Sequence record: NC_073063.1
Direction: 5' to 3' (one strand)
Length of the DNA: 43,945 bases
Origin: Escherichia phage vB_EcoS_PNS1
In this document: in pieces, positions 1-43,945 of the stretch
Layout of the letters: each line of letters opens with the position of its first letter
How positions within the stretch are numbered: the stretch's first letter is position 1
The notes under the pieces: generated by a model
Database searches by the model: none
Told to the model about the DNA's origin: nothing
The model's input: the letters and a program-made list of their open reading frames with translations, nothing else
Program-made: the position numbers and the translations under genes

Positions 1-112
1 TGGAATGGTTATTTAAGATGCACGGCATCGAAAACGCGCAACGCGCATTTAAAGATATCAAGCTAATGGAACGCGTTGCGCTGGATGAAATGGCGCGGCA
101 GAACCCCGCATA
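1..112 (+). CDS. C-terminal fragment of tail assembly chaperone G-T frameshift product (wrap-around duplicate of 43819-43931)
   Basis: Bases 1-127 identical to 43819-43945; continues ORF 43701..43931, ending at TAA 110-112. Confidence 0.55.
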
Positions 113-432
113 ACGAAGCGGGACAGGGGTGCTGTCCCGCTTTGTCCCGCCACCATTAAACCGCATATATACTCACTTTTATTGCATAAACTAAAAGCGG
201 GACAGGGGTGCTGTCCCGATCTGTCCCGCCCCTTAAAAGTGAATAGCTATGCGGTTTTTCTGCATAAAACAAACGGGACAAAAAGCGGGACAGAATGAGG
301 CGGGACAAAGCGGGACAGCACCCCTGTCCCCGTCAGTGCTGCCGCGTGTTTTAGCCGGTCGGGACAGGCGGGACAAACCCCAGTCTTTCAGACTAGACGG
401 GGGTCAATGGCCCCCCTCGTCTGAGACTGAAT
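113..432. repeat. GCGGGACA repeat array with three 19-bp palindromes (GGGACAG-N5-CTGTCCC) and a GC-rich terminal hairpin; copy A
   Basis: Palindromes at 120-138, 200-218 and 312-330; at least 8 direct GCGGGACA(R) half-sites; hairpin agacggggg/cccctcgtct at 400-428; 3-prime ~190 bp about 85 percent identical by eye to 27545-27740. Confidence 0.8.
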
Positions 433-497
433 AAGGTTTGTTTTAAATTCGCTGATACAATGACCGACGGCAACTGCATAAAAAGGGGGACTGCATA

Positions 498-3137
498 ATG
501 GCAGATCAGGCAGCGGGCATCACGCTCAAGGCGGACGTCGCGCAAATTAAAACGGCTAATACTGTGCTGGACACATTTGCGCAGAAATCCGAGAACACAG
601 AACAGAAAGTAAAGAAATTAAACGACACACTTGGCAAGTCGAAAAAGGTTACTGGCGACGCTGCTGGCGGAATGGAAAAGTTAGCGACTGAATCGCAGCG
701 CGCCGCCGACGGCATGACGAAACAGGAGCGACTCGCCAGCCGATTAGGCATGTCGACCAAAAACCTGGGATTCGCATCGCGGAACGCCGCATTCCAGTTA
801 CAGGATATCGCGGTAACGCTTGAGATGGGTATGCCGGTGCATCGAGTCATGCTTCAGCAGCTACCGCAGCTTACTGGGGCGTTTGGCGGGTTGGGGAATA
901 CGCTGCGTTATGTCGTCGGCACACTCGGCCCGTTAGGGATCGGCATCGCTGCATTAACGGCAACGATGGGCGTAGGCGTGGCGATTATGTCCCGCGCGGA
1001 AAACCAAGTGGCGGCGCTTAACAAGACGCTGGCGCTGTCCGGTAATATTTCTGGCCTAACAGCTAACCAGATACTGGTGCTATCCGAGAACGCCGAGCGG
1101 ATGGGCGGATCATTCCGCAAGACGCGTGACACAATTCAGTCACTGGCGGCGGCTGGTGTGAAAGCTGGTGCGGACTTCGGCGCACTGGCGAAGGTAGTGA
1201 ATGACTTCTCGAAGGTATCCAGCCAGCCGATCGAAGATGTGGTCGCGGCGGTGGCGAAGCTGTCAACCGACCCGGTAGGAGGCTTGCGCGCACTGGCGGA
1301 TAAGTATCACGTCGTAAACGAAGCGCAGATCCAGCAGGTGCAGTCGTTGGTGGATATGGGCCGCGAGACAGACGCAGTTGCGTTGGCTAACAAAACTGCC
1401 GCCGCGTCGTTCACCACTATGACCAACGATATTAAGGCCAACATGGGCACGCTTGAGCGGTCGATGAACGTCGTCACATCGGCAGCTAAATCCATGTGGG
1501 ATGCCATCCTGGATGTGGGCCGCGCGCAGTCCTCCAATGAGTCCGAGATGAAAGCGCGCGAATCACTACAGCGCATGACCACTGCTTACTATGCCGAGAT
1601 GAAAGCGGTAAACGCTGCCGGTGGGGTAATGACTGAAGCGCAGAAAGCACGTATTAACATGCTTTACAGCGAACTGGTCGCCCAGGAAAAAGTGGTGGCG
1701 TCGCTCACCCTGCGTAACCGTGCCGAGCGAGACAACGCCCGCGCCGCAGACGAATCCGCAAAGGCGAACGAGGAGGCCAACCGCACCGCCCGTGACCGAG
1801 CCGCGTTTGAAAAGGAGTACGCAACTAACGCTAAAAAACGCGCCGACGAGATCGCCCGCCTCAATTTGCTGAATAAGCGCGGCGTTATTGATGAGAAAGA
1901 GCTTGCCGAGGCGGTGAAGCAGGTAAACGAGCGCTACAAAGACCCCGCCCCGAAGAAGGCCGCGGCTGTTCGCGTGGATGCCGGTATGAAAATGCTGGAA
2001 GTCGCGCGGAGCGAACTGGCCCAGCTTCGAGAATCCGGCAAGCAGATCGAAGCCAACGCGTCTACGCAGACCCGCACGCAACGCGCTCAAGCGGCCTTAA
2101 ACAAGCTGATCGCCGACAATGAGCAGTTAATTGCTGCGAGCAAAGAAAGAGCGCTAACGGCAGCCGAAAAGCAGCAGATGGCCGAATTCGGACGCGTGAA
2201 GGAAGTGCGCGAGCAGATCGTCGAAGAAGCTAAATTGCTGGACGCGAAAGAGAAGCAGGTTAAGGCGCACGCGCAGATCGATGCCTTCGTTAAGAACCAG
2301 AACGCTGAACTAAAAGCCACCGCCGCGGGCTATGCGCTTTCCACTCGAGAAGCGGCAAACCTGCGTGAAGAATTGCAGCTAATCGACCGCCTGAAGCGTG
2401 TTGGCGCTAACGATACCGATATTGACAAGGCGGTGTCTAAGTTGCGGGAAGTGCAGGAGGCGCAGACCGGTGCTAACGCCTCGCTATGGGATGGCTTCAG
2501 CCGCGGGCTTAAGGATAGCGTGGATGAAATGGGTAACGGATATACGCAGATGGCGTCGCTCACGAAATTTACATTCAGCGCTATGCAAGACTCGATGAAC
2601 GAGTTTTTCGAGACGGGCAAGATTAACGCGAAGGATATGGTCAAATCCATCCTGAGCGAGTTAATCAAGCTGGCTACCTCGCAGGCGTTCAAGTCCATCG
2701 TTGGCGCTTTCGGTGGTGGCGGCAAAAACGGATTGTTCGGCGCTATCTTCTCTGGCCTCACTAAGAATGCGGACGGAGGAGCGTACGCAGGAGGAAATCT
2801 AGCGGCCTATTCGGGTCAGGTGGTAAGCCAGCCTACCTTTTTCAGTTATGGCGTCCAGGCGTTCGCTAAGGGCGCAGGATTGATGGGTGAGGCTGGACCC
2901 GAGGCCATCATGCCACTGAAGCGCGGGCCGGACGGGAAACTGGGCGTTGCCGCGTCTGGCGCAGGCGGTGGTATGGTCGTGACGACTAACGTTTACACGG
3001 GGGCCGGTAAAACGGATACCAGTGTCAGCGGGCCAGACCCCCGTACCGCGCAGGCGTTCGGCAAGCAAATCACCGAAGCGGTGAAGGCTGAGATCGTGAA
3101 AGCGACGAAACCGGGTGGAGTACTGTACAAACGATGA
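498..3137 (+). CDS. tail tape measure protein
   Basis: 879 aa, Ala/Gln/Lys-rich helical protein with Gly-rich C-terminus; sits between chaperone G/G-T and distal tail genes; RBS aaggggg before ATG. Confidence 0.9.
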   Translation: MADQAAGITLKADVAQIKTANTVLDTFAQKSENTEQKVKKLNDTLGKSKKVTGDAAGGMEKLATESQRAADGMTKQERLASRLGMSTKNLGFASRNAAFQLQDIAVTLEMGMPVHRVMLQQLPQLTGAFGGLGNTLRYVVGTLGPLGIGIAALTATMGVGVAIMSRAENQVAALNKTLALSGNISGLTANQILVLSENAERMGGSFRKTRDTIQSLAAAGVKAGADFGALAKVVNDFSKVSSQPIEDVVAAVAKLSTDPVGGLRALADKYHVVNEAQIQQVQSLVDMGRETDAVALANKTAAASFTTMTNDIKANMGTLERSMNVVTSAAKSMWDAILDVGRAQSSNESEMKARESLQRMTTAYYAEMKAVNAAGGVMTEAQKARINMLYSELVAQEKVVASLTLRNRAERDNARAADESAKANEEANRTARDRAAFEKEYATNAKKRADEIARLNLLNKRGVIDEKELAEAVKQVNERYKDPAPKKAAAVRVDAGMKMLEVARSELAQLRESGKQIEANASTQTRTQRAQAALNKLIADNEQLIAASKERALTAAEKQQMAEFGRVKEVREQIVEEAKLLDAKEKQVKAHAQIDAFVKNQNAELKATAAGYALSTREAANLREELQLIDRLKRVGANDTDIDKAVSKLREVQEAQTGANASLWDGFSRGLKDSVDEMGNGYTQMASLTKFTFSAMQDSMNEFFETGKINAKDMVKSILSELIKLATSQAFKSIVGAFGGGGKNGLFGAIFSGLTKNADGGAYAGGNLAAYSGQVVSQPTFFSYGVQAFAKGAGLMGEAGPEAIMPLKRGPDGKLGVAASGAGGGMVVTTNVYTGAGKTDTSVSGPDPRTAQAFGKQITEAVKAEIVKATKPGGVLYKR

Positions 3138-3144
3138 TAAAATG

Positions 3145-3173
3145 GCCCCCACAACCATCGTGGGGGCTTTTCT
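3145..3173 (+). terminator. hairpin plus T-run after tape measure gene (probable attenuator)
   Basis: Stem gcccccac/gtgggggc with 7-nt loop followed by ttttct, immediately before ATG at 3174. Confidence 0.45.
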
Positions 3174-3773
3174 ATGTCACAAGGTACAATCACACTAACG
3201 AACGGAAGTAAGACCGTAACGGGCGCTGGAACGGCGTTCCTTAGCGAGATCGGGAAGGTCCGCGTATTCGCCCGCATCGACGGCAACGACTACACCGGCA
3301 AAATAGCCGCATTCAACTCTGACACTGAAATCACCCTGGCGGATAACTGGGCCGGTCCAACTAAATCAGGTGCGGCATATGAGCTAATCGAAGCACACGA
3401 CCCGCGATCAAACGAATGGCCCTATTACTGGCACATGCAATTGCAGGGCGGCGGCGACGTGCAGTTGGCTTTCCGGTCGGAGGAATTGCAATTCGGTAAC
3501 GGTTACGGTCAGAACATCGCGGACGGCCCGAACGCCGAAACGAAACAGTTCCCCGTGCAATTCATAGGGCTTACTACTGACAAGTGGTGCAATCCCAAAC
3601 TGGTTTACAACTTCCTTCGCGGGCACTTCGTAAAGCCGTTTGTCGTCACCGCGCCGGATGGCGAAACCGGTTTATTCGTGGTCGAGCGTTCGAGCTTGTC
3701 GTACACAGACAACGGGCACTACACGGCAACGGTATCCGCAACCCTTAAAACTGCTATTGGATTCGTAAGATGA
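3174..3773 (+). CDS. minor/distal tail protein (lambda gpM position)
   Basis: First gene after tape measure; N-terminus shares a motif with the tail fiber at 10079. Confidence 0.6.
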   Translation: MSQGTITLTNGSKTVTGAGTAFLSEIGKVRVFARIDGNDYTGKIAAFNSDTEITLADNWAGPTKSGAAYELIEAHDPRSNEWPYYWHMQLQGGGDVQLAFRSEELQFGNGYGQNIADGPNAETKQFPVQFIGLTTDKWCNPKLVYNFLRGHFVKPFVVTAPDGETGLFVVERSSLSYTDNGHYTATVSATLKTAIGFVR

Positions 3774-4558
3774 ATAAACTATATCGTGAGGCGACGCGCT
3801 TTGACCCATCGGGCCGAGTTCGCCTGATTCATATTGACGCGCAGGACGTGGAGCCAGGCGACGGCGCGATCGGAGCGGGCCATCACTATTTTCATTACTG
3901 CTTTATCCCGCACACTGCCGAGGATATTGCTGCCGCTGGGGGTGACGAGGATAAGCTGAAGCCAAAATCCATCTTCTTCGGCGGGCAGGAGTTCGAATTT
4001 TGGCCCTTCGATCTGTCAGGCCTCAACTTCTCCACATCGACGGCAGCGGAACCGCAACTAACAATCGTCGATATTGGAGGCATAATCACCCGGCTGTCGC
4101 TGAATCACGACCAGCTACTGGGCGCGAAGGTTGAGATCATTGATACGTTCGCGAAGTTCCTGGACAACGGGACAGACCCAGACCCGACGCAGAAACGAGT
4201 TCAGGAGTATTACATCGACTCGCAGGTCGGGCGCAATCCAGGCAAGCAGATCACCTTCGCCCTATCCTCACCTGCGGATATGGAAGGGCAGGTCGTTCCC
4301 CGTCGCCAAATCATGAATATGTGCGAATGGGCGCTCAACGGGAAGTATGCCAGCGGTGACGGGTGTACGTGGAACCTTGCGCAGCCAGGCATCAAGTATT
4401 ACGACGAGCGTGGTAATGAAGTCATCGCGATGAATATGGACCGATGCGGCGGCTGTTTGTCCGACTGCTATCTTCGTTTTGGCCAGGGGCTTGCCGACCC
4501 GAAAGCTGCGGTGCTGGACTTCGGTGGTTTTCCAGGGTCCAAATTGATTAAGGGGTAG
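3770..4558 (+). CDS. minor tail protein, lambda gpL-like
   Basis: Synteny, plus C-terminal cysteine cluster (DRCGGCLSDC) as in the Fe-S-binding gpL family. Confidence 0.8.
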   Translation: MNKLYREATRFDPSGRVRLIHIDAQDVEPGDGAIGAGHHYFHYCFIPHTAEDIAAAGGDEDKLKPKSIFFGGQEFEFWPFDLSGLNFSTSTAAEPQLTIVDIGGIITRLSLNHDQLLGAKVEIIDTFAKFLDNGTDPDPTQKRVQEYYIDSQVGRNPGKQITFALSSPADMEGQVVPRRQIMNMCEWALNGKYASGDGCTWNLAQPGIKYYDERGNEVIAMNMDRCGGCLSDCYLRFGQGLADPKAAVLDFGGFPGSKLIKG

Positions 4559-4560
4559 CC

Positions 4561-5301
4561 ATGTTAACGAAAAAGGTTAAAAGCGATATCGCCGCGCACG
4601 TTGCGGCATGTCTTCCGGAAGAAGCCTGTGGGCTGGTAGTCATGGTGGGCCGCAAACAAGTATTCGTCCCATGTATGAACGTATTCGAAGACCCGACCGG
4701 CGTGCGCTCACGCAAGGACGCGTTTACTATTAGTGATATGGCCTGGATGGATGCCGAGGATATGGGCGACGTCGTGCGCGTAGTCCACTCCCATCCGGGG
4801 CAGCGGGAGCTTACCCCATCGCTTGGCGACGTTAACGGATGCAACGGCAGCGGCGTAGTCTGGACCATCACTAACGAATATGGCGACTTTATCGAGATCG
4901 ACCCTGAAGACCCGCCGCTGGTAGGGCGTCGATTTGTTCTCGGAATTACGGATTGTTACGGCCTCGTCATGGACTGGCACAAAAAGCAGGGAGTAAACCT
5001 GCCAGACTTCCGCGTGCCGTATAACTGGTGGGAGACAGGCGAAAACCTGTATATGGACAATTGGTACGGTGCGGGATTCAGGGAATGCGAGGAGAATACG
5101 CCGGGGGCAATGGTCATCATGCAGATTAGCGCGCCTGTGCCTAACCACGCTGGGATATTCCTTCCGGGCAACCAACTACTACACCATATCTACGGCAGTC
5201 TGTCGAGTGTGATACCCTTCCGGTCAGGATTTTTCCGCGACAATGTGGTTAAATGGGTACGTCATAAAGACCTACCGGGGGATATCACAGAATGGCAATG
5301 A
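4561..5301 (+). CDS. tail tip protein, lambda gpK-like (JAB/MPN plus NlpC/P60-like)
   Basis: VVHSHPG JAMM-like motif; synteny between L-like and I-like genes. Confidence 0.8.
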   Translation: MLTKKVKSDIAAHVAACLPEEACGLVVMVGRKQVFVPCMNVFEDPTGVRSRKDAFTISDMAWMDAEDMGDVVRVVHSHPGQRELTPSLGDVNGCNGSGVVWTITNEYGDFIEIDPEDPPLVGRRFVLGITDCYGLVMDWHKKQGVNLPDFRVPYNWWETGENLYMDNWYGAGFRECEENTPGAMVIMQISAPVPNHAGIFLPGNQLLHHIYGSLSSVIPFRSGFFRDNVVKWVRHKDLPGDITEWQ

Positions 5302-5909
5302 CCACGTTTAAATTATACGGCGTTTTAGGACGTCGATTCGGTAAAGTGCATAAGCTGGATTGCTTCACTCCTGGCGAGGGTATCACCGGCCTGTGCGTGA
5401 AGTTACCCGGCTTACAGGACTTTCTAATGTCGGCCCACCTGGACAATATGATGTTCAAGGTGCGCAAAGGCGACCACACGATGACCGGCTATGATGAGTT
5501 GGGCGAGTTCCACGGCAACCGCGTAGTTACCATCGCGCCGGTTATGACGGGCGCAAAAAGAGGTCTGGGCCAATTGCTGGCGGGTGTGGTAATAGTGGTG
5601 GCGTCGTTCTATACCGGCGGACTTGCTACCGCCGCTTTCGGGGCTTCGGCTGCAACCGCTGCCGCTATTGGGACAGCGACGTTTTCGTTCGGCATGTCGC
5701 TTGCGCTGGGCGGTGCTATGCAATTGCTGTCCCCACAGCCGAAAGGATTGCAGACACGGCAGGACGTGGATAACAAAGCGTCGTATGCGTTCGGCGGACC
5801 GGTAAACACGACCGCACAAGGTACGGCACTTGGTGTATTATGGGGCGAGCGTGAGATCGGCGGCGCTATTATTTCAGCCGGAATCGTAACCGAGGACTTA
5901 AACGAATGA
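5292..5909 (+). CDS. tail assembly protein, lambda gpI-like
   Basis: Synteny directly upstream of J-like gene; Gly/Ala-rich hydrophobic C-terminal half. Confidence 0.7.
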   Translation: MAMTTFKLYGVLGRRFGKVHKLDCFTPGEGITGLCVKLPGLQDFLMSAHLDNMMFKVRKGDHTMTGYDELGEFHGNRVVTIAPVMTGAKRGLGQLLAGVVIVVASFYTGGLATAAFGASAATAAAIGTATFSFGMSLALGGAMQLLSPQPKGLQTRQDVDNKASYAFGGPVNTTAQGTALGVLWGEREIGGAIISAGIVTEDLNE

Positions 5910-8900
5910 CGATTGTATACGACGTCACAGGCCATAAAGGCGGCGGAGGCAAACAGCACACCCCACAGGAGACGCCAGATAGCCTGCATTCGCTGGCTAA
6001 AATCCGCATCTTGCTTGCGCTGGGGGAAGGGGAATTCGAAGGCATTACGAGCGCCAGCGAATTACGGCAGCGCGTATATCTGGACGGAACACCGATCCAG
6101 AATGCAGATCTGTCTGAAAACTTCCCCGGAGCGCGCGTGGAGTTCCGCCCCGGCACACAGCACCAGGATGTGATCCACGGATTTTCAGCGGTGGAAAGTG
6201 AGCAATCCGTCGGTGTAAAACTGGAAAACGGTACGCCGTGGGTGCGCCAGATTAACGACACCAGTCTTGACGCCGTGCGCGTTCGCATCGGCATTCCTGC
6301 CCTGTACACTAGCGAAGATAATGGCGACCTGGTGGGTGGGCGCATCGACTATAAGATCGTTGTGTATACGGATAACGCCGACCCGCGTGAGTTTACCTTC
6401 GCTGCCGTTGGTAAAACAATGTCTCTATACGAGCGCGATCACCGCATCGAGCTACCGCCGAACGTTAACACGGGCTGGCGCGTGGAGGTGCACCGCATAA
6501 CGGCAGACTCCACATCGGCAAAAGTGGTTAACAATATCCGGGTGCAATCTATTACTGAGATTATCGACGCCCGTCTTCGATACCCGCTAACCGCGCTGTT
6601 GTTCGTGGAGTTCGACGCTAAAGCGTTCCAGAACATCCCGCGCGTGTCCATCAAGTGCAAAGGCCGCAAAGTTCTAATACCTAACAACTACGACCCTATT
6701 AATCATACCTATTCGGGGGACTGGGACGGCACGTTCAAACGTGCATGGACGGATAACCCTGCGTGGCACTGGTACGATATTTGTATTACTGAGCGCTTCG
6801 GCCTCGGTCGTCGGATCAAACCGCAAATGCTGAACCGGTACGCGCTCTACCAGATCGCGCAGCGCTGCGATCAGTTGGTCAGCGACGGCAACGGCGGACG
6901 GGAAATCCGATTTAAGAATGATATGTACATCCAGTCGCAGACAGACGCCTGGACCGTGCTTAAGGATTTAGCTGCCATCTTCGCCGGGATGACCTGGTGG
7001 GGAAACCAAATGTTGAATATCGTCAGTGACCAACCGGTCGCAGCAGTGTCGCACACTATCACCAACGCCTCGGTAATTGATGGGCGATTCGACTACGCAT
7101 CCGGCAGCCAGAAAACTCGGTATTCAACTTTCGCGGTCGCATACGGCAACCCGAAAAACCACTATGATGACGCTATCGCAACGGGCCAGCGCGTCGAACT
7201 GGTACGCCGCCATAAGATAAACCGTCTTGATATCACAGCGATCGGCTGTACGCGCGAGTCAGAAGCGCAACGCCGAGGGCACTGGGCGCTAATCTCAAAC
7301 CAGCTTGATCAGCAAGTTAGTTTTAAGGTTGGCATGGAGGGGTTATTCTTTATCCCCGGTAGCGTAGTCGCGATCGCAGATACTAATATATCCGGCGGAT
7401 TCGAGACTCGCGGCGGTCGCCTGTTGTCAGACCCTGGAACGCGTACCGTGCTTAACACAGACAGCGAAATCACATTCCGCCCTGGTGATAAGTTCTTGGT
7501 GCGCACCGATAGCGGAAATGTGGAGACTCGCGAGATCGCCAGCGTCAACGGCAACAAGGTCACGCTAAAAACCGCACTGGATGCCGACCCGATTCCAGAC
7601 CAACCGTTTTGCGTTGATGGCGACGATATCCAGTTGCAAAAATTCCGCATCACCGACCTGGAATATGACGACTCTACGAGCACTTTCTCAGTGCGCGGGA
7701 TTGAATACAACGATAGTAAGTATGATGCCGTTGATAATGGCGCTCGCCTTGACCCAGGCATCTTTACGCAAGTGCCGGACGGTGTAATGAAGGGGCCGGA
7801 ATCCGTGACCATCACCCCGTCGCAGATCTCATCGCAAGGCCAGCTAATCACCAACGTGGATATTGTTTTCCCGCCGGTGAAAGATGCCGTGGTGTATGAA
7901 ATCCAGTGGAGGCGTACTAGCCTGCAGAATATGGAGATCCAGTGGGGTAACGACTGGGTGAATATCCCGCGCACGGCGTCGAATGGGGCGCACATTCCTA
8001 ACGTGTTCTCCGGTAACTATCAGGCACGAGTCCGCGCAATTGGCATGGGCGAAATCTCGTCCCCGTGGGTGTCTTCCGCGGTCACGCCGGTGGAAGGTCG
8101 CCTCGGTGGGCTTAACGCCCCAATCATCACCAACGCGATTTCGGGTCTGCATCAAATTCTATGGAAGTGGAATCACAACAACGCTGCGACTGATATCTCA
8201 TACACCGAGCTTGAAGTGCGCAAGACGGGTGAAACGGAATGGAAATTCTTAACAAACGTCCCATATCCTGGCGCGGAGTACGCGCAAACGTCGCTGGAGT
8301 TCGGCATATACCAGCAGTTGCGCGCCCGTGTAGCGGATAAAATCGGCAACCTGTCTGACTGGTCCGCCCCGTTCGAAGGCCAGGTGAGTGACAAAGTTGA
8401 CGAGTACATGAAGGGGCTTGATGACGAGTTCTTGACTTCCGAGGACGGTAAACGCTTCCAGGAAGCGATCGAAACCATGCCGCAAGGCATTTATGAAGCC
8501 ATGCTCACCGACGCGCAGCAATTGTTCAACGCCCGCGCCGAGTACAAGGGTATCTATGCGGAAATCTCGGTCGCGTATAACGTGGCGTCGGACGCCCACA
8601 AGGCGGTCGCTCAACTGGAGACGTTGATCGGCACGCGACTTGACGATGCGGAAGCGGCGATCCACACGTTGCAGACAGCGCAAAGCACGCACGAACAAGC
8701 GTTCGCCCAGTACCAGCAAACTGTTGCCGCTAAGTTCGGGGAGCAGGAAGCCGCCATCCAGCAGGTGCAAACGGCAACGGCAGACGTAGCGGGCGCGCTG
8801 GCGGAGTACAAGACCCAGGTCGCGGCACAGTTCGGTCAGCAGTCCGCCGCTATCGAGCAGAAGATGACGTCCACGTTTAACCATGCCGGTGGCAACGCCA

Positions 8901-9721
8901 CATACAGCCTTAAGGCGGGCGTGACGTATAACGGGACTTACTACGATGCCGGTATGCAGCTTTCAGTTGTTGCGGAAGGTGGCGCGGTTAAATCCCGCAT
9001 CGCGTTCAAGGCGGACCAGTTCTACATTATGCACCCGTCGAATGGGTCGCTTTCGTCCGCGTTTATCGTCGACGGCGGGCAGGTGTATATCGACACGGCA
9101 CGAATCAAGGACGCCTCCATCAACTTTGCACAGATCACGGACACGCTACAATCCAACAACTGGATTCCAGGGAGCAGGGGTTGGCGTATCGCGAAAGACG
9201 GAGGAGCGGAGTTTAACGCAGTAACGGTACGCGGCAACGTGTATGCGAATGATGGCGTGTTTAATGGTACGGTTTATGCAAGGGATGGTGTATTTACCGG
9301 AACGGTCGAAGCTACCAGCTTTGTCGGGGATATCGCCAATATGTATGTTATTGGCGAGAAAGCGATACCCAACACAGATAGGAATGGGTCGAGATCGTGG
9401 TCGGTGACTTTCAACGACTCGTCCAGGTCATCTAAACTCAAAGACTTTGTGTTGCTGTTAAGTTACTCACTGGTCGGGTATACCGCAAACCGGTCAAGTC
9501 GCATAGTGGTTACTGCCAATATTGGCGGGCATGTAGTCTCGAGGTCCATTGAGCGAGCGGCAAGCGGAAACTCAATCCATACGACGATTCCATTAGCTGT
9601 GAAGGGCGTGGCACAGGGAAGTGTACGAATTACAGTTACGGAAAAGTATACAAACGTCTACAGCAGTACATTGCACCCGTCTGTAATATTGATGACCAGA
9701 GGTACTGGTAGCTGGTCGTAA
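5906..9721 (+). CDS. central tail fiber / host specificity protein, lambda gpJ-like
   Basis: 1271 aa; N-terminal and central regions recall lambda J; conserved position after I-like gene. Confidence 0.9.
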   Translation: MTIVYDVTGHKGGGGKQHTPQETPDSLHSLAKIRILLALGEGEFEGITSASELRQRVYLDGTPIQNADLSENFPGARVEFRPGTQHQDVIHGFSAVESEQSVGVKLENGTPWVRQINDTSLDAVRVRIGIPALYTSEDNGDLVGGRIDYKIVVYTDNADPREFTFAAVGKTMSLYERDHRIELPPNVNTGWRVEVHRITADSTSAKVVNNIRVQSITEIIDARLRYPLTALLFVEFDAKAFQNIPRVSIKCKGRKVLIPNNYDPINHTYSGDWDGTFKRAWTDNPAWHWYDICITERFGLGRRIKPQMLNRYALYQIAQRCDQLVSDGNGGREIRFKNDMYIQSQTDAWTVLKDLAAIFAGMTWWGNQMLNIVSDQPVAAVSHTITNASVIDGRFDYASGSQKTRYSTFAVAYGNPKNHYDDAIATGQRVELVRRHKINRLDITAIGCTRESEAQRRGHWALISNQLDQQVSFKVGMEGLFFIPGSVVAIADTNISGGFETRGGRLLSDPGTRTVLNTDSEITFRPGDKFLVRTDSGNVETREIASVNGNKVTLKTALDADPIPDQPFCVDGDDIQLQKFRITDLEYDDSTSTFSVRGIEYNDSKYDAVDNGARLDPGIFTQVPDGVMKGPESVTITPSQISSQGQLITNVDIVFPPVKDAVVYEIQWRRTSLQNMEIQWGNDWVNIPRTASNGAHIPNVFSGNYQARVRAIGMGEISSPWVSSAVTPVEGRLGGLNAPIITNAISGLHQILWKWNHNNAATDISYTELEVRKTGETEWKFLTNVPYPGAEYAQTSLEFGIYQQLRARVADKIGNLSDWSAPFEGQVSDKVDEYMKGLDDEFLTSEDGKRFQEAIETMPQGIYEAMLTDAQQLFNARAEYKGIYAEISVAYNVASDAHKAVAQLETLIGTRLDDAEAAIHTLQTAQSTHEQAFAQYQQTVAAKFGEQEAAIQQVQTATADVAGALAEYKTQVAAQFGQQSAAIEQKMTSTFNHAGGNATYSLKAGVTYNGTYYDAGMQLSVVAEGGAVKSRIAFKADQFYIMHPSNGSLSSAFIVDGGQVYIDTARIKDASINFAQITDTLQSNNWIPGSRGWRIAKDGGAEFNAVTVRGNVYANDGVFNGTVYARDGVFTGTVEATSFVGDIANMYVIGEKAIPNTDRNGSRSWSVTFNDSSRSSKLKDFVLLLSYSLVGYTANRSSRIVVTANIGGHVVSRSIERAASGNSIHTTIPLAVKGVAQGSVRITVTEKYTNVYSSTLHPSVILMTRGTGSWS

Positions 9722-9726
9722 TAAAC

Positions 9727-9752
9727 AAAAAACCCCTCACGCGAGGGGTTAA
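9727..9752. terminator. bidirectional rho-independent terminator between J gene and convergent lipoprotein gene
   Basis: Stem aacccctc/gaggggtt with A-run upstream and T-run downstream. Confidence 0.5.
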
Positions 9753-9755
9753 CTT

Positions 9756-9998
9756 TTAATAATCAATGACGCAGTTTGAAGGCGAACCAATCCTTCGGTG
9801 TTCGTGGCTAATCTCCTGGCACCACTGACCCGTATAAGGTAGCTTTTCGGTATCGTAAACCAAAGACCCGTCTTCATGTCGCTCAATAGGCTGAGGTATT
9901 ACACCCGAATTTGGAACGCCTGTGTTTACGCCATTGCCACATGCTGTCATCAGAAGGCACGCCGCGGGTATTATCAGATTTTTGATTAAAGTTTTCAT
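9756..9998 (-). CDS. small lipoprotein, candidate Cor/Llp-like superinfection exclusion protein
   Basis: Internal ATG at 9998 with GGAG RBS gives 80 aa starting MKTLIKNLIIPAACLLMTAC (signal peptide plus lipobox-like Cys); sits between J and tail fiber genes. Confidence 0.55.
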   Translation of the reverse strand: MKTLIKNLIIPAACLLMTACGNGVNTGVPNSGVIPQPIERHEDGSLVYDTEKLPYTGQWCQEISHEHRRIGSPSNCVIDY

Positions 9999-10078
9999 GG
10001 TATAATCTCCGGTATTGGGTTGAGTTTTAGTATTACACCGCTCAATCAAGAATGCAACCAATTTAAGAGGATTTAGCT

Positions 10079-11581
10079 ATGGCAGCGGGTACGCTCTCTG
10101 TAACGAATAACAGCAAGGCGGTTGTCGGGGTAGGCACGGCGTTTACCTCGTTTACAGCTGGCGACTTCTTAACGCTGGTGGTGGGGCAAGTGCCCTACAC
10201 TGTTGCGATCGCGTCCGTCGAAAGCGACACCGCGCTTACGCTTGTGCTGCCGTTCGACGGCCCAACGGCAACGGGACTCGCCTGGGACGGCATCAAACGT
10301 GACACCATGTCACTTGCAACGATGGGCGTGACCGTCCAGGCGCAGAAAGCGCTACGCTTGATGATGGCGGATGAAAACAACTGGCGTGCAATCTTCGGCG
10401 ACGCTGAAGAAATCACCGTTACGCTGCCCAGCGGGCAAGTTATGCAGGGTATGTCATGGGGCTACCTGTCATCCTTGCTGAAGGACGTTGACCCCGTTGA
10501 GATGCGCAACCTGCAACAACAAGCCACCGCATCTGAAGCCGCAGCGCAGGGATTTCGCGATCAGGCCGAGGAGTGGGCGAAAAGCGTAAATGCGGATAAT
10601 CTGCTAACAAAATCCGGCAACCTGGCGGGCCTGGCTGACCAATCGGCGGCACGCGTCAATCTCGGTCTTGACCGCCTCGAGCAGTCTACATATGACACTA
10701 GACTTTTTGACGCTTCAGGCGGCTATTACTTCTTTATTGCAGATTCTGATTGGGGGTGTGTCCATAATACTGCCCCGGATTATCCACGCATTGCGTTACC
10801 AGTAGCCAGTGGTGGAACTGGGGGAACAACAGAGTATTCAGCGTGTCAAAATCTACGTGCGCTCAACTGTGCCTATGATATCAACACAAATTACGGTTCT
10901 GAACAATTGTATACAGGTATCGGATTTTACGGCCGAGATGTGTCACCGCAGCCTGGGGGTGACGGCGGGCCTTTCGGCTGGGCCGAGATTATGACAATTG
11001 CGGAGGGGGGTGGTGGCCCTGGATCGGTGGGTAACTGGTCACAGATCGGTTTTTCCACTGCCGCCTCACAGGCCCCGCGCTACCGTCAACGCATAGCCAA
11101 CCCGGGGCAGGTTACTAACTGGCGGGATTTCTTAATTCGTGACCTAAACACCACTGTTGACAGCAACGGTTTTATTAAAATCGCATCCCCTATTGTGAAA
11201 ATCAAAGGTGACGGGACCGCAGAGTTTAACGACGAGTCCGAAGGTTGCTCTGTAACACGGGTGTCCAAAGGTGTTTATGTAATATCGGGTTGTCTGGGCC
11301 TCAATTCCGACGCGTCATGGGGCGGGGTCAATGGCGGCTTTGAGATACCGGTAGATGTAAACAAGCAACCTTTGTTGTGGCTGGATTATGAAGTATTGGA
11401 TGAGGGAAGTATTGAGATTCGCACCTACCACCGCACGCATACTAACGCGCCTAAGTTCGCGAGAAATATTATTGACGGTATCGAAGACGGCGATCCGATA
11501 GATATCCCACCAAGCACCTACATCTCTGTTAGGGTGCAAATGCCCACAACAGGATTGGAAACAGCCACGAGTAGTGCGTAG
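10079..11581 (+). CDS. tail fiber protein
   Basis: 500 aa Gly/Ser/Thr-rich protein downstream of J module; RBS agagga. Confidence 0.7.
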   Translation: MAAGTLSVTNNSKAVVGVGTAFTSFTAGDFLTLVVGQVPYTVAIASVESDTALTLVLPFDGPTATGLAWDGIKRDTMSLATMGVTVQAQKALRLMMADENNWRAIFGDAEEITVTLPSGQVMQGMSWGYLSSLLKDVDPVEMRNLQQQATASEAAAQGFRDQAEEWAKSVNADNLLTKSGNLAGLADQSAARVNLGLDRLEQSTYDTRLFDASGGYYFFIADSDWGCVHNTAPDYPRIALPVASGGTGGTTEYSACQNLRALNCAYDINTNYGSEQLYTGIGFYGRDVSPQPGGDGGPFGWAEIMTIAEGGGGPGSVGNWSQIGFSTAASQAPRYRQRIANPGQVTNWRDFLIRDLNTTVDSNGFIKIASPIVKIKGDGTAEFNDESEGCSVTRVSKGVYVISGCLGLNSDASWGGVNGGFEIPVDVNKQPLLWLDYEVLDEGSIEIRTYHRTHTNAPKFARNIIDGIEDGDPIDIPPSTYISVRVQMPTTGLETATSSA

Positions 11582-11587
11582 CGCTGG

Positions 11588-11618
11588 AAAAAGGGCCATA
11601 AGGCCCTTTTTTTTTTTT
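11588..11618. terminator. bidirectional rho-independent terminator between convergent operons
   Basis: Stem aaagggcc/ggcccttt flanked by A-run and an 11-nt T-run. Confidence 0.6.
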
Positions 11619-12192
11619 AGTTTGAGTTTTCCCAGTCCATTTTTCGCCGCACCAGTGGGCTTTCGTAATATTCCTTACCTTCAACTTCCACTAAAGGCCA
11701 ATCGTTCACGATCACGTATGGCTCTGCTATATCCTCAATAACACCGTGCGCGCTATGCTGCCCGAACGACACACCGACCAGAATAACACCGGCAACTCGA
11801 CGAGCAAGATACTCGCGAGCGCAACGTGCCTCGACCAGTCCTCGACGGATGCCGCTGGTGGCCTTAACCTCGTAGGCCCATACGGCATCGACCACATGCT
11901 CGCGGAAGTCGGGACCGGACTTCACCTTGCGCTTTCCAACCATGATAATATCGCCGCGGTCAATGGTGTTGGCACTAAACAGGCCGGTACGCATCAGTAA
12001 GCCTTGCGGGATACAACTACGCCCGCCAGCCTGACCCTCAAGGTACATTCCTGCAAACATCTCGCCCAGCACACCGACAAGACGGCTTTGCTTGCACGCG
12101 TCAGACTTTAGGCGCCACTGGTCAAACTCGATGCTTGCTATCATTGCCGCCAGATGGAATTGTTTACCTGATATTTCATATTCGCCGTACAT
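11617..12192 (-). CDS. hypothetical protein, possible PD-(D/E)XK-type nuclease
   Basis: 191 aa; GPD...x13...EVK arrangement resembles PD-(D/E)XK core; GAGGA RBS; last gene of minus-strand operon. Confidence 0.35.
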   Translation of the reverse strand: MYGEYEISGKQFHLAAMIASIEFDQWRLKSDACKQSRLVGVLGEMFAGMYLEGQAGGRSCIPQGLLMRTGLFSANTIDRGDIIMVGKRKVKSGPDFREHVVDAVWAYEVKATSGIRRGLVEARCAREYLARRVAGVILVGVSFGQHSAHGVIEDIAEPYVIVNDWPLVEVEGKEYYESPLVRRKMDWENSN

Positions 12193-12234
12193 CGTGTGGT
12201 CCTCATTGATGCGGGCCGAAGCCCGCGATTAGAA

Positions 12235-12726
12235 TTATTTCAGTGCGCCAGTCACCAGTGTTTTTTCCATGTTACGGAAGTCTTCCGGCGTAATAAGTAT
12301 TTTGGACCCATCTTCGCCGGTGAGCACGACCATAGGCTGGACGTCCTGGTCTACGACGCCGAAATTGGCGGCTTTGACAGTCTTGCCCGCGGAAGAATGC
12401 AAGCCTTTTAGGCTACCGTATTGCGCTGCCGTTGTATCGATCTGAATATCGTCATGCACTGTCATGTAAGACTCGCCCAGCAAGGCCGCATACGCTACCA
12501 GGTCGACGATGTTATCTTCCTGGTGCTTACGGTGCTGGCGCACCAGCTTCAGGCAGATCAGGAATGTCCAGGCTTCTTGCTCGGTAAGATCGCGCCCGGT
12601 AAGCGCGTTAAACACGGCGGCGATCTGTTTAGCGCTGCGTTCTTCTTTCGCGTTGTCATAGCCGTTTTCTTTCCCGCGCTGTTCCATAGTGGTGGCGGCG
12701 TTTTTGCAGTATTCGTATGCTTTCAT
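12235..12726 (-). CDS. hypothetical protein
   Basis: ATG at 12726 with AAGGA RBS; 163 aa; the ORF-track start at 12885 has no RBS and overlaps the upstream gene. Confidence 0.5.
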   Translation of the reverse strand: MKAYEYCKNAATTMEQRGKENGYDNAKEERSAKQIAAVFNALTGRDLTEQEAWTFLICLKLVRQHRKHQEDNIVDLVAYAALLGESYMTVHDDIQIDTTAAQYGSLKGLHSSAGKTVKAANFGVVDQDVQPMVVLTGEDGSKILITPEDFRNMEKTLVTGALK

Positions 12727-12778
12727 TATGTTTTCCTTTTTAGTGGGGGCGGTATTGCCCCCGACGTGATTAAGATAC

Positions 12779-12800
12779 TGCAACCAACCTATTGGTTGCA
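12779..12800. promoter_or_regulatory. palindromic operator-like site TGCAACCAA-N4-TTGGTTGCA
   Basis: Inverted repeat with 9-bp arms, upstream of the minus-strand gene starting at 12726. Confidence 0.4.
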
Positions 12801-13259
12801 AGTATATTTTGCAACGTTTATTGCGTAAATTTTCGGGACCAGATCGCCGCACGCCAGACGAATTGCCGCGATGTTCTTCTCGCAATCTTCAATGATGACC
12901 AGTTCCGACACGTCAGCATAGCAGACCATTTTGAACACGGCGCACGCTTTAAACTCTGGCGGCGGGGTGTCGTCCAGCATGTGGCGCATAAACAACCGCC
13001 CTGTCGGGAATACTTCCAGTTGCTCGGCGGTGGTGTCCCAACATTCTAGCTGCCGGTTTGTCAGATACGCGATCTCGAAGCCTTGCTCTTTGTACATGCG
13101 CAACAGCGGCAGCATATCCATGTTCAGGTCTTCGCGGACGTGCGCCTTGTGCCACTTCGCCCAAAAGGTGGATTTAGTTTTTATCCCCGGCACCAGGTCG
13201 GCGCGCGCATCGCTTGATCCATTAATAACGCCATCCAGGTCACAAATCAGTAATTTCAT
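12789..13259 (-). CDS. HAD-superfamily phosphatase / 5-prime nucleotidase-like
   Basis: N-terminal ICDLDGVI matches HAD motif I (DxDG); GAGGA RBS; translationally coupled to upstream gene. Confidence 0.7.
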   Translation of the reverse strand: MKLLICDLDGVINGSSDARADLVPGIKTKSTFWAKWHKAHVREDLNMDMLPLLRMYKEQGFEIAYLTNRQLECWDTTAEQLEVFPTGRLFMRHMLDDTPPPEFKACAVFKMVCYADVSELVIIEDCEKNIAAIRLACGDLVPKIYAINVAKYTCNQ

Positions 13260-13480
13260 TTCAATTCCTCAATCAAATTTGCACGAACAATACGGGCGGA
13301 AGACGTGTAACACACTAGATGCCAACGGGCGGTCATTACGAGCCAGCCGGTAAGATCCATCCCAAGCAATTGCTCGGGGCGGATAACGCGACGTACTTTA
13401 TTCTCCCTCAGGTTGATTTGGTAACGTTTAACAATTTCGTCCACGACGCGCAGACTGCGGTCAACGATTAAGATATTCAT
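13256..13480 (-). CDS. hypothetical protein
   Basis: Small ORF coupled (ATGA overlap) to the HAD gene; start taken at first ATG. Confidence 0.4.
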   Translation of the reverse strand: MNILIVDRSLRVVDEIVKRYQINLRENKVRRVIRPEQLLGMDLTGWLVMTARWHLVCYTSSARIVRANLIEELK

Positions 13481-13946
13481 GTAGCTCACTCTCGCTCATT
13501 ATTTCAATTTGTGCGCTGCCGATTGGTGGCGCTTCGTCAAAGATTATCAATTGCTGGCACTTGTTATTGCTCGGCCCGACTTCACCGGTGACCGCATGGA
13601 TGAATCGTACACGCCAGTCCAGAAGAATTATCAGGTTTGCAGTCTTCCGGGCCAACTTCGCCCACTTCGTCGACGTGTCCTGATTCAGTAGCATGACAGT
13701 CCGGCGTCCGTGCGCTGCACACTCGACCCACGGCAGCGGATCGGAATACGGCGGATTGCACCACTTCCACCCTTTCAACTCTGACCAGTCCACTTCAAGC
13801 GCGCTGTGATCTGCCGTGAAATAACGCGGTAGCAGATGGTTGGCGTCGCTTGCCGCCATGTCATAACGGAATCGGTACTTCCGGCGCAGCGGTTTAAATA
13901 AAGCTGGCGGCGTGCGCCAGCTATCTTTTTGCTCACTCTTCTGCAT
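13461..13946 (-). CDS. dam: DNA N6-adenine methyltransferase (phage Dam family)
   Basis: 161 aa with WRTPP...CNPPYSD (NPPY catalytic motif), typical of small phage Dam methylases. Confidence 0.85.
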   Translation of the reverse strand: MQKSEQKDSWRTPPALFKPLRRKYRFRYDMAASDANHLLPRYFTADHSALEVDWSELKGWKWCNPPYSDPLPWVECAAHGRRTVMLLNQDTSTKWAKLARKTANLIILLDWRVRFIHAVTGEVGPSNNKCQQLIIFDEAPPIGSAQIEIMSESELHEYLNR

Positions 13947-14397
13947 GACCTGGATCTATCGCGTATAAAGGGACTTTATTGCCGGTTTTCATAACGCGTT
14001 GGACGCGCTTCGACTCCTCGGCGCTCATTGGGCGCATATCAGTGCTGTAACCACCGTTTGATGTATGCCGCCACGCCATAAGCACCAGGTCTTTCCGGTC
14101 AATCTTAGACTGGCGGCCCTTCGGACGGACGTACTCCTCGGCCAGTTTGCAATGCTCGCGCAGACCTTCGGCAGTGATGCGGTTTAGCGCGACGGTGGTT
14201 GTGTACCCGGTGCGCTGCATAATACCCATCAACTCATACAGCAGTTCGAAGCGCTCCTCTAACTCCTTGCGCATCTTTTCCTCGCCTTCATAGCTCGCCA
14301 TGTAGGTATCCGCCAGCGCGTTCGCCCGTTCGACCTGTTCGCGGGCTTCGAGGCATTGCGCGGCCCAGTAATTTTTCTCTTCTTGTAAAATTTTCAT
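13933..14397 (-). CDS. hypothetical protein
   Basis: 154 aa, GGAGA RBS; hairpin plus T-run lies in its 5-prime leader (14412-14437). Confidence 0.5.
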   Translation of the reverse strand: MKILQEEKNYWAAQCLEAREQVERANALADTYMASYEGEEKMRKELEERFELLYELMGIMQRTGYTTTVALNRITAEGLREHCKLAEEYVRPKGRQSKIDRKDLVLMAWRHTSNGGYSTDMRPMSAEESKRVQRVMKTGNKVPLYAIDPGHAEE

Positions 14398-14478
14398 CGT
14401 GTTGTCTCCAGGTATTAAAAAAGGCGTCCAAACCGGACACCCTTAAGATAATGCAACCAATATTATTATGCAACCAAT

Positions 14479-14802
14479 TTACGCATAAAAATTTGGGTCG
14501 CGTGCAACGTCTACCAGGTAAAGGTTGCTTATGCGGTTGCCGTAGTGGCCTGGTGTGCGCTGACGGCACACAACGGCGAAGCCTGGAGGGATTGTATTGC
14601 CCGTCTCTATAATCCACGCCACGCGTGCGCCGGATAGCGTCTTGCCGTTGTACTCGATACGTGTTCCGCCGTCGGCAGTGTTAAGGTTGCCAATCTTGCT
14701 ACCGGTAGACTTCAGGCGTATAACGCCCGTTTTGCTGTCATAGGTGAATAGCTGATTGGTCATTGCCACTGAAAAGTCGATGGCGTCGAATGCAGTATTC
14801 AT
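14479..14802 (-). CDS. HNH_3/NUMOD4-like homing endonuclease homolog, degenerate active site
   Basis: Pattern F-YD..TG.L..KS.G...IEYNGK...ARVAW...TG..P.GF...GNRISNLYL matches HNH_3 layout but His positions are replaced (ARVAW, VCRQR). Confidence 0.5.
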   Translation of the reverse strand: MNTAFDAIDFSVAMTNQLFTYDSKTGVIRLKSTGSKIGNLNTADGGTRIEYNGKTLSGARVAWIIETGNTIPPGFAVVCRQRTPGHYGNRISNLYLVDVARDPNFYA

Positions 14803-15494
14803 TTTAAATTTTCCTCGTTAACCGCTATCGCGAAGCCGCGCGGAGTGAGTGAGCGGATTAATTTTGTACGAGCGGATTTACCACCGAGGCGACTATACTG
14901 TTTCGAGTACCCTTTTTCAACGAAAACAGGTTTCTTCTCTGGCATACGGAAGCCGTTGCCGGTCCATAAGCAAGTCAGCTTCGGATATGAATCGCGGGCG
15001 TTGATGTATTCCGGGAAGAGCGGGTGTACGTCATCCTCCGGCAGATACCCCCCATACTCCCACGGGTCGAACGAGTGATCCGGCTTGCGCCACTGGGTGG
15101 AAAGCACACTGCGCGGATTCTCAATCATATATGGCACTTCGAAGAAGTCACCCAGGTAAGCGGCGATCTTCGCGGTGCGCACCGCCTTAAGCTGAAAGGC
15201 GGGGTCTTTTGCACGTTTGCGAGGGAAAGCTGGCGCGCCGCTCACTGCCAGATCCGTACACGGAGGGAACGCATAGATTATATCCGGCGTACCGAAATCG
15301 CCATTCATCGCGCGGTCCACAAAGTCCATATCGATAAACTCATTGCGATATCGGATTCCACGACCATAAATCCGGTAGTCAAGGTATGATCCGTGATCGG
15401 CTTCGGAGTAGTTGAAGCAATAACACTTATGCCCCATCTCGGCAGCACGCTCAATCATCAAGCCGCTGCCGTCAAATAATGACCAGATAATCAT
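14799..15494 (-). CDS. DNA (cytosine-5)-methyltransferase-like protein
   Basis: LFDGSG (motif I-like), FPPCTDLAVSG (PC motif IV-like), ENP (motif VI-like); short at 231 aa. Confidence 0.55.
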   Translation of the reverse strand: MIIWSLFDGSGLMIERAAEMGHKCYCFNYSEADHGSYLDYRIYGRGIRYRNEFIDMDFVDRAMNGDFGTPDIIYAFPPCTDLAVSGAPAFPRKRAKDPAFQLKAVRTAKIAAYLGDFFEVPYMIENPRSVLSTQWRKPDHSFDPWEYGGYLPEDDVHPLFPEYINARDSYPKLTCLWTGNGFRMPEKKPVFVEKGYSKQYSRLGGKSARTKLIRSLTPRGFAIAVNEENLK

Positions 15495-16915
15495 TTGCGC
15501 GCCTTTTTAGCTTTCATGTATTCCATTAAATCGTCCTGAATGTCTCGCTTACTGTCGCGTCGCTCCGCGACCAGCTCGTCCAGTGTGCCGCGCGCCTGGA
15601 TAATGTAGACGAATACGGGACGAGGGTGTCCGGCTTGCATCTGGCGAACTGGCCCGATACGCTCCACGATCTGCGCAAAGTGCTCATAGTTCCAGGTGTC
15701 TGAGAAGATAGCAAGGTGGTGTCCCCCATCCTGCAAGTTAAGGCCGTGACCCGCCGATGCCGGGTGCGCAAACATGATGGGGATCTCGCCCCTGTTCCAC
15801 GCTTCCATATCCTTATTTCCTTGCTTTCCCTTACCCATCGCGACGCCGTGCGGGAATTTCTTCTTAAGACGTGCCAAGTCATGCTTGTACTGGTACGCGA
15901 CGAGCAACGGTGCGCCGTTCAACTCCTCCACGATACTTTCCAGCGCGTCCAGTTTAGCGTCGTGGATTTTCACCCATTCGTCGGTGCGCTCGCCGTCTTC
16001 GTCGACTTTATACACGGCCCCGGAAGCAAGCTGAAGGCACTTAATAGTCTTCGACGCAGCGTTCGCCGCCTCCACAGTTCCGCTTTCCAGTTCGGCAAAT
16101 AGCTCCGCTTCGAACTGGTCATAAATCTTGCGGGCTTTCTTCGGCAGGTCCACAACAACCGGCGTATAGATCGGCTTGTCACATCCGAAGTATTCAGCCG
16201 CATCAACGGTTAGCGACACGTCGGACAGGCGTTGTTGGATTTCTTTCTCGGAGTTCTTAAGCGGGGCGTGCTGCGTAATGAAGCTGCCAGGCTTAACAGG
16301 CTTGCTAATAAACCAGCGGTCCGTGAATGCCTTATAGCTACTGCCGAGGCGTTCTCCGCCGTCGACAAACCACGTCTGCCCCCACAGGTCTTTCAATCCG
16401 TTTGGCGCGGGTGTGCCGGTAAGGTTAATCCAGCGCTTGACGTGCTTATGTGCGATCGCTGCCAGCGCACGGGCGCGCTTACTTCCCTGCTTGCTTCGAT
16501 AGCCTTTCAGCTTAGTCGATTCATCGGCAACCACGACCGTAAAGGGCCATTCGTCGCCGCAATACTCGACGAGCCACTCAACCACATCATAGTTAACACA
16601 AACCACGTTAGCGACGCTCTCAAGCGCAGCGATGCGGTCCTTCTCCGACCCGGTGCCGTCTACTACCAGCAGGGCGGGGAAGCGCCATTTTTCCTGTTCC
16701 GGGGGCCATGTGCCAGATGCAACGCGCAGCGGGGCCAGCACCAGTACGCGGTCCTCCTGGTTGGACAGGATGCCGGTCTGGAACATTTTATTCAGCGCCC
16801 ACAGGGTCGCGCCAGTTTTACCCGACCCCATTGTCGCCCATATATTGCATCGCTTATGCTTGAGGATGAACGCGGTTATCAACTTCTGATATTCGCGACG
16901 TCGGAAACGTGCCAT
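15491..16915 (-). CDS. superfamily II DNA helicase
   Basis: Walker A MGSGKTG and DExx box VVADES; start at internal ATG 16915 (474 aa), coupled to upstream small gene. Confidence 0.85.
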   Translation of the reverse strand: MARFRRREYQKLITAFILKHKRCNIWATMGSGKTGATLWALNKMFQTGILSNQEDRVLVLAPLRVASGTWPPEQEKWRFPALLVVDGTGSEKDRIAALESVANVVCVNYDVVEWLVEYCGDEWPFTVVVADESTKLKGYRSKQGSKRARALAAIAHKHVKRWINLTGTPAPNGLKDLWGQTWFVDGGERLGSSYKAFTDRWFISKPVKPGSFITQHAPLKNSEKEIQQRLSDVSLTVDAAEYFGCDKPIYTPVVVDLPKKARKIYDQFEAELFAELESGTVEAANAASKTIKCLQLASGAVYKVDEDGERTDEWVKIHDAKLDALESIVEELNGAPLLVAYQYKHDLARLKKKFPHGVAMGKGKQGNKDMEAWNRGEIPIMFAHPASAGHGLNLQDGGHHLAIFSDTWNYEHFAQIVERIGPVRQMQAGHPRPVFVYIIQARGTLDELVAERRDSKRDIQDDLMEYMKAKKARK

Positions 16916-16919
16916 ATCT

Positions 16920-17138
16920 TTATTCCGCCTTTTTCCAGACTTCGGTTTCACTGTTCCAGTTCCTTTTTGTGGCGTCGTAGTTGGTGCTGTACCCGATGTG
17001 TACACCCGTCGCCCGGAAGCTCTTAAATTTTTGCCAGCACACCGTCAACGGCAGCGGGTAATTCATGCCCGCGATAAACCATACGCGATCGCCAGGTTTG
17101 CATTCGCCCAGTGTGGTGAGTCGGTAGTGTTCTTTCAT
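16920..17138 (-). CDS. hypothetical protein
   Basis: 73 aa from ATG 17138 with GGAGA RBS; preceded by hairpin ggcgggc/gcccgcc containing a GCGGGACA half-site. Confidence 0.4.
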   Translation of the reverse strand: MKEHYRLTTLGECKPGDRVWFIAGMNYPLPLTVCWQKFKSFRATGVHIGYSTNYDATKRNWNSETEVWKKAE

Positions 17139-17181
17139 CGTCATGTCTCCCAAAAATGGCGGGACAAGCCCGCCGTATTAA

Positions 17182-17355
17182 TTATTCTTGCGCTGCGCGG
17201 TAGCGGCGCTGCCGTTCGCGCTCTTTCTTATTGCGGCATGATTTGCACTCGGCTCGATACCCGTCTGGACTGCGCGCAGTCTTACCGGTGTATTTGTGGA
17301 ACTGGGATAGCGGCTTGACGCAGCCGCAATTACTGCAGCGTTTTTCTTCAATCAT
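17182..17355 (-). CDS. small zinc-ribbon protein
   Basis: 57 aa from ATG 17355 with GAGGA RBS; CxxC...CxxC; similar to N-terminal repeats of the HNH endonuclease at 17671..18273. Confidence 0.45.
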   Translation of the reverse strand: MIEEKRCSNCGCVKPLSQFHKYTGKTARSPDGYRAECKSCRNKKERERQRRYRAAQE

Positions 17356-17395
17356 CTCTAAAATCCTCGATATGGCTAACCGGCACACTATACCG

Positions 17396-17674
17396 CTACG
17401 CGACCAATTCAGCAACCAATAAATCACAGTCGGCTATGTTGTCGATAACGCGAACGTCAGCACCGCGGCGGGCCATTCTCTCATGCTCACGTACCTGGTG
17501 CGGCTTCGGTTTTCCTCCTTGGCGCTTCACTTCGACGAACACTATTTTGCCGTTGATGATAATAATCAGGTCGGGCGCACCCGCGCGCCCCTCCCATGCC
17601 AGTTTTCGGCAGAATCCGCCGACCTCTTTCACCCGTTTCATCAGGTGACTTTGAATCTTGCCTTCTGGTGTCAT
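17396..17674 (-). CDS. VRR-NUC domain nuclease
   Basis: 92 aa from ATG 17674; D...EVK PD-(D/E)XK core in a VRR-NUC-sized protein; AAGGA RBS. Confidence 0.75.
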   Translation of the reverse strand: MTPEGKIQSHLMKRVKEVGGFCRKLAWEGRAGAPDLIIIINGKIVFVEVKRQGGKPKPHQVREHERMARRGADVRVIDNIADCDLLVAELVA

Positions 17675-18273
17675 TGTCGGCTTTTCCTTACGGCGGCGAT
17701 GGCAGGTCCGATAAACTTCTTCATTTCGTCCGGGGTAAACCGATCCCCGCGGGCTATGTTGCACTCTACGCAGCACGGCACGCAGTTATCTTTCGTATGG
17801 CCTACTGCGTTGTCGAGTCGGTCCGCGCCATTGTCGCCGGTGAATCCGCAGTATGCGCACGGCTGAGAAGTAAGGCGCAGCACGTCCTCTGTAGTAAGGT
17901 CGGTGTTTAGCCCCTTCCTTTCGTCTGCCTTACGGTACTGAAAGAGTTTATAGTAAGCGCGGATCTCTGGTGTCCGGTGGTTGTACTCACGGCGTGACTT
18001 ATTAGCGCACGATCGGCATTCTTTACGAATATGCGACCCGTTTGCTTGGCTTCCGGGCCGGAAGTTTTCCGGCGTGAGCGGCTTGCGCTCACCGCACGTA
18101 CGACATGTTACGACCTCCCCGGTGTACTCTCGCCATACTTCTCTCGGCGGCGCGCCTCTTTCCTTATCCCGTCTCTCTTTCTTATATGCCGCCATGCATT
18201 TGGCGCACCACGACTGGCCCTTGTTGAAAGCGGACTCATCTTTACCCGTATTACAACGCCCACAATGTTTCAT
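17671..18273 (-). CDS. HNH homing endonuclease with N-terminal zinc-ribbon repeats
   Basis: C-terminal CAYCG...DRLDN...GH...N...CVPCCVECN HNH-type motif; several CxxC pairs N-terminally; start at ATG 18273 with GAGGTG RBS. Confidence 0.75.
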   Translation of the reverse strand: MKHCGRCNTGKDESAFNKGQSWCAKCMAAYKKERRDKERGAPPREVWREYTGEVVTCRTCGERKPLTPENFRPGSQANGSHIRKECRSCANKSRREYNHRTPEIRAYYKLFQYRKADERKGLNTDLTTEDVLRLTSQPCAYCGFTGDNGADRLDNAVGHTKDNCVPCCVECNIARGDRFTPDEMKKFIGPAIAAVRKSRQ

Positions 18274-18338
18274 ATACACCTCGAAAAAGAAAACGTCAGA
18301 CAATATGCCTGACGTTTCCGCTAAAAGCAACATTTCCG

Positions 18339-20630
18339 CTACTTGCGGTAACGATACATACAATCGCCTTCTGCGGCAAGCGGGAAGCCTTTCGCCCAAA
18401 TCGGCAGGTCACACATCAGCGCGCACAACTCCTCGGTTGTGTAGTCGTCAGTATCCGGCACTTCGGTGATCAATTCATCGTGCACTGACAGTACGATCTC
18501 ATAGCCCGCAGCCTCAACGCCGGGCATGGACCACGCGAGGATATCGCGACACAGCGCCTGTACGATGTTTTCCGTCAGTTTGCCGCCGTAGGTATACTGG
18601 AATCCCCACTGGCGCGTCGTCTGATTCTCGCCCTGGTATTTGATGCGGGTGCTGGTGCGCTTCTTGCCGGTATCTTCGTCGATCTCGGTTGTCACTGACA
18701 GCGCAATGCCTGGGTAACTCATAATACGCCCCGACGGCAACTCAATTTTCAACCACCACCCAGCGGCGTTCGGGTCGTCGCGCTCCTCGTCGAAGGTTGG
18801 GTCGTGCTTCGCCTTCGTTCGAACAATCTTGAGCGCTTTCCTGCCATCCGGGCGAACGTTCGCGCCAGCCCAGTACGCTTTACCAGGATTTCGGATTGCA
18901 CATAACACCGCATCCTCAAGCTCGGCCCAAAATGCTACGGTCTTCGGGTGGGCCTCACGCCACATGCGTTTGATCGCGTCGCATGTCAGCCATACGTTTT
19001 TAGGCAGTATGTAGGTTGGGCGCTCGTCTTTCTTGCCAGGCTTCGGCGGGCGCTTCGCTTCGTTAATGCGAGCGTACTCATAACCACGCTTCGCCGCCGC
19101 CCAAATGTGATCCGGGAATGTGCCCTTCATGACGTCCGCCATCGCGTACAGGTCCAGTCCCAGGTTTTTAGCGAATTGCAAGAACGCCGCGACGCCGCCA
19201 CCATAGCCCAGTCCCAATTCGCAAGCCTTACCGATCTGGCGTAAATCCTTACGGTTAGCTTTGATGTAGTCCGGGTCGAGGCCGAACATCTTACCGGCAG
19301 TCTCACAATAAATATCGCGACCGGCCTTAAACACCATTAGCGCGGTTTTCTCGCCAGCGATCCAGGCAAGCCCGCGCCCTTCAACGTTGGAGTAGTCCGC
19401 TACGACAAACTTCTTGCCCTTTGCGGGGATAATGCACCCGCGAACGGTCGAGGCGGTTAGCTTCGATATGTCATACGCCCAGTGCGCGGTCCCGCGTAAC
19501 AGGGAGTTGATGCCGTTGGTGAGCATGTGCGACCGGACCCAAAAAGCGACGTCGCTCTCGCCTTCGCGGCGCTTAATCTTCCCTTCGTGGTCGTCGCTAT
19601 ACTCGCCGCGTGCCAGGTTTTGCGGCTGAAAGCTTTTACCGGCCCAGCGCAGCGTGCGCTTTGCGCCGCCATACTGAAGACATCCACGGCGGCGACCATC
19701 TGCGGATAAGCCGTTAACTAGCGGATTGTATTTAGTCGATGCCGTTGATGACGCGCCGAGGCGCATTTCTATAAGCGCTTTGCCTTCGTCGGGGAAGTCC
19801 GGGTCTTCAAGCAGGTCGTTAAGTGTGGATTTCTGCGCGTTGTGGATTGTGAACGCCGGGGCGATATCACGCAGGATTGGCAGGAATTCATTGCCGGTAA
19901 GCTTACCGCCGAAGCGCTCCCAGGCTTCTTCCTTCAATTCTTCTTTATGCGCCTGTACCGCTTTGATCGCGGCGTTCGCCAGATCAACGTCCACGTAGAA
20001 GCCGCGGTCGTTGACCAACTGGTCAATAAGCAGGATTTCATCTTCCTTCGGCGTGTTGCCCCAGTCCGGTATGCGCCAATAGACTTCCCTCATAGCGATG
20101 ATATCCAACGCGGCATAGCGCAGGAATTTAGCCCACTCCTCTGGGTGCGTCTCGCGCGTGTAGCGGCGGATTTTGTAGGTCTTAGGGGTAGGCTTACAGA
20201 ATCGTTTGATCAGCGCCTTGCCCGCCTTATCCTTCGCGTGCTCTGCGTCAACGCCCAGCACCTGGCACTGCATATCGAGGCTACCGGGCAGCGCGTGGCG
20301 AAAAGCCATAATCATGGTGTCTTCGATCTGGCTTACCGGCAGGTCAATACCCCACTTCTCACGGATAACCAGGCGGTCAAACAGGAGGCCGTTAGCCATC
20401 ACTATTTTTGCTTTCTTGCGGGATACCCGGCGGAGCGCCTTGCGCAGTTCACGCGGCATTGTGGGGAATTCAGTGCAATCCCATGTCTGCACGCGGCCCT
20501 CGTCGATGGCGTAGGTGCAAATCATAATCTCGGTGGTTGGGTGCTCTGCGTAGGCGTACGCCCCAACTTTCTTCAGGTCCACCCCGCTAAATGTCTCGGT
20601 ATCGAGAAACAGGCGTTCGAAGTCTTTCAT
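18339..20630 (-). CDS. family A DNA polymerase with 3-prime to 5-prime exonuclease domain
   Basis: 763 aa; exo motif LFLDTETFSG, O-helix/motif B region ...GKACELGLGYGGG, motif C SVHDEL. Confidence 0.95.
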   Translation of the reverse strand: MKDFERLFLDTETFSGVDLKKVGAYAYAEHPTTEIMICTYAIDEGRVQTWDCTEFPTMPRELRKALRRVSRKKAKIVMANGLLFDRLVIREKWGIDLPVSQIEDTMIMAFRHALPGSLDMQCQVLGVDAEHAKDKAGKALIKRFCKPTPKTYKIRRYTRETHPEEWAKFLRYAALDIIAMREVYWRIPDWGNTPKEDEILLIDQLVNDRGFYVDVDLANAAIKAVQAHKEELKEEAWERFGGKLTGNEFLPILRDIAPAFTIHNAQKSTLNDLLEDPDFPDEGKALIEMRLGASSTASTKYNPLVNGLSADGRRRGCLQYGGAKRTLRWAGKSFQPQNLARGEYSDDHEGKIKRREGESDVAFWVRSHMLTNGINSLLRGTAHWAYDISKLTASTVRGCIIPAKGKKFVVADYSNVEGRGLAWIAGEKTALMVFKAGRDIYCETAGKMFGLDPDYIKANRKDLRQIGKACELGLGYGGGVAAFLQFAKNLGLDLYAMADVMKGTFPDHIWAAAKRGYEYARINEAKRPPKPGKKDERPTYILPKNVWLTCDAIKRMWREAHPKTVAFWAELEDAVLCAIRNPGKAYWAGANVRPDGRKALKIVRTKAKHDPTFDEERDDPNAAGWWLKIELPSGRIMSYPGIALSVTTEIDEDTGKKRTSTRIKYQGENQTTRQWGFQYTYGGKLTENIVQALCRDILAWSMPGVEAAGYEIVLSVHDELITEVPDTDDYTTEELCALMCDLPIWAKGFPLAAEGDCMYRYRK

Positions 20631-20797
20631 TGCTTTATCCTCACTACGGCGTCAGCGCTGCCGATCATGGAGAAGATACCGTCGGAAAGGGTTATCTCCT
20701 CGCCGTTGTTGCGAATCTCGGCGACTGTGAAATATTCCCCCAGTAGCTTAGACCATACCTGCATTCCGACTTTCACTTCGCTGGCTTTAATACGCAT
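20627..20797 (-). CDS. small hypothetical protein (56 aa), translationally coupled to DNA polymerase
   Basis: ATG at 20797, stop TGA overlaps polymerase ATG (ATGA); not in the ORF track (below size cutoff). Confidence 0.35.
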   Translation of the reverse strand: MRIKASEVKVGMQVWSKLLGEYFTVAEIRNNGEEITLSDGIFSMIGSADAVVRIKQ

Positions 20798-20814
20798 TTT
20801 TCATTGTCCTATTA

Positions 20815-20845
20815 AAAAGCCCGCATTAAGCGGGCTTGAATAGTG
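20815..20845 (-). terminator. rho-independent terminator (minus strand)
   Basis: Stem gcccgc/gcgggc with loop ttaat followed by T-run on the minus strand, after gene 20856..21632. Confidence 0.5.
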
Positions 20846-20855
20846 GGCTTTGCCC

Positions 20856-21632
20856 TTAACGGCGGCGACGTTTACGTGGTGCTTCGTCTTCGTCCTCATC
20901 TTCGTCATCGCGTGGCTTACGACGTTTGCGAGGTTTTTCATCTTCCTCATCGTCGTCGTCATCGCGGCGCTTGGATTTTTTGGACTTGCGCGGTTTGTCG
21001 TCTTCGTCATCGTCATCACGACGTTTTGACTTTTTGGACTTGCGCGGGCTTTCGTCTTCGTCATCGTTGTCCAGGTCTTCGTCGGAACATGAAGACCCGC
21101 CACCTCCGAAGGCTTCGCCGTCTTCACGGAATCGCAGACCCAGCAAGCCAGCCCCGAGTCCCTTGCCGTTGGTATTGTTCCACGCCCAAATATCCAGGGA
21201 CACATTGCAATAACAACCGGAGTAGATCTCCTGGCCTTCGATCTCGTCGCCTTCTACGGTCAGACCTTGTTCCGTCTGCTTCTCGCCGAGTGACGTTTGA
21301 ATGATCGGCTGTTTGAACGATTTGGCGTTGATGTACAACATGCCTTCAAATTCTTCGGTTACTTCGTCGCGCTCGTCACCGTCGCGAACTGCGCATTCCT
21401 TAGAATCTTGGGCGTAGTGGCGGTCCATCCACTTATCGGCATTCTTCTCGGATTTCAGCTTGTCGGTGAGCACTGCGCGCGCTGCCGCTTCCACTTTGTC
21501 CACCTGCGGATCTTCTTTATCCAGAAGAATCACTGCACGGTATGCCGGTTTTTGTCCATCCTGTTTAGGGGTATCGCGCTCCCAAATTTTAAGGAAACAT
21601 ACGCGCACATTTTTCAGGTTGACTTTAGCCAT
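20856..21632 (-). CDS. putative ssDNA-binding protein (DUF2815-like) with repetitive charged C-terminal tail
   Basis: 258 aa from ATG 21632 (GAGGA RBS); N-terminus MAKVNLKNVRV...; C-terminal tandem repeats PRKSKKSKRRDDDD encoded by ~54-bp DNA repeats around 20975-21075. Confidence 0.6.
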   Translation of the reverse strand: MAKVNLKNVRVCFLKIWERDTPKQDGQKPAYRAVILLDKEDPQVDKVEAAARAVLTDKLKSEKNADKWMDRHYAQDSKECAVRDGDERDEVTEEFEGMLYINAKSFKQPIIQTSLGEKQTEQGLTVEGDEIEGQEIYSGCYCNVSLDIWAWNNTNGKGLGAGLLGLRFREDGEAFGGGGSSCSDEDLDNDDEDESPRKSKKSKRRDDDDEDDKPRKSKKSKRRDDDDDEEDEKPRKRRKPRDDEDEDEDEAPRKRRRR

Positions 21633-21722
21633 TTTCCAATTCCTCATTTTCACATGTATCGGGGTTATTGGAAGCCACCCCGTTCGGCTTGGTTGCTAAT
21701 CTACTTGGTTGCGCCTAAGCGG

Positions 21723-21965
21723 TCAAGCATTTTCATTAAAAAGATTCCGGGTCACGTAGTTGGTGGCGTTCTCGATCCAGCTTAACGGCGGGCGTTCGAT
21801 GTTCTTTTCCACCCAATCGACGGCAACTTCGCTATAGCCGTCATCCAGCCAGCGGGTCGGATGGCGAATCATCCACGCCACCATTAACACGCCTTGCACG
21901 CAATGCAGGATAAAGCCCAGCGCGCCGATCAAAAACATCAATAAGATTGCGAATACTTTATTCAT
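21723..21965 (-). CDS. small membrane protein
   Basis: 80 aa with hydrophobic N-terminal helix (FAILLMFLIGALGFIL); GAGGA RBS. Confidence 0.4.
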   Translation of the reverse strand: MNKVFAILLMFLIGALGFILHCVQGVLMVAWMIRHPTRWLDDGYSEVAVDWVEKNIERPPLSWIENATNYVTRNLFNENA

Positions 21966-23388
21966 TACTTAAGTCCTCGTCGGTAGCTTCGGACCACGCG
22001 GGGCGTGGGTCGTCTATAGGGGCTAATACCGGTTTAGCCGGTGCGCGCGTGATTTTATCACACAATTTCGCCCACACTTTCGGCTTCTCTTCCTTCAATA
22101 CCTTCTCGGCATCAGTAGGGCTGAGTAATGTTTCTTTGTACATAACATCGCGCTTGATCCGGGCCTTCGTGAAGATTTCAATCACTTCGCTTTCGTCCGC
22201 CCACTTGCGGATCCCTTCCTTACCGGCGACCATCTTGAGGCCCAGCGATTCGCCGTCGCCCGCCATTACCGCCTTGAATACCGCGTACTCGATAGCCTTG
22301 ATGTGCTGGCGCATTGCGTCCAGACCCTCATATGCCTTGCGCAGTTCCGCCGCGCTCATAGCGCCTGGTGCCGCTTCTTTCTTACCACGCTTCGCACGTC
22401 GTGCCGCTTTCCTGGCTTCGCGGGCCGTATTGCGGTCGTGATTGGCGCATTCTTCCTCTGTCGCGATACTCACGTCGTCTCCCAGGTCTTCGTCTGTTGC
22501 CGTTGGTGGGGTCATCGTGTCGATTGCGGCCTTAGCGCGGGCGCTACACTGATCCGCAAATCTGCACCACTGACACGCATCAACGCTCGGTCGGAAGTCG
22601 GCACGGGTGAGTCCCTTCTTGCCGCGGGCGTACGCTTCCAGGGCGGCGATAGCACGCTTGGACGCAAACTTCGCGAATATCTCCAGCGCTTCCACTGTAA
22701 TATCCCACTCCGATGCCCCGCCGCAATACGGCTGGAAGATGACCAGTCGCACGGTCGTAATGTCGTACATGGTTTGCAGCTTGCGCAGCAGGCCGAGCGC
22801 GTACAACATAAGCTGTTTGTTTTTTTTCGCCTCTACCTTATGTCGCCCGGTCTTCAGGTCGCCAACAATCAGCATGTACGTGCCGTCGGTCTTCTTCATG
22901 ACCATGACCATATCGGCAGTGCCGAACGTCTTAACCCGGTTGCCGTCGATCTCGAAGCCAGAGTGTAGGACGCGGGTAAGATCGGCGCGCATCTCAAGCT
23001 GGACAAACTCCGCCACTTCGAGAAGCGGTCGCCAGTGGTCAATGTACGCGTCGCACTGTTTCACCATATCGTCGTTGACCAGTACGCCGCCTTTCGGTGC
23101 TTTCGGGTGCGCCTTTACTGGCCCCTTGCCTTCATTCTCGACGTAACATCCTTTACACGTCTTTGCTGTTATCAGCTTTTCACCGGCGATAATGCGGTTT
23201 AGCACCACTTCAGATACGGTGTGCATACTCGTACCGTTAATCGCGGCTTGCCCGGATTCGTTCGGGATATCTTTTTCTACCACCAGGGCGGCGGGACACC
23301 CCATCCATTTTTTAGCACCTGATGGGCCAAGTAATGAGTGTTCCGTATTACTACCGGATTGCGTTTTACGTTTTGGTTTAATCGCCAT
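21958..23388 (-). CDS. PD-(D/E)XK nuclease, DUF2800/Cas4-like, with C-terminal cysteine cluster
   Basis: 476 aa; N-terminal SGSNTEHSLLGPSGAKKWMGCPA and CQWCRFADQC cluster; typical neighbour of DUF2815 and PolA in phage replication modules. Confidence 0.75.
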   Translation of the reverse strand: MAIKPKRKTQSGSNTEHSLLGPSGAKKWMGCPAALVVEKDIPNESGQAAINGTSMHTVSEVVLNRIIAGEKLITAKTCKGCYVENEGKGPVKAHPKAPKGGVLVNDDMVKQCDAYIDHWRPLLEVAEFVQLEMRADLTRVLHSGFEIDGNRVKTFGTADMVMVMKKTDGTYMLIVGDLKTGRHKVEAKKNKQLMLYALGLLRKLQTMYDITTVRLVIFQPYCGGASEWDITVEALEIFAKFASKRAIAALEAYARGKKGLTRADFRPSVDACQWCRFADQCSARAKAAIDTMTPPTATDEDLGDDVSIATEEECANHDRNTAREARKAARRAKRGKKEAAPGAMSAAELRKAYEGLDAMRQHIKAIEYAVFKAVMAGDGESLGLKMVAGKEGIRKWADESEVIEIFTKARIKRDVMYKETLLSPTDAEKVLKEEKPKVWAKLCDKITRAPAKPVLAPIDDPRPAWSEATDEDLSNE

Positions 23389-23545
23389 TATTCCACCCTT
23401 GAAAATTGAGCAATGTAATAATCGTGTTCAACATTGTCCCGCTTCGCGTCTTCGTTCATTGTCAAAGCCAGTTCTCATGCCTGATTATTTCTGGTAGCTC
23501 GTCGCCAGTGATACGGCAGCGAAATAAAACGAAAAATATAGCCAT

Positions 23546-23797
23546 TTATTTTGTCTCCCAGCGGTCAATTGTTTTTGCTTCGGATGCAACGGCGAAGCGA
23601 ACATATTCCAGATTGGAGTCAGCCCAAATATAAAAGTCGGGATTAGTAAAGGTGGTGCGCTTAATTTGCGCGGGGGTGTTGCGGCGTTTATCAATTACGG
23701 CAACGCGCGACTGAAAGCTGCCGATGCGTTCGAATAGCCAATAATATGGGCGCTGGTCGCGGGAATCCACCGCCTCGATTAGCGTGAAGCGTGCCAT
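23546..23797 (-). CDS. hypothetical protein
   Basis: 83 aa, ATG 23797 with GAGGA RBS. Confidence 0.5.
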   Translation of the reverse strand: MARFTLIEAVDSRDQRPYYWLFERIGSFQSRVAVIDKRRNTPAQIKRTTFTNPDFYIWADSNLEYVRFAVASEAKTIDRWETK

Positions 23798-23810
23798 TGT
23801 CTCGTCCTCT

Positions 23811-23837
23811 AAAAATAAGCCCGCAGATTAGCGGGCC
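23811..23837 (-). terminator. rho-independent terminator after first early gene (minus strand)
   Basis: Stem ggcccgc/gcgggc followed by T-run on the minus strand. Confidence 0.45.
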
Positions 23838-23844
23838 GGATATA

Positions 23845-24357
23845 TTAGTCTTCCAGTTCGAAATATGTTTCGACGATTTCTTTCAGATCTTTGTGGAAGT
23901 CTTCTACGTCGTCATCTTCCAGTTTTGCGATCGATTTGATCTCGAACGCTTCCAGCAGGTCGTCAAATTCGTCGTTGGCATCGTCGTCATCACCACCGGC
24001 GATAATCGCGGCATACTGTTTGATTTCGTCGCGCATCTCTGCCAGCGGGTCGGCATCTTTCTTACCTTTGCCTTTCGCCGGTGCTTTTTTACCCTTCGCC
24101 GGTTTTTCGTCTTCGGCTTCTTCATCGTCGTCATCTTCTACGACTTCTTTTTTGGCCTTACCTTTAGCCGGTGCTTTTTTGGTTTTCGCCGGTTTTTCGT
24201 CTTCATCGTCGTCATCTTCTACGACTTCTTTTTTGGCCTTAGACGGCTTCTTGTCTTCCTGCTTACCAACGGCAGCGCCAACGGTTTCATAATGCTTAGC
24301 GATGGTTTCCAGTGCTACTACGCCGCGAGTGATCAGGTTTACGATTTGCTCAAACAT
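23845..24357 (-). CDS. acidic tandem-repeat protein, first gene of the early operon
   Basis: 170 aa from ATG 24357 (GGAGA RBS); two copies of KKEVVEDDDDE(D/E)EKPAK.KKAPAKGK plus acidic C-terminus; an upstream in-frame ATG at 24537 has no RBS. Confidence 0.6.
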   Translation of the reverse strand: MFEQIVNLITRGVVALETIAKHYETVGAAVGKQEDKKPSKAKKEVVEDDDDEDEKPAKTKKAPAKGKAKKEVVEDDDDEEAEDEKPAKGKKAPAKGKGKKDADPLAEMRDEIKQYAAIIAGGDDDDANDEFDDLLEAFEIKSIAKLEDDDVEDFHKDLKEIVETYFELED

Positions 24358-24553
24358 GGTATATCTCCGATTGGTTAAGTTTATGTGTCGGCAGTAAACT
24401 TCGTCGGTGGCCTTAACATAGTGCCAGGTTACGCGTTCTCCCTTTCGGGTAGTGGACCTGGTTATATAATCACGGTTGGGAATCCTGACACTTCGATCCG
24501 GCCCCTGCGTTGCCCCTCTCCAGTTTGCGTCCTGCATCCTGTCGACGAGGTGA

Positions 24554-24582
24554 ATATTAGATTGGTTGCAGAAGGGAGTCAA
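24554..24582 (-). promoter_or_regulatory. sigma70-like early promoter (minus strand)
   Basis: Minus strand reads TTGACT, 17-bp spacer containing CTGCAACCAAT, then TAATAT. Confidence 0.5.
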
Positions 24583-24590
24583 CAACTAAT

Positions 24591-24627
24591 TTAAAAAAAA
24601 AAGCGCCGAAGCAAAATGCGACGGCGC
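24591..24627 (-). terminator. hairpin plus T10 run (minus strand) upstream of the early promoter
   Basis: Inverted repeat gcgccg/cggcgc followed on the minus strand by ten T. Confidence 0.4.
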
Positions 24628-24758
24628 TAACCAATAAGAGACAATGAGACGGGAGTATTATTACACGCGTTCGCGCCCGTTTCAATATTCCAAAGGAGTT
24701 GACACCCCGCGGTTTTAGGTGTAGTTTCGTTGGTCATTAACCAACCGGAGACAGAATA

Positions 24759-25088
24759 ATGAATATCAACGACGCAATCGAAATGTTAACTAAAACTGTT
24801 TGCAGTGAGACTAGCCGGTCCTGGGCGTATACCGATGCCGTGGGTGCGGTGCTATTTGAAATCGAACGTCTGCGACTTACCGAAAAAGCATTGCGCGCGA
24901 AGCTGGAATTACTCAACGGTACGGCAGCCAGCAAGCTGCAAAAACACAATGAAGAAATGGAAGAATACAAAAAACAGGTTATCCGTCTACGTGAGGAAGG
25001 TAAATCCTGGGCCATGATCGCCGAGCTAACCGGAATTAATCAGAGCACAGTGCGCTCATGGGTACGCAATAATAAAACTTCTAAGTAA
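24759..25088 (+). CDS. HTH DNA-binding protein, candidate transcriptional regulator
   Basis: 109 aa; C-terminal SWAMIAELTGINQSTVRSWVRN helix-turn-helix; first plus-strand gene after the divergent region. Confidence 0.6.
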   Translation: MNINDAIEMLTKTVCSETSRSWAYTDAVGAVLFEIERLRLTEKALRAKLELLNGTAASKLQKHNEEMEEYKKQVIRLREEGKSWAMIAELTGINQSTVRSWVRNNKTSK

Positions 25089-25098
25089 GGCCACGGCA

Positions 25099-27363
25099 AT
25101 GAGCTTAATTAAATTCGCTGTAACACGACCCGCTAAAAAAGGCGAAAAAGCCAGGGCGGAAAACTTCCAGATGACCACCGATGAATTTTTCGAATTTATC
25201 AATGACGCGAAAGAAATCTCCTCGGTGCATATCAACAAGACGGAAGATAAAGCCGAGTATGCGCGCCGCAAGCGTAAGGCCGATGGCATCGTGGCGTATA
25301 CCAGTGACGGCTTACGCCGCAAGACCAGTGCGGTGGACCGCTCGATCCTGTTCTTCGATATTGACCGCACCGACACCCGCACCTTACGCCGCTGCCGTAA
25401 GGCTTTCATCGACGCGGGGCTGGAGCACGTATTCCACACCACTACGGGCGACCGCCACCCGCTGAAGGGCGGAACGCGTTGCGCCCGTTTCCTGGTGCTC
25501 ACTGACAAGCCTGTCCCGGCGGAAGACCTGGGCCGTGTCCAGTATGCGCTATTACACCAACTGGGTCTGTCAGATGTGGACTTCGACGATTGCACGAAAG
25601 ACACAAACCGCCTGATGTACCTGCCGCACCAGCAATCGGTTATTAAGTGCCACTATGGCAAACGTGCCAGTGTCCGTCGTCTGCTTCGCCTGGCGGATAA
25701 GCTGGGGGTGGAGAAGGAGGAAGTCCGCCGCGAACTGACCAAGGGCGACGACGCCGTGGCAGACGGCATTCTGGACTGGTGCTTCCAGGCGGGATTCGAG
25801 GAGTTATCTTCCGGGCGGGGCTATGAAGTGCCGTGCCCTAACGAACACCTGCACAGCGGCGAAGGGTCCACCGCCATAATGGTCAAGGATGGCGAGATCC
25901 GTTTCAAGTGTATGCACACCGGCAACGAGTGCTGCTCGGAGCTGAACAGACACCAGCACCTGGCGCTCCGTCTTATCGGTATCCCGGACCACCTGAACGT
26001 CGAGCCGCACAACATGTCACGTAAGCAAATCGCCGCCATCCTGCCAGGTCTGGACGACGAGGAAGTCGAATCATTATATGATCATATTGTTGATGCGGTA
26101 GGCGACGGCGAAGAATACGGCGTGTGCACCGATTCGGATCTGGATAACGAGCCGGTCGCACTGTTCAGCAAGCACGACCCGATCATCGAAGGTCTGATTA
26201 ACTTTAAATCGACCTGGTATCTCGCCGGTGAGTCGAACATTGGTAAGTCTTTCTATGTGCTGGGGCAAATGGCTTCAGTATCTGCCGGTATTCCGTTTGG
26301 TGGGGCGAAGGTCGTCCAGTGCCACAACTTCTATTTCGATGCGGAAGGTGGTGAAGCCTCTAACCAGCGTAAAGAAGCATTGCAGATTAAATACGAGCAC
26401 GACCTGGATAAGCTGCACATTATCGATCTGCAATCACGCGGCTGGGATATCACCAGCAAATCAGGCTTGCGCGAAGTTATCAGCTTTATCAACCGCACCG
26501 CTAACGGCGAACCGGTTGGCCTGGTGGCGTTCGACTCACTCAACCAGACTGTTGCGTTGCGGTCCGCGGATGCTAAACCGTTCGACGAGAACAACGCCAG
26601 CGATATGGGTGAAGTGGTCAAAGCGCTGAAGGCCATCGCGGAAAATACAGGTGGCAGTGCGGGCGTCATCCACCACCCGGCGAAGGGTGCAAACGGCAGC
26701 AGAACCCCACGCGGGTCCGGCGCGCTGCATGGTGCTGTCGATTCTGCGTTCTTCCTGGAACAGCCGGACGACAACCAGCCAGGCCAATTGAACCTGTATC
26801 ACGAAAAGGCACGTAACGGCATCAAGCAAGCGCCGCGAGGCTTCGTCCTGCTCAAGTGCAAGGTGAAGGTGGATCTCCGCAAGTCAGAAGCGTTCGCGTC
26901 GCACCAGTCCACCAGCACCGGGCCAGACTTCGGTGACGTGGTTGCCGGTTGGGACGTCAAGCCAATTGCATCCACGCCACGCGACGAGACTCTGTATCTC
27001 GTACCGGTCGCCCTGGCACCGTTCGCCATCGAACAGGCAAAGTCCGCTGGCAAGGCCGCAGTTAAGGAAGAGAACGCCGCAGGACCGCGCAATGAAAAAG
27101 AGAAAGTGCTCTATGCGGCGCTGGAAAAACTGATGGAAGATAACCCGGACAATACCGGATTCAGCAAATCGGCAATTGTCCGCCAGGCTGGACTGGCAAA
27201 AGGTGGAACATCGACGAAGGCAATCGACGATATGGTCGAGCGCGGCGTACTCGGTTTTTATACAGACCCACACACCGGAGCCATCTATGGGTCGTCGAAT
27301 ATCGTCATCAAAACGAATATACCCATCACGCTTTCGGCGACCGATGACGACCTGAAAGATTAA
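25099..27363 (+). CDS. primase/helicase-type replication initiator (RecA-fold ATPase domain)
   Basis: 754 aa; Walker A GESNIGKS, Walker B-like LVAFDSLNQ; central Cys/His cluster; iterons begin at its stop codon. Confidence 0.85.
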   Translation: MSLIKFAVTRPAKKGEKARAENFQMTTDEFFEFINDAKEISSVHINKTEDKAEYARRKRKADGIVAYTSDGLRRKTSAVDRSILFFDIDRTDTRTLRRCRKAFIDAGLEHVFHTTTGDRHPLKGGTRCARFLVLTDKPVPAEDLGRVQYALLHQLGLSDVDFDDCTKDTNRLMYLPHQQSVIKCHYGKRASVRRLLRLADKLGVEKEEVRRELTKGDDAVADGILDWCFQAGFEELSSGRGYEVPCPNEHLHSGEGSTAIMVKDGEIRFKCMHTGNECCSELNRHQHLALRLIGIPDHLNVEPHNMSRKQIAAILPGLDDEEVESLYDHIVDAVGDGEEYGVCTDSDLDNEPVALFSKHDPIIEGLINFKSTWYLAGESNIGKSFYVLGQMASVSAGIPFGGAKVVQCHNFYFDAEGGEASNQRKEALQIKYEHDLDKLHIIDLQSRGWDITSKSGLREVISFINRTANGEPVGLVAFDSLNQTVALRSADAKPFDENNASDMGEVVKALKAIAENTGGSAGVIHHPAKGANGSRTPRGSGALHGAVDSAFFLEQPDDNQPGQLNLYHEKARNGIKQAPRGFVLLKCKVKVDLRKSEAFASHQSTSTGPDFGDVVAGWDVKPIASTPRDETLYLVPVALAPFAIEQAKSAGKAAVKEENAAGPRNEKEKVLYAALEKLMEDNPDNTGFSKSAIVRQAGLAKGGTSTKAIDDMVERGVLGFYTDPHTGAIYGSSNIVIKTNIPITLSATDDDLKD

Positions 27364-27500
27364 TTTGTGCGCGCATTGGTTGCCGATATGGGAATTCCCA
27401 TATCGCTAAAAGATTAATTTGTGCGCGCATTGGTTGCCGATATGGGAATTCCCATATCGCTAAAAGATTAAATTCTGCGCGCATTGGTTGCCATTTAGGG
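27361..27500. repeat. tandem 54-bp iterons each with a 20-bp perfect palindrome; candidate replication origin
   Basis: Units at 27361-27414 and 27415-27468 are identical, third partial; palindrome GATATGGGAATTCCCATATC at 27385-27404 and 27439-27458; each unit carries ATTGGTTGCC. Confidence 0.8.
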
Positions 27501-27544
27501 TGTTTTTATCCGGTCGTATTGGTTGCCGTGTAGTGTAAATATAA

Positions 27545-27740
27545 TGAATAGTTATGCAGTTTTATTGCATAAAGTAAGCGGGACAGAAAGCGGGACAAAC
27601 AAGGGGCGGGACAAAGCGGGACAGCACCCCTGTCCCGCCCCGGATGACGCGGCCTGGCGAGGAGCGGGACAGGCGGGACAAACCCCAGTCTTTCAGACTA
27701 GACGGGGGGTCTGTCACCCCCCTCGTCTGAGACTGCATAA
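27545..27740. repeat. GCGGGACA repeat array with palindrome GGGACAGCACCCCTGTCCC and terminal hairpin; copy B
   Basis: About 190 bp, about 85 percent identical by eye to the 3-prime part of 113-432; palindrome at 27618-27636. Confidence 0.8.
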
Positions 27741-27894
27741 AATCCGGTATTGCAAAATACACGGCAGCATGTTGCGGATCGCGGTCGTCGCTGAACTAGG
27801 CAACCAATGCGAGATGCAGAACGGGGTGTGAAAAATGCAGTTTGCAGATTCAGCAGATAGCGATCAACTTTTTCATACGCGTGATTAATATTGG

Positions 27895-27923
27895 TTGCAT
27901 CCGCCCTGACACACTGCTATATT
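27895..27923 (+). promoter_or_regulatory. candidate promoter for the small-gene block
   Basis: TTGCAT, 17-bp spacer, TATATT; overlaps two ATTGGTTGCA motifs. Confidence 0.4.
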
Positions 27924-27950
27924 GGTTGCACACCAACAGGAGGGCGGAAC

Positions 27951-28130
27951 ATGAAAACCGAAATGGCTGATAAGCACGAAATCAAGATCGGCGATACGGT
28001 AGTCCACAACGGGGAGCTTCGCACTGTGTGCAAGCGAGCGTTTAGCATCGATGAATTTATGGGCCTGCTACTTTGGGGCGACAGCTATCGTTTAGGGTAT
28101 AAACTGGTTGAGAGGGTTACGGAACTATGA
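27951..28130 (+). CDS. hypothetical protein
   Basis: 59 aa from ATG 27951 with AGGAGG RBS. Confidence 0.5.
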   Translation: MKTEMADKHEIKIGDTVVHNGELRTVCKRAFSIDEFMGLLLWGDSYRLGYKLVERVTEL

Positions 28131-28453
28131 AAGCGATTATCTGGAATTACGCAATGGCTATGGCGGCGGCACAAGAGGCGGCGGAGTTCGCCGGTGAAGG
28201 AGCGGAAGCGGTCGAAAGACTAGCGGCAGCGTGGTCCGTTGTTCGCGTCACGCAGCAGGCCATCGCTTGTATGCTTGAGCGCCGCTTCGATACGACGGCA
28301 GAGATCCTGCCCCTGGCGAACGCAATCCAGGACTACGCGATGGCGTTTGCCCGTGAGCGCCTGGCGTATCGCTTCGGGATCGGCGAGACGGCAGCAACAA
28401 ACGTTGCCCGGATTAAAGCCCAGCGCGAACTTTTCGCCCAGCTTGCGAAATAA
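28127..28453 (+). CDS. hypothetical protein
   Basis: 108 aa, Ala-rich helical; ATGA overlap with upstream gene. Confidence 0.5.
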   Translation: MKAIIWNYAMAMAAAQEAAEFAGEGAEAVERLAAAWSVVRVTQQAIACMLERRFDTTAEILPLANAIQDYAMAFARERLAYRFGIGETAATNVARIKAQRELFAQLAK

Positions 28454-28462
28454 GGGGCCAAA

Positions 28463-28732
28463 ATGAGCCGTAGGCGCGCTAAACAGCTTTCCTGGCATAT
28501 TCCACTGCATTGCCTACGCATATGGGCTAAGAATGCGGCTGAGGGCGATTCTGTGTTCTGGAGCTATCGCGACGATGTGAAGCCGTTGACGCAGACACGC
28601 TACTTGCACCAGTTCGCAGCAAAACACGATTTCAGGGTGCGGACTTCCTTGCAACCAATGGGAATCCGTATTACATTACGCCGGAAGCCCGCCGTTGAGC
28701 GGGTAGGCAAACACTGGAGACTGAGCAAATGA
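28463..28732 (+). CDS. hypothetical basic protein
   Basis: 89 aa, Arg/Lys-rich; AAGGGG RBS. Confidence 0.5.
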   Translation: MSRRRAKQLSWHIPLHCLRIWAKNAAEGDSVFWSYRDDVKPLTQTRYLHQFAAKHDFRVRTSLQPMGIRITLRRKPAVERVGKHWRLSK

Positions 28733-28881
28733 CACCAATGCAAAAAACAATAATGGCGGGATTCTCGCAGGAGTTTATAGACCTGGAATCCTGCCATGAC
28801 GCCTACAAACATTACGGCATCGCTACTGTGTGCGATGGCGACACGAAAACTGCCGATGAGATTGAGGAGACAGAACAATGA
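28729..28881 (+). CDS. small hypothetical protein (50 aa)
   Basis: ATGA overlaps on both sides (28729 and 28878); not in the ORF track. Confidence 0.35.
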   Translation: MTPMQKTIMAGFSQEFIDLESCHDAYKHYGIATVCDGDTKTADEIEETEQ

Positions 28882-29087
28882 AATTACTATTCCGCCGCAA
28901 ATCGGACGGGCGCATTCTTAAGCCGATACAGACCCTTGACGCATACGTGCGCCTACAACAACCGGCAAGCAAAAAAGTATTCCGCGCGCCAACAAGCACG
29001 CTGCCACAGTTCTTCACAGTACACTCCCACGATATCGAGCGTGGCGATGTGCTGCGTGATATTCGCGACGGCAGTATGTGGGGGTAG
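28878..29087 (+). CDS. hypothetical protein
   Basis: 69 aa, coupled to upstream ORF. Confidence 0.45.
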   Translation: MKLLFRRKSDGRILKPIQTLDAYVRLQQPASKKVFRAPTSTLPQFFTVHSHDIERGDVLRDIRDGSMWG

Positions 29088-29138
29088 CCTGGCGGCACTG
29101 GTGCTGTTGGCGTCGGTTATTAGTCTGGTTAAATACCT

Positions 29139-29438
29139 ATGGGGCAGATTATGATTCATGATGTGATTTATTGGTTTGGTATGGCTAGCATGTTATGCCT
29201 GGTTACGGGAGTGCTGGGCGCAATATGGGTATTCCTGGTATGGCCCGCGGTAGAAGCCGCCAGCATTACCCGCATGACGTTCCAGATATACAAGCGCCGT
29301 GGAATCACGGAGCACCCGACCAGGTTGCGCATGTGGTGGCTGTGGTATCGGGATATGATAGGCGGTCGAACATTCGAAGCCGTCCGTTCATCCGGGTGGG
29401 AGTGGAAAGGCGTCGGCAAGTGGTCCGTTTTCGATTAA
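29139..29438 (+). CDS. membrane protein
   Basis: 99 aa with hydrophobic N-terminal segment and Trp-rich region. Confidence 0.45.
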   Translation: MGQIMIHDVIYWFGMASMLCLVTGVLGAIWVFLVWPAVEAASITRMTFQIYKRRGITEHPTRLRMWWLWYRDMIGGRTFEAVRSSGWEWKGVGKWSVFD

Positions 29439-29455
29439 TTATGCAAGCGTGATAT

Positions 29456-29490
29456 AGTCCCAGTGAGCTAAAACTTACTGGGACTTTTTT
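29456..29490 (+). terminator. hairpin plus T6 immediately upstream of holin-like gene (attenuator)
   Basis: Stem agtcccagt/actgggact then tttttt, ending one base before ATG 29491. Confidence 0.5.
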
Positions 29491-29781
29491 ATGGATAAGC
29501 TAAACGAGTGGCTATTCGCCCTGGCATGTCTGGCGGGTGGCTTCGTAGGCGCACGCATTCATGGCGATGCTACGAAAGGGCCGCTAAACTTCGTTTTGTA
29601 TGTTGTAGTTGGCTTCCTGTGTGCCATATTTGGCGCACCGGCTATCGCTGAGTGGGCTGGTTTGTCGGGTGAGCGCACTGTCGCCGGTTTGGGCTTCGTA
29701 ACCGCGATCTTCTGGATGCCAATCGCCGACCGGATCAGGGAGACTATTGCGTCGTTCCGACTTCCGGGGGGTGCAAAATGA
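29491..29781 (+). CDS. holin-like membrane protein
   Basis: 96 aa with predicted transmembrane segments; directly upstream of endolysin. Confidence 0.5.
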   Translation: MDKLNEWLFALACLAGGFVGARIHGDATKGPLNFVLYVVVGFLCAIFGAPAIAEWAGLSGERTVAGLGFVTAIFWMPIADRIRETIASFRLPGGAK

Positions 29782-30023
29782 TTATCTCCGTCCTGTTGTT
29801 TGTTATCATCGGGGCTTCGTCCCTGTTTAACGTGTATGCGCCGTCCGTCCAGGATGGCATTTTCGGTCGGGTGCTGTATCTGTTAACGGCAATGGTCTGT
29901 ATTATCGGATTGTTGCAAACAGGAGACGTATCTGATACCACCTGGACCGCGTTAATATGGCTGTTTGCATTGCGCACACTGCGTAATGCTGTTTTGAATG
30001 GGGTAAAACATGCGATTCAGTGA
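29778..30023 (+). CDS. membrane protein (holin/antiholin candidate)
   Basis: 81 aa, two hydrophobic helices; overlaps neighbours on both sides. Confidence 0.45.
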   Translation: MIISVLLFVIIGASSLFNVYAPSVQDGIFGRVLYLLTAMVCIIGLLQTGDVSDTTWTALIWLFALRTLRNAVLNGVKHAIQ

Positions 30024-30501
30024 TAACGGTCTCCGATTTACGGCAGCATGGGAGGCGTTCAGCCCGGTGCCGTATTTCGCGACCAAGAAAGAGCAGGCCC
30101 GCGGCCTGTACACCTGGGGTTATGGGCACACCGGCACTAATCCGCCTCGAAGCATTACCCGTGCGGAAGCGCTGGAACTGCTCAAGCGCGATGTGGCGTA
30201 TGCCGAGGACTGGGTGAACAAATACGCACATCCGAGCATTAACCAGGCGCAATTCGACGCGCTGGTGGACCTGGTAATCAACGCCGGTCCTGGTCCGATC
30301 GTACCGGATGACGTCGCTAACGATTTCGATGATGCGGTGCGACTGGGCGACTGGGCGAAGGTCCGTGCTACGCTGCCGCAGTTCCGCAAGCAAGGCGGGG
30401 AAGTGCTTAAAGGTTTGGTCCGCCGAGCAATCGGCAGACAGGCGTTGTTTGATGGTAAGCAGTGGGACGTTGCCGAGCGAATCGGGCGTAACGCCGCATA
30501 A
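30010..30501 (+). CDS. endolysin, phage lysozyme (GH24-like)
   Basis: 163 aa; E...D...T catalytic spacing with TWGYGHTG motif. Confidence 0.85.
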   Translation: MRFSDNGLRFTAAWEAFSPVPYFATKKEQARGLYTWGYGHTGTNPPRSITRAEALELLKRDVAYAEDWVNKYAHPSINQAQFDALVDLVINAGPGPIVPDDVANDFDDAVRLGDWAKVRATLPQFRKQGGEVLKGLVRRAIGRQALFDGKQWDVAERIGRNAA

Positions 30502-30516
30502 TACGAGGGGCACGAT

Positions 30517-30684
30517 ATGTTGAAAAGTATTCTTGATCATAATGCGGAAGCGCTTGCCGCACTGGCTAAAACCGAAGATCCTGGCGCACGCGCTATCATC
30601 GCGGACACTATCAGCCACGCGGGGGTCTTCGATGCGAAGCTGCCAAGCCCACCACCGCAGGAAGAATCTGGTCCTGCAGCGTAA
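30517..30684 (+). CDS. small hypothetical protein (55 aa)
   Basis: ATG 30517 with GAGGGG RBS, followed by terminator; preferred over the overlapping track ORF 30533..30724. Confidence 0.35.
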   Translation: MLKSILDHNAEALAALAKTEDPGARAIIADTISHAGVFDAKLPSPPPQEESGPAA

Positions 30685-30690
30685 ACAATC

Positions 30691-30717
30691 AAGCCCGGTT
30701 AATTCCGGGCTTTTTAT
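30691..30717 (+). terminator. rho-independent terminator after lysis genes
   Basis: Stem aagcccgg/ccgggctt with loop ttaatt followed by tttttatt. Confidence 0.6.
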
Positions 30718-30779
30718 TGCTTGACTTGCAACCAACATAGACGCCATACTGCGACAAATCAACGAGAGGAGTAATCAAG

Positions 30780-30860
30780 ATGGCACGTAAAGATATTTGG
30801 GTATTAGCGATCTGGACCACCGCGGCTTTTATCGGCATGGTTATTTGCGAATTGAGATAG
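30780..30860 (+). CDS. candidate 26-aa hydrophobic peptide
   Basis: ATG 30780 with GAGAGGA RBS; MARKDIWVLAIWTTAAFIGMVICELR; TTGACT -35-like element at 30721. Confidence 0.25.
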   Translation: MARKDIWVLAIWTTAAFIGMVICELR

Positions 30861-30921
30861 CCCGCCGCCATACGGACCGTGGTATATTGTCCCCGGTCCA
30901 CTAATCAGGAATTAATTAAAT

Positions 30922-32064
30922 ATGCACCCGCAAACTAAAATTACCGATGAGCAATTGATCGCAGAAATTCAGGCAGGGACTACGGTTAAAGAGATTGCGA
31001 AGAAGTACGGCATTGCACTTCGAAATGTCTACATGCGCAAAGCCCGCCTATCAAAAAAGGGGATTGGTCATGGCAATGACGCCGTGATCCGTAAGCGCGT
31101 TGCCGATGGCTTTGGGGTTAAGCGCGTATCGGCCCTGGTGCGCGGCAATGGCGAAGAGGTCATGTCGTGGGTCATCACTGAGCAGGACAAGGAGCGCCAA
31201 CTCGAAGCAATGCGCGCTGTTGTCGAGGGTATGAACAGCGAAATCACACCGGCAGCGCCAGTAAAAGCCCCGCCAGTACCGATCCAGGCGCTCGACTTGC
31301 TCAACCTGTACACCGTGTCAGACTTCCACCTGGGCATGTTGGCATGGGGCGAGGAGACTGGCGAAGACTGGGATATGGCGATTGCCGAAGACCTGTTCTA
31401 CCGCTGGTTTGTCGAAGCCTTCGCACGCGCCCCGGACGCAGGCACTGCCGTAATTAATATCCTCGGTGATATGGCCCACTTTGATAGCCTCGATGCTGTC
31501 ACTCCGGCAAGTGGTCACATACTGGACGCCGACACCCGCTACCAGAAACTGGTCCGATACATGATTCGCATGGTGCGCAACGTCGTCGAACTGGCGCTGC
31601 AAAAACACCACAAAGTCAAACTGCTAATCGTCCAGGGAAATCATGACGAGTCGGGTATGATTTGGCTGGCTGAGATGTTCAATACTCTGTACGAGAACGA
31701 GCCGCGCGTCGATGTAGATACGTCCCCGGACGTCTACAAAATGGTGCAGCACGGTAAGACCACGCTATTCTTCCACCACGGGCACAAAGCGCGATTCGAT
31801 GCTATCGAGCAGGTTATGATCGCTAAATTCAGACAGGAGTTCGGGTCGAGCGAATACAGCTACGCGCACGTAGGCCATTTGCACCACCAGAAGATTGTCG
31901 AGTCTCGCAACATGATTGTTGAGCAGCACCGGACGCTCGCAGCGAAAGACGCCTACGCCAGTCGTGGCGGTTGGATGTCCGGTCGCAGCGCAAACGTCAT
32001 CACCTATAGCGCCAACTACGGCGAAGTAGCGCGCTTAACCATTAGCCCGGAAATGTTGAAGTAA
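30922..32064 (+). CDS. HTH-domain protein fused to calcineurin-like metallophosphoesterase
   Basis: 380 aa; N-terminal HTH (TVKEIAKKYGIALRNVYMRKAR); motifs DFH, GDMAHFD, GNHDE, HHGH. Confidence 0.7.
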   Translation: MHPQTKITDEQLIAEIQAGTTVKEIAKKYGIALRNVYMRKARLSKKGIGHGNDAVIRKRVADGFGVKRVSALVRGNGEEVMSWVITEQDKERQLEAMRAVVEGMNSEITPAAPVKAPPVPIQALDLLNLYTVSDFHLGMLAWGEETGEDWDMAIAEDLFYRWFVEAFARAPDAGTAVINILGDMAHFDSLDAVTPASGHILDADTRYQKLVRYMIRMVRNVVELALQKHHKVKLLIVQGNHDESGMIWLAEMFNTLYENEPRVDVDTSPDVYKMVQHGKTTLFFHHGHKARFDAIEQVMIAKFRQEFGSSEYSYAHVGHLHHQKIVESRNMIVEQHRTLAAKDAYASRGGWMSGRSANVITYSANYGEVARLTISPEMLK

Positions 32065-32194
32065 CGGCAACCCGTAAGCCTCCCAGCCTGCCGATTTGGT
32101 GGGCTTTTTTGTGCCTGTTATAATCCCCATTAGATGGCAGGGCCGTCTCCTATGTTGCCGATGGTCGGCGCATATGAACAAAAGGGCTTATATC

Positions 32195-32746
32195 ATGGCA
32201 GAAATCAAAGTTAAAGGCCGTCGCGCCAAACTGGACGGACGAGTGGCAGTAACCCCGCGCCGTAAACCAGGCGAGCAAACAGAACATACCAATCTCGGAC
32301 CGGAAATCGAGTACGGAAAGCGCCGTAAAGGCGGCAAATGTGGACGCCCTACTGACTACCGATCCGTTTACTGCGACCAGCTTCGCCGCTATTTTGCCGA
32401 CGCCGACGCCTGGCAGGTAAACTACTCCGATAAAGGCGCTGCGCAAGTAATCCCCCGCAACAAAATGCCAACCTTCGGTCGATTTGCCGCGGAAATCGGC
32501 GTGGGCGTAGCTTGCCTGTATCGCTGGGCGCGTGCGCATGAGGAGTTCGCCGAGGCGATGGCGGACGCTATGGAGTTGCAGAAAACTTTCCTGATGGAAG
32601 CTGGCGGCGTGACCATCGCGGCGGGATTCGCTACCTTCCTGCTTAAAGCTAACCACGGCATCCGGGACGATGTACCGCTGGATGACGACGAAGATGATAA
32701 CGGCGACGTCGTTGTCGAACCTACAGGCAAAGGCCAGGGTGAGTAA
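32195..32746 (+). CDS. terminase small subunit
   Basis: 183 aa from ATG 32195 (AAAGGG RBS); HTH-like PTFGRFAAEIGVGVACLYRWAR; acidic C-terminus; directly upstream of large terminase. Confidence 0.75.
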   Translation: MAEIKVKGRRAKLDGRVAVTPRRKPGEQTEHTNLGPEIEYGKRRKGGKCGRPTDYRSVYCDQLRRYFADADAWQVNYSDKGAAQVIPRNKMPTFGRFAAEIGVGVACLYRWARAHEEFAEAMADAMELQKTFLMEAGGVTIAAGFATFLLKANHGIRDDVPLDDDEDDNGDVVVEPTGKGQGE

Positions 32747-34131
32747 TGCGTAATTATGCGGCAGAACACCGCGCCCTGGAACGCGCGATCGCAAAGCGCA
32801 ACCGACCGCCGCGCCCTACGCGTGTTGCGCAGGCCGTCCGCCTGTATCAGCCTGATTGCCTTCCTCACCAGGTGGAGCTACTGCGCGACACTAAGACTAA
32901 AATCCTCGGTCTGTGTTCCGGCTTCGGTGGCGGAAAGTCATGGGTCGCGGCACGTAAGGTCATCCAGCTTCTGACACTGAACCCAGGTCATGACGGCATC
33001 GTGACCGAGCCGACTATCCCACTCCTGGTTAAGATCATGTACCCGGAACTGGAGAAGGCTTTCGACGAGGCAGGCTTCCGGTGGAAGTTCAACAAGCAGG
33101 ACAAGATTTATAGCGTGCTGGTGAAAGGCAAATGGACGCGCGTAATCTGTGAGTCAATGGAGAACTATACCCGCCTGATCGGGGTTAACGCCGCGTGGAT
33201 TGTTGCCGATGAGTTTGACACCACTAAGCAGGACGTCGCAATTGCGGCGTATCACAAATTGCTCGGTCGTCTGCGTGCGGGCCTTGTGCGCCAGTTTGTC
33301 ATCGTGTCTACGCCTGAAGGCTACCGGGCGATGTACCAGATTTTCGAAGTGGAGAAGGATAGCCAAAAACGTTTGATCCGGGCGAAGACTACCGATAACC
33401 ACCATTTACCGGCTGACTTTATCGACACGCTGCGCAGCCAGTATCCGGCAAACCTGATTGATGCGTATCTGAACGGCCTGTTTGTCAACCTTACGTCGGG
33501 CGCGGTGTACAAGATGTTCAACCGGGAGGAGAACGCCAGCACCGAAGAAGTGCAGCCGGAAGACACGCTGATTATCGGCATGGACTTTAACGTCACGAAG
33601 ATGGCGGCGGTCGTGTATGTCAGACGGCAGCGAATCACCGAAAACAAGGAGTTTCGCGACGAGATACACGCAGTGGATGAATTTGTGGACCTGTTTGACA
33701 CCCCGGCTATGATTGAGGCGATCGAGGAGCGCTACCCCGATCATTGTGCTGCCGGTCGGGTCGTCGTTTACCCTGATAGCAGCGGCAAGTCTCGCAAGAC
33801 TGTCAACGCATCGTCGTCAGATATCGCGCAACTGGAAGACGCGGGCTTCGAGGTGGAATACGACAGCGTTAACCCGCCTGTGAAAGACCGATTGATCGCG
33901 ATGAATACGATGATGTGCAACTCGAAGGGCGTGCGCCAGTATTTTGTCAACCTGGATAAATGCCCTACACTAGCGAAATGTCTGGAACAGCAGGTTTACG
34001 ACCTGAAGAAAGGCGAGCCGGATAAAACCGCCGGTGTGGACCACATGAACGATGCCGCGGGTTATCCAATTGCGCACCTGTTCCCTGTGATTCGTCCAAT
34101 CGCCGTTGTTCCTACCGTAGATTTCTACTAA
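32746..34131 (+). CDS. terminase large subunit
   Basis: 461 aa; Walker A-like GLCSGFGGGKS; ATPase plus nuclease-sized architecture; start overlaps TerS stop. Confidence 0.9.
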   Translation: MRNYAAEHRALERAIAKRNRPPRPTRVAQAVRLYQPDCLPHQVELLRDTKTKILGLCSGFGGGKSWVAARKVIQLLTLNPGHDGIVTEPTIPLLVKIMYPELEKAFDEAGFRWKFNKQDKIYSVLVKGKWTRVICESMENYTRLIGVNAAWIVADEFDTTKQDVAIAAYHKLLGRLRAGLVRQFVIVSTPEGYRAMYQIFEVEKDSQKRLIRAKTTDNHHLPADFIDTLRSQYPANLIDAYLNGLFVNLTSGAVYKMFNREENASTEEVQPEDTLIIGMDFNVTKMAAVVYVRRQRITENKEFRDEIHAVDEFVDLFDTPAMIEAIEERYPDHCAAGRVVVYPDSSGKSRKTVNASSSDIAQLEDAGFEVEYDSVNPPVKDRLIAMNTMMCNSKGVRQYFVNLDKCPTLAKCLEQQVYDLKKGEPDKTAGVDHMNDAAGYPIAHLFPVIRPIAVVPTVDFY

Positions 34132-34142
34132 GGAAACCGACC

Positions 34143-35663
34143 ATGACCGTTAACGTTGACAACCAGCACCCGCTCTATGCGCGCATCGCGCCAGAGTGGA
34201 AAATGATCCGTGATTGTGTAGCAGGGGAGCGCGCCGTGAAGGCGTGCGGCCCCTTGTACCTGCCACACCCCGCAAGCGGCGACACCACCGACCCGAAATC
34301 ACGGGCACGGTATAAGGCGTATAAGCAACGTGCTGTCTTCCTGAACGCCACCGCCCGCACACTGAATGCGCTGTTAGGTGTAGCCTTCGCCAAACCGGTG
34401 AGTATGGACCTTTCCGGGGCAATGGCTGACCTGATTGATGACGTAGACGGCAGCGGGATGCCACTGGCGCAACTCCTGCGCGGCGCTATGTCGGAAGTGC
34501 TGCAATCGGGCCGCGCTGGCTTTATGGTGGACTACGACCGCCAGGCTAACTTTGATGAACTGGGTAACGTAGTGCCGCAGACAGCCGCTGAAATGGCGAC
34601 ACACCGCCCGCTTATCCGCCTGTATACGGCTGAGCAGATCATTAACTGGCGGCAGACCCACGGGGTCGACACGCTAATCGTGCTGAAGGAGACGGACGAA
34701 ATCAGCACCGAAGATCCGGACGACTTCGCAAACCACGAGGTAACGATCTGGACTGAGCTTCGCATGATTAACGGTGTGGCGCATGGTCGCCGCTGGTATT
34801 ACAACGCGGACACGTCCGAAGTGCAAATGGACTTGCCGCGCGGCTTCACCCGCACCGACCTTGTACCACTGGTGGATGCTGCCGGTAACGCGCTTACGCA
34901 ACTGCCTTTCTGTTGGTGTGGCGCGGTGGACAACAACGCGACGCCGGACGCCGCACCGCTGGCAGATATTGCATCCATCAACATTAAGCACTACAACGCC
35001 GAAGCTGACGTCGCAGAGATTGCGCACATCGTAGGTCAACCTACCCTAGTTGCGACGGGGCTAACCCAATCATGGGCTGATAAAAACCTGAAGGGCGGCA
35101 TCGCGCTCGGGGCGACTAAAGGCGTCATCTTGGGTCAGAACATGGACGCTAAACTGCTTCAGGCGGAGGAGAGAAACCTGTCAGTTGCTCTGTGTGAGCG
35201 ACGCGAATTGCAAATGGCTAAACTGGGCGCGGCCCTGGTCGAGAAGGGGACCGCACCTAAGACGGCAACTGAAGCGGCCTACGATGCGCAGACTGATAAC
35301 AGTATCCTGTCACTGATTGCCGGTAACGTTGAGAAGGCTTTCAACCGCGCGCTGCAAATCGTCAAGCTGTTCACTGGCGACACCGCAGATCAACGCGTAA
35401 CGCTGAATAAGTTCTACACCGAGATCACGGTTGATGCACAGCTTATGACCGCGATGATGGCGGGTGTGCAGACCGGTACGGTCCGTCTGGCGGACTTTAT
35501 CAAGTGGATGATGGCCCAGGGCGTTATTGATGACTCGCAAACCGTTGAGCAGGTGGAAGACGAATTGCGAAATCAGAATCCATTGCCTCAAATGTCACCG
35601 GATGCGGTAGAATCTACCGAAGAAGACCCGGACAAGGTAGCGGACAATGGCGAAGACAATTAA
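34143..35663 (+). CDS. portal protein
   Basis: 506 aa, follows terminase; acidic C-terminus. Confidence 0.8.
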   Translation: MTVNVDNQHPLYARIAPEWKMIRDCVAGERAVKACGPLYLPHPASGDTTDPKSRARYKAYKQRAVFLNATARTLNALLGVAFAKPVSMDLSGAMADLIDDVDGSGMPLAQLLRGAMSEVLQSGRAGFMVDYDRQANFDELGNVVPQTAAEMATHRPLIRLYTAEQIINWRQTHGVDTLIVLKETDEISTEDPDDFANHEVTIWTELRMINGVAHGRRWYYNADTSEVQMDLPRGFTRTDLVPLVDAAGNALTQLPFCWCGAVDNNATPDAAPLADIASINIKHYNAEADVAEIAHIVGQPTLVATGLTQSWADKNLKGGIALGATKGVILGQNMDAKLLQAEERNLSVALCERRELQMAKLGAALVEKGTAPKTATEAAYDAQTDNSILSLIAGNVEKAFNRALQIVKLFTGDTADQRVTLNKFYTEITVDAQLMTAMMAGVQTGTVRLADFIKWMMAQGVIDDSQTVEQVEDELRNQNPLPQMSPDAVESTEEDPDKVADNGEDN

Positions 35664-36750
35664 TCAATATATGGCGGATCGAATGATTCGCCGACACATC
35701 TTCACCCAGCGCCTGAGTAATGACCAGGCGCGGCGGGTGCTGGCTATGTGGGAGAAGTTCCGGCCCACGTTACTGGGTAAGCTGACCGAGTTACTTGATG
35801 GCAAAAAGTCCATGAACAACAAGGCACTTACCACTCTGTTAACGCAACTCGACAAGACCGTTAAAACAGAACTGCGCACCGAGTTTAAGGCGCTGGCTGA
35901 AAGCCTTCAGGAGTTTGCCGACACCGAGGCCGATTATCTCGCCGACACATTAACGGCAGCGATCCAGCCGGTGGTCGCCGTACCTGCGGTCGAGGTGGTG
36001 GGGGTAGTAACAGGCGCGCAGATCGCAGCGACGGCTATGAAAAACCCGTTCCAGGGTAACACCATGATGCAGTGGCCCGATTCACTTTCCGAGTGGACCA
36101 GGACGCAGATCGGCAATCAGGTGCGCGCCGGATTCATCCAGGGCAAGCCGACGATGGAAATTATCGCGGATGTGAGGCGCGCGCTAGGCGGTCGTAGTGC
36201 GCAAGCAATCTCAAGCGTTGTTAAGTCCGCGGTCAACCACTATGCGGCGACCGCCCGCGAATTAATGGTAAAAGCTAATGACGATATTCTCGAAGGTCGC
36301 CAATGGTTGGCTACATTGGACACACACACGTCACCCATGTGCCAGCTACGCGATCGCCTGTTTTATCCGGTTGATGTTACTTCCGACACCAAAGGCAAGC
36401 GCGGCGGGAAAGTGGTGGCGGGATCACAATACGGCGCTGGTCCGGGCAAGCTGCATTATTGCTGCCGTTCGACGGAGACGTGGAAAGTCAAAGGTATGGA
36501 AGATTGGCCCAGTGGTAAGCGTCCGGCACTGAAGGATGACGCAGGCAGATTGCTGAGTGAGCAGGTAGACGCGCAGACTGATTTCTTCTCATGGGTGCAG
36601 CGCCAGCCGCGCCATATCCTGGAGGAGTTATATGGAGTGCAACGCGCCGACCAGATTATGCGCGGCGTGAAAGTGCCGAAGATGTTTACCGATTCTGGCG
36701 AACTGATGACTATTGCGCAGCTTAAAAACCGGGGGTTATGGCGTGATTAA
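35647..36750 (+). CDS. head morphogenesis / minor head protein (SPP1 gp7, Mu F-like)
   Basis: 367 aa directly after portal, start overlapping portal end. Confidence 0.75.
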   Translation: MAKTINQYMADRMIRRHIFTQRLSNDQARRVLAMWEKFRPTLLGKLTELLDGKKSMNNKALTTLLTQLDKTVKTELRTEFKALAESLQEFADTEADYLADTLTAAIQPVVAVPAVEVVGVVTGAQIAATAMKNPFQGNTMMQWPDSLSEWTRTQIGNQVRAGFIQGKPTMEIIADVRRALGGRSAQAISSVVKSAVNHYAATARELMVKANDDILEGRQWLATLDTHTSPMCQLRDRLFYPVDVTSDTKGKRGGKVVAGSQYGAGPGKLHYCCRSTETWKVKGMEDWPSGKRPALKDDAGRLLSEQVDAQTDFFSWVQRQPRHILEELYGVQRADQIMRGVKVPKMFTDSGELMTIAQLKNRGLWRD

Positions 36751-37072
36751 ATATGCAGCAATCGGACTGGTTATCGGTCTGGTGGTAGGATTCTGGCTAG
36801 GTGACTCCTATCGTGCTGGCGTAGTGGCGGAGGCGGCGCAAGAAGCGCAAGCCGAAGCCCAACGGCAGCAAACTAAAGTTATTGAGCGCTCCGTGCAGGC
36901 CGAACAAGCCCGCGACGTAGAATACCGGACTATAACGAAAGAGGTTGTTAAATATGTTACGCGCCCTAACCGCCCTGATTGTAGTTTTGATGCTGAGCGC
37001 GTGCGGATCAAGCAACGTGCCGTTGATGCCGCTAACGGAGTCGGCACTGCGTCCGCCGTGCAAGTTCGATAG
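36743..37072 (+). CDS. i-spanin (Rz-like)
   Basis: N-terminal transmembrane helix (AAIGLVIGLVVGFWLG) then charged helical region (AQEAQAEAQRQQ...); start GTG 36743 or TTG 36713. Confidence 0.65.
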   Translation: MIKYAAIGLVIGLVVGFWLGDSYRAGVVAEAAQEAQAEAQRQQTKVIERSVQAEQARDVEYRTITKEVVKYVTRPNRPDCSFDAERVRIKQRAVDAANGVGTASAVQVR

Positions 37073-37184
37073 CCCGTCCGCAGACCCCGACGAGGATTTG
37101 ATGATTGACGTGAAAAATATGGAATGCGGGGCGAAGCTAAGGGCGCAGGTGCTGGAGTTGCAGCAAATAATTAAGGGGCCGTAA
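36954..37184 (+). CDS. o-spanin (Rz1-like lipoprotein), overlapped with i-spanin gene
   Basis: MLRALTALIVVLMLSAC signal peptide with lipobox LSAC, Pro-rich mature part; starts inside the i-spanin gene in another frame. Confidence 0.7.
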   Translation: MLRALTALIVVLMLSACGSSNVPLMPLTESALRPPCKFDSPSADPDEDLMIDVKNMECGAKLRAQVLELQQIIKGP

Positions 37185-37196
37185 TGGCCCCTTTTC
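37173..37196. terminator. bidirectional hairpin terminator between spanin genes and convergent minus-strand gene
   Basis: Stem aaggggcc/ggcccctt with loop gtaat, T-run downstream. Confidence 0.6.
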
Positions 37197-37197
37197 G

Positions 37198-37962
37198 TTA
37201 GCGCGGAATGCCGCAAATCTCGTTAAGTGTTTTCACGTCCAGCGCCACTGCCGTGGATTTTGGCTTGTCCGGGTACGGGATGAATTGCTCGACTTCAGGC
37301 CATGCCTTAATAAGCTTCTTGTCAGTATTGTGCATGTCCAGTACACCGGTAACGGTGAGTTTGAACGCATCATACTTCGCGCGCAACTCGCGACGTGCCT
37401 TGTCGTTGCGGTCCAGTCGCTTACAGAAGTCATGGTCCGCCGGGTAGTCTACGCGACCGCGTGGGAGATATATCGGCAGCGCTTTCCCTTCCTCGTCCAC
37501 TTCGCACACTGACGCGAGCATAACTGTCTCGAACCCCGGAACGATATCGCCGAGATCAGGCGCGAGCTTATTCATATATTTCTCTTCCCAGTATCCGCGA
37601 TGCACGCGGAATTGGCGACCGTCACCGCTCAAGGACAAGGTGCGAACATTGCCGCCTGCGTTGATTTCAAAGGTGGCGTCGTAAACGCTGCCGATACCCT
37701 TCGGGCGGTCGGTGTTATAACTATACGTCGCCTTGTTGGTGTATACGCTGACGCCGTACATCTGCGACTGGTCATCGCGGATTGCCTTGATATGCTCGCG
37801 GAGCGCTGCGAACGTGCGAATGCCTTCCGGCATACAGTCAAGCGTGATTGCGTACGCCAGATCGCGTGAGTCCATCATGATTTGTTTGGCTTCGGTTGCG
37901 ATTTCGTGGTCGCGCAGGATGTTAGCCAGAATCTGATTTTTAATGTCTTTCGTCAGTCTCAT
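37198..37962 (-). CDS. hypothetical protein (opposite-strand island in head module)
   Basis: 254 aa, no motif recognised; flanked by hairpins. Confidence 0.55.
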   Translation of the reverse strand: MRLTKDIKNQILANILRDHEIATEAKQIMMDSRDLAYAITLDCMPEGIRTFAALREHIKAIRDDQSQMYGVSVYTNKATYSYNTDRPKGIGSVYDATFEINAGGNVRTLSLSGDGRQFRVHRGYWEEKYMNKLAPDLGDIVPGFETVMLASVCEVDEEGKALPIYLPRGRVDYPADHDFCKRLDRNDKARRELRAKYDAFKLTVTGVLDMHNTDKKLIKAWPEVEQFIPYPDKPKSTAVALDVKTLNEICGIPR

Positions 37963-38001
37963 TTTTATGTCCTCATTTTAGGGGCTTTCGCCCCGATTGG
38001 T

Positions 38002-38316
38002 TTAGTTGAATTTGATGTTGCCACCGGTGGAAGTTAAGCGGGCACATACTGCTTCAACGGCATCGACGCACATGAAATCGTTAAAGGCTTCGACCAGGGC
38101 GTTTATGAAAGATGCCGGAACCAGGCCGCAAGCCGGATTATCGAATGTTGCGGAGTTGATCGCCGCTTTTGCCGCTTCGGAAGCATTCATGCTCTGGCAC
38201 AGATTCAGCGCTTCCGCGTTACGCATTGCGTGAAAGGTAAAGGTATTCGCTACGGTAGCTTTATTGAAACGGGCCATTGCGGCGTCTACTGGAGTTGCTA
38301 CGGTCATGTTAGTCAT
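38002..38316 (-). CDS. hypothetical protein (opposite-strand island)
   Basis: 104 aa from ATG 38316 with AAGGA RBS; upstream region carries the TATATTGGTTGCACACCAACAG element. Confidence 0.45.
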   Translation of the reverse strand: MTNMTVATPVDAAMARFNKATVANTFTFHAMRNAEALNLCQSMNASEAAKAAINSATFDNPACGLVPASFINALVEAFNDFMCVDAVEAVCARLTSTGGNIKFN

Positions 38317-38388
38317 TTTGTTTTCCTTCATATCTCTGTTGGTGTGCAACCAATATAAAGCAACCAACATCCGCAACGCAAGCGAATT

Positions 38389-38416
38389 TTGCGATTATTT
38401 TTATCGCTGATAATAT
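38389..38416 (+). promoter_or_regulatory. candidate promoter for scaffold/capsid genes
   Basis: TTGCGA, 16-bp spacer, TAATAT. Confidence 0.3.
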
Positions 38417-38470
38417 TAAGGCGTGAAGTCAAGCGGGTGGCCCGCTTTGCCACAATCCCAGGGGGATAGC

Positions 38471-39172
38471 ATGAAACTTACTAAAGCAGAATATGACGCG
38501 TTGCCGGAAGGTATGAAGGCGCTTTTTGTTGCCGATGGTGACGGGTACAAATCAACGTTCATGACCGCCGAAGAAGTACAGGCGGAGATCAAGGGTCTGA
38601 AAGACAACAACGCGAAGCTGGTTAGCGAGAAGAAAGCAGAAGCCGAACGTCGCGCCGAAGCCGAGCGCCTTGCGAAAGAGAAAGAGGAAGCCGCCGCGCG
38701 CAAAAATGGCGACCTCGAAGCGATCGATAAGTCCTGGAAAGATAAGTTCGCAAAACATGAAGCGGACACGTCGGGGAAAATCGAAGCCTACCGCAAGCAG
38801 ATCCACGACTTAACCATCGGCAGCGCTGCCAAAGATCTGGCGTCGAAGCTGTTCGGTAAGAACGCGGGCATCATGCAACGTCACGTTATGGACCGCCTCA
38901 CTCTGGAGGACGGCGAAGACGGCAGCTTGAAAGTGCGTGTCTTGCAGGATGGCAAACCGTCCGCGCTGACTATGGAAGAGCTGGAAAAAGAGTTCCGTAA
39001 TAACGCCGATTTTGCATCCGTCCTGGCTGGCACGCCAGCAGGCGGCGCTCCTAGCAAACCGACGCAGGTTGTCGAAGATGTGAAGTCTAAAATTACGATG
39101 GGCCATAGCTTCGGTATCACCGATCTCACCAAACAGGCCGAGGATATCATCGCTAAAATGGGCTACGAGTAA
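38471..39172 (+). CDS. scaffolding protein
   Basis: 233 aa from ATG 38471 (GGGGGA RBS); Lys/Glu/Ala-rich coiled-coil; immediately upstream of major capsid gene. Confidence 0.65.
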   Translation: MKLTKAEYDALPEGMKALFVADGDGYKSTFMTAEEVQAEIKGLKDNNAKLVSEKKAEAERRAEAERLAKEKEEAAARKNGDLEAIDKSWKDKFAKHEADTSGKIEAYRKQIHDLTIGSAAKDLASKLFGKNAGIMQRHVMDRLTLEDGEDGSLKVRVLQDGKPSALTMEELEKEFRNNADFASVLAGTPAGGAPSKPTQVVEDVKSKITMGHSFGITDLTKQAEDIIAKMGYE

Positions 39173-39175
39173 GCA

Positions 39176-39201
39176 GATTGCCCGCGAAAGCGGGCAATTT
39201 T
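39176..39201 (+). terminator. hairpin terminator after scaffold gene
   Basis: Stem ttgcccgc/gcgggcaa with loop gaaa followed by tttt. Confidence 0.5.
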
Positions 39202-39269
39202 GCGAGCGCGTAAAACTAAGGTAACATTAATGCCACTGGGCGAATGCTCACAACTCAAAGGATTTCGAT

Positions 39270-40364
39270 ATGTCTTTAACAGTGTTCCAGCGTAAACTCG
39301 TTACCGCGGTTACGCAAATGATCCCCGACAACCTGAACGTTTTCAACGCTGCCGCCAATGGTGCTGTTGTTCTCGGTACTGGTGAAGTGCTGAAGGATGT
39401 TGTAGAAAAAATGTCCGTAGGCTTGATCGCCAACCTTGTTACCGACCGTAACGCCTACGCCACTGTCGGCACTCCGGCAACCGCTAAAGTGCTGGCGCGT
39501 ATGCTGACCAACTCCGTTAACCTATCCGCGAAAGTGGGTCCGGTAGCAATCACGAAGGCCATGATGGCTAAAATCGAAACCAACGTTAACAGCGTTGCGG
39601 CTGAGATTGCGGCACAGGCTACCCAAGCGATTATGCTGCACTACCTGAAAGCTGGTATCGGCGCAAGTAAAGCGGCGATCGAAAGCAACGCAGCGGCAAA
39701 ATACACCCAACCGGCGCGCGTTGACGGCGTTGGCGGTCGTACCTTCCCAACCCTGGCGGACTTCCCGCTGGCGGCTTCTAAGTTCGGCGATCAGGCGTCT
39801 TTAATTAAATCCTGGTTTATGGACGGCGTTACCTGGGCCAACTTCATTGCATACCAGGCGCTCCCGTCTGCCGAGCAGGTATTCGCGATCGGCGATCTGC
39901 AGGTAATGGGTGATGGCCTGGGCCGTCGTTTCATTATCTCCGATGCCGCCGCCGATGCTATGGGCACGGGTAACATGCTGGGTCTGGTCCCTGGCGCTGT
40001 TGCGGTTACCACCGACGGCCTCGATATGCTGGCGCAGGAAAAAGGCGGTAACGAGAACATCGAACGCTGGTGGCAGGGCGAGTTCGACTTCAACGTGGCT
40101 GTTAAAGGCTACCGTCTGAAGGCGTCCGCTCGTACCCCGATCGAAGGCGTTCGCTCGTTCAAGCTGTCCGATATCACCGCTAAGGACAACTGGGAACTGG
40201 ATCAGGGCCAGGTAGACAACGCACCGGCAACCGTGCAGGACGTTGGTGGCGATAGCGATACTAAAGGCCGCCGCCGTACGCAGACCGCGCAGGCAGTGCC
40301 TACCCGTAACATCAAGGAAACCGCTGGCGTACTGGTTACGCTTACTGCGACCACAGCGTCCTAA
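39270..40364 (+). CDS. major capsid protein
   Basis: 364 aa, AAGGA RBS, after scaffold and followed by a strong terminator. Confidence 0.8.
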   Translation: MSLTVFQRKLVTAVTQMIPDNLNVFNAAANGAVVLGTGEVLKDVVEKMSVGLIANLVTDRNAYATVGTPATAKVLARMLTNSVNLSAKVGPVAITKAMMAKIETNVNSVAAEIAAQATQAIMLHYLKAGIGASKAAIESNAAAKYTQPARVDGVGGRTFPTLADFPLAASKFGDQASLIKSWFMDGVTWANFIAYQALPSAEQVFAIGDLQVMGDGLGRRFIISDAAADAMGTGNMLGLVPGAVAVTTDGLDMLAQEKGGNENIERWWQGEFDFNVAVKGYRLKASARTPIEGVRSFKLSDITAKDNWELDQGQVDNAPATVQDVGGDSDTKGRRRTQTAQAVPTRNIKETAGVLVTLTATTAS

Positions 40365-40381
40365 CAGGCGCACATCCCAAA

Positions 40382-40407
40382 GGGGCGGGCTTATGCCCGC
40401 CTTTTTT
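40382..40407 (+). terminator. rho-independent terminator after major capsid gene
   Basis: Stem ggggcgggc/gcccgcc with loop ttat followed by tttttt. Confidence 0.65.
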
Positions 40408-40422
40408 ATAGGAGTGAATACA

Positions 40423-40923
40423 ATGTATGGCGACCCGCAAACCTTTGTCGATTATGCCGCTGCGCGAGGCGTTGAAATTACGCTAGGCGATGCAACGCGA
40501 CACCTGACCATCGTTAACGACTTCCTTAACGGCATCAACTGGATCGGCGAACAAGCAGACCAGACAGGAGTCGACGCATGGCCCCGCATTAATTACCCAT
40601 CGGACGGTAAGCCGGTGCGCGACACGCGCACTGAAGTTGTGGTAGTAGTGCCAGCAGGGCAAATCGTAGACTTCGCATCAATCCCTGTTGCCGTTGCGCA
40701 AGCCGTTTACCGGCTGGCGTTGTTGGTGGCGGACGAGATCGATATTTCTCCTGTCGGCGATGGTAAAGAGACTATCCGCGAAACGGTCGGCCCGATCACG
40801 ATGGAATATGACCCGGCGTCGATTGGTAGCGGGGTATCGTTCCCGTGGTGGGATGGCTTGTTAGGCCACTGGGTTGATTCAGGCGGCAACGCCGCGAGCA
40901 ATTTCGACGTATACAGGGGGTAA
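40423..40923 (+). CDS. head-tail connector / head completion protein
   Basis: 166 aa from ATG 40423 (AGGAG RBS); position between capsid and tail genes. Confidence 0.5.
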   Translation: MYGDPQTFVDYAAARGVEITLGDATRHLTIVNDFLNGINWIGEQADQTGVDAWPRINYPSDGKPVRDTRTEVVVVVPAGQIVDFASIPVAVAQAVYRLALLVADEIDISPVGDGKETIRETVGPITMEYDPASIGSGVSFPWWDGLLGHWVDSGGNAASNFDVYRG

Positions 40924-41027
40924 TATGAATCCTGCATTACTCGCGGCGATAATCGCCGCCAACGCTAAACAGCAACCAGAACAACCGGAGCCAGAACCAG
41001 CACCTCCGGCACAGGAGAGTGAATAAG

Positions 41028-41381
41028 ATGGCGGGCTTTAATTACGCAGGATTAAAGCGGAAAGTGAATCCGCTGATTAAAAAATTCGGCATGACCGTTA
41101 CTGTTACGCGTCCGGGATCGGTTGACCGCGTAGACGGCGAAGAAGTGGTCATCCCGCCGACCTCGTTTGACGTCATCGGTCTTCGAGAGGAGTACAGGCC
41201 GGGCGAGATCGACGGGACGCGTATCGTTGCCGGTGATGTGAAGTTTTTGTGTCAGGCCGTCAAGCAGGTAAAGGTCGGGGATTTGGTTAGCCTGAACAAT
41301 ACAGACTACCGTGTTATCAATCCCAACCCCCTGCAACCGGCGGGCCAGACCATGCTGTTTCAACTACAGCTAAGGGGCTAA
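41028..41381 (+). CDS. head-tail joining protein
   Basis: 117 aa from ATG 41028 with AGGAGA RBS. Confidence 0.5.
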   Translation: MAGFNYAGLKRKVNPLIKKFGMTVTVTRPGSVDRVDGEEVVIPPTSFDVIGLREEYRPGEIDGTRIVAGDVKFLCQAVKQVKVGDLVSLNNTDYRVINPNPLQPAGQTMLFQLQLRG

Positions 41382-41382
41382 C

Positions 41383-41979
41383 GTGGCTGAAGTCTACTCA
41401 TTCGCCGCCACTATTGCTACATGGGTGGATAAGACGAAGGAGAACAACGATAAGGCGGTGCGGGCGTACGGGATGCAAATACTAGGACGCCTGATCGAGA
41501 TCTCCCCGGTTGGCGACCCCCGCCGGTGGAAGATTAACAGGGCATACGCGATGGCCCGCCAGCACGCGAACAAGGTGAACGCCGCACAGCGCCGCAAGAA
41601 TGGCGGCAAACTGAAGCGCGGGCAGAAGAAGCACGCCAGTGTGCTAATCTCATTCAAAACTAAAAACGGCAACGTCACGTTCCGCCAGCGTGGCTGGGCT
41701 GCGAAGAATTACACCGGCGGACGCTTCCGGGGAAACTGGCAGGTTACGTTCGACCGTCCGGCTGTAGGCGCTATTGACCGAGTGGACAAGGCAGGAACGG
41801 CAACATTAGCCGCTGGGCGTGAAGTGCTGGCGCATTACGATTCCGGTGAATACGGGTCGATCTGGTTTACTAACAATGTGCCGTATGCGCAGCGACTTGA
41901 GTATGGCTGGAGTAAACAAGCGCCCGCGGGGATTGTTCGCGTCGTAGCGGCAGAAATTAATTCTAAGGTGAAAAAATGA
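41383..41979 (+). CDS. tail-component / neck protein (HK97 gp10-like)
   Basis: 198 aa, GTG start with AAGGGG RBS; C-terminal SIWFTNNVPYAQRLEYGWS resembles HK97 gp10 family. Confidence 0.55.
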   Translation: MAEVYSFAATIATWVDKTKENNDKAVRAYGMQILGRLIEISPVGDPRRWKINRAYAMARQHANKVNAAQRRKNGGKLKRGQKKHASVLISFKTKNGNVTFRQRGWAAKNYTGGRFRGNWQVTFDRPAVGAIDRVDKAGTATLAAGREVLAHYDSGEYGSIWFTNNVPYAQRLEYGWSKQAPAGIVRVVAAEINSKVKK

Positions 41980-42398
41980 GCAATACTCTAATCCGCAAGG
42001 CGCTTAACAGCGTGGTTGAAGAATTATCGGTAAGCCTCAGCACCAGCCAGCGTCCGATCCAGGTTAACTGGGAGAACGTTAGCGGCGACCACGCAAACGG
42101 CAGCGGTGTCTACCTGGAGCCGTACCTGCTACCGGCCCCGACCCAGTTTGTGGGCTTCCAGCAGAAGGGCCGGATCTATGCTGGCGTATATCAGGTTGCC
42201 GTGGTGTTTCCAGCGGGCACGGGCACACAGTACGCGAGCGAACTGGCGGACGCCATCGCGACGTCGGATAAGTGGCTGGCGGTGAAGATTTCGGGAGCGG
42301 CCTTCCAGCTTCAGGACTCGCCTTATACCAGTTCGGTGGTCGAGGACGTTGATCGCGCCCGCATCGTGGTTACAGTCCCCTACACCTGTTGCGCCTGA
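41976..42398 (+). CDS. tail completion / terminator protein
   Basis: 140 aa, coupled to upstream gene, directly upstream of major tail gene. Confidence 0.5.
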   Translation: MSNTLIRKALNSVVEELSVSLSTSQRPIQVNWENVSGDHANGSGVYLEPYLLPAPTQFVGFQQKGRIYAGVYQVAVVFPAGTGTQYASELADAIATSDKWLAVKISGAAFQLQDSPYTSSVVEDVDRARIVVTVPYTCCA

Positions 42399-42459
42399 TT
42401 TGGCGCAATTCTGCGCGTGCTGTATCATTAAACCGTATATCTAAACAGGAGCGTTCATT

Positions 42460-43185
42460 ATGGGTTATCAACTTCCTAACGGGTCCAGCGTCCAGATCGG
42501 GTCCGTACTAGGCAATGGTATCGCGGTTACGGCAGCTACCAACGCCGCTGCGTCGATCTCCGACCTTACGCAAGGTTGCGTAATTACCTGCGCGGAGTCT
42601 CACGGTCTGGTTGTTGGCGACGTTGTTATGTTCACTAAAACCCCGTGGGTCCGTGCGCTGAACCGCGCGTTCATCGTGGGTAAAGTGTCAGGGAACGACG
42701 TGACGCTGGCGCGCTTCGATACTCAAGACGCCACCAAATACCCGACCGGTGCTTTCGGCGTAGGCACACCGGGTGAGGTCGTGAAGGTGTCGAGCTTTAT
42801 CGACTTCCCGTTTATCACTAACGTTGCCGTGTCGGGTGGCGACCAGCAGACCACCACCTTCCAGCCGTTGCAGGTGAATACCGCGATCAGTCTGAACACC
42901 ACGAAAAACCCGTTGGTCCAGACCTACACTTTCACCCACGACGAAGAAGACCCGATCCGCCCGATTCTGGAAGACCTGGACGACACACAGAAAACCACTG
43001 TGATTAAGTTCACTAACCCGGCAGCGGCAAGCGGCAAAGGTGAAATCCGCATTTACCCGGCTAAGGTGTCTTTCCGCAAGATTCCGTCGGCTGAAGTAAA
43101 CAACGTGGAGACGGTGGAGTCCACCCTCACTATGCAGTCCGATATGGTTATTTACCGTAAGGACTTGGTCGAGGCGCTGTCGTAA
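42460..43185 (+). CDS. major tail protein
   Basis: 241 aa, AGGAG RBS, followed by a terminator and then the G/G-T chaperone genes. Confidence 0.75.
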   Translation: MGYQLPNGSSVQIGSVLGNGIAVTAATNAAASISDLTQGCVITCAESHGLVVGDVVMFTKTPWVRALNRAFIVGKVSGNDVTLARFDTQDATKYPTGAFGVGTPGEVVKVSSFIDFPFITNVAVSGGDQQTTTFQPLQVNTAISLNTTKNPLVQTYTFTHDEEDPIRPILEDLDDTQKTTVIKFTNPAAASGKGEIRIYPAKVSFRKIPSAEVNNVETVESTLTMQSDMVIYRKDLVEALS

Positions 43186-43215
43186 TTTGGTCGCTTAAAT
43201 AGCGGGTGTTAATAT

Positions 43216-43239
43216 GGGGCCAGTACGGCCCCTTTTTTA
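43216..43239 (+). terminator. rho-independent terminator after major tail gene
   Basis: Stem ggggcc/ggcccc with loop gtac followed by tttttt. Confidence 0.6.
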
Positions 43240-43254
43240 TTGGAGAATTATATA

Positions 43255-43617
43255 ATGGCTAAATCACCACTCTTCACACTTGACCCTAAACCGACCTTTA
43301 AGCTGCCGATTGAGATCCCGCGCCCTGGTGAGAACGAACCGGGCAAAATGACGTTTACCGTGCGCCACCGCCCTATCGACGAATTTTCGCAGACCATGCA
43401 GGACACTGAGCGCAAATTGTCGGAGTATGACGACAATGACCCGGAAGGATTTAACGTTATGGTCGAGGCCATCATGCACGTCGCTGAAGGCTGGAATTTG
43501 CCGGACGAATTTAATGCTGCCAACGTCCGCCGCCTGGTAGTCAACTACCCGCGCGCGTTCGGCGTGTTCCATACGTCGTACTACCTCGAATTGATGGGGT
43601 TGCGTGAAAAAAACTAA
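43255..43617 (+). CDS. tail assembly chaperone (gpG-like)
   Basis: 120 aa from ATG 43255 (GGAGA RBS); ends just after slippery heptamer A AAA AAC. Confidence 0.7.
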   Translation: MAKSPLFTLDPKPTFKLPIEIPRPGENEPGKMTFTVRHRPIDEFSQTMQDTERKLSEYDDNDPEGFNVMVEAIMHVAEGWNLPDEFNAANVRRLVVNYPRAFGVFHTSYYLELMGLREKN

Positions 43618-43931
43618 TTGAGGCGGCGCGGCGATTTTATGGCCCGCCGCCACCCTCCGAAGATTTAGCCGCGAGTTTATGGGGTGCGACACCGGAAGAC
43701 GTGTGTCCACCCGTTGCGCTGTGGCCAGACAATGCGAAGGTAGTCGCAGTCTTCACCGATTGCTCCACGCAATGGCGTACCGGATTTGGCGGGGCATACG
43801 GCATAGACTACGGCGTACTGGAATGGTTATTTAAGATGCACGGCATCGAAAACGCGCAACGCGCATTTAAAGATATCAAGCTAATGGAACGCGTTGCGCT
43901 GGATGAAATGGCGCGGCAGAACCCCGCATAA
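43255..43931 (+). CDS. tail assembly chaperone G-T fusion (by -1 frameshift at 43608-43614)
   Basis: Frame 43611..43931 has no stop and joins ORF 43701..43931; conserved G/GT arrangement upstream of tape measure. Confidence 0.55.
43608..43614 (+). other. programmed -1 ribosomal frameshift site (slippery heptamer AAAAAAC)
   Basis: Heptamer 7 nt before the G stop codon; the -1 frame stays open from 43611 to the TAA at 43929-43931. Confidence 0.6.
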
Positions 43932-43945
43932 CGAAGCGGGACAGG

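Follow-up and report, generated by a model that had tools for sequence, protein, structure and literature searches.

Phage genomes commonly carry their replication genes in compact cassettes, and the locus studied here raises the question of what an SSB, a protein that binds single-stranded DNA, encoded in such a cassette could gain from a C-terminus built of charged tandem repeats. The window analyzed, a stretch of 43,945 nucleotides from Escherichia phage vB_EcoS_PNS1 (sequence record NC_073063.1), is the complete genome of a Dhillonvirus, an HK578-like siphophage of E. coli. More than 130 Dhillonvirus genomes share 93-94% DNA identity and the same gene order with it. The explanation favored here combines a known gene module, a blocky polyampholyte tail on the SSB, changes in the number of tail units, and a function of the tail as an electrostatic linker; as a whole it is considered likely, with differing confidence in its parts.

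Gene Content and Order of the Module

The three open reading frames (ORFs) claimed in the first-pass annotation were all present on the minus strand: a nuclease of 476 amino acids (21958-23388), an SSB within a mechanical ORF of 265 amino acids (20856-21653), and a family A DNA polymerase of 763 amino acids (18339-20630). The cassette had been placed at 20856-23388, an interval that holds the nuclease and the SSB, while the polymerase falls outside it. Profile searches assigned the ORFs to the families that had been named, PF10926 (DUF2800), PF10991 (Enc34_ssDNA-bd), and PF00476 (DNA_pol_A), and PHROGs concurred; the description of the SSB as DUF2815-like was apt, since PF10991 is the family that the Enc34 paper calls DUF2815.

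A duf2800-gp2.5-polA module has already been named, and its occurrence was reported both for Firmicutes phages and for phages with Gram-negative hosts (Steczkiewicz et al., 2021; PMC8093625). This precedent bears out the recognition of the locus as a replication/recombination cassette. The same three families are adjacent and co-oriented in PNS1. In contrast to the published module, the PNS1 locus interleaves two small ORFs, giving the minus-strand order nuclease, 80-amino-acid ORF, SSB, 56-amino-acid ORF, and polymerase. It is nearly certain that the region represents this module in a Dhillonvirus and that the genes are correctly identified. The order DUF2800-SSB-PolA-SNF2 helicase also recurs in very distant relatives (L021 and L022). 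The cassette itself is a textbook phage replication/recombination module from a well-sampled genus, to which nothing new is added here.

The features described below all lie on the minus strand. The 80-amino-acid ORF (21723-21965) matched phrog_11211 (E 9e-53), is annotated in all relatives, has a hydrophobic N-terminus, and overlaps the stop of the nuclease gene by 8 nt. A stop-codon mutant of its orthologue occurs among the Retron-Eco8 escapers in the accessible part of a published table. A consensus scan, which alone is weak evidence, gave a sigma-70-like promoter candidate (TTGACC-17-TAGATT, 21698-21726) in the spacer that precedes the SSB gene. Among the Retron-Eco8 escape mutations accessible for SECphi4, SECphi6, and SECphi18, some lie ahead of the SSB gene, in the intergenic region or promoter. 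The 56-amino-acid ORF (20627-20797) matched phrog_10102 (E 9e-43), is likewise annotated in all relatives, and overlaps the start of the polymerase gene by 4 nt; the corresponding protein of SECphi4 had been cloned as a candidate defense trigger. Right after the polymerase stop, an intrinsic-terminator-like hairpin with a 14-bp stem and a T run (18289-18319; a consensus match only) probably marks the end of the transcription unit.

Among the nine ORFs around the locus that were profiled with Pfam and PHROGs, no second SSB was found. A helicase-primase is encoded divergently at 25099-27363, and the neighboring protein encoded at 23845-24585 also shows an alternating charge. NCBIfam returned no family for the nuclease, the SSB, the helicase-primase, or the phrog_3127 protein. 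The annotation 'DNA recombination nuclease inhibitor gamma', present in some records, was not adopted for any gene of the module; it belongs to a 109-amino-acid HTH protein (24759-25088) outside of it.

The Nuclease and the Polymerase

The nuclease (21958-23388) matched the DUF2800 profile over its full length (positions 1-368, E 9e-66, 222.9 bits against a cut-off of 21), as well as PF12705 PDDEXK_1 (E 1.7e-8, 35.2 bits against a cut-off of 22) and the phrog_69 exonuclease (E 8e-105). Its sequence had no match to any solved structure in the PDB, so the fold was tested instead through an AF2 model. A Foldseek search of the PDB with this model returned ACE1 of the Cas4 family (E 8e-6), AdnAB (1e-5), and AddB (2e-4), together with RecE, Cas4, Exo5, and MGME1. 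As the match is confined to the N-terminal 265 residues, the TM-scores were modest (0.2-0.5). In the C-terminal half, a stretch predicted to be disordered (residues ~268 to 363) precedes a small folded domain, and AF2 confidence was low (<50) around residues 268-290.

The catalytic residues D159 and D177-L-K179 and the RecB-type Q192-x3-Y196 were assigned by position and inspection. A cysteine cluster had been noted in this protein, of which C31 and C272-x2-C275-x5-C281 proved to be conserved, while C78 and C81 did not. These four cysteines were invariant among 30 nuclease homologues (57-96% identity), as were D159, D177, K179, Q192, and Y196. Their spacing, C...C-x2-C-x5-C, is that of the Fe-S clusters of Cas4 and AddB, and the motif is presumed to be an Fe-S cluster site. 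The PNS1 protein shares the fold, the cysteine spacing, D...D-x-K, and Q-x3-Y with the Fe-S PD-(D/E)XK nucleases Cas4, AddB, AdnAB, and Exo5, but has an extra C-terminal half of about 200 amino acids that they lack. The Dhillonvirus trigger of the Retron-Eco7 paper was also considered for this nuclease and set aside, since nothing connects the two.

The polymerase (18339-20630) scored 59.7 bits against PF00476 (cut-off 34.3), with only residues 393-482 aligned, and matched phrog_17 over its full length (E 6e-130). It also matched the Taq, Klenow, and Bst PolI enzymes, and its PolA matches in NCBIfam were all sub-threshold. Strings resembling Exo I, II, and III were assigned by inspection at residues 8 (FLDTETFS), 80 (NGLLFDRLV), and 172 (YAALDIIAM), and strings resembling motifs A, B, and C at residues 411 (ADYSNVEGR), 464 (RQIGKACELGLGYGGG), and 715 (SVHDELI). 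The enzyme is thus a family A polymerase, with a predicted N-terminal 3'-5' proofreading domain. Its SECphi4 orthologue has been published both as PolA and as the Borvo trigger.

The SSB Core and Its Relatives

The SSB most likely starts at the ATG at 21632 (M8 of the mechanical ORF), giving 258 amino acids; this start has an AGGA 8 nt ahead of it, and orthologues, as published or annotated, begin with MAKVNLK. The OB-fold core (M8-G186 of the mechanical ORF, 21096-21632) is of the T7 gp2.5/Enc34 ORF6 type. It matched PF10991 at positions 2-173 of 176 in the profile, scoring 109.5 bits where the cut-off is 26 (E about 2e-31), and phrog_112, the Gp2.5-like SSB/annealing protein (E 2e-57), and its sequence matches in the PDB were 4klk, 4jg2, 5odj, and 5odk, the solved DUF2815 and Enc34 ORF6 structures. 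The core of the AF2 model had a pLDDT of ~97, and Foldseek aligned it with 4klk (E 4e-12), 5odl (E 1e-11), and 1je5 (E 5e-7).

The hallmark of the family is an OB-fold barrel in which a long capping helix comes immediately after strand beta2, and an aromatic base-stacking residue opens strand beta4 (Trp150 in Enc34, Tyr136 in B. cereus, and Tyr158 in T7) with a polar residue at +4 (PMC5686142). The PNS1 model has the barrel and the helix in this position, with a strand at residues 37-45 followed by a helix at 50-66. The beta4 pair is also present in YSGCY148CNVS152, which aligned with SGCYARVS (4jg2) and SGVYAIAS (4klk). By analogy with these relatives, the SSB probably prefers single-stranded DNA (ssDNA) and anneals strands, to which activation of the SSB-sensing Retron-Eco8 by the SECphi4 orthologue points indirectly.

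T7 gp2.5 (PDB 1JE5), an SSB and annealing protein whose replication module also contains a family A polymerase, is of the same fold class, at only ~12-15% identity in the Foldseek alignment. Enc34 ORF6 (PDB 5ODJ, 5ODK, and 5ODL), the PF10991 founder from an Enterobacter/Hafnia phage, belongs to the same family and likewise combines the OB barrel and its long capping helix with a C-terminal tail that lacks structure. The SSB of SECphi4 (QJI52528.1) and other Dhillonvirus 'Gp2.5-like ssDNA binding and annealing proteins' are orthologous in locus, core, and tail architecture. QJI52528.1 has been treated as an SSB that triggers Retron-Eco8; in that paper an AlphaFold core was aligned to T7 gp2.5, the 'flexible C-terminal residues' were omitted, and the tail was left undiscussed.

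Composition and Repeats of the SSB Tail

Bacterial and phage SSBs have been described with an acidic tail that self-inhibits DNA binding and recruits partners. The canonical form is short and purely acidic, usually with a hydrophobic or aromatic end, whereas the PNS1 SSB has four basic blocks and ends in RRRR. Its tail of 79 amino acids includes 34 D/E and 28 K/R residues (78% charged), is predicted to be disordered, and was modeled by AF2 as coil with a pLDDT of 49-62. The tail of Enc34 ORF6, with D/E at 16 of its last 29 residues, fits the short and purely acidic form, and T7 gp2.5 ends acidic with a C-terminal Phe (...DEDGDF). The PNS1 clade departs from the canonical tail by appending near-neutral acidic/basic units, three of them in PNS1, and an Arg-rich end.

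The layout begins with an acidic segment, SSCSDEDLDNDDEDES (21048-21095), which aligned with the family consensus ...GEAFGGGxxxxAxDFDDLxDDD and is the counterpart of the canonical acidic tail. Three units of 18-20 amino acids follow: unit 1 (54 nt, 20994-21047; PRKSKKSKRRDDDDEDDK), unit 2 (60 nt, 20934-20993; PRKSKKSKRRDDDDDEEDEK), and a diverged unit 3 (54 nt, 20880-20933; PRKRRKPRDDEDEDEDEA) with 79% nucleotide identity to the neighboring register. Two of them read PRKSKKSKRR-DDDD... and the third PRKRRKPR-DDEDE.... A terminal basic block PRKRRRR with the stop codon occupies 20856-20879.

Tandem Repeats Finder reported a repeat at 20950-21067 with a period of 54, 2.2 copies, 85% matches, and a score of 173. 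A repeat search found the acidic-to-Pro-Arg-Lys junction four times, with 54, 60, and 54 nt separating successive copies. Two 54-nt pairs within the tail DNA were 80% identical (at unit 2) and 79% identical (at unit 3). The tail had been said to consist of near-identical repeats of about 54 bp, which holds for units 1 and 2, where all of the first 14 amino acids are identical (PRKSKKSKRRDDDD), but not for the diverged third unit and terminal PRKRRRR. Over the 42 nt that encode these residues, units 1 and 2 differ by six synonymous and no non-synonymous changes (counted by eye). The pN/pS was 0.13 in the tail, a value that rests on an ambiguous low-complexity alignment and non-independent pairs, against 0.06 in the SSB core. 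Together, the purely synonymous differences and the tail pN/pS of about 0.13 indicate that the tail peptide is constrained. A single alpha-helix of the ER/K type was considered for the charged repeats and rejected, given the coil modeled by AF2 and units that are each Pro-led and Asp-rich.

Copy-Number Variation among Isolates

A tail of variable length between isolates had been anticipated, and among sequenced Dhillonviruses the alleles contained one, two, three, or four basic blocks, all in frame and with gaps in register with the units. One block was found in welsh, whose sole acidic segment is the first one, two in EP23 and P-GXEC-L2P5, three in HK578, EK99P-1, Envy, and SECphi4 (two PRKSKKSKRR and the terminal block), and four in PNS1 and most others. 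Tail length classes in a spread of 56 GenBank records matched this pattern: 46 of 56 were at -6 to +18 nt, seven at -45 to -66, one at -102, and one at -168. The terminal PRKRRRR was invariant in all in-frame Dhillonvirus alleles examined, the one-block allele included, and so was the Pro opening every basic block.

We regard the copy-number variation of the tail units and its recombinational origin as highly probable. Unequal recombination or slippage, in register between DNA units of 54-60 nt, would shift the unit number and so produce tails of one to four blocks. Each unit is nearly charge-neutral, so that the tail length varies while the net charge stays mildly negative (-3 to -12 over tail lengths of 23-85 amino acids). 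That the repeats and copy-number differences are instead artefacts of sequencing or assembly is extremely improbable. Short-read assemblers can collapse tandem repeats, and some length variants could in principle be collapses. Record problems are also evident near the tail: 22664B1 and 101114B2 are frameshifted, and L011 has an end that derives from an adapter. However, the 54-60-nt units are about 80% identical and fit well inside one read, all variants are in frame and in register, and isolates of independent origin, differing in laboratory and year, have the same multi-unit alleles (EP23 and P-GXEC-L2P5; HK578, EK99P-1, Envy, and SECphi4).

Viable isolates with one to four units indicate that the unit number is not critical. 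Out-of-frame tails were found in two GenBank sister phages (vB_EcoS-22664B1 and vB_EcoS-101114B2, with frameshifts of +2 and +8 nt) and one metagenomic contig; if real, they would mean that phages can do without the whole tail, at least under laboratory conditions.

No part of the SSB varies more between isolates than the tail, SSBs are recurrent defense triggers, and the SECphi4 orthologue triggers Retron-Eco8. Tail length might therefore be driven by an arms race with SSB-sensing defenses (Retron-Eco8, Hachiman, ShosTA, and AbpAB), with the unit number altering recognition. This is judged to be very unlikely: the Eco8 escape mutations accessible for SECphi4, SECphi6, and SECphi18 are T56P, D25_P29dup, and upstream or promoter changes, and none of these is in the tail. 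A tie of the tail variation to Retron-Eco8 escape was rejected, as neither the accessible part of the escaper table nor the T7 C-tail deletion result gave it support.

Alternating Tails across the SSB Family

A core-only and index-free search of the family, which is blind to the tail, found ordinary acidic tails in 130 of 149 representatives and alternating tails in the other 19. The first homologue search had suggested that nearly all relatives alternate, which was an artefact of a word index that favors shared low-complexity tail words and was discarded after the core-only rerun. Alternating tails occurred in homologues down to ~23-35% identity, with a unit sequence that differed each time and a unit spacing with a median of 19 amino acids (IQR 17-21). 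Distant examples had tandem arrays of their own in the coding DNA; a Labrenzia element, for instance, has 6.6 copies of 54 nt, and a metagenomic phage has ~4 copies of 51 nt. As judged from these sequences, the alternating tail is a minority architecture that appears to have expanded independently in distant lineages. Literature searches for alternating-charge or polyampholyte phage SSB tails, incomplete in coverage, returned no relevant description, and the alternating acidic/basic tail is apparently an undescribed variant.

These observations bear on whether the units are neutral filler, i.e., a disordered and slippage-prone tail under selection only for disorder and mild acidity, with basic blocks that have no binding role. 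Plaque-forming isolates tolerate one to four copies, the gain or loss of a unit barely shifts the net charge, some database records have out-of-frame tails, and the 130 representatives with ordinary tails have no basic blocks. On the other hand, units 1 and 2 retained 14 of 14 residues despite six synonymous changes, the tail pN/pS is far below 1, and PRKRRRR and the block-opening Pro do not vary in in-frame alleles. Moreover, the alternation of acidic and Pro-basic segments at a spacing of ~15-23 amino acids recurs with unrelated units in distant lineages, which would be difficult to account for if the pattern were not under selection. Neutral filler is considered a rather unlikely explanation on balance, and a constrained, functional tail is preferred.

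Possible Functions of the Tail

In the proposed mechanism, which draws on homology for its enzymatic steps, the Cas4/AddB-like nuclease with its presumed four-cysteine Fe-S cluster would resect DNA ends. The gp2.5/Enc34-type OB-fold protein would coat the resected and replicative ssDNA and probably anneal complementary strands, and the proofreading family A polymerase would copy the DNA jointly with the helicase-primase encoded divergently at 25099-27363. The SSB tail would act as an intrinsically disordered blocky polyampholyte, in which the acidic segment is followed by Pro-led basic and acidic units and the fixed PRKRRRR.

The most likely function of this tail, put forward tentatively and at less than even confidence, is that of a multivalent electrostatic linker, as suggested by its charge pattern, its conservation, and analogy. 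The acidic tail of T7 gp2.5 competes with ssDNA and contacts the polymerase and helicase, and Enc34 ORF6 without its acidic tail loses the discrimination of ssDNA over dsDNA. The acidic blocks of PNS1 may similarly fill the DNA cleft of their own protein, confer specificity for ssDNA, and touch basic patches of the polymerase or helicase. The basic blocks and the Arg-rich end could contact DNA phosphates or the acidic blocks of neighboring SSBs, and such contacts would tune cooperativity, self-association, and annealing.

Mixed basic and acidic disordered segments have their closest functional precedent, by analogy, in T4 gp32. This protein has an N-terminal basic 'LAST' motif, (Lys/Arg)3(Ser/Thr)2, for cooperativity and an acidic C-terminal domain for autoinhibition and partner recruitment. 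Its core is unrelated to that of the PNS1 SSB, however, and its basic and acidic parts lie at opposite termini and are neither tandemly repeated nor variable in copy number.

A bolder extension of the electrostatic-linker function, which we hold to be doubtful, is that the alternating tail is a distinct and recurrently evolved C-terminal module of SSBs. Multivalent interactions between charge blocks would then replace the classical protein recruitment by an 'acidic tip' and drive SSB-SSB cooperativity or the condensation of a replication compartment, possibly with the 23845-24585 protein, and the unit number would serve as a tuning knob.

Easily grown E. coli phages that are otherwise ~93% identical provide a natural series of one to four units. 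With this series, the parts that tail length and charge patterning play in cooperativity, annealing, partner recruitment, or the formation of condensates can be tested directly. The tail region may additionally serve as a simple length marker in the typing of Dhillonvirus isolates.

The replication cassette and its genomic context

The DUF2800 nuclease (21958-23388; 476-aa ORF), the SSB (20856-21653; a mechanical ORF of 265 aa) and the family A polymerase (18339-20630; 763-aa ORF) proposed in the first-pass annotation were all found. They lie on the minus strand, the polymerase outside the 20856-23388 interval assigned to the three genes. Two small conserved minus-strand ORFs are interleaved in the cassette, one of 80 aa (21723-21965) and one of 56 aa (20627-20797). 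The SSB probably begins at the ATG at 21632, which is preceded by an AGGA 8 nt upstream; orthologues are annotated and published with MAKVNLK as the start.

Profile searches returned the families that had been named. Pfam assigned DUF2800 (E 9e-66) plus PDDEXK_1 to the nuclease, Enc34_ssDNA-bd (E 2e-31), which the Enc34 paper refers to as DUF2815, to the SSB, and DNA_pol_A (59.7 bits versus 34.3) to the polymerase, and PHROGs concurred. The SSB matched by sequence two DUF2815 proteins of solved structure, 4KLK and 4JG2, as well as Enc34 ORF6 (5ODJ/K/L); its AF2 model (core pLDDT ~97) matched the folds of these proteins and of T7 gp2.5, and its Y148 is the base-stacking aromatic residue described for the Enc34_ssDNA-bd family. 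A sequence search of the PDB with the nuclease found no relative, while the N-terminal 265 residues of its model matched Cas4-family ACE1, AdnAB, AddB, RecE, Exo5, MGME1, and Cas4. Across thirty homologues of the nuclease, C31 and C272-x2-C275-x5-C281 were invariant, as were D159, D177-x-K179, and Q192-x3-Y196. Exo I-III-like and motif A-C-like strings were readable in the polymerase. The identities as OB-fold SSB, Cas4-like nuclease and PolA are thus strongly supported.

A 6.7-kb query around the cassette matched 188 phage records, 135 of which covered at least 80% of it, mostly at 90-95% identity. Nearly all belonged to Dhillonvirus (HK578-like siphophages) of Escherichia or Shigella, and gene order was identical. 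The cassette is ordinary, because it has already been named the duf2800-gp2.5-polA module in phages of Firmicutes and Gram-negative bacteria (Steczkiewicz et al., 2021; PMC8093625), because SECphi4 orthologues of the SSB (QJI52528.1) and the polymerase are the published triggers of Retron-Eco8 and Borvo, respectively, and because the DUF2800-SSB-PolA-SNF2 helicase order is kept even in very distant relatives. The earlier observation on cassette and tail was confirmed and its interpretation supported, for a cassette already known.

Published work ties the SECphi4/6/18 orthologues of the 56-aa, 80-aa and polymerase ORFs to defence sensing: among the candidate triggers cloned was a 56-aa SECphi4 protein of unknown function, equal in length to ORF 20627-20797, and the Retron-Eco8 escapers listed include one with a stop codon in the orthologue of the 80-aa ORF. 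Some Dhillonvirus polymerase genes are ~900 nt longer than that of the window (3189 versus 2292 nt), including those of PV637039.1 (PS2), PQ843332.1 (P-GXEC-L2P5), and OK499988.1 (Pubbukkers), and one is annotated as intein-containing; the difference looks like an insertion polymorphism.

Anatomy of the SSB tail

The SSB tail reads in frame, in order, SSCSDEDLDNDDEDES, PRKSKKSKRRDDDDEDDK, PRKSKKSKRRDDDDDEEDEK, PRKRRKPRDDEDEDEDEA, and PRKRRRR. It is a disordered, blocky polyampholyte: 34 of its 79 residues are D/E and 28 are K/R, and it was predicted as coil with a pLDDT of 49-62. Tandem Repeats Finder identified an array at 20950-21067 (period 54, 2.2 copies, 85% matches), and a repeat search found four copies of the acidic-to-Pro-Arg-Lys junction spaced by 54, 60, and 54 nt. 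Near-identical units encoded by ~54-bp repeats, as first described, therefore hold for two units, whereas the two others have diverged. The canonical tail consensus of the family, DFDDLxDDD, aligns with the first acidic segment, which makes the repeat units an appendage to a normal tail.

Natural length alleles

Length variation between isolates had been anticipated, and it was observed both in SSB genes extracted from 20 related genomes and in the length classes of 56 GenBank records. One basic block was found in welsh, where the acidic segment runs directly into APRKRRRR; two in EP23 and P-GXEC-L2P5; three in HK578, EK99P-1, Envy, SECphi4, and one IMG/VR contig; and four in the window and most others. 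All four classes are in frame, with gaps in register with the units and an invariant terminal PRKRRRR. Among the 56 GenBank records, a spread sample, 46 were within -6 to +18 nt of the window length, seven were shorter by 45-66 nt, one by 102 nt, and one by 168 nt; another, seemingly 52 nt longer, combined an intergenic insertion with a two-block tail. Since each unit is nearly neutral, tails of 23-85 aa all have a net charge of -3 to -12.

Copy-number alleles thus occur in nature, and the obvious mechanism of change would be slippage or unequal recombination involving the 54-60-nt units. Assembly artefact is an unlikely source of these differences, since a single read is long enough to contain the units and the same alleles recur in independent isolates. 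One tail was judged artefactual: the SSB ORF at the end of contig IMGVR_UViG_3300045988_003101 finishes in RRDDAVSYTHLRAHET, which we take to resemble translated Nextera adapter sequence.

The peptide itself is under purifying selection. Units 1 and 2 share the same 14 residues, with six synonymous and zero non-synonymous differences, and the summed pN/pS against the window was 0.13 in the tail compared with 0.06 in the core, on an ambiguous alignment and non-independent pairs. Out-of-frame tails were found in two GenBank sister phages with differing non-triplet insertions, of 2 nt in vB_EcoS-22664B1 (MZ234008.1) and 8 nt in vB_EcoS-101114B2 (MZ234014.1), and through a 1-nt shift in one metagenomic contig. 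The alternative frame (window ORF 20801-21205) is Met/Thr/Lys-rich and open until 3 nt before the next gene. These records may reflect sequencing errors in repetitive DNA, or else natural loss of a dispensable tail.

Tail architecture across the family

A first homologue search had suggested alternating tails as the rule; this was rejected, as shared 5-residue words seeded the matches and the tail itself biased them. When 1.84 billion representatives were searched by HMMER using the core alone, 2,190 relatives were obtained, and tail types were scored in the 149 best whose core was complete. The tail was purely acidic in 130 of these, mostly 20-35 aa long; many such tails end hydrophobic, some in DIPF or DIPY as in E. 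coli SSB. At least one basic block occurred in 19, and two or more in twelve. Alternating tails were present in homologues down to ~23-35% identity, with a different unit sequence each time (for example, EAPKKRRASRDDDD, DRSSRRSRRSRDDED, and DRGSRSRSRDDDDD). Distant examples have tandem arrays of their own, such as a 54-nt unit in 6.6 copies for the 341-aa SSB of a Labrenzia element and a 51-nt unit in ~4 copies for a metagenomic phage, and basic blocks are spaced by a median of 19 aa (IQR 17-21). Together, the separate unit sequences, separate arrays and ~19-aa spacing indicate that such tails expanded repeatedly, with selection acting on the pattern and not on any one sequence.

The Labrenzia sp. 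element (AXCE01000011.1 80938-95963) is a compact ~10-kb island flanked by a flagellin gene and a LysR regulator. Besides the SSB it encodes a Prim-Pol/DUF3987 primase, DUF2800, an SNF2 helicase, and a 620-aa protein. The 15 kb viewed showed no structural genes, and the island is possibly a satellite or degraded prophage.

Possible roles of the tail

The alternating-charge, copy-number-variable tail is a real variant of the canonical SSB tail, apparently undescribed so far according to literature searches. The acidic blocks would act as does the acidic tail of gp2.5 and Enc34: the tail of Enc34 ORF6 enforces ssDNA specificity, and that of T7 gp2.5 is implicated in polymerase and helicase contacts. 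The basic blocks and Arg-rich end would bind either DNA or acidic blocks on adjacent molecules and so adjust cooperativity, self-association or annealing. Of the precedents known to us for combined basic and acidic segments, T4 gp32 comes nearest: a basic motif at its N terminus serves cooperativity, and its C-terminal domain is acidic. This division of roles between acidic and basic blocks is offered tentatively; that the units are tolerated filler is somewhat less likely. An arms race as the cause of tail variation is less probable still, as the published Eco8 escape mutations examined fall in the OB core or promoter, and deletion of the T7 C-tail leaves Eco8 activation unaffected. The interest of the tail is modest, and lies mainly in a natural allelic series with which to test what SSB tails do.

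Additional features of the window

A second polyampholyte-repeat protein is encoded in the same leftward gene cluster as the SSB. This ORF (23845-24585, minus strand; phrog_3127, function unknown) contains a 90-nt unit twice (24051-24229), in which lysine-rich KPAK.KKAPAKGK.KK blocks alternate with EVVEDDDDE. On the plus strand, 24759-25088 encodes a 109-aa helix-turn-helix protein whose annotation varies among Dhillonvirus records between transposase, resolvase, and "DNA recombination nuclease inhibitor gamma"; only the HTH domain is supported by Pfam.

The first 127 bases recur exactly at the end (1-127 = 43819-43945), so the window is a complete, circularly assembled genome of ~43.8 kb (43,818 bp unique); the repeat probably reflects overlapping ends in the assembly of a genome that is circularly permuted or terminally redundant. 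Additionally, a 54-bp tandem repeat (27352-27513; 2.6-3 copies, 97-98% identity) starts within the last few codons of the helicase-primase gene (stop at 27363) and continues downstream, with a perfect 22-bp palindrome, CGATATGGGAATTCCCATATCG, in each full copy. The motif AAGCGGGAC repeats after this array (27573-27622) and also near the window start (274-317); array and motif repeats are possibly an origin, iterons or regulatory sites.

Follow-up and report, generated by a model that had tools for sequence, protein, structure and literature searches.

The locus raises two questions: what a small and highly acidic protein, encoded first behind a sigma70-like promoter, does for the phage, and what is contained in the long untranslated leader that separates its gene from that promoter. 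The window, i.e., the whole stretch of 43.9 kb that was analysed, is a nearly complete genome of a Dhillonvirus, an E. coli siphovirus, and the 5.5 kb around the gene share 92-93% identity with 143 siphoviruses of E. coli, Gluttony_ev152, SECphi4, welsh, and PTXU06 among them. The 401-bp intergenic region at 24358-24758 is the origin of divergent transcription, and the minimum of the cumulative GC skew coincides with it. Rightward lie the genes of an HTH protein and an AAA_25 primase-helicase, and leftward follow the acidic-protein gene, two small ORFs, and the genes of a DUF2800 PD-(D/E)XK exonuclease, a DUF2815/T7 gp2.5-like SSB, PolA, and an SNF2 helicase. The initial annotation had regarded the acidic-protein gene as the first early gene, lying in its own transcription unit. 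It is the first gene solely in the sense of being the first of the leftward operon, and its unit does appear separate, with promoter, gene, and conserved hairpin terminator all present and the next gene starting at 23797, 14 nt beyond the terminator hairpin. The unit is thus made up of a sigma70-type promoter, a structured leader RNA of 160 nt, an A/C-rich spacer with a Shine-Dalgarno sequence, the ORF of an acidic protein of 170 aa, and a conserved hairpin terminator, with the following features:

24554-24582, minus strand: sigma70-like promoter (-35 TTGACT at 24582-24577, 17-nt spacer, -10 TAATAT at 24559-24554)
24387-24546, minus strand: conserved structured leader RNA, 160 nt (covariance model, covariation, homologous copies)
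24358-24386, minus strand: A/C-rich unstructured spacer with the Shine-Dalgarno sequence GGAG at 24368-24365 (sequence)
23845-24357, minus strand: ORF of the 170-aa acidic protein, stop codon included, PHROG 3127 (ORF, profile match)
24277-24354, minus strand: conserved N-terminal amphipathic helix, aa 2-27 (alignment, AlphaFold)
24055-24264, minus strand: variable disordered polyampholyte linker, aa 32-101, holding both repeats (repeats, pLDDT below 50)
23848-24054, minus strand: conserved acidic C-terminal domain, aa 102-170, three helices, net charge -20 (alignment, AlphaFold)
23811-23837, minus strand: intrinsic-terminator-like hairpin and T-tract directly after the stop codon (conserved with compensatory changes)

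The ORF, which runs on the minus strand from an ATG at 24357 to a TAA at 23847-23845 and encodes 170 aa, is real. The GGAG lies 8 nt 5' of the ATG, and the protein start is kept in all homologues, which begin with MFEQ or MLEK. A longer ORF of 246 aa from a TTG at 24585, which crosses the non-coding leader and is at odds with this common start, was rejected as an artefact because it reads through the RNA element that precedes unrelated genes elsewhere. The promoter and the terminator that had been proposed were both found at their positions. The promoter scored 9/12 in a consensus scan, and promoter-like sites in the region occurred at the chance level (7 found, 6.0 expected from shuffles); all Dhillonvirus loci, and also two diverged relatives, retain both its -35 and its -10 hexamer. 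The terminator has a G+C-rich stem of 7 bp (6 of them G-C) and a 6-nt loop followed by TTATTTTT. Its stem varies with compensatory changes (GGCCCGC/GCGGGCC, GGGCGGC/GCCGCCC, and GCCCCGG/CCGGGGC), and the hairpin is retained in Dhillonvirus and diverged loci, even at 40-50% protein identity, and in loci with and without the leader RNA. It is therefore the conservation of these two signals, and not their frequency in scans, that makes them credible.

The protein was confirmed by calculation to be highly acidic with a strongly acidic C-terminus, as the initial annotation had stated: the pI of the whole chain is 4.47, with 52 D+E against 30 K+R and a net charge of -22, and the last 69 aa alone have a net charge of -20 and a pI of 4.05. 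The two copies of a Lys-rich/acidic repeat are also real, being direct DNA repeats of 89 nt each, at 24051-24139 and 24141-24229, which are 76% identical without gaps and each encode the segment KAKKEVVEDDDD..EKPAK.KKAPAKG. The array at 24051-24229 was missed by Tandem Repeats Finder because of a 6-nt indel in it. An alignment of 37 homologues resolved three modules, namely a near-invariant N-terminal amphipathic helix (aa 1-24), a poorly aligning linker, and a strongly conserved C-terminal domain (aa 105-170). The linker varies in length from 20 to 84 aa and holds 0, 1, and 2 repeat copies in 21, 49, and 29, respectively, of 99 Dhillonvirus-type cluster representatives, in which its mean net charge is +0.15. 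Because the repeat varies in length and copy number and is net neutral in charge, it is an indel-prone, charge-balanced disordered spacer, and the acidity comes from elsewhere. It is the folded C-terminal domain that carries the conserved acidity, with the invariant aspartates D123, D125, D129, D133, D148, and D150; the other invariant residues of the domain are R109, G122, F131, L134, L135, K145, L146, V151, F154, and Y165. AlphaFold places its helices at residues 104-121, 125-137, and 151-166 with pLDDT above 90. Just N-terminal of the domain is a basic patch that is kept by every family member, including a natural linker-less variant of 115 aa, and that reads KRGRPAK (AT-hook-like) or KPKRKPR in distant members. 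The N-terminal helix, in which L8, R11, V13, A15, E17, I19, and A20 are invariant, was predicted at residues 2-27 with a pLDDT of about 70 and is followed by disorder at residues 23-99 (pLDDT below 50). In the model of the 115-aa variant as a monomer, the helix has a pLDDT below 50 and is not confidently docked onto the C-terminal domain, which suggests that it may serve oligomerisation or partner binding.

The protein belongs to a small, phage-only family. Its residues 1-170 match the full length of the PHROG 3127 profile (positions 1-178; E 7.2e-53), and the homologues form 179 clusters among 5.8 billion proteins and 66 representative clusters among 1.84 billion proteins. The Pfam scan of the protein and 30 family members gave sub-threshold compositional matches only, NCBIfam gave no match, and the PDB sequence profile search gave no relative at E<=10. 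A fold search with the C-terminal domain returned generic three-helix-bundle matches only, and that with the N-terminal helix was likewise uninformative. The gene lies between the primase-helicase gene and the DUF2800 exonuclease-SSB-PolA-SNF2 string in 50 of 50 loci, a position that it keeps where the replication proteins encoded around it are no more than 28-65% identical and also where the primase-helicase gene has switched strand. The diverged syntenic loci are those of Jerseyvirus (SETP3 ORF42, 178 aa, which adjoins the exonuclease gene), Kagunavirus, and Cornellvirus, and the protein is found in 153 Dhillonvirus records and, by tblastn with the SETP3-type protein, in 484 Guernseyvirinae/Cornellvirus records. 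Many of these orthologues carry the label "13.88 kDa late protein" after Salmonella phage MB78. The gene is thus a core, position-fixed member of the replication-recombination block of Dhillonvirus and Guernseyvirinae-like siphoviruses, a widespread replication module, and is catalogued but uncharacterised.

With respect to the role of the protein, we tentatively favour that of an abundant accessory factor of the replication-recombination block, a reading that we regard as possible, with a chance well short of even. Its own promoter and conserved terminator fit, as far as such signals can indicate, a higher expression than that of the downstream enzymes, and the label "13.88 kDa late protein" hints at an abundant product. 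Such a factor would contact DNA with one or more of the basic patches that immediately precede the C-terminal domain and would self-associate or dock through the N-terminal helix, and its acidic domain could bind the basic DNA-binding surface of a partner, which might be a phage protein (SSB, exonuclease, or primase-helicase) or a DNA enzyme of the host, and thereby load, displace, or shield that partner. As the linker can shrink to 20 aa, a DNA contact made through it cannot need much of it. In abundant replication-module proteins such as phi29 p6, T7 gp2.5, and T4 gp32, a basic or amphipathic element that contacts DNA occurs together with an acidic segment through which partners or DNA are exchanged, and the role of the present protein may, by analogy, be closer to p6 or to the acidic tails of gp2.5 and gp32 than to that of Ocr. 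Because the family has no homologue of known function, every functional step in this scheme is one that we infer.

It is also possible that the acidic C-terminal domain acts as a decoy for some DNA-binding protein, such as RecBCD. In its specific form, in which the three-helix domain would occupy the DNA-binding site of host RecBCD in the manner of Gam or T7 gp5.9, possibly as a dimer formed through the N-terminal helix, and would protect the linear phage DNA and the products of exonuclease/SSB recombination, we consider this unlikely, although several observations speak for it. The gene lies immediately upstream of the phage exonuclease and SSB genes in all 50 loci, an arrangement like that of gam-bet-exo; in lambda, gam sits with bet-exo, and in T7, gene 5.9 adjoins gene 6. 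The domain combines a net charge of -20 with conserved aspartates, and the gene is conserved in phages of Enterobacterales that carry RecBCD. Moreover, P2 OLD, which is fired by RecBCD inhibitors such as Gam and gp5.9, was recently reported to block Dhillonviruses robustly; however, OLD has other triggers, such as origin hairpins, and no Dhillonvirus trigger has been mapped. The protein resembles Gam, gp5.9, and Abc2 neither in sequence nor in fold, the conserved basic patches would be needless in a pure DNA mimic, and a strong promoter with a terminator of its own exceeds what the titration of a few RecBCD molecules would need.

The initial annotation had pointed instead to a first-injected DNA mimic against restriction or other defences, and had called for a structure prediction in search of a DNA-like array of charges. 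Such a protein, made first, would be like Ocr or ArdA and would block type I restriction-modification or another DNA-targeting defence. The protein is indeed strongly acidic, its gene is the first after a conserved sigma70-type promoter, and other anti-defence genes, such as that of anti-Tmn, do exist in Dhillonviruses; yet comparisons of sequence, profile, and fold, including those with Pfam and the PDB, linked the protein neither to Ocr, ArdA, Gam, or gp5.9 nor to any solved structure, and the acidic/basic repeat, being disordered (pLDDT below 50), net neutral, and variable (in a linker of 20-84 aa), is not a rigid DNA-like charge array. The synteny across genera and hosts is that of a core gene of the replication block and not of a patchy accessory gene, and the closest named relative is annotated as a late protein. 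Dhillonviruses have been described as sensitive to type I/II restriction relative to the base-modified siphoviruses (Nonagvirus/Seuratvirus). The Dhillonvirus proteins known for anti-defence or for being sensed by a defence are encoded by different genes: anti-Tmn is ORF35 of SMS22, with a beta-sheet C-terminus and present in a subset of phages, and Ksap1 has 74 aa and is encoded between methyltransferase and phosphatase genes. The Dhillonvirus SSB and DNA-polymerase escape loci are likewise other genes. An Ocr-like action is therefore unsupported, in view of the missing sequence or fold link, the core synteny, the neutral repeat, and the restriction sensitivity, and we regard it as very improbable.

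The accessory role in replication and recombination thus remains our preferred reading of the protein. The leader RNA proved to be the more surprising part of the unit. It had been noted to be ~190 nt long and possibly structured; there are 189 nt from the -10 hexamer to the ATG, and a structure is present, as established by covariation and not by folding energy. The RNA begins at or within 2 nt of the predicted 5' end of the transcript (start ~24547), and its parts are as follows:

24546-24539 with 24394-24387, minus strand: P1 closing stem
24536-24526, minus strand: P2 hairpin with GGA loop
24521-24470, minus strand: invariant core GGAGAGG..AACGCAGGGGC..AGGAUUCCCAACCGUGA
24461-24424, minus strand: variable P7/P8 arm
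24413-24399, minus strand: 3' junction AGGCCACCGACGAAG

An intergenic alignment of 21 loci revealed a sharply bounded block in the leader, which is about 98% identical even in a relative with a 51% identical protein and which contains compensatory changes (CCAGG..CCUGG, CCCGG..CCGGG, and CCUGG..CCAGG). For the analysis of covariation, 22 distinct sequences were aligned by hand over 197 columns on invariant-string anchors, and the model has 44 pairs in 9-10 helices with two branch points. Standard pairs accounted for 96.9% of 897 cells, compared with 32-39% when the partners were slid by 1-3 columns; 21 of the 44 pairs were changed on both sides, compared with 2-7 in the slid controls; and the covariation score was 0.443, compared with at most 0.052 in the controls. 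The observed values were reached by none of 500 shuffles. P1 (8 bp), P2, P7 (5-6 bp), and P8 show three to five pair types each, of which the counts for P1, P2, and P7 are inflated toward the model because these stems were aligned by hand-fitting to the helices, whereas P3 (pair 46-163, A-U vs G-C), P8, and pair 36-174 covary in columns that were defined by the anchors and not fitted. A U-G at pair 60-75, present in 16 of the 22 sequences, places the structure on the sense strand of the gene, and the GGA triplet in the P2 loop is present in all 22. Helices P5 and P6 are invariant and hence lie outside the covariation test, as does a possible loop-loop pseudoknot AGUG/CACU, the pairs of which are likewise invariant. 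The covariance model R1 found one copy in the window, with 147 bits and an E value of 4e-44. The folding energy of the single leader sequence was no better than that of shuffles on either strand (z = -0.7), and RNAalifold, when given a plain MAFFT alignment, found the structure only in part. Judged from the sequences, the invariant junction nucleotides around covarying stems may point to a specific tertiary fold that binds or catalyses something.

The leader block was detected by blastn in 170 phage records, of which 132 are Dhillonvirus-type and about 37 are diverged. The diverged copies occur in Drexlerviridae Tempevirinae (tunus, swan01, slyngel, JK16, Motto, and KMI8), in Jilinvirus (Arya, PT1, and MQ-4), in Sortsnevirus (sortkaff and IME279), and in BUCT618 and Alux-21, so that the carriers are virulent phages of several families. 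Each copy occupies a gap without annotation, has the orientation of the genes on either side, immediately follows a sigma70-like promoter, and sits 35-60 nt before the start codon of the downstream gene. At least 10 different proteins are encoded by these downstream genes, and they share no relationship with each other or with the acidic protein. In all phage types, the spacer that follows the RNA is rich in A/C and poor in G, and no terminator or anti-SD hairpin was found in it. The invariant 21-mer of the leader is present in 18 IMG/VR contigs and, among 185,579 species genomes, in one contig, a 42.7-kb phage-like MAG contig, and a type-specific pattern is present in 8 metagenome contigs. 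No match was found in 5,426 complete E. coli genomes or in 72,556 plasmids, and a chromosomal, prophage, or plasmid origin was rejected, no copy having been found there. Rfam 15 gave no match at E<=1 over 1.8 kb, nor at E<=10 for the element alone, from the window or from phage Arya. None of the 13-mers of the motif was found in an open-access full-text search, and a 10-mer match in a paper on TnpB/IscB, which is a umuDC target, is a coincidence. The leader RNA thus represents a family that is conserved, shows covariation, is restricted to phages, and has no entry in Rfam, and it appears to be undescribed so far. Many database records stretch a CDS, or call spurious ORFs, over it.

The leader RNA is not bound to the unit in which we found it. 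The block is cleanly deleted in 4 of 19 Dhillonvirus loci, and these deletion alleles keep the promoter, the gene, and the terminator; the RNA is therefore dispensable for expressing the gene and for passing the terminator. A tie to the terminator was rejected, since Dhillonviruses without the element retain the terminator, and so was a tie to the acidic-protein gene, since the RNA precedes other genes outside Dhillonvirus and was not found in the Jersey-like loci that carry that gene. The leader RNA is accordingly an accessory module, not required by the acidic-protein gene. We propose that it would act in cis on its own early transcript as an independent, portable, promoter-proximal module, and that it would more likely bind a protein (RNA polymerase, the ribosome, or a CsrA-type factor) or protect the 5' end than sense a metabolite.

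At its broadest, the proposal is that the leader founds a new class of functional RNA of virulent enterobacterial siphoviruses, be it a ribozyme, a riboswitch that responds to a signal of the host or its immunity, or an element that reprograms the polymerase or ribosome. Promoter and RNA would together form a portable cassette that heads early operons for host takeover or anti-defence, the acidic protein being among their products. We think that this may be so, with a probability somewhat short of even. Among narrower readings, a cis-acting RNA that binds a protein, including CsrA-type binding, or that protects the 5' end is possible, but on the doubtful side; the P2 hairpin GCA(A)GGAUGC, with GGA in its loop, resembles the CsrA SELEX hairpin.

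Two further readings, of equal standing and each rather improbable, were weighed against this. The first is that the leader is a processive antiterminator like HK022 put, in which the nascent RNA would bind RNA polymerase and allow read-through of the hairpin after the acidic-protein gene and of the terminators of short early operons in other phages. In agreement with this, the element always opens an operon right after the promoter, irrespective of the gene that follows; most carriers, including the window, have a terminator-like hairpin 0.6-2.1 kb farther downstream on the same strand; and a riboswitch-type expression platform is absent. Yet these downstream terminators may simply end operons. 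The put RNA consists of two stem-loops of about 70 nt and binds the zinc-binding domain of the RNA polymerase beta-prime subunit. The promoter-proximal position in an operon with downstream terminators is shared by the present leader, but the leader is not a two-stem-loop RNA of that size, having 160 nt, 9-10 helices, and a multi-helix junction. Furthermore, the Dhillonviruses from which the element is deleted are viable isolates with the same promoter and terminator.

The second is that the leader belongs to a new class, either of ligand-sensing riboswitches or of self-cleaving ribozymes, the two taken together. Long invariant runs in junctions and loops, flanked by freely covarying stems, form an aptamer-like conserved core, and with the possible AGUG/CACU pseudoknot they give a signature that is usual for a tertiary-folded pocket or active site, although the pseudoknot pairs are outside the covariation test. 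The spread over unrelated gene contexts resembles that of small ribozymes, and the lack of an Rfam match agrees with a new class; however, no cleavage-site signature was recognisable in the sequence. With respect to a riboswitch, neither an expression platform, whether a terminator or an SD-sequestering hairpin, nor functionally related downstream genes were found, and a classical riboswitch is unlikely because the A/C-rich spacer is free of hairpins, the Shine-Dalgarno sequence is normal, and the downstream genes share no function. A trans-acting decoy is less likely than any of the narrower readings above. A portable, cis-acting module is our proposed reading of the leader RNA.

These observations matter for both parts of the unit. 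The protein is present in >600 sequenced genomes of coliphages and Salmonella phages, many of them therapy candidates and phages used for testing defence systems (SECphi4/6/18 and BASEL Bas14-18), and is still called hypothetical; to learn what it binds would complete the picture of a replication module that is very common. The leader RNA corrects the annotation of CDS extensions and spurious ORFs, and, as it is short, resides in easily engineered E. coli phages, and has natural deletion variants, its function, whether in stability, translation, antitermination, sensing, or catalysis, is directly testable.

In comparison with known systems, the leader shares with put RNAs, EAR, riboswitch aptamers, and CsrA-bound leaders the arrangement of a cis-encoded structured RNA after a promoter, whereas it exceeds put in size and complexity and lacks an Rfam 15 family, an expression platform, and a common downstream function. 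As for the protein, Ocr (T7 gp0.3) and ArdA are small, very acidic phage and plasmid proteins whose gene is the first in its operon, and the same holds here, including the high net negative charge (net -22 and pI 4.47 overall; net -20 in the C-terminal domain). They are, however, rigid, fully folded dimers whose charges trace B-DNA, with carboxylates that mimic the phosphates of bent B-DNA, and no such rigid dimer was found here, where a disordered neutral linker makes up 40% of the chain, a three-helix bundle of ~65 aa forms the acidic part, and the gene is core and syntenic and not accessory. Lambda Gam and T7 gp5.9 are, like the present protein, acidic helical proteins encoded beside exonuclease and annealing/SSB genes, but the present protein has an extra basic linker and no homology or fold match to them. 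The likeness to phi29 p6, a histone-like early protein, and to the acidic tails of T7 gp2.5 and T4 gp32 is by analogy only, with no sequence relationship and with DNA binding as a proposal here. The closest comparison is that with the PHROG 3127 orthologues of the MB78 "13.88 kDa late protein" type. They are only 28-40% identical to the present protein, their linker is unrelated, being Pro/Glu/Lys/Arg-rich and without the KKEVVEDDDD repeat, and in SETP3 the intergenic region is 133 bp and without a long leader; nevertheless, they have the same N-terminal helix, charged disordered linker, and acidic three-helix C-terminal domain, and the same position upstream of the DUF2800 exonuclease gene.

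The leader RNA, the structured element between the promoter and the ATG of the acidic gene, was found apart from the acidic protein in one 41.3-kb phage, in which a homologue of the protein and the leader RNA lie at separate places (loci L070/L084 versus L038) and the gene after the leader RNA encodes a protein of 105 aa whose signal sequence resembles that of a lipoprotein. Therefore, the leader RNA and the acidic protein are modules independent of each other. Furthermore, alleles in which the interior of the leader RNA is deleted occur naturally (L007, L012, L013, L018 at about 9990-10000, and L029), retaining its first 9-13 nt (GTCGACAGG) and last ~10 nt, with the promoter, SD, acidic gene and terminator all intact. 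These alleles represent ready-made controls for tests of leader RNA function. In several GenBank records, the CDS of the acidic protein is begun far upstream (207-239 aa), and in others small ORFs are called inside the intergenic region, so that the leader RNA is covered by features labeled 'hypothetical protein' (L006 2821-3534; L088 567-1193; proteins P0009, P0062, P0067, P0071 and P0078). These upstream starts and small ORFs are probably mis-annotations.

The region upstream of the acidic gene's promoter and the adjoining rightward operon carry the following features.

24685-24657, minus strand: a further promoter-like site facing leftward, of the extended -10 type (TTGAAA-17-TGTAATAAT), from sequence
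24628-24593, minus strand: strong hairpin followed by T10 (-16.2 kcal/mol, z -3.6)
24699-24762, plus strand: stretch with the likely rightward promoter of the HTH/primase-helicase operon (TTGACA at 24699, 17-nt spacer, TAGTTT), from sequence
24759-25088, plus strand: HTH protein of 109 aa, from helix-turn-helix domain matches

Because the hairpin and T10 begin ~30 nt past the second leftward promoter-like site, a short terminated RNA of ~55-60 nt is predicted on the minus strand, a short way ahead of the promoter that serves the acidic gene. The entire layout is kept in every Dhillonvirus locus, and possible roles for it are those of sRNA, replication primer or insulator.

Back-to-back with this leftward site stands the TTGACA-17-TAGTTT sequence, which is likely to be the promoter driving the HTH/primase-helicase operon. 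Within the leftward site, between its hexamers, lies a G+C-rich near-palindrome, GGGCGCGAACGCG, which looks like an operator of the adjacent HTH protein. That protein is labeled 'DNA recombination nuclease inhibitor gamma', 'transposase' or 'resolvase' in public records; its domain matches are to helix-turn-helix only (HTH_23, Sigma70_r4_2), leaving the Gam identity unsupported.

Variation was also observed in and after the acidic gene. In some Dhillonviruses, an insertion of ~130 nt with a 37-aa ORF (L009 10516-10698; L011 8512-8694; L002 3378-3491) separates the stop codon from the terminator hairpin; the window is without it. Among distant members of the protein family, some have the acidic C-terminal domain doubled in tandem (P0121, P0126 and P0134; 208-212 aa), and in others the linker contains motifs that resemble AT-hooks (KRGRPAK) or are rich in RGR.

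With respect to known phages, the leader RNA is carried by Drexlerviridae (L054, L078 and L091; Warwickvirus and Hanrivervirus), and the BASEL study singles out the leader-carrying genera of this family as highly resistant to the bacterial immunity systems tested, the association between carriage and resistance being a correlation only. In phage Motto, the operon headed by the leader RNA includes cytosine methylase genes.

Follow-up and report, generated by a model that had tools for sequence, protein, structure and literature searches.

A copy-number-variable 54-bp repeat at the end of a Dhillonvirus helicase-primase gene and its doubtful standing as a replication origin

The helicase-primase gene of Escherichia phage vB_EcoS_PNS1 (NC_073063.1), a Dhillonvirus of the HK578/SO-1 group, runs into a 54-bp tandem repeat that a preliminary description had taken for the iterons of a replication origin. 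The reading preferred here, with moderate confidence, is that a non-essential cassette of two parts was recently duplicated in tandem to give this repeat, and that the cassette would serve at most as an accessory modulator, not as a set of initiator-binding iterons. It builds on the anatomy of the repeat, its copy-number polymorphism, the genome-wide spread of its box motif and the spread and covariation of its palindrome. As about half of the close relatives do without the repeat, a role as the core replication origin is improbable. What stands of the earlier interpretation is the location beside the helicase-primase, the AT-rich flank and the conserved layout; what is not supported is the identification of the 54-bp units as initiator iterons. 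All coordinates refer to the window, that is, the whole stretch of 43,945 nucleotides that was analysed (Table 1).

The tandem repeat is genuine. Tandem Repeats Finder places it at 27355–27492 (period 54, 2.6 copies, 97% matches, score 262), and a repeat search delimits two full units and a degenerate third over 27352–27513. With the TAA stop at 27361 as starting point, units 1 and 2 agree at 54 of 54 positions, and both carry the ATTGGTTGCC motif and the perfect palindrome reported earlier. The palindrome is 22 bp long and extends one base further on each side than the 20 bp originally given. The repeat does not start exactly at the primase stop, as had been stated: it begins 9–12 nt inside the open reading frame, the last 9–12 nt of the gene belonging to unit 1, and the closing codons (CTAAAAGATTAA, LKD-stop) therefore recur in both unit 2 and unit 3. 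The degenerate unit 3 still has TTAAATTCTGCGCGCATTGGTTGCC, its palindrome is replaced by ATTTAGGGTGTTTTTATC, and it corresponds to what cassette-free relatives retain. As single-stranded DNA the palindrome CGATATGGGAATTCCCATATCG, the dyad of which has GGGAATTCCC as its core, forms a hairpin with a folding energy of −8.2 kcal/mol (z = −4.1). In the whole window GATATGGGAATTCCCATATC occurs at 27385 and 27439 only, with up to three mismatches allowed, and 100 shuffles produced no match. The units, two perfect and one degenerate, are spaced at 54 bp; the ATTGGTTGCC boxes alone form four direct copies spaced 54, 54 and 35 bp. Near-identical units arranged head to tail, in numbers that differ between close relatives, characterize the array as a variable-number tandem repeat.

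Table 1. Features around the helicase-primase gene and in the paralogous region A
Feature	Position	Strand	Remarks
Region A	116..434	+	paralogue of 27540–27740: AT-rich inverted repeat, GCGGGACA array (118–375), long hairpin
Operon promoter TTGACA-17-TAGTTT	24699–24727		assigned by eye; followed by TTGGTCATTAACCAA at 24730–24744
Small HTH protein gene (gp45-type)	24759..25088	+	Pfam HTH_23 (5e-7), Sigma70_r4_2 (2e-6); PHROG 9366
Replicative helicase-primase gene	25099..27363	+	PHROG 3228, E = 0; Pfam AAA_25; same annotation in relatives
Repeat unit 1	27352..27405		order: gene end, TTTGTGCGCGC, ATTGGTTGCC, palindrome
ATTGGTTGC box	27375..27383	+	further copies at 27429, 27483, 27518, 27890, 27921 (+) and 27800 (−)
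22-bp perfect palindrome CGATATGGGAATTCCCATATCG, copy 1	27384..27405		sequence
Repeat unit 2	27406..27459		98% identity to unit 1
22-bp perfect palindrome CGATATGGGAATTCCCATATCG, copy 2	27438..27459		sequence
Degenerate unit 3	27460..27513		72%; ATTGGTTGCC box retained; ATTTAGGGTGTTTTTATC at palindrome position, non-folding
AT-rich segment	27540..27577	+	TATAAT (27540–27545); inverted repeat TTATGCA-N7-TGCATAA (27552–27572)
GCGGGACA octamer array	27578..27680	+	6 direct copies and 1 inverted
Long GC-rich hairpin ending the module	27686..27735	+	−15.1 kcal/mol, z = −4.3; T-tract absent; paralogue at 381–430
Promoter-like site of the downstream operon	27890..27936	+	ATTGGTTGCAT, 17 nt, TATATT; overlapped by TTGGTTGCACACCAA; read from sequence

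Altogether 157 records match a 2-kb stretch spanning the last 860 bp of the gene at 80–95% DNA identity. Of ~155 Dhillonvirus records, ~72 (~47%) are devoid of the cassette, ~80 harbour one copy and several copies are present in two other phages only; a cassette-specific 47-mer matches 83 of the ~155 records, and does so in more than one place in Teewinot and SM_S24 only. Aligned from the primase end, SO-1, L181–L183 and L185 have no cassette, AV129, KarlBarth, L011, L122, L180, L184 and SM_S22 have one, SM_S24 contains three units and Teewinot ~6 degenerate ones. A spread sample of 60 records gives the same two main classes by BLAST span: 171–173 bp, the cassette-free length, in ~25 and 225–229 bp, the length with one cassette, in ~32. 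Copy number is patchy even among phages that are 90–93% identical. In SM_S22, L184 and SM_S24 the palindrome carries point mutations, and these altered cassettes still amplify. In the SO-1 genome there is no GGGAATTCCC anywhere; all other motifs of the region are retained, as are the three dyads of the form TTGGT-N5-ACCAA and the two GCGGGACA arrays. That the palindrome is kept, often perfect, in about half of the genus suggests some benefit to its carriers.

The other part of the cassette is dispersed through the genome. The ATTGGTTGC box occurs 15 times in the genome against 0.46 expected; seven of these copies lie in the intergenic region 3′ of the helicase-primase gene, and SO-1 keeps 14 boxes at syntenic positions. 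Several boxes overlap promoter −35 regions, and an arrangement of box, 16–17 nt and TATAGT, TATATT or TAATAC is found at 17412, 27890 and 10054. Furthermore, TTGGT-N5-ACCAA dyads are located at three promoters, including that of the HTH/helicase-primase operon, and their TTGGT half-site is contained in ATTGGTTGCC. The three or four ATTGGTTGCC boxes beside the stop codon lack a −10 element and are thus not promoters; they could themselves be initiator sites. This box cluster is kept even in relatives without the palindrome, a pattern compatible with an origin-proximal role for the first part of the cassette.

The gene that the units adjoin closes an operon opened by the small HTH gene. A search of the PDB with the helicase-primase sequence yielded a marginal RepA match and nothing else among solved replication proteins, and an AlphaFold model of its C-terminus, computed with no alignment, had a pLDDT of 36, too low for use. 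Downstream of the gene the units stand at the head of a repeat-rich non-coding region of 590 bp, which also accommodates an AT-rich segment, an array of seven GCGGGACA octamers and a long hairpin. The lowest GC content of a 4.8-kb span, 0.395, falls at 27400–27599, and a repeat search assigns to this region one member of a family, D6, with copies at 165, 243, 12804 and 27548. The octamer GCGGGACA is present in 21 genomic copies against 2.1 expected, in two clusters, and the array here is kept in all relatives examined, including the cassette-free ones and L336 (68% identity). In L336 the ATTGGTTGCC boxes cluster around the primase stop and are followed by the AT-rich, GCGGGACA and hairpin module, the palindrome being absent. 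Relatives down to 44% protein identity display the same order of HTH gene, helicase-primase and a non-coding flank of 290–650 bp, and these flanks, in relatives at 44–68% identity, hold clustered, lineage-specific 8–9-mers. The paralogous region A is flanked by the tail chaperone and tape-measure genes, and its homologue bears the name 'region A' in the SO-1 annotation. The SO-1 GenBank record (GQ502199.1) likewise marks the stretch homologous to the intergenic region as a special repeat region, 'region B', in which the depositors recorded direct, inverted and palindromic repeats like those of 'region A'; it differs from the region described here in being without the 54-bp cassette and its palindrome. 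A consensus sigma-70 scan detected no promoter in 27200–28100 or 1–600, the promoter-like site of the downstream operon scoring under the threshold, and the promoter reading in the former interval thus rests on weak −35 matches. A terminator scan found none in 27200–28100 and one terminator-like hairpin in 1–600, within region A.

The conserved layout of the flank and the local GC minimum make it plausible that an origin or a replication-control region lies in this neighbourhood. If the origin is located here, the AT-rich segment and the adjoining GCGGGACA array would be the better candidates, and as candidate iterons the array is preferable to the 54-bp units. Literature searches retrieved no mapped Dhillonvirus origin.

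The duplicated cassette may have arisen and may act as follows. Its first part, ATTGGTTGCC, is a further copy of the lineage's genome-wide box, which is presumed to be bound by a regulator of the phage; the HTH protein resembling sigma region 4, whose gene lies upstream of the helicase-primase, is one possibility. Its second part is the hairpin-forming dyad around GGGAATTCCC, here standing on its own. The flanking repeats of 31–34 bp could allow slippage or unequal recombination and so generate 0, 1, 2, 3 or ~6 units, and each cassette would bring further boxes for the regulator, together with a hairpin or a site for a protein, into a region controlling replication and transcription, with a conjectured effect on replication.

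The palindrome also occurs outside the genus. Viral contigs with it number at least 120 and bacterial genome stretches at least 63, most copies lying within KilA-N genes, and an identical 22-mer is present in KilA-N genes from E. coli prophages as well as from many phyla. The AT-rich viral contigs with the motif are suspected to be giant viruses. The GGGAATTCCC-core KilA-N dyad family, as it is termed here, was defined in this analysis and is not a curated one; the phage copies conform to its definition, being perfect dyads of 20–24 bp with a GGGRATYCCC core and GATAT/ATATC-type arms. Copies in KilA-N genes occupy two reading frames and exhibit compensatory arm changes, and single-sided stem changes give only G-U, on the sense strand. 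Codon bias was rejected as the source of the palindromic coding: the codons are fixed in genomes of 21–53% GC and neighbouring synonymous sites vary, and the second reading frame of the same DNA and the compensating arm pairs also rule it out. No KilA-N gene was detected in the window by tblastn, and the copies here are free-standing, as they are in L013, L019, L027 and L285. Those of L017, L026 and L027 lie a few nucleotides past stop codons; L285 contains tandem arrays with differing arms. Descent from a KilA-N gene remnant, for which tblastn of FVRALVADMGIPIS against FLKALESDMGIPIS gave E = 0.01–0.03, was rejected: what encodes ALVA in this match is the ATTGGTTGC box that recurs throughout the genome, and the flanks of other free-standing copies show no similarity. 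Pfam searches around the free-standing copies disclosed no common neighbour (hok/sok and DUF551 in one setting, cII, CI repressor, integrase and DUF551 in another) and, around the L285 array, no matches. In literature searches neither a description of the motif nor a KilA-N protein reported to bind the sequence was found. With low confidence, it may be conjectured that a cis-element not described before occurs across bacterial phyla and viruses, that it is the hairpin or dyad target of the KilA-N domain and that the palindrome represents it in free-standing form; KilA-N-free phages would then gain and lose copies beside replication genes as docking or decoy sites against prophages or hairpin-sensing defences.

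Origin iterons typically stand beside an initiator gene and an AT-rich unwinding segment, are conserved among relatives that share the initiator and carry a motif specific to the origin. The 54-bp units have the first of these properties: they adjoin an initiator-type gene, and the AT-rich minimum is immediately downstream. The origin reading is further favoured by the repeat-rich 3′ flank kept in relatives and by the cluster of ATTGGTTGCC boxes that every close relative has at the primase stop. Moreover, the iterons of the lambda origin are palindromic and can form single-stranded hairpins when melted (bioRxiv 10.64898/2026.07.10.737580). The helicase-primase or its HTH partner might accordingly bind the palindrome and/or ATTGGTTGCC and melt the adjacent AT-rich DNA, an explanation that is nevertheless unlikely. 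The palindrome is missing from ~47% of the Dhillonvirus records and occurs nowhere in SO-1, despite the high DNA identity of the 2-kb stretch; the units vary from 0 to ~6, some of them degenerate; ATTGGTTGC is spread genome-wide; and the palindrome recurs in unrelated elements and contexts with no replication gene nearby. The inflection of GC skew proposed as a check on the origin is likewise absent at the repeats, at 27.4 kb: the sign changes at ~24.3 kb, where transcription diverges, and skew was rejected as an origin marker in this genome, as it tracks the direction of transcription.

It is somewhat unlikely that the array is simply neutral, a palindromic stretch at a gene end that slips and yields functionless units, with ATTGGTTGCC and the palindrome carried along. 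The identical units imply a recent event, copy number is patchy among the most similar phages, cassettes with a degenerate palindrome amplify no less readily than those with a perfect one and the duplicated last codons can have no role outside the reading frame; against this, the perfect 22-mer is kept in many independent Dhillonvirus isolates, identical to the E. coli prophage version, and the same dyad elsewhere is clearly selected for pairing. A further reading would assign the palindrome a role in cross-talk, as a KilA-N site (duplex or hairpin) read by the KilA-N proteins of resident prophages, or as a structure sensed by hairpin-detecting defences; either way the phage would gain and lose it in an arms race. 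The identical 22-mer within E. coli prophage KilA-N genes, set beside a window with no such gene, and the near 50/50 presence and absence, which fits balancing pressures, speak for it. So do reports that OLD restricts HK578, with escape mutations in gp46 and the gp45–gp46 promoter, and that OLD and Lamassu sense single-stranded hairpins at origins (bioRxiv 10.64898/2026.07.10.737580). Cross-talk of this kind is judged very unlikely, since the link to defence would be one of analogy, the literature searches brought to light no KilA-N protein that binds the sequence and the differing arms of the L285 arrays argue against a single sequence-specific binder. Finally, the units could act in RNA, as a 3′ untranslated region of the helicase-primase mRNA with hairpins that stabilize or process the transcript, or as a decoy RNA array expanding under selection. 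Pseudo-ToxI repeats of phage phiTE reportedly expand in copy number under selection; here the RNA of the region has a strong fold (−67 kcal/mol, z = −5.2), and both the free-standing copies just after stop codons and the sense-strand G-U pairs of KilA-N stems would fit. An RNA role is extremely improbable all the same: the z-score stems mostly from the two self-complementary copies pairing together, the sequence past the hairpin is GCTAAAAGATTAA, without the T-tract of an intrinsic terminator, and Rfam returned nothing at the gathering threshold and, at an E-value threshold, only miRNA-precursor matches far under gathering scores.

If the duplicated cassette is dispensable, as the preferred reading has it, attention in the search for the Dhillonvirus origin moves from the repeat to the two-copy module of AT-rich segment and GCGGGACA array. 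The location of the origin is relevant since the replication-initiation genes of HK578 have been reported as a route of escape from OLD (bioRxiv 10.64898/2026.07.10.737580). The palindrome is of separate interest: within KilA-N genes the motif is kept at the DNA or RNA level, with pairing maintained, from cyanobacteria to enterobacteria. Were it the target of KilA-N, it would be the first defined ligand for a common and poorly understood viral DNA-binding domain, and the scattered free-standing phage copies would be explained.

The repeat can be compared with several known systems. REP/BIME elements are likewise palindromes of 20–35 nt that follow stop codons closely, may be arranged in tandem and can differ from strain to strain; they differ in numbering hundreds per genome, whereas both copies here are at one locus, with no GTAG motif and no RAYT-type transposase annotated in the relatives examined, and the present palindrome also resides inside protein-coding KilA-N genes. 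The PeSL cassettes of T4-type phages, in which promoters and stem-loop repeats mediate module shuffling, resemble the 54-bp unit in that a promoter-type box precedes a stem-loop and the pair is repeated in non-coding, recombination-prone DNA; here, in contrast, only the box is dispersed, the stem-loop is confined to a single locus and the boxes of the units have no −10 element. The lambda origin, with four dyad-symmetric O-binding repeats inside gene O, provides a further parallel in its short palindromic tandem units tied to an initiator gene. The lambda iterons are essential and conserved together with the O protein, whereas the units described here are absent in about half of the genus, recur at 54-bp spacing in no more than two perfect copies and lie outside the reading frame except for its last 9–12 nt. 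In the satellite phage P4 the alpha primase-helicase is accompanied by ori and crr, two separate clusters of octamer repeats. To judge from the arrangement of the sequence alone, the present genome is similar in combining a bifunctional primase-helicase with two clusters of an octamer, GCGGGACA, one beside the gene and one in region A; it is these arrays, not the 54-bp units, that bear the likeness to P4.

The 54-bp repeat at the 3' end of the helicase-primase gene is most readily interpreted as a non-essential cassette of variable copy number. The repeat itself is real and far from chance: Tandem Repeats Finder (27355-27492, period 54, 2.6 copies, 97% identity) and an independent repeat search agree on the period, and a search of the window finds GATATGGGAATTCCCATATC at 27385 and 27439 only, with 0 matches in shuffled sequences. 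As the preliminary description had it, the first two units are identical, when counted from the stop codon. The array, held to start exactly at the primase stop, begins instead 9-12 nt inside the open reading frame, so that the last codons are copied into every later unit. The perfect palindrome is also present, although it extends over 22 bp (CGATATGGGAATTCCCATATCG) rather than the 20 reported. Folded as single-stranded DNA, its hairpin has an energy of -8.2 kcal/mol; an intrinsic terminator is ruled out, as no T-tract lies behind the hairpin.

Features of the helicase-primase region and associated sites in vB_EcoS_PNS1
Feature	Position	Description
HTH protein gene	24759-25088	109 aa, precedes helicase-primase; Pfam HTH_23 and Sigma70_r4_2 matches
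Replicative helicase-primase gene	25099-27363	PHROG 3228, E = 0; Pfam AAA_25
54-bp repeat unit 1	27352-27405	repeat search of the window
54-bp repeat unit 2	27406-27459	98% identity, repeat search of the window
54-bp repeat unit 3	27460-27513	72% identity, repeat search of the window
AT-rich segment	27540-27577	TATAAT and inverted repeat TTATGCA-N7-TGCATAA
Seven GCGGGACA octamers	27578-27680	21 in genome against 2.1 expected
Long GC-rich hairpin	27686-27735	
TTGGT-N5-ACCAA dyads	24730-24744, 27922-27936, 38339-38353	between a -10-like element and the ribosome-binding site

With its first 127 bases repeated exactly at 43819-43945, the window represents a closed circular assembly of ~43.8 kb; it opens within the tail chaperone gene. 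Minus-strand coding regions at 20872-21067 and 24051-24250 also contain imperfect tandem repeats, of periods 54 and 90 bp; rich in TCGTC/TTTTTGG, these would be translated into repetitive acidic and basic segments.

A 2-kb stretch around the repeats, including the end of the helicase-primase gene, is matched at 80-95% DNA identity by 157 phage records, nearly all from Escherichia/Shigella phages of the genus Dhillonvirus (HK578 / JL1 / SO-1 group). Alignment of the primase 3' flanks of 15 relatives revealed several copy-number states: no cassette in SO-1 and four further loci (L181-L183, L185), one in AV129, KarlBarth and three others (L011, L122, L180), one with a mutated palindrome in SM_S22 and L184, three units with an imperfect palindrome in SM_S24 and approximately six degenerate units in Teewinot. 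Of 60 records sampled across the 155 matches, ~25 display the no-cassette span (171-173 bp) and ~32 the one-cassette span (225-229 bp), and a cassette-specific 47-mer matches 83 records, at more than one place in Teewinot and SM_S24 only; the unit counted is the database record, and some records duplicate one another as GenBank and RefSeq entries for a single phage. Two perfect copies, as in the window, are thus a rare state.

The complete SO-1 genome contains no GGGAATTCCC, and despite this it retains 14 ATTGGTTGC boxes at syntenic positions, along with the three TTGGT-N5-ACCAA dyads and both GCGGGACA arrays. The ATTGGTTGC box has 15 copies in the window, where 0.46 would be expected, and seven of them fall in the 590 bp that separate the primase gene from the following gene. 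Three of the boxes, at 27890, 17412 and 10054, overlap a weak -35 region; in each case TATATT, TATAGT or TAATAC follows 16-17 nt after the TTGC(A/T)(T/G) end of the box; a consensus promoter scan called none of these sites because the -35 match is poor. No -10 element follows the boxes within the 54-bp units. The TTGGT inside the box also makes up the TTGGT-N5-ACCAA dyads at three operons, of which the one at 24730 belongs to the HTH/helicase-primase operon. Conserved at the same places in SO-1, the three dyads look like operators of one phage repressor. The box is a putative site of a phage regulator, with the sigma-region-4-like HTH protein as the obvious candidate.

The preliminary description had interpreted the repeats as iterons of a replication origin beside an initiator gene. 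For the region this proposal is partly supported, as a repeat-rich 3' flank is conserved in relatives and is compatible with an origin or a replication-control region. For the 54-bp units it is not supported: they are absent from ~47% of records, and a cassette that so many records of the genus lack, although the 2-kb stretch with the end of the helicase-primase gene matches in 157 at 80-95% DNA identity, is unlikely to be the essential initiator-binding site. The GC skew, put forward as a check, exhibits no inflection at 27.4 kb and changes sign at ~24.3 kb, where transcription diverges; the GC minimum of the local 4.8 kb (0.395) lies at 27400-27599. No published map of a Dhillonvirus origin turned up in a literature search.

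To judge from comparison of the flanks, the conserved origin candidates are short flank repeats, not the 54-bp units. Downstream of the units, an AT-rich segment, the GCGGGACA octamers and a long GC-rich hairpin follow in this order and are found in all relatives examined, cassette-less ones included. This module (27540-27740) recurs as a paralogue at 116-434, where the tail chaperone and tape-measure genes flank it; the two are non-coding, ~200-300 bp long, annotated as repeat regions 'region B' and 'region A', respectively, in the SO-1 record, and kept both in SO-1 and in a 68%-identity relative. Both are candidates for an origin or a cis-replication region. In phage SM_S22 (L178 5030-5230) the GCGGGACA module is tandemly duplicated with a unit of ~120 bp, so copy number varies in this part of the region too. 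More distant helicase-primase relatives share the order of HTH gene, helicase-primase and a 290-650-bp non-coding flank. At 68% protein identity (L336), ATTGGTTGCC surrounds the stop codon and is followed by the AT-rich, GCGGGACA x4 and hairpin module as in the window; the 3' flanks at 49% (L338), 46% (L339) and 44% (L337) contain TTGCGAGT x6, GTTGGCAGC x5 and GTTGGCTG x3, respectively. None of the four harbours the palindrome.

The palindrome is widespread. The exact 20-mer occurs in at least 120 IMG/VR contigs and the 22-mer in 63 stretches of species-representative genomes from cyanobacteria, Bacteroidota, Bacillota, alpha-, beta- and gamma-proteobacteria, Dehalococcoidia, Spirochaetia, Saccharibacteria and others. 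The majority of copies reside inside KilA-N genes (Pfam PF04383) of phages, prophages, likely giant viruses and bacteria of more than eight phyla, at one position of the domain, encoding D-M-G-I-P-I-S; no KilA-N gene was found in the window. The codons GAT ATG GGR ATY CCC ATA TCG are fixed in genomes of 21-53% GC, while flanking conserved residues vary synonymously. In Saprospiraceae, Lewinellaceae and Aureispira the 22-mer occupies the same domain position, but in a reading frame offset by one base, so that it encodes R-Y-G-N-S-H-I. Variants retrieved by degenerate peptide patterns, not by a fixed DNA sequence, preserve the dyad by paired changes: DAGIPAS (CCGATGCGGGAATTCCCGCATCGG), ETGIPVS (CGAAACGGGAATTCCCGTTTCG), DIGIPIS (CCGATATCGGAATTCCGATATCGG) and a form with a GGGGATCCCC centre. 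Among 21 distinct variants, 7 of the 12 dyad pairs have changed on both sides; the observed covariation score was reached by 0 of 500 shuffles, and all slid controls scored lower. Given the second reading frame, the paired arm changes and the fixed codons, the conserved object in KilA-N genes is a nucleic-acid dyad, not a peptide. A literature search found no description of the motif. In an AT-rich contig (21% GC; L095 3240-3310), a gene with KilA-N, T5orf172 and C2H2 zinc-finger parts contains two in-frame copies of the palindrome at a distance of 42 bp (VDMGIPIPGISSLKSDMGIPIS), a tandem duplication within coding sequence.

Free-standing copies are found ~50 nt upstream of a hok/sok locus in E. 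coli lambdoid prophages, between apparent cro and cII genes (L019, L332) and between small open reading frames, a few nt past stop codons (L017, L026, L027). Tandem arrays of palindromes with a GGAATTC core and differing arms occur at four loci (L285 2530-2705, L321, L064, L310); the first, from an Alcaligenaceae metagenome-assembled genome, comprises five non-coding palindromes spaced by ~25-52 bp, whose neighbouring open reading frames have no Pfam match. At two contig starts (L295 23-44, L325 23-44) the 22-mer is followed immediately on its 3' side by what looks like a tRNA T-arm/3' end (GGTTCGAGTCCCGC), which could be an attachment-site or tRNA-variable-arm context.

The cassette would pair an additional regulator box with a free-standing hairpin dyad of a widespread type, and would have undergone one more duplication in this phage than in relatives. 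The dyad itself is the most interesting lead. HK578 is reported to escape the P2 OLD defence via mutations in the helicase-primase and in the gp45-gp46 operon promoter, and OLD and Lamassu have been argued to be activated by single-stranded hairpins at palindromic origin repeats (2026 preprint, bioRxiv 10.64898/2026.07.10.737580). By analogy, a hairpin-sensing defence is one possible reason for the gain and loss of a palindrome near replication genes.

Follow-up and report, generated by a model that had tools for sequence, protein, structure and literature searches.

A conserved ten-base word in predicted sigma-70-type promoters and beside the helicase-primase gene of a Dhillonvirus, a candidate site for one phage-encoded DNA-binding protein

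Initiator sites that double as operators are known from several replicons, including the DnaA boxes in E. coli promoters, the Rep iterons and operators of plasmids P1 and pSC101, and phage P4 with its alpha protein, ori and crr. In lambdoid phages, Cro and CI bind the operators OR and OL, 17-bp palindromes of the immunity region that cover core elements (-35, spacer and +1) of divergent early promoters. The middle promoters of T4 combine a MotA box at -30 with a sigma-70 -10, together with AsiA. Finally, phi29 p4, P2 Cox and 186 Apl are small proteins that each repress and activate depending on site position, with Cox boxes being asymmetric and about 9 bp long. Here we describe a short motif that shares some features with each of these systems.

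The window, i.e. the whole 43,945-nt stretch that was analysed, is a complete Dhillonvirus (an HK578/JL1-like lytic coliphage). A sequence-only reading of it had pointed to a recurrent motif at gene starts on both strands, which we define as the ten-base word ATTGGTTGCA, with an 8-base core (TTGGTTGC) and the compact form (A/G)TTGGTTGC(A/C). The motif is well above chance; compared with dinucleotide-preserving shuffles, there are nine exact copies of ATTGGTTGCA (0.16 expected), and 17 copies when one mismatch is allowed (3.2 expected, with a shuffle maximum of 8). The core occurs 21 times, with 17 of these in non-coding DNA, which makes up only 6.7% of the genome in a curated gene map. Even under a deliberately over-generous ORF map, 11/21 remain non-coding (P = 3e-8). 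As non-coding DNA holds 17 exact cores but only two with one mismatch (the chance level), the sites are essentially all-or-none. Information is restricted to positions -1 to +8 and does not extend into the flanks, and the site is asymmetric; the only symmetric exceptions are a pair at 12779-12800 and a near-palindrome in the 22-bp element described below. Copies are spaced 9, 12 (inverted), 13, 14, 16, 17, 31, 35 or 54 bp apart, and this variation argues for independent single-site recognition by the predicted binder.

Almost all copies are intergenic, tied to predicted promoters and conserved across the genus, in line with the earlier placing of the motif at gene starts. The sites listed in that reading are real, although some positions needed correction: 27790 corresponds to 27799-27808 (minus strand) and 28660 to 28650-28659 (minus). 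Its list also lacked the copies at 17411-17420 (minus) and 38359-38368 (minus), the cores at 21689 and 21705 (plus), and a coding copy at 5168 (minus). All ten-base coordinates given below are the corrected ones. To our knowledge, ATTGGTTGCA fits no E. coli regulator consensus; we set aside sigma-54, NtrC, Tus/Ter and IHF look-alikes, whose spacing or core bases are unlike those of the motif. The Dhillonviruses we checked each have 17-23 core copies (about 1.9 expected) at orthologous promoters, and the motif is invariant among them while the spacers vary. Invariant columns make up 72% of the motif vs 53% of other intergenic DNA (P = 3e-6).

To see where the copies lie, we compared them with predicted promoters, meaning matches to the sigma-70 consensus in the sequence. 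These have a sigma-70-type layout, with -35-like and -10-like hexamers 16-18 bp apart, oriented upstream of genes, and the motif copies overlap these core elements, as operators do. The motif takes up a few fixed positions: as the -35 itself (TTGCAt), in the spacer ending 1-2 nt before the -10, over the -10/+1, or inverted in promoters with a TTGAC(T/C) -35. Among 115 sites from six genomes, which are partly orthologous, so that these statistics overstate independence, -10-like hexamers occur at +27 from the motif (17 bp after TTGCAN) in 25 cases, at +10 in 16 and at -4 in 40, with 1.4 expected per position.

Four promoters have the motif at about -39 to -30, with the box standing in for the -35 beside a good -10. 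On the plus strand, the copy at 27890..27899 gives the TTGCAT (27895-27900) of a predicted TTGCAT-17-TATATT promoter, which would drive the gene at 27951 and later ones. The other three face left. A variant copy, ATTGGTTGCT (17411..17420, minus), overlaps the final codons of a VRR-NUC resolvase gene and gives TTGCTG (17415..17410)-17-TATAGT (17392..17387), and its spacer holds a degenerate copy, TTGGTCGC, that is also conserved. At 14452..14478 there is a direct pair with a 17-bp offset (14452-14461 and 14469-14478, minus); the upstream copy is the -35 of TTGCAT (14473..14468)-17-TATCTT, while the downstream copy takes up the spacer and stops 1 nt short of the -10 (14450..14445). This double-copy layout recurs in four promoters of phage LM40P1. 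Lastly, the copy at 10053..10062 (minus) gives TTGCAT (10057..10052)-16-TAATAC (10035..10030), upstream of a small lipoprotein/superinfection-exclusion-like gene (9998..9756). The -35s supplied by the motif share only TTG with the consensus (TTGCAT, 3/6), which would suit activation too.

These promoters (at 27895, 17415-, 14473- and 10057-) resemble T4 middle promoters in that a box of roughly 9 bp replaces a good -35 (TTGCAT-17-TATATT), and with such promoters the phage could pass from early consensus promoters to ones that depend on the box. Unlike MotA boxes, however, the other copies are also found in spacers, at +1, inverted in strong promoters and in a cluster beside the putative origin, and MotA/AsiA homologues gave no Pfam or PHROG matches among the early and unknown ORFs.

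Several promoters carry the motif in the spacer or inverted. At 12779..12800, an inverted pair (TGCAACCAAC-ct-ATTGGTTGCA) has its minus-strand copy (12779-12788) ending 1 nt before the -10 TATCTT (12777..12772), while the second copy (12791-12800, plus) gives a palindromic TTGCAA -35; the orthologous LM40P1 promoter has two direct copies instead. The spacer of the leftward early promoter, TTGACT (24582..24577)-17-TAATAT (24559..24554), holds an inverted copy at 24561..24570 (plus), as had been claimed from the sequence, and the HK578 record annotates a promoter at the orthologous spot. Two inverted cores (21689-21696 and 21705-21712, plus) lie in the leftward promoter TTGACC-17-TAGATT (21726..21698), one in the spacer and one just past the -10, with the genes for ssDNA-binding protein and DNA polymerase downstream. 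Another inverted copy (30727..30736, minus) abuts the -35 of the rightward promoter TTGACT-18-CATACT (30721-30750), which follows a terminator (30691-30712) and precedes the metallophosphoesterase, terminase and portal operon. All three of these TTGAC promoters (24582 minus, 21726 minus and 30721 plus) were called independently by a consensus scan. In the rightward early promoter, TTGACA-17-TAGTTT (about 24702-24730), the motif is present only in degenerate form.

Divergent early promoters with sites over their -35, spacer and +1, and a small helix-turn-helix (HTH) gene opening the rightward operon, are reminiscent of OR/OL. Unlike the 17-bp palindromes of the immunity region, these sites are asymmetric, mostly single and spread genome-wide, with the information in an asymmetric 10-mer rather than in a dyad-symmetric operator of the Cro/CI type. 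The phage is also strictly lytic, unlike lambdoid phages, and in relatives the motif persists where another HTH gene occupies the adjacent position. We rejected a global repressor of the lysogeny type, since 5,426 complete E. coli genomes and the PLSDB plasmids contain no Dhillonvirus DNA. One small protein that represses or activates by site position, as p4, Cox and Apl do, would be another likeness. Those proteins, however, need phased arrays or bending at few promoters, whereas this phage has single exact copies in many promoters, variably spaced, and we detected nothing homologous to p4, Cox or Apl.

The -10/+1 position is best seen in a 22-bp element, TATATTGGTTGCACACCAACAG. The sequence-only reading had noted this element as identical in two places ahead of a ribosome-binding site, and it is indeed exact at 27918-27939 (plus) and 38336-38357 (minus), with no third match at up to three mismatches. 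At both sites it ends 8-20 nt ahead of the ribosome-binding site and ATG (ATG at 27951 on the plus strand and 38331 on the minus strand). In the first copy, the -10 TATATT (27918-27923) is overlapped by ATTGGTTGCA (27921-27930) and followed by CACCAACAG, so that the motif spans about -9 to +1 of the predicted promoter; a GGAGG and the ATG come after. This copy is invariant in all five Dhillonviruses compared, although the upstream spacer varies. The second copy likewise has its -10 TATATT (38357..38352) overlapped by the motif (38354..38345) and followed by CACCAACAG, and its predicted promoter has a TTGCGT -35 (38381..38376; TTGCGT-18-TATATT), with the gene 38331..38002 and Nmad5 (37962..37198) downstream. 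A further copy (GTTGGTTGCT, 38359..38368, minus) sits in the spacer of this leftward promoter and stops just before the -10; it also lies upstream of the divergent promoter for scaffold/capsid, TTGCGA-16-TAATAT (38386-38416, plus), at a distance of about 45-70 bp. Such a promoter-operator cassette might be a ready-made part for engineering Dhillonviruses.

Each 22-mer has a 5-bp inverted repeat (TTGGT-N5-ACCAA) and is followed closely by a ribosome-binding site, so a 5'-UTR hairpin might be thought to control translation or stability of the two mRNAs behind them. We consider this very improbable. The 22-mers fold no better than shuffles (z = 0.36 and -0.62, and 0.09 for a third fold), Rfam and tRNA searches returned no matches, and the TATATT -10 would put the transcript start at about the A of GCA, leaving out the left arm of the hairpin. 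Most other copies lie upstream of start sites or antisense to transcription. The fold statistics and the occurrence of both orientations relative to transcription effectively refute an RNA-level role.

The motif had also been proposed to mark a phage-specific promoter class. This holds in part, as the motif does give the -35 in some promoters (the 25/115 sites above), but the same 10-mer occurs elsewhere too: rather than one fixed position, we find at least five distinct positions, both orientations and a promoter-free cluster. Pfam and PHROG scans of the early and unknown ORFs revealed no phage RNA polymerase, sigma factor or sigma-appropriating pair, nor do the annotations of relatives list such genes; the sole sigma-like match is to region 4 alone, in a 109-aa protein discussed below. 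Taken together, the varied positions, the promoter-free cluster and the lack of a detectable phage polymerase or sigma factor point to an operator-like site within ordinary sigma-70-type promoters, and not to a separate class.

The promoter-free cluster lies immediately 3' of the stop codon of the helicase-primase gene (25099..27363, plus). Where the earlier reading counted three iterons, we found four direct copies of ATTGGTTGCC at 27375, 27429, 27483 and 27518 (27375..27527, plus), three of them inside a 54-bp tandem repeat of 2.6 units. A separate repeat, GCGGGACA, looks more like the true iterons and probably plays that part in this origin-like region; seven copies occupy 27578..27680, and nine more lie at 118-375. 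An inverted ATTGGTTGCC at 27799..27808 (minus) lies beyond the GCGGGACA repeats, which puts motif copies on either side of the iteron block. A conserved hairpin follows these repeats at about 27688-27738. In phage SO-1, the annotators named the two GCGGGACA regions repeat regions A and B, with B being the origin-like one. Judging from its sequence, this non-coding region is probably a replication origin. The clustering of at least three copies beside the helicase gene (here four direct and one inverted, 27375-27808) is conserved in place, with the motif cluster found at the same location in 20 or more related loci.

A short asymmetric site, an origin-like cluster next to a replication gene and extra copies in promoter cores are all features of initiator sites that double as operators, and the two repeat regions A and B recall ori plus crr in P4. 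Unlike those systems, there are two repeat families here, and the one embedded in promoters does not track the DNA-binding domain of the helicase-primase. The site also occurs in about ten unrelated promoters, not just in the initiator's own, and binding is here a prediction.

We located relatives through the helicase-primase; for the L026, L027, L028 and L051 lineages the comparison covered ~20 kb each. Nearly all relatives keep the cluster, distant ones with an altered middle dinucleotide (TTGG-TT/CC/CA/CT-GC) that is uniform in each genome: TT in L007, L026 and L051, CC in L027, CA in L028 and CT in a Salmonella-phage-like clade. In L026 and L051 there are 9 and 16 TTGGTTGC copies, including the TTGCAT-17-TATAGTTGGTTGCA promoter layout. 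The L027 variant (TTGGCCGC) has 11 copies (0.66 expected), one of them in the orthologous ssDNA-binding-protein promoter. As the dinucleotide switches between lineages but is uniform within a genome, we infer that the binder is phage-encoded; TT, CC, CA and CT would then be natural specificity variants. Correlating gene presence or absence with motif presence across 20 loci was confounded by phylogeny, with lysis genes as the top matches.

The same comparison bears on two other explanations. A host DNA-binding protein exploited by the phage would fit with the retention of TTGGTTGC across lineages whose proteins are only 44-50% identical, and with the fact that neither lineage nor gene-content comparisons singled out a phage binder. 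It fits poorly with a middle dinucleotide that changes between related phages yet is uniform per genome, and other enterobacterial phages show no enrichment of the motif (3 vs 1.9 expected in a T1-like coliphage, and likewise no excess in Salmonella phage Jersey). We thus regard a host reader as quite improbable. It is scarcely more probable that there is no dedicated factor at all, and that the motif is a lineage-specific flavour of sigma-70 promoter (an extended -35, ATTGG-TTGCA) spread as promoter cassettes. The 17-bp distance between TTGCA(a/t), with which the motif ends, and a -10-like hexamer in 25/115 sites agrees with this, as does the 22-bp element, identical before two unrelated genes as a mobile promoter cassette would be. 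However, the full 10-mer is equally conserved in spacers, past the -10, inverted alongside TTGAC -35s and in the promoter-free cluster. Furthermore, the L027 variant occupies the same places with no -35-like sequence, and in L028 and the CT clade the cluster is found only beside the helicase-primase gene.

Which phage protein might bind the motif? The sequence-only reading had suggested the 109-aa protein (24759..25088, plus), the first gene of the rightward early operon, and it could be imagined as a Cro-like global repressor or activator. It is the only protein in the genome with a Pfam-recognisable HTH (HTH_23, 5e-7; Sigma70_r4_2, 2e-6), and in its structural model (pLDDT 86) a long helix leads into a three-helix HTH at the C-terminus. 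This HTH is of the Hin/IS/LuxR/sigma-4 type, able to read asymmetric sites of 9-12 bp; Foldseek and PDB sequence searches gave generic HTH matches only. The last 60 residues are almost invariant across lineages with unrelated N-termini; in L007, which has the same motif, identity is 84% in this C-terminus vs 67% for the helicase-primase. The base before the core is also A in lineages with the 109-aa protein and mostly G in those with an HTH_3 protein.

Promising as the conserved C-terminus was at first, L026 and L051 argue against this candidate. Both have an unrelated Cro-like HTH_3 gene in its position, yet keep TTGGTTGC and the promoter layout. tBLASTn turned up nothing homologous to the 109-aa protein in the ~20 kb of L026 covered, and among the 24 clusters listed by a family search, none has a longest contig that equals the L026 or L051 contig in length. 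A non-homologous swap preserving specificity for about 20 dispersed sites is improbable, and the motif stays unchanged where one HTH replaces the other, with no co-change of operator and regulator. Lineages with the 109-aa family are instead those with the GCGGGACA repeat type, and grouping the HTH_3 proteins by recognition helix does not reproduce the TT/CC/CA/CT series. The 109-aa protein is therefore probably not the binder, and its role as a Cro-like regulator is doubtful. We also rejected a 380-aa "HTH-domain" protein (30922..32064), which is a metallophosphoesterase with no HTH match.

The helicase-primase is the one gene always adjoining the motif cluster, making it a candidate binder or partner. 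Its N-terminal part resembles a primase and its C-terminal domain a winged helix (the core has a pLDDT of about 80-88, and the fold-search E-values are weak at 0.3-1), and it also has a conserved Cys/His cluster and an AAA_25 helicase domain. We tried the C-terminal domain as the binder, but its sequence groups with the GCGGGACA, ACTCGCAA and GGCGGACAA repeat types and not with the ATTGGTTGCA motif. A comparison of specificity-determining positions between TT lineages and others was also uninformative, giving only eight scattered columns, with the TT lineages being the deepest branches. Neither the small HTH genes nor this domain track the TT/CC/CA/CT series cleanly.

Perhaps the motif is instead read by the replication machinery (the helicase-primase or an origin-binding partner), and the promoter copies are not operators but secondary initiation or loading sites, with the transcription bubble or an R-loop as entry. 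The only location common to all motif-bearing lineages is at or just past the 3' end of the helicase-primase gene, beside the iterons. In L007, L026 and L027, one copy lies in the last helicase-primase codons and follows the genome-wide variant (gaa-TTG-GTT-GCc vs gag-TTG-GCC-GCa). The protein has an invariant Cys/His cluster, perhaps comparable to the primase zinc fingers that read template sequence. In the 22-bp element, the motif is on the non-template strand at about -9 to +1, in the stretch that melts in an open complex. Against this, many promoter copies occupy the -35 or the spacer, DNA that stays duplex, and they do so in either orientation; nor is there any strand bias around the putative origin. 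The C-terminal domain follows the other repeat family, as noted above, and some lineages with 72-81% identical helicase-primases are without the cluster altogether. On balance, we find this explanation unlikely.

We lean, by a small margin over even chances, towards ATTGGTTGC(A/C) being the site of one phage-encoded DNA-binding protein of the replication/early module, copied into promoters and acting there as a repressor. One sequence-specific factor for many transcription units is the most economical reading, and so agrees with the earlier proposal of one regulator coordinating both strands. The ancestral home of the site may be the non-coding region just 3' of the helicase-primase, with 3-10 copies around lineage-specific iterons, from where it would have been copied in the Dhillonvirus branch into at least ten host-type (sigma-70) promoter cores on both strands. 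Almost every predicted phage promoter has at least one copy inside the RNA polymerase footprint, making steric repression the likeliest effect of occupancy. The factor would be made early, shutting down or throttling early and middle promoters. Transcription would follow the amount of free factor, which replication would lower by multiplying the ~20 sites per genome.

As to its identity, our expectations are divided. A part of the helicase-primase other than the C-terminal winged-helix-like domain is the foremost possibility, though well below an even chance. Another small phage protein comes close behind, followed by the small HTH protein encoded just upstream of the helicase-primase, while a host factor seems improbable.

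A bolder version, which we think unlikely, is that an origin site has been copied into nearly all promoters, making a replication-module protein the master timer of transcription, or open complexes secondary initiation or loading sites. As a timer, the protein would block promoters while free factor is abundant and release them as new genomes, with ~20 sites each, titrate it. If true, a single 10-bp word would serve as a replication-coupled clock of gene expression, and sister lineages would have re-tuned its specificity (TTGG-TT/CC/CA/CT-GC). Provided that the link from origin to promoters holds, the phage would offer a compact case of replication-coupled timing in a small lytic phage. Dhillonviruses (HK578, JL1, SECphi4 and BASEL Bas14-18) are much used in phage-defence and phage-therapy work, and our literature search for the motif, Dhillonvirus promoters and transcript starts gave no match and found no published promoter map, regulator or origin. 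The motif supplies a testable map of at least ten promoters, one candidate origin and one putative factor over most transcription units.

Some copies lie within genes. Inside the gene at 28463-28732, an inverted copy (28650..28659, minus) contributes the plus-strand TTGCAA (28649-28654) of TTGCAA-17-TACATT (-10 at 28672-28677), which from its sequence is a probable internal promoter; this copy is conserved in all Dhillonviruses checked. The core at 5168..5175 (minus), inside the tail-assembly gene 4561-5301, has no promoter context and is probably a chance or coding-constrained copy. One to two coding core copies are expected by chance.

The 10-mer ATTGGTTGCA has nine exact copies in the window against 0.16 expected, and 17 with one mismatch against 3.2 expected, which upholds its recurrence as noted in the sequence-only reading. 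The sites listed there were right overall, apart from small coordinate slips and missed copies at 17411, 21689, 21705 and 38359. The copies share an 8-base core, TTGGTTGC, found 21 times in the window. With a curated gene map, 17 of these 21 lie in non-coding DNA (6.7% of the genome), and the bias persists under a deliberately over-generous ORF map (P = 3e-8). Against these 17 exact copies, only two one-mismatch cores are non-coding, which is the chance level; the sites are thus essentially all-or-none. In 115 sites pooled from six genomes, information is limited to (A/G)TTGGTTGC(A/C), and the site has neither extended nor symmetric flanks. Spacings between copies (9, 12 (inverted), 13, 14, 16, 17, 31, 35 and 54 bp) lack helical phasing, suggesting that each site takes a single protein module.

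The window (43,945 bp) is a complete Dhillonvirus genome, that of an HK578/JL1/SO-1-like lytic E. coli siphophage, and SM_S22 and Over9000 are about 91% identical to it over 6 kb; its gene map was projected from the Over9000 annotation. One sequence stands at both ends (1-125 = 43820-43945, a 126-bp overlap), so the assembly is complete and either circularly closed or permuted. Core copies number 17 in Over9000, 23 in LM40P1, 21 in SO-1 and 19 in HK578, where about 1.9 are expected. Across ten aligned promoter regions, the motif and the -10 are invariant and the spacers in between drift; LM40P1 has two direct copies in several promoters that have one in the window. Invariant columns make up 72% of the motif vs 53% of other intergenic DNA (P = 3e-6). 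The motif is not enriched in a T1-like coliphage having one gene in common with this region.

Around the 115 sites, -10-like hexamers cluster at three sharp offsets from the motif, with 1.4 expected by chance per position. At +27 (25 sites), TTGCAN of the motif forms the -35 with a 17-bp spacer; at +10 (16 sites), the motif occupies the spacer up to 1-2 nt from the -10; at -4 (40 sites), it lies over the -10. On this basis the predicted promoters are TTGCAT-17-TATATT at 27895-27923 (+), where a second motif copy within a 22-mer covers the -10/+1; TTGCGT-18-TATATT at 38381..38352 (-), with the motif in the spacer and, in the other 22-mer, over the -10/+1; TTGCAT-17-TATCTT at 14473 (-), with a spacer copy; TTGCTG-17-TATAGT at 17415 (-), whose degenerate spacer copy is conserved; one with an inverted motif pair at 12779-12800; TTGCAT-16-TAATAC at 10057 (-); and TTGCAA-17-TACATT at 28649 (+). 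A consensus scan independently called three promoters with a near-consensus -35 and inverted copies in or adjoining the spacer: the leftward early promoter TTGACT-17-TAATAT (24582..24554), TTGACC-17-TAGATT (21726..21698) and TTGACT-18-CATACT (30721-30750), which precedes the terminase/portal operon.

The 22-mer TATATTGGTTGCACACCAACAG is indeed identical on both strands, as had been claimed (27918-27939 (+) and 38336-38357 (-)), and has no further match at up to three mismatches in the window. From the motif's offsets to the -10 and the promoter layouts, we read this element, which precedes two unrelated genes, as a promoter-operator cassette of -10, motif and start site. We rejected an RNA signal, as it folds no better than shuffled sequence and the predicted transcript start falls within it. 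Many T1-like (Drexlerviridae) phages have the 59-aa gene that follows the first copy (27951-28130), at about 72% nucleotide identity, but no motif, so the cassette is a module separable from its gene.

Directly 3' of the helicase-primase stop codon stand four direct ATTGGTTGCC copies, in an area for which three iterons had been counted. Three lie within a 54-bp tandem repeat (27355-27492; 2.6 units, 97% identity, one ATTGGTTGCC per unit). They are followed by a GCGGGACA block, a conserved hairpin, an inverted motif copy and the 27895 promoter. GCGGGACA occurs 21 times genome-wide against 2.1 expected, with non-coding clusters after the helicase-primase gene (27578-27680) and before the tape-measure gene (118-375), and the same hairpin, cagtctttcagactagacgggg...cccctcgtctgagactg, comes after each of them; the annotation of phage SO-1 has these stretches as its "repeat regions A and B". 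The GCGGGACA copies are probably the true iterons, and the layout resembles an origin, with accessory-factor sites on both sides of the iterons. Each of the two full 54-bp units also contains a perfect 22-bp palindrome, CGATATGGGAATTCCCATATCG; LM40P1, a divergent Dhillonvirus, does not conserve it.

We collected distant relatives by way of the helicase-primase. Lineage L007 (helicase-primase 67% and HTH domain 84% identical to those of the window) has the same motif. L026 and L051 (helicase-primase 49% and 45% identical) hold nine and 16 TTGGTTGC copies, including TTGCAT-17-TATAGTTGGTTGCA and, at the ssDNA-binding-protein promoter, the inverted copy in the spacer. L027 has no TTGGTTGC; it carries 11 copies of TTGGCCGC vs 0.66 expected, in the same kinds of place. 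The variants TTGGCAGC (L028) and GTTGGCTG (a Salmonella-phage-like clade) are confined to the cluster that follows the helicase-primase gene, and some related lineages and phage Jersey have no motif. The variant with TT as middle dinucleotide is probably ancestral, because it is common to the deepest branches, and the cluster is probably the original location, being the only one in all motif-bearing lineages. Promoter-embedded copies are a trait of the TT lineages and L027. In three relatives (L007 12516, L026 12269, L027 12260), the final codons for the helicase-primase contain one copy, which encodes Glu-Leu-Val-Ala or, in L027 as the CC lineage, Glu-Leu-Ala-Ala; this coding sequence and the genome-wide variant change jointly.

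The variant is uniform within each genome yet switches between related phages. This pattern is strong evidence that the putative binder is phage-encoded, and strong evidence against explaining the motif by a host factor or purely as an RNA-polymerase element. The binder suggested earlier, the 109-aa protein 24759..25088, matches HTH_23 and Sigma70_r4_2, models as a long helix followed by a C-terminal HTH, and keeps its last 60 residues near-invariant across lineages with unrelated N-termini. These features, and the motif shared by L007 alongside a well-conserved HTH domain, made it a promising candidate initially. However, L026 and L051 retain the motif and promoter layout with an unrelated Cro-like HTH_3 gene at its position and no homologue in their stretches of about 20 kb each, making it an unlikely binder. 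The grouping of HTH_3 recognition helices does not match the motif variants, and the correlation of gene content with motif presence is confounded by phylogeny. For the helicase-primase C-terminal domain, modelling gives a winged helix, which fold searches support weakly. The second repeat also varies by lineage (ACTCGCAA, GGCGGACAA, GGGGGAGA and others), and its type tracks this domain, which appears committed to that repeat rather than to the motif. The leftward early operon begins with a gene (23845-24537 (-)) for a very acidic, lysine-rich protein, whose short N- and C-terminal segments are conserved in several distant lineages and less well in L027 and L028; the gene has an internal repeat, GTCGTCATCTTCTACGAC, at 24127 and 24208.

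From the sequence anatomy, conservation and co-variation that we observed, we infer every further step of the mechanism. The motif would be the 10-bp site of an origin-associated, phage-encoded factor, and would have spread by copying so as to lie within the RNA polymerase footprint at most phage promoters. Since the copies that lie in spacers, on the -10/+1 or within strong TTGAC promoters appear placed to occlude polymerase, repression is the default reading of occupancy; at promoters with only TTGCAT as -35 (3/6 consensus matches), the bound factor could help instead, giving a dual switch. Neither 5,426 complete E. coli genomes nor PLSDB plasmids contain a copy of the phage, which is strictly lytic, so the factor would serve the lytic programme. 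It would plausibly link transcription to replication, each new genome adding about 20 sites that titrate it.

DnaA boxes, plasmid Rep operators and P4 ori/crr are initiator sites that double as operators, and by analogy the motif would work most like them. Lambdoid operators, T4 MotA boxes and phi29 p4 or P2 Cox sites are further parallels. Unlike a Cro/CI regulon, the motif has no dyad symmetry and does not co-vary with the adjacent HTH gene, and on these defining tests a Cro/CI regulon was rejected. A MotA/AsiA system failed its own, as did a phage-polymerase promoter class. In the literature searched, we found the motif nowhere described, and no map of promoters, regulators or origins for Dhillonviruses.

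Several smaller features were also noted. TTGGTcattaACCAA (24731-24745), just 3' of the -10 in TTGACA-17-TAGTTT, the rightward early promoter, has the TTGGT-N5-ACCAA symmetry of the 22-mer; its equivalent is a full inverted motif copy in L007 and is lost in HK578. The most frequent 8-mers in the genome, ACGGCAGC, ACGGCAAC and CGCTGCCG (24-29 copies), recur beside motif copies in L027, and may reflect codon or composition bias, with Markov expectations close (14-29). The top sigma-70 consensus match in the scanned 20000-39000 is TTGAAA-17-AATAAT with a TG (24685..24657 (-)), and a strong terminator hairpin with a U10 run (z = -3.4) follows about 30 nt later. A leftward transcript of about 55-60 nt, possibly a small RNA, would thus run between the two early promoters (24592-24685 (-)) and include ATTGGTTAGC, the motif plus one extra base.

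Follow-up and report, generated by a model that had tools for sequence, protein, structure and literature searches.

A promoter-driven operon of small, probably accessory genes between the replication and lysis modules of a Dhillonvirus coliphage

The Escherichia phage vB_EcoS_PNS1 genome (NC_073063.1), analysed here over its full length of 43,945 nucleotides (the window), carries a genuine promoter-driven run of small phage genes that is common to all HK578-like (Dhillonvirus) coliphages and has the primase-helicase/origin module on one side and the lysis cassette with its holins on the other. A rightward operon of about 1.5 kb begins with the five ORFs at 27951-29087, here denoted g1 to g5 (g5' for the form present in this genome). 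The fifth ORF appears to be the stump of a deletion of about 0.5 kb, and the finding is therefore one of an ordinary accessory region. The overall role of the block is most likely accessory, that is, fitting infection to different hosts through host takeover or counter-defence. The phage is a new Dhillonvirus at the species level, with ~92-93% identity to its nearest relatives.

Coliphages of the genus Dhillonvirus (BASEL Bas14-18, SECphi phages) are common as therapeutic agents and as models, and this block forms a second large store of small genus-restricted proteins in their genomes. As a discovery, the finding itself is not surprising; the analysis contributes a clean map of the operon from promoter to terminator, with the true starts of its cistrons, the separation of core from optional genes, and a confident fold for the g2 protein.

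Operon layout and coding evidence

The sequence-only reading had described a chain of five translationally coupled genes of 59, 108, 89, 50 and 69 aa, joined mostly by ATGA-type overlaps. Their coordinates and sizes agree with ours (Table 1); three of the four junctions (g1/g2, g3/g4 and g4/g5) are start/stop overlaps of this type, the remaining one being a 9-nt gap between g2 and g3, and the coupling is real and conserved in relatives. Orthologs of g1-g5 occur in identical order and with the ATGA couplings in related phages and are annotated as CDS in SM_S22, SECphi4 and Bas14, as hypothetical proteins (for example, SM_S22 CDS0057-0061, SECphi4 gp49-52 and Bas14 0053-0056). The chain required two amendments. 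The first four ORFs stand as genes, but the fifth is a truncated remnant; and the start of the chain is right, but its end is not, because it continues through the residual membrane-peptide ORF and g6 up to the terminator. Scanning the region with Rfam and for tRNAs yielded no RNA feature other than the terminator hairpin.

Table 1. Features of the small-gene operon, with positions in the window
Feature	Position	Strand	Description
Promoter	27895-27923	+	sigma-70-type, extended -10; phylogenetic footprint
g1	27951-28130	+	59 aa
g2	28127-28453	+	108 aa
g3	28463-28732	+	89 aa
g4	28729-28881	+	50 aa
g5'	28878-29087	+	69 aa
Residual membrane-peptide ORF	29047-29154	+	last 26 codons of a 33-aa TM ORF, ATG from inside g5
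Deletion junction	29073-29081		microhomology AGTATGTGG, 9 bp
g6	29151-29438	+	95 aa, phrog_2531, last cistron
Intrinsic terminator	29456-29491	+	12-bp stem (29456-29485), then T-run (TTTTTT) up to the holin ATG at 29491

The five ORFs are protein-coding and evolve under purifying selection. By codon-usage log-odds, the annotated frame is the best of the six for each of them, g3 scoring the weakest (-0.07). Shine-Dalgarno-like sites are located 7-11 nt upstream of the starts (AGGAGG, GAGG, AGG, GGAG and AGGAG for g1 to g5, respectively), and pairwise comparison with 6-17 orthologs gave dN/dS values of 0.17-0.36. All five match PHROG profiles with E-values between 1e-24 and 1e-58, and the matches of g1 (phrog_3623, 2.5e-30), g2 (phrog_9839, 6.9e-47), g3 (phrog_12533, 4.2e-58) and g4 (phrog_15977, 2.8e-24) span nearly the whole profiles. 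The sequence-only reading would have been abandoned had the ORFs lacked conservation and any coding signal; codon scores, Shine-Dalgarno sites, dN/dS and PHROG matches were all positive instead.

Promoter, terminator and a genome-wide motif

A candidate promoter had been placed upstream of the block, and the phylogenetic footprint across 16 Dhillonvirus loci bears it out, the hexamers being conserved and the spacer variable. The predicted promoter is of the sigma-70 extended -10 type, with a TGnTATAAT-like -10 and a -35-like hexamer at 17 nt. Its parts are the -35 TTGCAT (27895-27900), invariant among the loci; the 17-nt spacer, which includes TG at 27915-27916; and the -10 TATATT (27918-27923), present in 13 of the 16 loci and replaced with TAGATT in 3. 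A consensus scanner missed this promoter because the -35 matches at just three of six positions.

Overlapping the promoter, the genome-wide motif ATATTGGTTGCA occurs twice, at 27888-27899 and 27919-27930. Sites of the form TTGGTTGC number 21 against 1.3 expected; they are conserved in SM_S22 and include the block promoter. The same element is common to the block promoter and the origin repeats, a region (27352-27811) that contains repeats of 54 bp together with GCGGGACA iterons and CGCATTGGTTGCC sites.

At the distal end of the operon, the strong predicted intrinsic terminator combines a GC-rich hairpin, a U-run and a conserved structure. The hairpin (dG -24.1 kcal/mol, z -6.2), which was also called by the scanner, is invariant in 15 loci, and the divergent locus L011 differs by the insertion of a compensatory C:G pair. 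An invariant extended -10-like element, TGaTATAGT, is located 5' of the terminator, ahead of the holins.

Truncation of g5 and the downstream cistrons

In this genome, g5 consists of the N-terminal 68 codons of a genus-specific gene of 174-205 aa, followed by one junction-derived codon and a stop. Its match to phrog_10243 (E 2.5e-29) covers positions 1-68 of the 184 in the profile, short of full-length membership; compared with its phrog_10243 relatives, the phage retains 68 of ~184 residues and is missing the next gene, of 48 aa. In the BLAST comparison that located the deletion, position ~29082 connects to a site lying 488 bp farther downstream in SM_S22. The microhomology at the junction, AGTATGTGG, is common to codons ~65-68 of g5 (in alleles of the YD-2008.s type) and codons ~6-9 of the gene for a 33-aa membrane peptide. 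The deleted ~0.5 kb comprised the C-terminal two thirds of g5, the entire conserved 48-aa gene, and the ribosome-binding site and start of the 33-aa ORF. As one piece, the junction was found in none of 132 phage records. Judging from these sequence comparisons, g5 is here a dead stump, apparently produced by a microhomology-mediated deletion of about 0.5 kb.

The g5-g6 interval has been hit by independent deletions in this genome, in JL1, in BF9 and in three metagenome contigs. Provided that the genome analysed here is that of a viable phage, its deletion shows that the phage can do without the C-terminal part of g5 and the 48-aa gene; at least the g5-to-g6 part is likely to be dispensable for plaque formation. 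Together, the natural deletion and the operon map offer practical starting points for knock-outs.

What is left of the membrane-peptide gene is an in-frame fusion (Table 1) with a possible 35-aa product, MCCVIFATAVCGGSLAALVLLASVISLVKYLWGRL; the ribosome-binding site is weak and expression is uncertain. The intact counterpart, MLYVFAVVCGGSLAALVLLASVISLVKYLWGRL, is present in SM_S22 and Bas14. In the protein encoded by g6, an N-terminal transmembrane helix is followed by a Trp/Arg-rich C-terminal domain (dN/dS 0.19). Ortholog starts indicate that its true start is the ATG at 29151, in an ATGA overlap with the peptide ORF, and the phrog_2531 match begins at residue 5 of the longer ORF.

Core and optional genes

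With 157 Dhillonvirus records matching the region, each of g2, g3 and the full-length g5 family occurs in 154-155 of them. The genus-core genes are g2, g3, g5, the 48-aa gene and g6, and the optional cassettes are g1, g4 and the 33-aa peptide. The near-universality of g2, g3 and g5 fits a genus-core function, with a conserved role in the life cycle, better than optional cargo. Flanked by two highly conserved modules, the block as a whole stands out as the most plastic stretch: cassettes are gained and lost, alleles are discrete, and natural deletions recur. This plasticity is confined to the block, the neighboring lysis genes mostly showing 94-100% identity, and ~70% in the most divergent locus. 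The g2, g4 and g5 families are confined to Dhillonvirus, and so is g3, except for a single remote homolog, P0140 (see below); only g1 is widely shared.

The gene g1, a member of the promiscuous phage small-protein family phrog_3623 (AGGAGG 7 nt upstream of the start; dN/dS 0.26), is present in 5 of the 16 loci, the others containing at this position either nothing or one of two other cassettes. Using tblastn, we detected homologs in 422 records of phages, among them Drexlerviridae, Felixounavirus, T4-like phages and ICP1; homologs with 40-71% identity reside inside the small-early-gene arrays of a Hanrivervirus (T1-like) and of a Felixounavirus (FelixO1-like). The gene is an optional cassette and probably a horizontally mobile one, resident in the early-gene arrays of many phage families. 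Comparisons of g1 with the 56-aa protein of SECphi4 and with the N-terminal domain of g5 were not significant.

Predicted structures of the g2 and g3 proteins and features of g4

Structure prediction, which the sequence-only reading had proposed as a check, yielded a confident four-helix bundle for g2 and a basic alpha/beta domain for g3. The AF2 model of g2 (pLDDT 96.7, pTM 0.88) consists of helices 2-20, 26-53, 57-83 and 88-107. Residues 1-12 are conserved, residues 13-62 fall into discrete alleles, and residues 63-108 form a near-invariant C-terminal helix hairpin. There are 4-5 alleles, with a within-allele pN/pS of ~0.1-0.25, which indicates purifying selection; no linkage between g2 and g5 alleles was apparent among the relatives, in which the cassettes recombine freely. 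The family (phrog_9839) comprises 117 clusters, all from phage contigs of ~44 kb, and is represented in 155 phage records. In this arrangement, the invariant hairpin would be a common anchor and the allelic helices a specificity surface.

By eye, the C-terminus of g2 shows a classical pattern of the Cro/CI-type helix-turn-helix (HTH). This idea was rejected because the Pfam scores are far below the cut-offs (Cro, 12.2 bits against 32.7; HTH_Tnp_4, 12.8 against 27) and because the AF2 model shows four long helices, of 19-28 residues, which do not match the compact three-helix HTH fold. In fold searches of g2, no HTH protein scored better than E 1.7, and the significant matches in PDB and BFVD were its own orthologs only.

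The g3 protein (phrog_12533; 155 Dhillonvirus records) has a pI of 11.5, and its basic alpha/beta domain was modelled with a pLDDT of 74. A natural short form of 59 aa, without residues 1-30, is common. The fold search returned generic hits, among them the small nucleic-acid-binding alpha/beta domains YhbY, Smr and AlbA_2, and its charge and the medium-confidence model suggest that g3 most likely binds nucleic acid. An HMMER scan of 1.84 billion representatives produced one true match, P0140 (E 1.6e-5; E 1.4e-10 against phrog_12533), along with spurious matches to repeat proteins. P0140 is encoded on contig L018, from an otherwise different phage, directly 5' of a homologous hol1-hol2-lysozyme cassette. 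Searches of viral, genome and metagenome collections for a second g3-type homolog outside Dhillonvirus returned Dhillonvirus contigs only. The TTGGTTGC element is absent from the P0140 contig, which therefore gives no support for binding of TTGGTTGC by g3.

The g4 gene (phrog_15977; dN/dS 0.20) encodes an acidic peptide with a pI of 4.2, in which the C-terminus (GIATVCDGDTKTxDEIEETEQ) is conserved and the N-terminus is variable. It was detected in 100 phage records, compared with ~155 for g2 and g3. We infer that this peptide is an acidic partner or mimic.

Possible functions of the block

The sequence-only reading had recognised no motif in these proteins, in agreement with our Pfam, NCBIfam, PADLOC and PDB sequence searches, all of which were empty; among the PDB chains (phmmer and hmmsearch), nothing scored below E 0.3 for g1, g4 or the g2, g3 and g5 profiles. 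It had also suggested that blocks of this kind commonly hold host-takeover or anti-defence factors. Comparison with defence collections did not bring out such a factor: in PADLOC-DB, no family reached E <= 1 with any block protein or with two proteins of SECphi4, the full-length g5 and the one of 48 aa. The five proteins do not resemble characterised anti-defence, takeover or regulatory proteins by sequence or in the fold searches, and the small proteins of the block are not reported in the phage EE09 paper, which covers one Dhillonvirus proteome.

The best explanation, which we hold with middling confidence, is an operon of accessory small binding proteins for host takeover or counter-defence. 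Its products would act on host or phage macromolecules, and none would be an enzyme or a virion part. A host-takeover or anti-defence role is plausible, the circumstantial support being the plasticity of the block and the location of g1 homologs within small-early-gene arrays. Against an anti-defence role are the near-universal presence of g2, g3 and full-length g5 in the genus and the fact that the anti-Tmn gene, Ksap1 and the SECphi4 56-aa protein all map to the leftward arm, outside the block. A small, genus-restricted and allelically variable Dhillonvirus protein decides the outcome of infection against Tmn (PMC11846954); likewise, Ksap1, another small variable protein of these phages, is the trigger of KpAvs2 and decides the outcome (PMC11564622). 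The small g2, g4 and g5 proteins are similarly genus-restricted, with the same kind of natural allelic variation, and differ in that the anti-Tmn and Ksap1 genes belong to the leftward early arm.

We considered whether any block ORF is one of these proteins. The homolog of anti-Tmn (SM_S22 ORF35) is located at 13933-14397 on the minus strand; the N-terminal 60 aa of the SM_S24 anti-Tmn are 100% identical to 14397-14218 (minus strand), with no match inside the block. Ksap1 (74 aa, encoded between methyltransferase and phosphatase genes) is set apart from the block ORFs by its size and neighbors only, and the 56-aa escape-associated protein of SECphi4 maps elsewhere in the genome.

A tentative alternative, somewhat doubtful in our estimate, is a regulatory or lysis-linked module in which g3, and perhaps g2, control the late or lysis genes from the promoter/terminator junction immediately 5' of the holins or bind TTGGTTGC sites, so that the block would be comparable to Q plus nin of phage lambda rather than to an anti-defence island. 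The presence of g2 and g3 in 155 Dhillonvirus records each is consistent with such a role, as are the high pI of g3 and the presence of YhbY, Smr and AlbA_2 in its generic fold hits, although g3 forms shortened at the N-terminus to 59 aa are common in nature. The genomes have no annotated late regulator, and the position is suggestive, with the terminator abutting the holin start codon and the invariant TGaTATAGT element preceding it; however, no block ORF matches a lambda-Q-type antiterminator domain in Pfam, nor is there a Pfam match to DNA-binding families, and the HTH idea for g2 fails. The sole remote homolog of g3 adjoins a hol1-hol2-lysozyme cassette, but this linkage comes from a single outgroup contig, L018, with no second case in three further collections, whereas in Dhillonvirus four or five cistrons separate g3 from the terminator. 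Likewise, the block promoter belongs to the overrepresented TTGGTTGC family, but the element is missing from the P0140 contig.

A more elaborate and, in our view, unlikely scheme is that g2 and g3 form a new type of phage regulator or host-interaction device or, alternatively, that at least one of g1, g2, g4 and g5 represents a new anti-defence family. In such a device, g3 would be functionally tied to the hol1-hol2-endolysin cassette, its companion in two unrelated phage backgrounds; g2, with its invariant hairpin and swappable allelic helices, would set the specificity; and the operon would be part of a genome-wide TTGGTTGC-marked regulon together with the iterons of the origin, the gene for anti-Tmn and the DNA-modification gene nmad5.

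It is improbable that the block encodes accessory proteins of replication, such as helpers in origin binding, helicase loading or recombination, whose place would be explained by the primase-helicase gene and the iteron-rich origin region just before it. The location immediately 3' of the gene for the 754-aa primase-helicase and of the repeats, the TTGGTTGC element shared with these repeats, and the basic character of g3 would be compatible with such a function. However, Pfam, PHROG and other searches detected no similarity to replication protein families, replication machinery does not typically gain and lose cassettes or exchange alleles, homologs of g1 in other phages are not beside origins, and the polymerase, SSB, helicase and exonuclease genes are in the leftward arm. 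Finally, the notion that the five ORFs arose by chance within a spacer that is non-coding or regulatory, for which one could cite their lengths of only 50-108 aa, the lack of Pfam domains and the marginal codon-usage score of g3, is ruled out for practical purposes by the ranking of the annotated frame in all five ORFs, the dN/dS values, the start/stop coupling kept in relatives, the PHROG matches and the high-confidence g2 model.

Comparison with known gene blocks

In phage lambda, the nin region, with ren and the nin genes, lies between the replication gene P and the late regulator Q; its genes are small and often overlapping, mosaic among relatives and largely dispensable, as in the nin5 deletion. 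The Dhillonvirus block resembles nin in its location between the replication and lysis/late modules, in its small genes with start/stop overlaps and in its mosaic content. Unlike nin, the block has its own promoter and terminator and no recognisable Q-like gene, and there is no sequence or Pfam kinship between the two; unlike the lambdoid phages, the phage that carries it is virulent. With the early arrays of Hanrivervirus and Felixounavirus, the block shares g1 alone.

Gene content and limits of the operon

The five small ORFs g1 to g5, located between the origin-like region and the lysis genes, are genuine genes that form one operon with translational coupling, and their small products are probably not enzymes. 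Their coordinates and lengths agree with those of the sequence-only reading, as do the mostly ATGA-type overlaps (at g1/g2, g3/g4 and g4/g5, with 9 nt between g2 and g3). A Shine-Dalgarno-like element lies 7-11 nt upstream of every start, and in a codon-usage model trained on twelve long genes from this genome, with six frames scored per ORF, the annotated frame was the best of six for all five (g3 being the weakest). Each ORF matches one PHROG family of unknown function (E 1e-24 to 1e-58), and mean dN/mean dS over 6-17 orthologues is 0.26, 0.36, 0.20, 0.20 and 0.28 for g1 to g5, respectively, compared with 0.07-0.11 for the two holins and the endolysin. The earlier reading had named lack of conservation and of coding signal as grounds for rejecting these ORFs; codon bias, ribosome-binding sites, orthologues and PHROG matches are all present, so the five genes are real, and chance ORFs are excluded.

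In a nucleotide search, the region 27500-29500 is matched by 157 phage records at 86-92% identity, with few exceptions Escherichia or Shigella phages of Dhillonvirus (HK578-like siphoviruses). The best relatives are only 92-93% identical over the right-hand 24 kb of the window; thus, the 43.9-kb sequence is a complete genome and represents a new Dhillonvirus at species level. In the phages SM_S22, SECphi4 and Bas14 (TheodorHerzl), the orthologous stretch is flanked by the 754-aa primase-helicase gene and the holin-holin-endolysin cassette, and the block orthologues are labelled 'hypothetical protein' throughout. The adjoining lysis genes are mostly 94-100% identical (~70% in the most divergent locus).

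The candidate promoter ahead of the block is borne out by an upstream alignment of 16 genomes, where an invariant TTGCAT is followed by a freely varying 17-nt spacer and TGc-TATATT (TAGATT in place of TATATT in three of the 16); conservation of the hexamers but not of the spacer is what a working extended -10 sigma-70 promoter should show. This promoter is absent from the automatic scanner output because its -35 agrees at just 3/6 positions. The terminator hairpin (dG -24.1 kcal/mol, z -6.2 vs shuffles) is invariant in 15 relatives; the most divergent relative has a C:G insertion that is compensatory. Promoter and terminator delimit a predicted transcription unit of ~27930-29490; the coupled chain does not end at 29087, being followed by another ORF pair and then the terminator.

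The sequence TGaTATAGT at 29450-29458 is invariant and shares its last bases with the start of the terminator stem. Transcription from it would begin part-way through the 5' arm, so that the hairpin would not terminate it, and the likely holin ribosome-binding site (GGGA) sits in the 3' arm. The segment 29440-29495 may combine a late promoter, a terminator and translation control in one junction that serves the lysis genes.

Features of the vB_EcoS_PNS1 genome and of one metagenome contig
Feature	Position	Strand	Remarks
Anti-Tmn homologue	13933-14397	-	154 aa; homologous to SM_S22 anti-Tmn
Origin-like region	27352-27811		three 54-bp direct repeats; perfect 22-bp palindrome CGATATGGGAATTCCCATATCG in two
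Extended -10 sigma-70 promoter (predicted)	27895-27923	+	alignment footprint, 16 genomes
g1	27951-28130	+	59 aa
g2	28127-28453	+	108 aa
g3	28463-28732	+	89 aa
g4	28729-28881	+	50 aa
g5	28878-29087	+	69 aa, truncated
Possible 35-aa peptide	29047-29154		ATG from inside g5 plus remaining 26 codons of 33-aa ORF
g6	29151-29438	+	95-aa membrane protein
Terminator	29456-29491		12-bp GC-rich hairpin and T-run; scanner
TTGGTTGC, origin region	27376, 27430, 27484, 27519 (+); 27807 (-)
TTGGTTGC, block promoter	27891, 27922	+
TTGGTTGC, other	14460, 14477, 38353, 38367, 12787	-
TTGGTTGC, other	24562, 12792, 21689, 21705	+
TTGGTTGC, further	10061, 17419, 30735, 28658, 5175	-
Holin 1 homologue, unannotated	contig L018, 1754-2035		fills apparent 366-nt gap between P0140 and hol2-type holin

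Truncation of g5

The first four genes stand as described, and the fifth ORF is, judging from the alignments, a deletion remnant: it covers only positions 1-68 of the 184-position profile of its family (phrog_10243), the orthologues of which are 174-205 aa long. BLAST joins the window at ~29082 to a point 488 bp downstream in SM_S22, and both flanks carry the microhomology AGTATGTGG: one copy occurs in 'DGSMW'-type g5 alleles, the other within codons 6-9 of a 33-aa hydrophobic ORF further downstream. The deletion took out the last two thirds of g5; a 48-aa gene that is conserved in other genomes, the most divergent relative included; and the ribosome-binding site and initiation codon for the 33-aa membrane peptide. 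The start of g6, ATGA-coupled to the peptide ORF, is 29151, not 29139. Contiguous deletion flanks were not found in any of 132 phage records. The g5-g6 interval is truncated independently in phages JL1 and BF9 and three metagenome contigs (L034, L035, L043), natural deletions in other Dhillonviruses that hit g5, the 48-aa gene and/or g6. Thus, this interval is lost recurrently, and under some conditions at least the phages can do without its genes.

Conservation and protein features

Homologues of g2, g3 and g5 were detected in 155, 155 and 154 phage records, respectively, all Dhillonvirus-type genomes, with no match outside the genus among the phage records searched; g4 is present in 100. Genes of the g1 type (at least 80% identity) occur in only 27 records; the g1 family overall spans 422, including Drexlerviridae, Felixounavirus, T4-like Klebsiella and Enterobacter phages, and ICP1, where its members are located inside arrays of small early genes. 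In genomes without g1, g2 directly follows the same promoter and ribosome-binding site, and in others unrelated cassettes of 48 or 58 aa take the place of g1. Within the block, g2, g3, g5, the 48-aa gene and g6 are genus-core, and g1, g4 and the 33-aa peptide are optional cassettes.

As the sequence-only reading had it, the block proteins carry no recognisable motifs: Pfam, NCBIfam, PADLOC and PDB sequence searches gave no significant match for any of them. The g2 protein has a conserved N-terminus and a near-invariant C-terminus of 46 residues, with four or five discrete alleles at residues 13-62; differences are saturated between alleles, and pN/pS is ~0.1-0.25 within an allele. It is modelled with high confidence as an up-down four-helix bundle (pLDDT 96.7, pTM 0.88), for which Foldseek found significant matches in PDB and BFVD only among its own orthologues; a helix-turn-helix at its C-terminus is unsupported by this model. 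The g4 product is an acidic 50-mer (pI 4.2). Two forms of g3 exist, one of 89 aa and a common shorter one of 59 aa without residues 1-30.

When the g3 profile was run with HMMER against the full set of 1.84 billion representatives, one convincing outgroup protein emerged, P0140 (128 aa; E 1.6e-5; 34% identity over ~75 residues), which matches the g3 family phrog_12533 at E 1.4e-10. Its 11-kb contig (L018, Logan contig SRR5343975_795) encodes a hol1-like ORF, a hol2-type holin and a lysozyme directly downstream, so that this phage has a g3-hol1-hol2-lysozyme block. By Pfam assignment, the terminase and portal on this contig (Terminase_6N and DUF4055) differ from those of Dhillonvirus. Apart from the synteny of P0140 with lysis genes, nothing suggests that g3 is functionally connected with the lysis/late cassette; three more collection scans revealed no second example.

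Possible roles of the block

The block holds a genome position equivalent to that of the lambda nin region. No paper on its genes was found in the literature, and its proteins are not reported in the infected-cell proteome of phage EE09. Three small Dhillonvirus proteins have been tied to host defence: anti-Tmn (PMC11846954); Ksap1, the trigger of KpAvs2 (PMC11564622); and a 56-aa protein of SECphi4, just upstream of which escaper phages are mutated in the intergenic region (bioRxiv 10.1101/2022.08.27.505566). The first 60 residues of the anti-Tmn homologue in the window are identical to those of the SM_S24 variant, which is reported to be inactive against PLG026 Tmn (PMC11846954). The host-takeover or anti-defence role proposed earlier is plausible in view of the plasticity of the block and the precedent of anti-Tmn and Ksap1. 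All three defence-tied proteins are placed in the leftward arm, outside the block. On balance, a host-interaction or counter-defence role would be the single most likely reading, with roughly even chances of being correct. A regulatory role appears rather unlikely, though several features speak for it: g2 and g3 are almost universal, g3 is basic and is syntenic with a lysis cassette in the outgroup, and a terminator/promoter junction precedes the holins. A replication-accessory role is conceivable but highly improbable. None of this would surprise a phage specialist; what is gained is a corrected anatomy of the block, together with leads that can be tested.

A repeated 8-mer

The 8-mer TTGGTTGC occurs in 21 copies in the window vs 1.3 expected (maximum of 5 in 200 shuffles); SM_S22 likewise has 21, nearly all of them at equivalent positions. 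The copies are mostly intergenic, often paired, at or beside promoter-like hexamers; they are found 5' of the small-gene block, the anti-Tmn homologue and an nmad5-like gene, and, as iterons, on either side of the origin. An identical 22-mer, TATATTGGTTGCACACCAACAG, is shared by the leaders of the block and of nmad5. The 8-mer looks like the operator or iteron of some DNA-binding protein of the phage, or like a promoter element specific to the phage. The origin-like region also has clustered GCGGGACA iterons, in either orientation, and is bracketed by CGCATTGGTTGCC sites, four direct and one inverted. Two ORFs within it, of 102 and 52 aa, are probably repeat artefacts, the former judged so because of its poor codon score.

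One copy of the 8-mer lies inside g3, on the opposite strand (28651-28658). The g3 codons L63-Q64-P65 (TTG CAA CCA) show zero synonymous change in 16 orthologues, adjacent codons vary, and the three residues are not conserved in P0140, a hint that this stretch of the gene is constrained at the level of DNA.

SM_S22 carries two plus-strand membrane-protein genes after the large tail protein; at this site, the window has a 357-nt gap (9722-10078) that holds a promoter-like site, TTGGTTGCAT-16-TAATAC, on the minus strand.

Follow-up and report, generated by a model that had tools for sequence, protein, structure and literature searches.

The gp40 protein of Escherichia phage vB_EcoS_PNS1 combines a helix-turn-helix with a metallophosphoesterase core and is probably a stand-alone Mre11-like nuclease

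Gene and transcription unit of gp40

The window considered here is the whole 43,945-nt stretch of DNA from the Escherichia phage vB_EcoS_PNS1 (NC_073063.1), genus Dhillonvirus. On its + strand, the ORF from 30922 to 32064, exactly as described in the sequence-only reading that preceded this analysis, starts with ATG and codes for a 380-aa member of PHROG 704 that is 100% identical to P9608_gp40 (hereafter gp40) and whose database label in PNS1 is "hypothetical protein". A Shine-Dalgarno-like AGGA, read from the sequence, lies 11 nt 5′ of the ATG (30907..30910, + strand). The approximately 8 kb surrounding gp40 are 90-94% identical to many Dhillonvirus genomes, e.g., SECphi4, Sponge and welsh. 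Among close Dhillonviruses, selection on gp40 is purifying, with an overall pN/pS of 0.02-0.06, and the N-terminal and catalytic parts of the protein are both under constraint.

Based on a pattern scan and RNA folding, an intrinsic terminator consisting of a hairpin and a U-run was predicted at 30691..30712 (+ strand), where it would close the upstream lysis unit and insulate the gp40 gene from it. Its fold of -16.4 kcal/mol has a z-score of -5.1, and 0 of 200 shuffled sequences were equally stable. A comparison of the 280 nt 5′ of the gene between the window and ten Dhillonvirus-like sequences showed this region to be an indel hot spot; a promoter-like site and a hydrophobic ORF of 26 aa are present in some variants, and in others a terminator almost abuts the gene. 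Most of the aligned Dhillonvirus variants have a hairpin comparable to that of the window ahead of the gene, despite their differing surrounding sequence, and the core GTG(G/A)TATATTG is kept in the window and in all ten of the other sequences, including variants with unrelated upstream sequence. On this conservation we predict an extended -10 promoter element, TGGTATATT, approximately 35 nt 5′ of the start codon (30880..30888, + strand). The extended -10 was rejected as a family-wide feature, being found only in Dhillonvirus. A conserved operator-like inverted repeat was also sought 5′ of the gp40 gene, and none was found.

On the other side of the gene, the same pattern scan and RNA folding placed a terminator-like hairpin followed by U6 at 32085..32105 (+ strand), 21 nt past the stop codon; at -12.3 kcal/mol and a z-score of just -1.6, it is less well supported than the upstream hairpin. 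The predicted terminase promoter follows, with a perfect extended -10, TGTTATAAT, at 32116-32124, 5′ of TerS. Sites matching TGNTATAWT occur only four times in the window, all of them on the + strand and intergenic, and precede the tail-fibre unit, the small-ORF and lysis unit, the gp40 gene and the terminase operon. Since the same promoter class serves terminase, lysis and structural units, the timing of gp40 expression cannot be inferred from it. We infer promoter and terminator activity from these elements, by which the gp40 gene would be a monocistronic cassette insulated from the terminase operon. In phage T1, an annotated terminator lies directly downstream of gp16, the PHROG 704 member of that phage, and is followed by an HNH gene.

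Domain organization and conservation

When 1.84 billion cluster representatives were searched exhaustively, 4,674 clusters were retrieved at E ≤ 1e-3, 1,132 of them at E ≤ 1e-30, and conservation was assessed on 141 of the best representatives, which are 31-48% identical to gp40. An AlphaFold2 model of gp40, built from an alignment of 96 relatives collected in two homologue searches, has a mean pLDDT of 86.5 and a pTM of 0.75. In this model, the N-terminal region (aa 9-44; 30946..31053, + strand) forms a three-helix HTH, with helices at residues 9-17, 22-29 and 33-44 and pLDDT values of 92-95. Its Pfam matches are below threshold (GerE, 0.017; HTH_28, 0.029; HTH_7, also weak), and a family profile matched a GerE structure in the PDB weakly, at E 0.03. 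Additionally, HTH_1, HTH_8, Sigma70_r4_2 and HTH_30 are among the precomputed Pfam assignments of several relatives of gp40. The HTH is followed by a two-stranded beta-hairpin (aa 64-88) and a helix (aa 90-105), which together span 31111..31236 (+ strand) and are delimited by the model and by conservation; this region contains the near-invariant residues S70, G77 and W83, of which G77 and W83 are each present in 131 of the 141 representatives.

The metallophosphoesterase catalytic core occupies aa 121-380 (31282..32061, + strand), is nearest to Mre11, SbcD and DP1, and has a predicted alpha/beta fold of alternating strands and helices, as in the calcineurin-like superfamily. The five motifs that supply the ligands of the binuclear metal center in this superfamily (DxH, GD, GNH[DE], H and GxH) are all present on the + strand. 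Motif I contains the metal ligands D134-F-H136, extended to DFHLG (31321..31329; G138 in 137/141), and motif II, G182-D-M-A-H186-F-D188, has the GDxxH form (31465..31485; H186 in 137/141). Motif III is G239-N-H-D-E243 (31636..31650), motif IV is H285-H286-G-H288 (31774..31785), and motif V is G318-H319-L-H321 (31873..31884; G318 invariant, H319 in 133/141). D134, H136, D183, N240, H241, H286 and H321 are invariant across the 141 representatives. Thus, the DFH, GDMAHFD, GNHDE and HHGH motifs named in the sequence-only reading are confirmed at residues 134-136, 182-188, 239-243 and 285-288, and GHLH (318-321) is added to them as the fifth. The scores of gp40 against Pfam PF00149 and PF12850 (Metallophos and Metallophos_2) remain slightly under the cut-offs, at 21.2 bits against 21.5 and 23.3 against 27, respectively; these shortfalls reflect the sensitivity limit of the models and are outweighed by the motifs and the fold. 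It is therefore certain that the catalytic fold of gp40 is that of a calcineurin-like metallophosphoesterase. A C-terminal capping domain of the Mre11 type is absent from the gp40 model, as only approximately 60 residues remain after motif V.

The fusion is a property of the family. The HTH region is covered in 138 of the 141 representatives and the hairpin region in all of them, a count in which the best-scoring representatives are biased to full-length matches, and at least 109 residues precede motif I in every one. A more distant homologue of 317 aa from a Campylobacter phage lacks the HTH, keeps the hairpin and still belongs to PHROG 704. The initial description of gp40 as an HTH fused to a calcineurin-like metallophosphoesterase is correct according to the motifs, the model and the family conservation. 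Assignment to a structural or packaging family devoid of metal-binding residues, the outcome that would have contradicted that description, was not obtained: the ligands are invariant and the protein matches PHROG 704.

Relationship to the metallophosphoesterase subfamilies

In a fold search with the gp40 model, the best scores were those of S. aureus SbcD and T. maritima Mre11 (14.7 each) and of the archaeal proofreading exonuclease PolD DP1 (14.3), followed by LpxH and MJ0936 (13.3 each), Rv0805 and GpdQ (12.0 each), 5′-nucleotidases (at most 9.7), the P. putida "nuclease MPE" (9.0) and Ser/Thr phosphatases (at most 8.6). Foldseek returned the same mixed top group at approximately 12% identity, with Rv0805 at E 5e-8. 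Sequence profiles were more selective; when the profile of the catalytic domain was compared with the PDB, Mre11/SbcD were the only metallophosphoesterases matched (E 0.02-0.4). The Mre11 profile alignment includes motifs I and II in its main stretch, and motifs III and V in separate weak stretches. Motif I of gp40 pairs with SDWHLG of T. maritima Mre11 and its GDxxH motif II pairs with GDLLH, so that gp40 has the Mre11-type motif forms DxHLG and GDxxH. Full-length profiles, or the single gp40 sequence, retrieved nothing from the PDB for the catalytic part, giving spurious repeat-protein or weak HTH matches instead, and a search of NCBIfam with gp40 gave no meaningful match. For a Kagunavirus orthologue, an independent annotator recorded an HHpred match of 99.6% to DP1.

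Based on these comparisons, the Mre11/SbcD/DP1 branch is the best fit for gp40, by a modest margin. Among the subfamilies that had been proposed from the sequence, the Mre11/SbcD-type nucleases are consequently retained, with that small margin, while the 5′-nucleotidases and protein phosphatases are clearly further away; a protein-phosphatase reading was rejected on this structural distance. Nevertheless, gp40 differs from its nearest folds in several respects. Its identity to Mre11, SbcD and DP1 is only 12-18%. Mre11 and SbcD possess a capping domain and a Rad50/SbcC partner, both of which gp40 lacks, and the OB fold of PolD DP1 is missing from gp40 as well; in their place, gp40 has the N-terminal HTH and beta-hairpin module.

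The near-equal fold scores of the small-molecule enzymes (MJ0936, LpxH, Rv0805 and GpdQ), and the Foldseek rank of Rv0805, would also accommodate a phosphodiesterase or phosphatase directed at nucleotides, i.e., dNTPs, dNMPs, 2′,3′-cyclic or 3′-phosphate ends or immune signalling nucleotides, with a regulatory HTH. BirA and NadR are bifunctional enzyme-repressors with which gp40 could be compared in that case. Neighbours of the family described below, namely an HAD phosphatase, a dNMP kinase and a MazG-like pyrophosphohydrolase, likewise act on nucleotides. However, the sequence-profile search of the PDB yielded Mre11/SbcD alone, a branch that DFHLG and GDxxH also fit, and the 5′-nucleotidases are clearly more distant in the fold search, as are the protein phosphatases. 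Furthermore, the PADLOC defence and anti-defence models gave no match, and a conserved inverted repeat of the operator type was not found upstream. We consider this reading improbable. The degradation of a signalling nucleotide, one of the roles suggested from the sequence alone, is less likely, given that the DNA-binding module occurs family-wide and that the fold is nuclease-like.

Distribution and genomic context of PHROG 704

The HMM of PHROG 704, "DNA repair exonuclease", matches gp40 at E 1.1e-161, aligning residues 5-380 with positions 2-390 of the 390 in the profile. T1 gp16 and proteins of Vibrio, Rhodobacter and Campylobacter phages belong to the same PHROG. A tblastn search with gp40 found homologues in 2,059 of 50,697 phage records, dominated by phages of Escherichia, Klebsiella, Salmonella and Vibrio; in 1,680 records, at least 80% of the protein is covered. 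The gene and its family are already catalogued, T1 gp16 carrying the RefSeq label "DNA repair exonuclease", a family name given by homology. A full-text search of the literature found no experimental characterization of PHROG 704 proteins.

The HTH-hairpin-phosphoesterase layout and the invariant motifs of gp40 are shared by other members of PHROG 704, such as T1 gp16, AG11 gp22 and PE1_022, whereas the location between the lysis genes and the terminase, like the extended -10 promoter, is specific to Dhillonvirus. In T1, gp16 is located approximately 2 kb before the lysis genes and far from the terminase. In Drexlerviridae, a pangenome study described an exonuclease-holin-endolysin-spanin module in 508 of 522 genomes and, in those without an intervening SH3 gene, a "polynucleotide kinase" and a dNMP kinase most often after the exonuclease gene (PMC13164509). 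The Webervirus gene is not adjacent to the terminase either, but far from it. The Jerseyvirus and Kagunavirus orthologues (e.g., AG11 gp22 and fPoEco01 PE1_022), which are 73-76% identical to gp40, are encoded within the tail operon but on the opposite strand, as part of an island of two to four genes that has its own terminator and sigma-70-like promoter; in one Kagunavirus, the gene adjoins a superinfection-immunity gene. In Rhodobacter and Vibrio phages it adjoins lysis genes, and in a Campylobacter myovirus, a DNA ligase gene. In a Microbulbifer prophage, an HTH-phosphoesterase gene occupies a place resembling the lambda nin region, with NinG directly before it and a dGTP/dATP diphosphohydrolase after it; there follow lysis genes and a head module whose terminase, portal and Mu-F proteins belong to the Pfam families also found in the window. 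The slot after NinG is the place of NinH and NinI in lambda, and the NinI Ser/Thr protein phosphatase of the lambda nin region belongs to the same calcineurin-like superfamily as gp40.

These positions bear on the proposal, made from the sequence, that gp40 lies directly upstream of the terminase and could be a packaging-associated nuclease or a late-gene transcription factor tied to it. The adjacency to TerS and TerL holds in Dhillonvirus and does not extend to T1, Webervirus or the Jersey/Kaguna phages, where the gene is far from the terminase or, in the latter group, on the opposite strand of the tail operon. Consistent with such roles, TerL or TerS was found within six genes in 4-5 of 38 lineages (see below), the promoter is of the same class as that of the terminase operon, and HTHs of this general type also occur in small terminases and in sigma region 4. 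However, a terminator-like hairpin and a separate predicted promoter stand between the gp40 gene and TerS, and TerL has an RNaseH-like nuclease domain of its own. A protein with a purely regulatory role would not be expected to keep its catalytic residues invariant, and loss of the catalytic domain is viable in the phage phiJLA23. Both position-based roles were rejected on genomic context, and we regard them as highly improbable.

The neighbours of the family were surveyed in 80 IMG/VR loci and in reference phages by crude ORF calling and BLAST clustering. A closer alignment was used to find the IMG/VR loci, that of the 141 representatives being too diverse for the locus finder. Counting families within six genes over 38 lineages defined at 85% identity, so that all counts are small, we found endolysin (8 lineages), a PHROG-415 "polynucleotide kinase" at +1 (7), a PHROG-107 exonuclease, a MazG-like dNTP pyrophosphohydrolase and TerL (5 each), HNH endonuclease, TerS and endonuclease VII (4 each), and dNMP kinase and a RecE-like exonuclease (3 each). 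The PHROG-415 representative has the HAD motif DxDGT, and its match to the T4 Pnk profile falls in the phosphatase part. Overall, the PHROG 704 genes sit at a module boundary, among functions of DNA and nucleotide metabolism rather than of packaging.

Part of this neighbourhood, i.e., endonuclease VII, the PHROG-107 and RecE-like exonucleases and NinG, together with the DNA ligase in the Campylobacter phage, is what would be expected if gp40 processed ends or branches for recombination-dependent replication and concatemer maturation, acting as a stand-alone counterpart of Mre11/SbcD on phage DNA ends, hairpins or stalled intermediates and not on host DNA. The closest folds, double-strand-break repair nucleases and a proofreading exonuclease, point in the same direction, as does the finding of a family member in a prophage of the temperate, lambdoid type, for which wholesale destruction of host DNA is less expected. 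Nevertheless, the nearest +1 and +2 neighbours are most commonly nucleotide-salvage enzymes rather than recombinases, and gp40 has neither a capping domain nor a Rad50/SbcC partner. No Rad50/SbcC-like ATPase was found when the larger ORFs of the window that lacked an assignment were scanned against PHROG, nor in the complete annotation of a 90%-identical relative or among the recurrent neighbours. PNS1 already has, elsewhere in the window, genes for a Gp2.5-like annealing protein, a PD-(D/E)XK exonuclease and a Holliday-junction resolvase, and the gp40 gene is adjacent to none of them. Moreover, the catalytic domain can be lost: the viable Rogunavirus isolate phiJLA23 retains a 110-aa HTH-hairpin remnant, and the domain is found nowhere in its genome. 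We consider end processing unlikely, although it is the strongest alternative to the reading that we prefer. As phiJLA23 is viable without the catalytic domain, the enzymatic function of PHROG 704 is accessory.

Functional precedents and proposed role

The A1 protein of phage T5 has been described as an N-terminal DNA-binding domain of approximately 60 aa followed by a C-terminal predicted metallophosphatase resembling double-strand-break repair and proofreading nucleases, and it is necessary and sufficient for host DNA degradation in vivo. Its architecture, an N-terminal DNA-binding domain and a C-terminal metallophosphatase-like nuclease, is that of gp40, and some relatives of A1, which belongs to PHROG 1745, carry Pfam HTH domains. 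Both T5 and PNS1 are virulent siphophages whose relatives degrade host DNA. In contrast to the PHROG 704 proteins, which measure approximately 380 aa and which at least one phage can do without, A1 is a 556-aa essential, pre-early protein that is also needed for second-step DNA transfer. Homology between gp40 and A1 was rejected: BLASTP gave E ≥ 0.16, A1 matches only PHROG 1745, and hhalign of the two family profiles aligned the HTH alone with a probability of 21%.

A second precedent is the metallophosphoesterase Gp48 of mycobacteriophage A10ZJ24, an early, toxic protein with DNase activity in vitro that degrades host genomic DNA in vivo (PMC12287305). Gp48 and its cluster A counterpart Bxb1 gp47 share with gp40 their phage origin and the five motifs; unlike gp40, they have no HTH, measure approximately 255 aa and start motif I at residue 10. 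Homology was rejected here as well, as Bxb1 gp47 belongs to a different PHROG (PHROG 221), the hhalign probability is 6% and only the superfamily motifs are shared. T5 A1 and Gp48 are functional precedents for gp40, not relatives.

The mycobacteriophage enzyme was reported to serve counter-defence through host DNA destruction (PMC12287305), and gp40 could similarly be a nuclease for competition or counter-defence, borne by a moron-like cassette, that cuts superinfecting phage, plasmid or host defence DNA instead of supplying nucleotide salvage. Its self-contained transcription unit with variable flanks would suit such cargo, as would its dispensability, the different genomic positions that it occupies between phage groups despite 75% identity, and the superinfection-immunity gene that it adjoins in a Kagunavirus. 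However, the gene is persistent, with its stable module in 508 of 522 Drexlerviridae (PMC13164509), and is under strong purifying selection, which together are unusual for arms-race cargo. Additionally, no escaper or trigger study implicates it, among the Sorek SECphi4 screen and the Metis, PUA-Cal-HAD, Druantia, retron and daunorubicin papers. We find a primary role in counter-defence distinctly improbable, slightly more so than an activity on nucleotides.

The reading that we prefer is that gp40 is probably an HTH-tethered, Rad50-independent, metal-dependent DNA nuclease of the Mre11/SbcD/DP1 type, with DNA as its probable substrate. In the mechanism that we propose, gp40 would be a catalytically competent binuclear metallophosphoesterase that needs neither a Rad50/SbcC ATPase nor a capping domain, and its N-terminal HTH and beta-hairpin would keep it on DNA. 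The protein would be made from its own monocistronic transcription unit and would act outside the packaging machine. The host chromosome, or other non-phage DNA, would then be cut to fragments or nucleotides, and the neighbouring salvage enzymes would recycle the products. This complete explanation, an accessory stand-alone HTH-tethered nuclease for host-DNA breakdown, is the best that we can offer, and we advance it tentatively, at somewhat less than even confidence. For its last step in particular, the degradation of host or other non-phage DNA to feed nucleotide salvage, we are a little more guarded still and regard it as possible, and as the likeliest of the roles considered.

This role is favoured by the salvage-enzyme neighbours, by the dispensability of the enzyme, by the two precedents of T5 A1 and Gp48, and by an old question in T1 biology. 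According to the 2024 re-annotation of TLS, both T1 and TLS break down the host genome and reuse its nucleotides, through a gene product that had not been identified (PMC11447400). As cited there, Roberts and Drexler (1981) isolated T1 mutants defective in host-chromosome degradation (PMC11447400). Our literature search for the T1 "gene 2.5" and for the mapping of host degradation found nothing. The PHROG 704 proteins, including T1 gp16 and PNS1 gp40, may be the missing host-chromosome-degrading nucleases of the T1-like and related siphophages, that is, a widespread class of HTH-targeted, Rad50-independent DNases of the Mre11 type functionally convergent with T5 A1, a proposal that we put forward as speculative and, on balance, somewhat unlikely.

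As an object, the family is not new, being annotated in well over a thousand phage genomes. Its current labels are inconsistent, ranging from "DNA repair exonuclease", "DNA polymerase small subunit" and "transcriptional regulator" to "oxidoreductase" and "hypothetical", and our analysis narrows them to a probable HTH-tethered, stand-alone Mre11-like nuclease apart from packaging. PHROG 704 thereby provides a concrete and cheaply testable candidate for the T1 host-degradation nuclease, making an old question testable. If the proposal is true, PHROG 704 activity would set the nucleotide supply, the frequency of generalized transduction and the sensitivity to defences that sense host-DNA breakdown, e.g., through m6dAMP. 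Its confirmation would bear on very common coliphages and on the Klebsiella and Salmonella phages used in therapy.

Variable flanks of the phosphoesterase gene

In phage Sponge, an additional 64-aa ORF (L001, 7457-7651) lies between the phosphoesterase gene and TerS; this ORF is absent from the window (32065-32173), and the gap from the phosphoesterase gene to TerS is 306 nt in Sponge versus 110 nt in the window. On the 5′ side, the interval that separates the phosphoesterase gene from the lysis cassette contains a promoter-like site, TTGACT-18-CATACT, at 30721-30750 and a 26-aa hydrophobic ORF, MARKDIWVLAIWTTAAFIGMVICELR, at 30780-30860, accompanied by a strong Shine-Dalgarno sequence, GAGAGGAG, within 30721-30860. 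Among 11 aligned Dhillonvirus sequences, the 26-aa ORF is kept in six, altered in one and missing from four. The annotations of phages Sponge and welsh do not include it. Together with the extra Sponge ORF on the 3′ side, this makes each flank of the gene an indel hot spot in genomes that are elsewhere 90-94% identical.

The host name of OQ221563.1, "Acinetobacter phage NJ01", looks doubtful, because this record is 92.7% identical to the E. coli Dhillonvirus of the window across 8 kb. PQ843332.1, with 88,607 bp and three matching places, looks like an assembly in which a genome of approximately 44 kb has been concatenated or duplicated.

Remnants and fragments of the phosphoesterase gene

The T1-family phage phiJLA23 (NC_047740.1) retains, at 2489-2821 of locus L092, just a 110-aa N-terminal remnant comprising the HTH and the hairpin; the catalytic domain has been deleted, and no copy was found elsewhere in the phiJLA23 genome. 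The remnant is still annotated as "DNA repair exonuclease". Based on BFVD matches, the protein is present only as a fragment ORF in Salmonella phage 36 (112 aa), Klebsiella KpV79 (153 aa) and Jk06 (258 aa), and it is split into separate ORFs of 309 and 117 aa in Roseobacter RDJL Phi 1. In T1 and a Vibrio phage, an HNH endonuclease gene is located immediately 3′ of the phosphoesterase gene (loci cited for fragments and HNH neighbours: L008, 42028-42510; L005, 6010-6519). Frameshifts or homing-endonuclease traffic may be common near this gene.

Genomic context in other lineages

Jerseyvirus AG11 (L009, 3597-5346) and Kagunavirus fPoEco01 (L010, 3627-5542) carry an orthologue with 75% identity within a small opposite-strand island, inserted between the tail tube and the tail chaperone/tape-measure genes, that has a predicted terminator and a predicted sigma-70-like promoter of its own. 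The fPoEco01 island, which adjoins an Imm-type superinfection-immunity gene, is a moron-like arrangement.

On the Microbulbifer sp. chromosome CP174300.1 (locus L093, 7369-9595), the prophage gene order is NinG, HTH-phosphoesterase and dGTP/dATP diphosphohydrolase; NinH and NinI (the lambda phosphatase) occupy this site in the lambda nin region. This prophage has Terminase_6N, the DUF4055 portal and the Mu-F head module, as Pfam families, in common with the window.

In other lineages, the family found most often at +1 from the phosphoesterase gene is PHROG 415, labelled "polynucleotide kinase". The window member (12789-13259, minus strand) starts with a HAD motif, MKLLICDLDGV, which reads DLDGT in its relatives (L043; L004, 4476-4964), and the representative of these relatives matched the T4 Pnk profile over its C-terminal phosphatase portion. 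Because of this motif and this match, "kinase" is probably the wrong label for these proteins of approximately 160 aa.

Extended -10 sites

The extended -10 motif TGNTATAWT occurs only four times in the whole window, always on the plus strand and in intergenic regions before transcription units: ahead of the tail fibre unit (9998-10006), the small ORFs and lysis unit (27915-27923), the phosphoesterase gene (30880-30888) and the terminase operon (32116-32124). This number does not differ significantly from the 1.8 matches expected. The placement of these predicted sites, rather than their count, suggests that Dhillonviruses have a promoter class common to several units.
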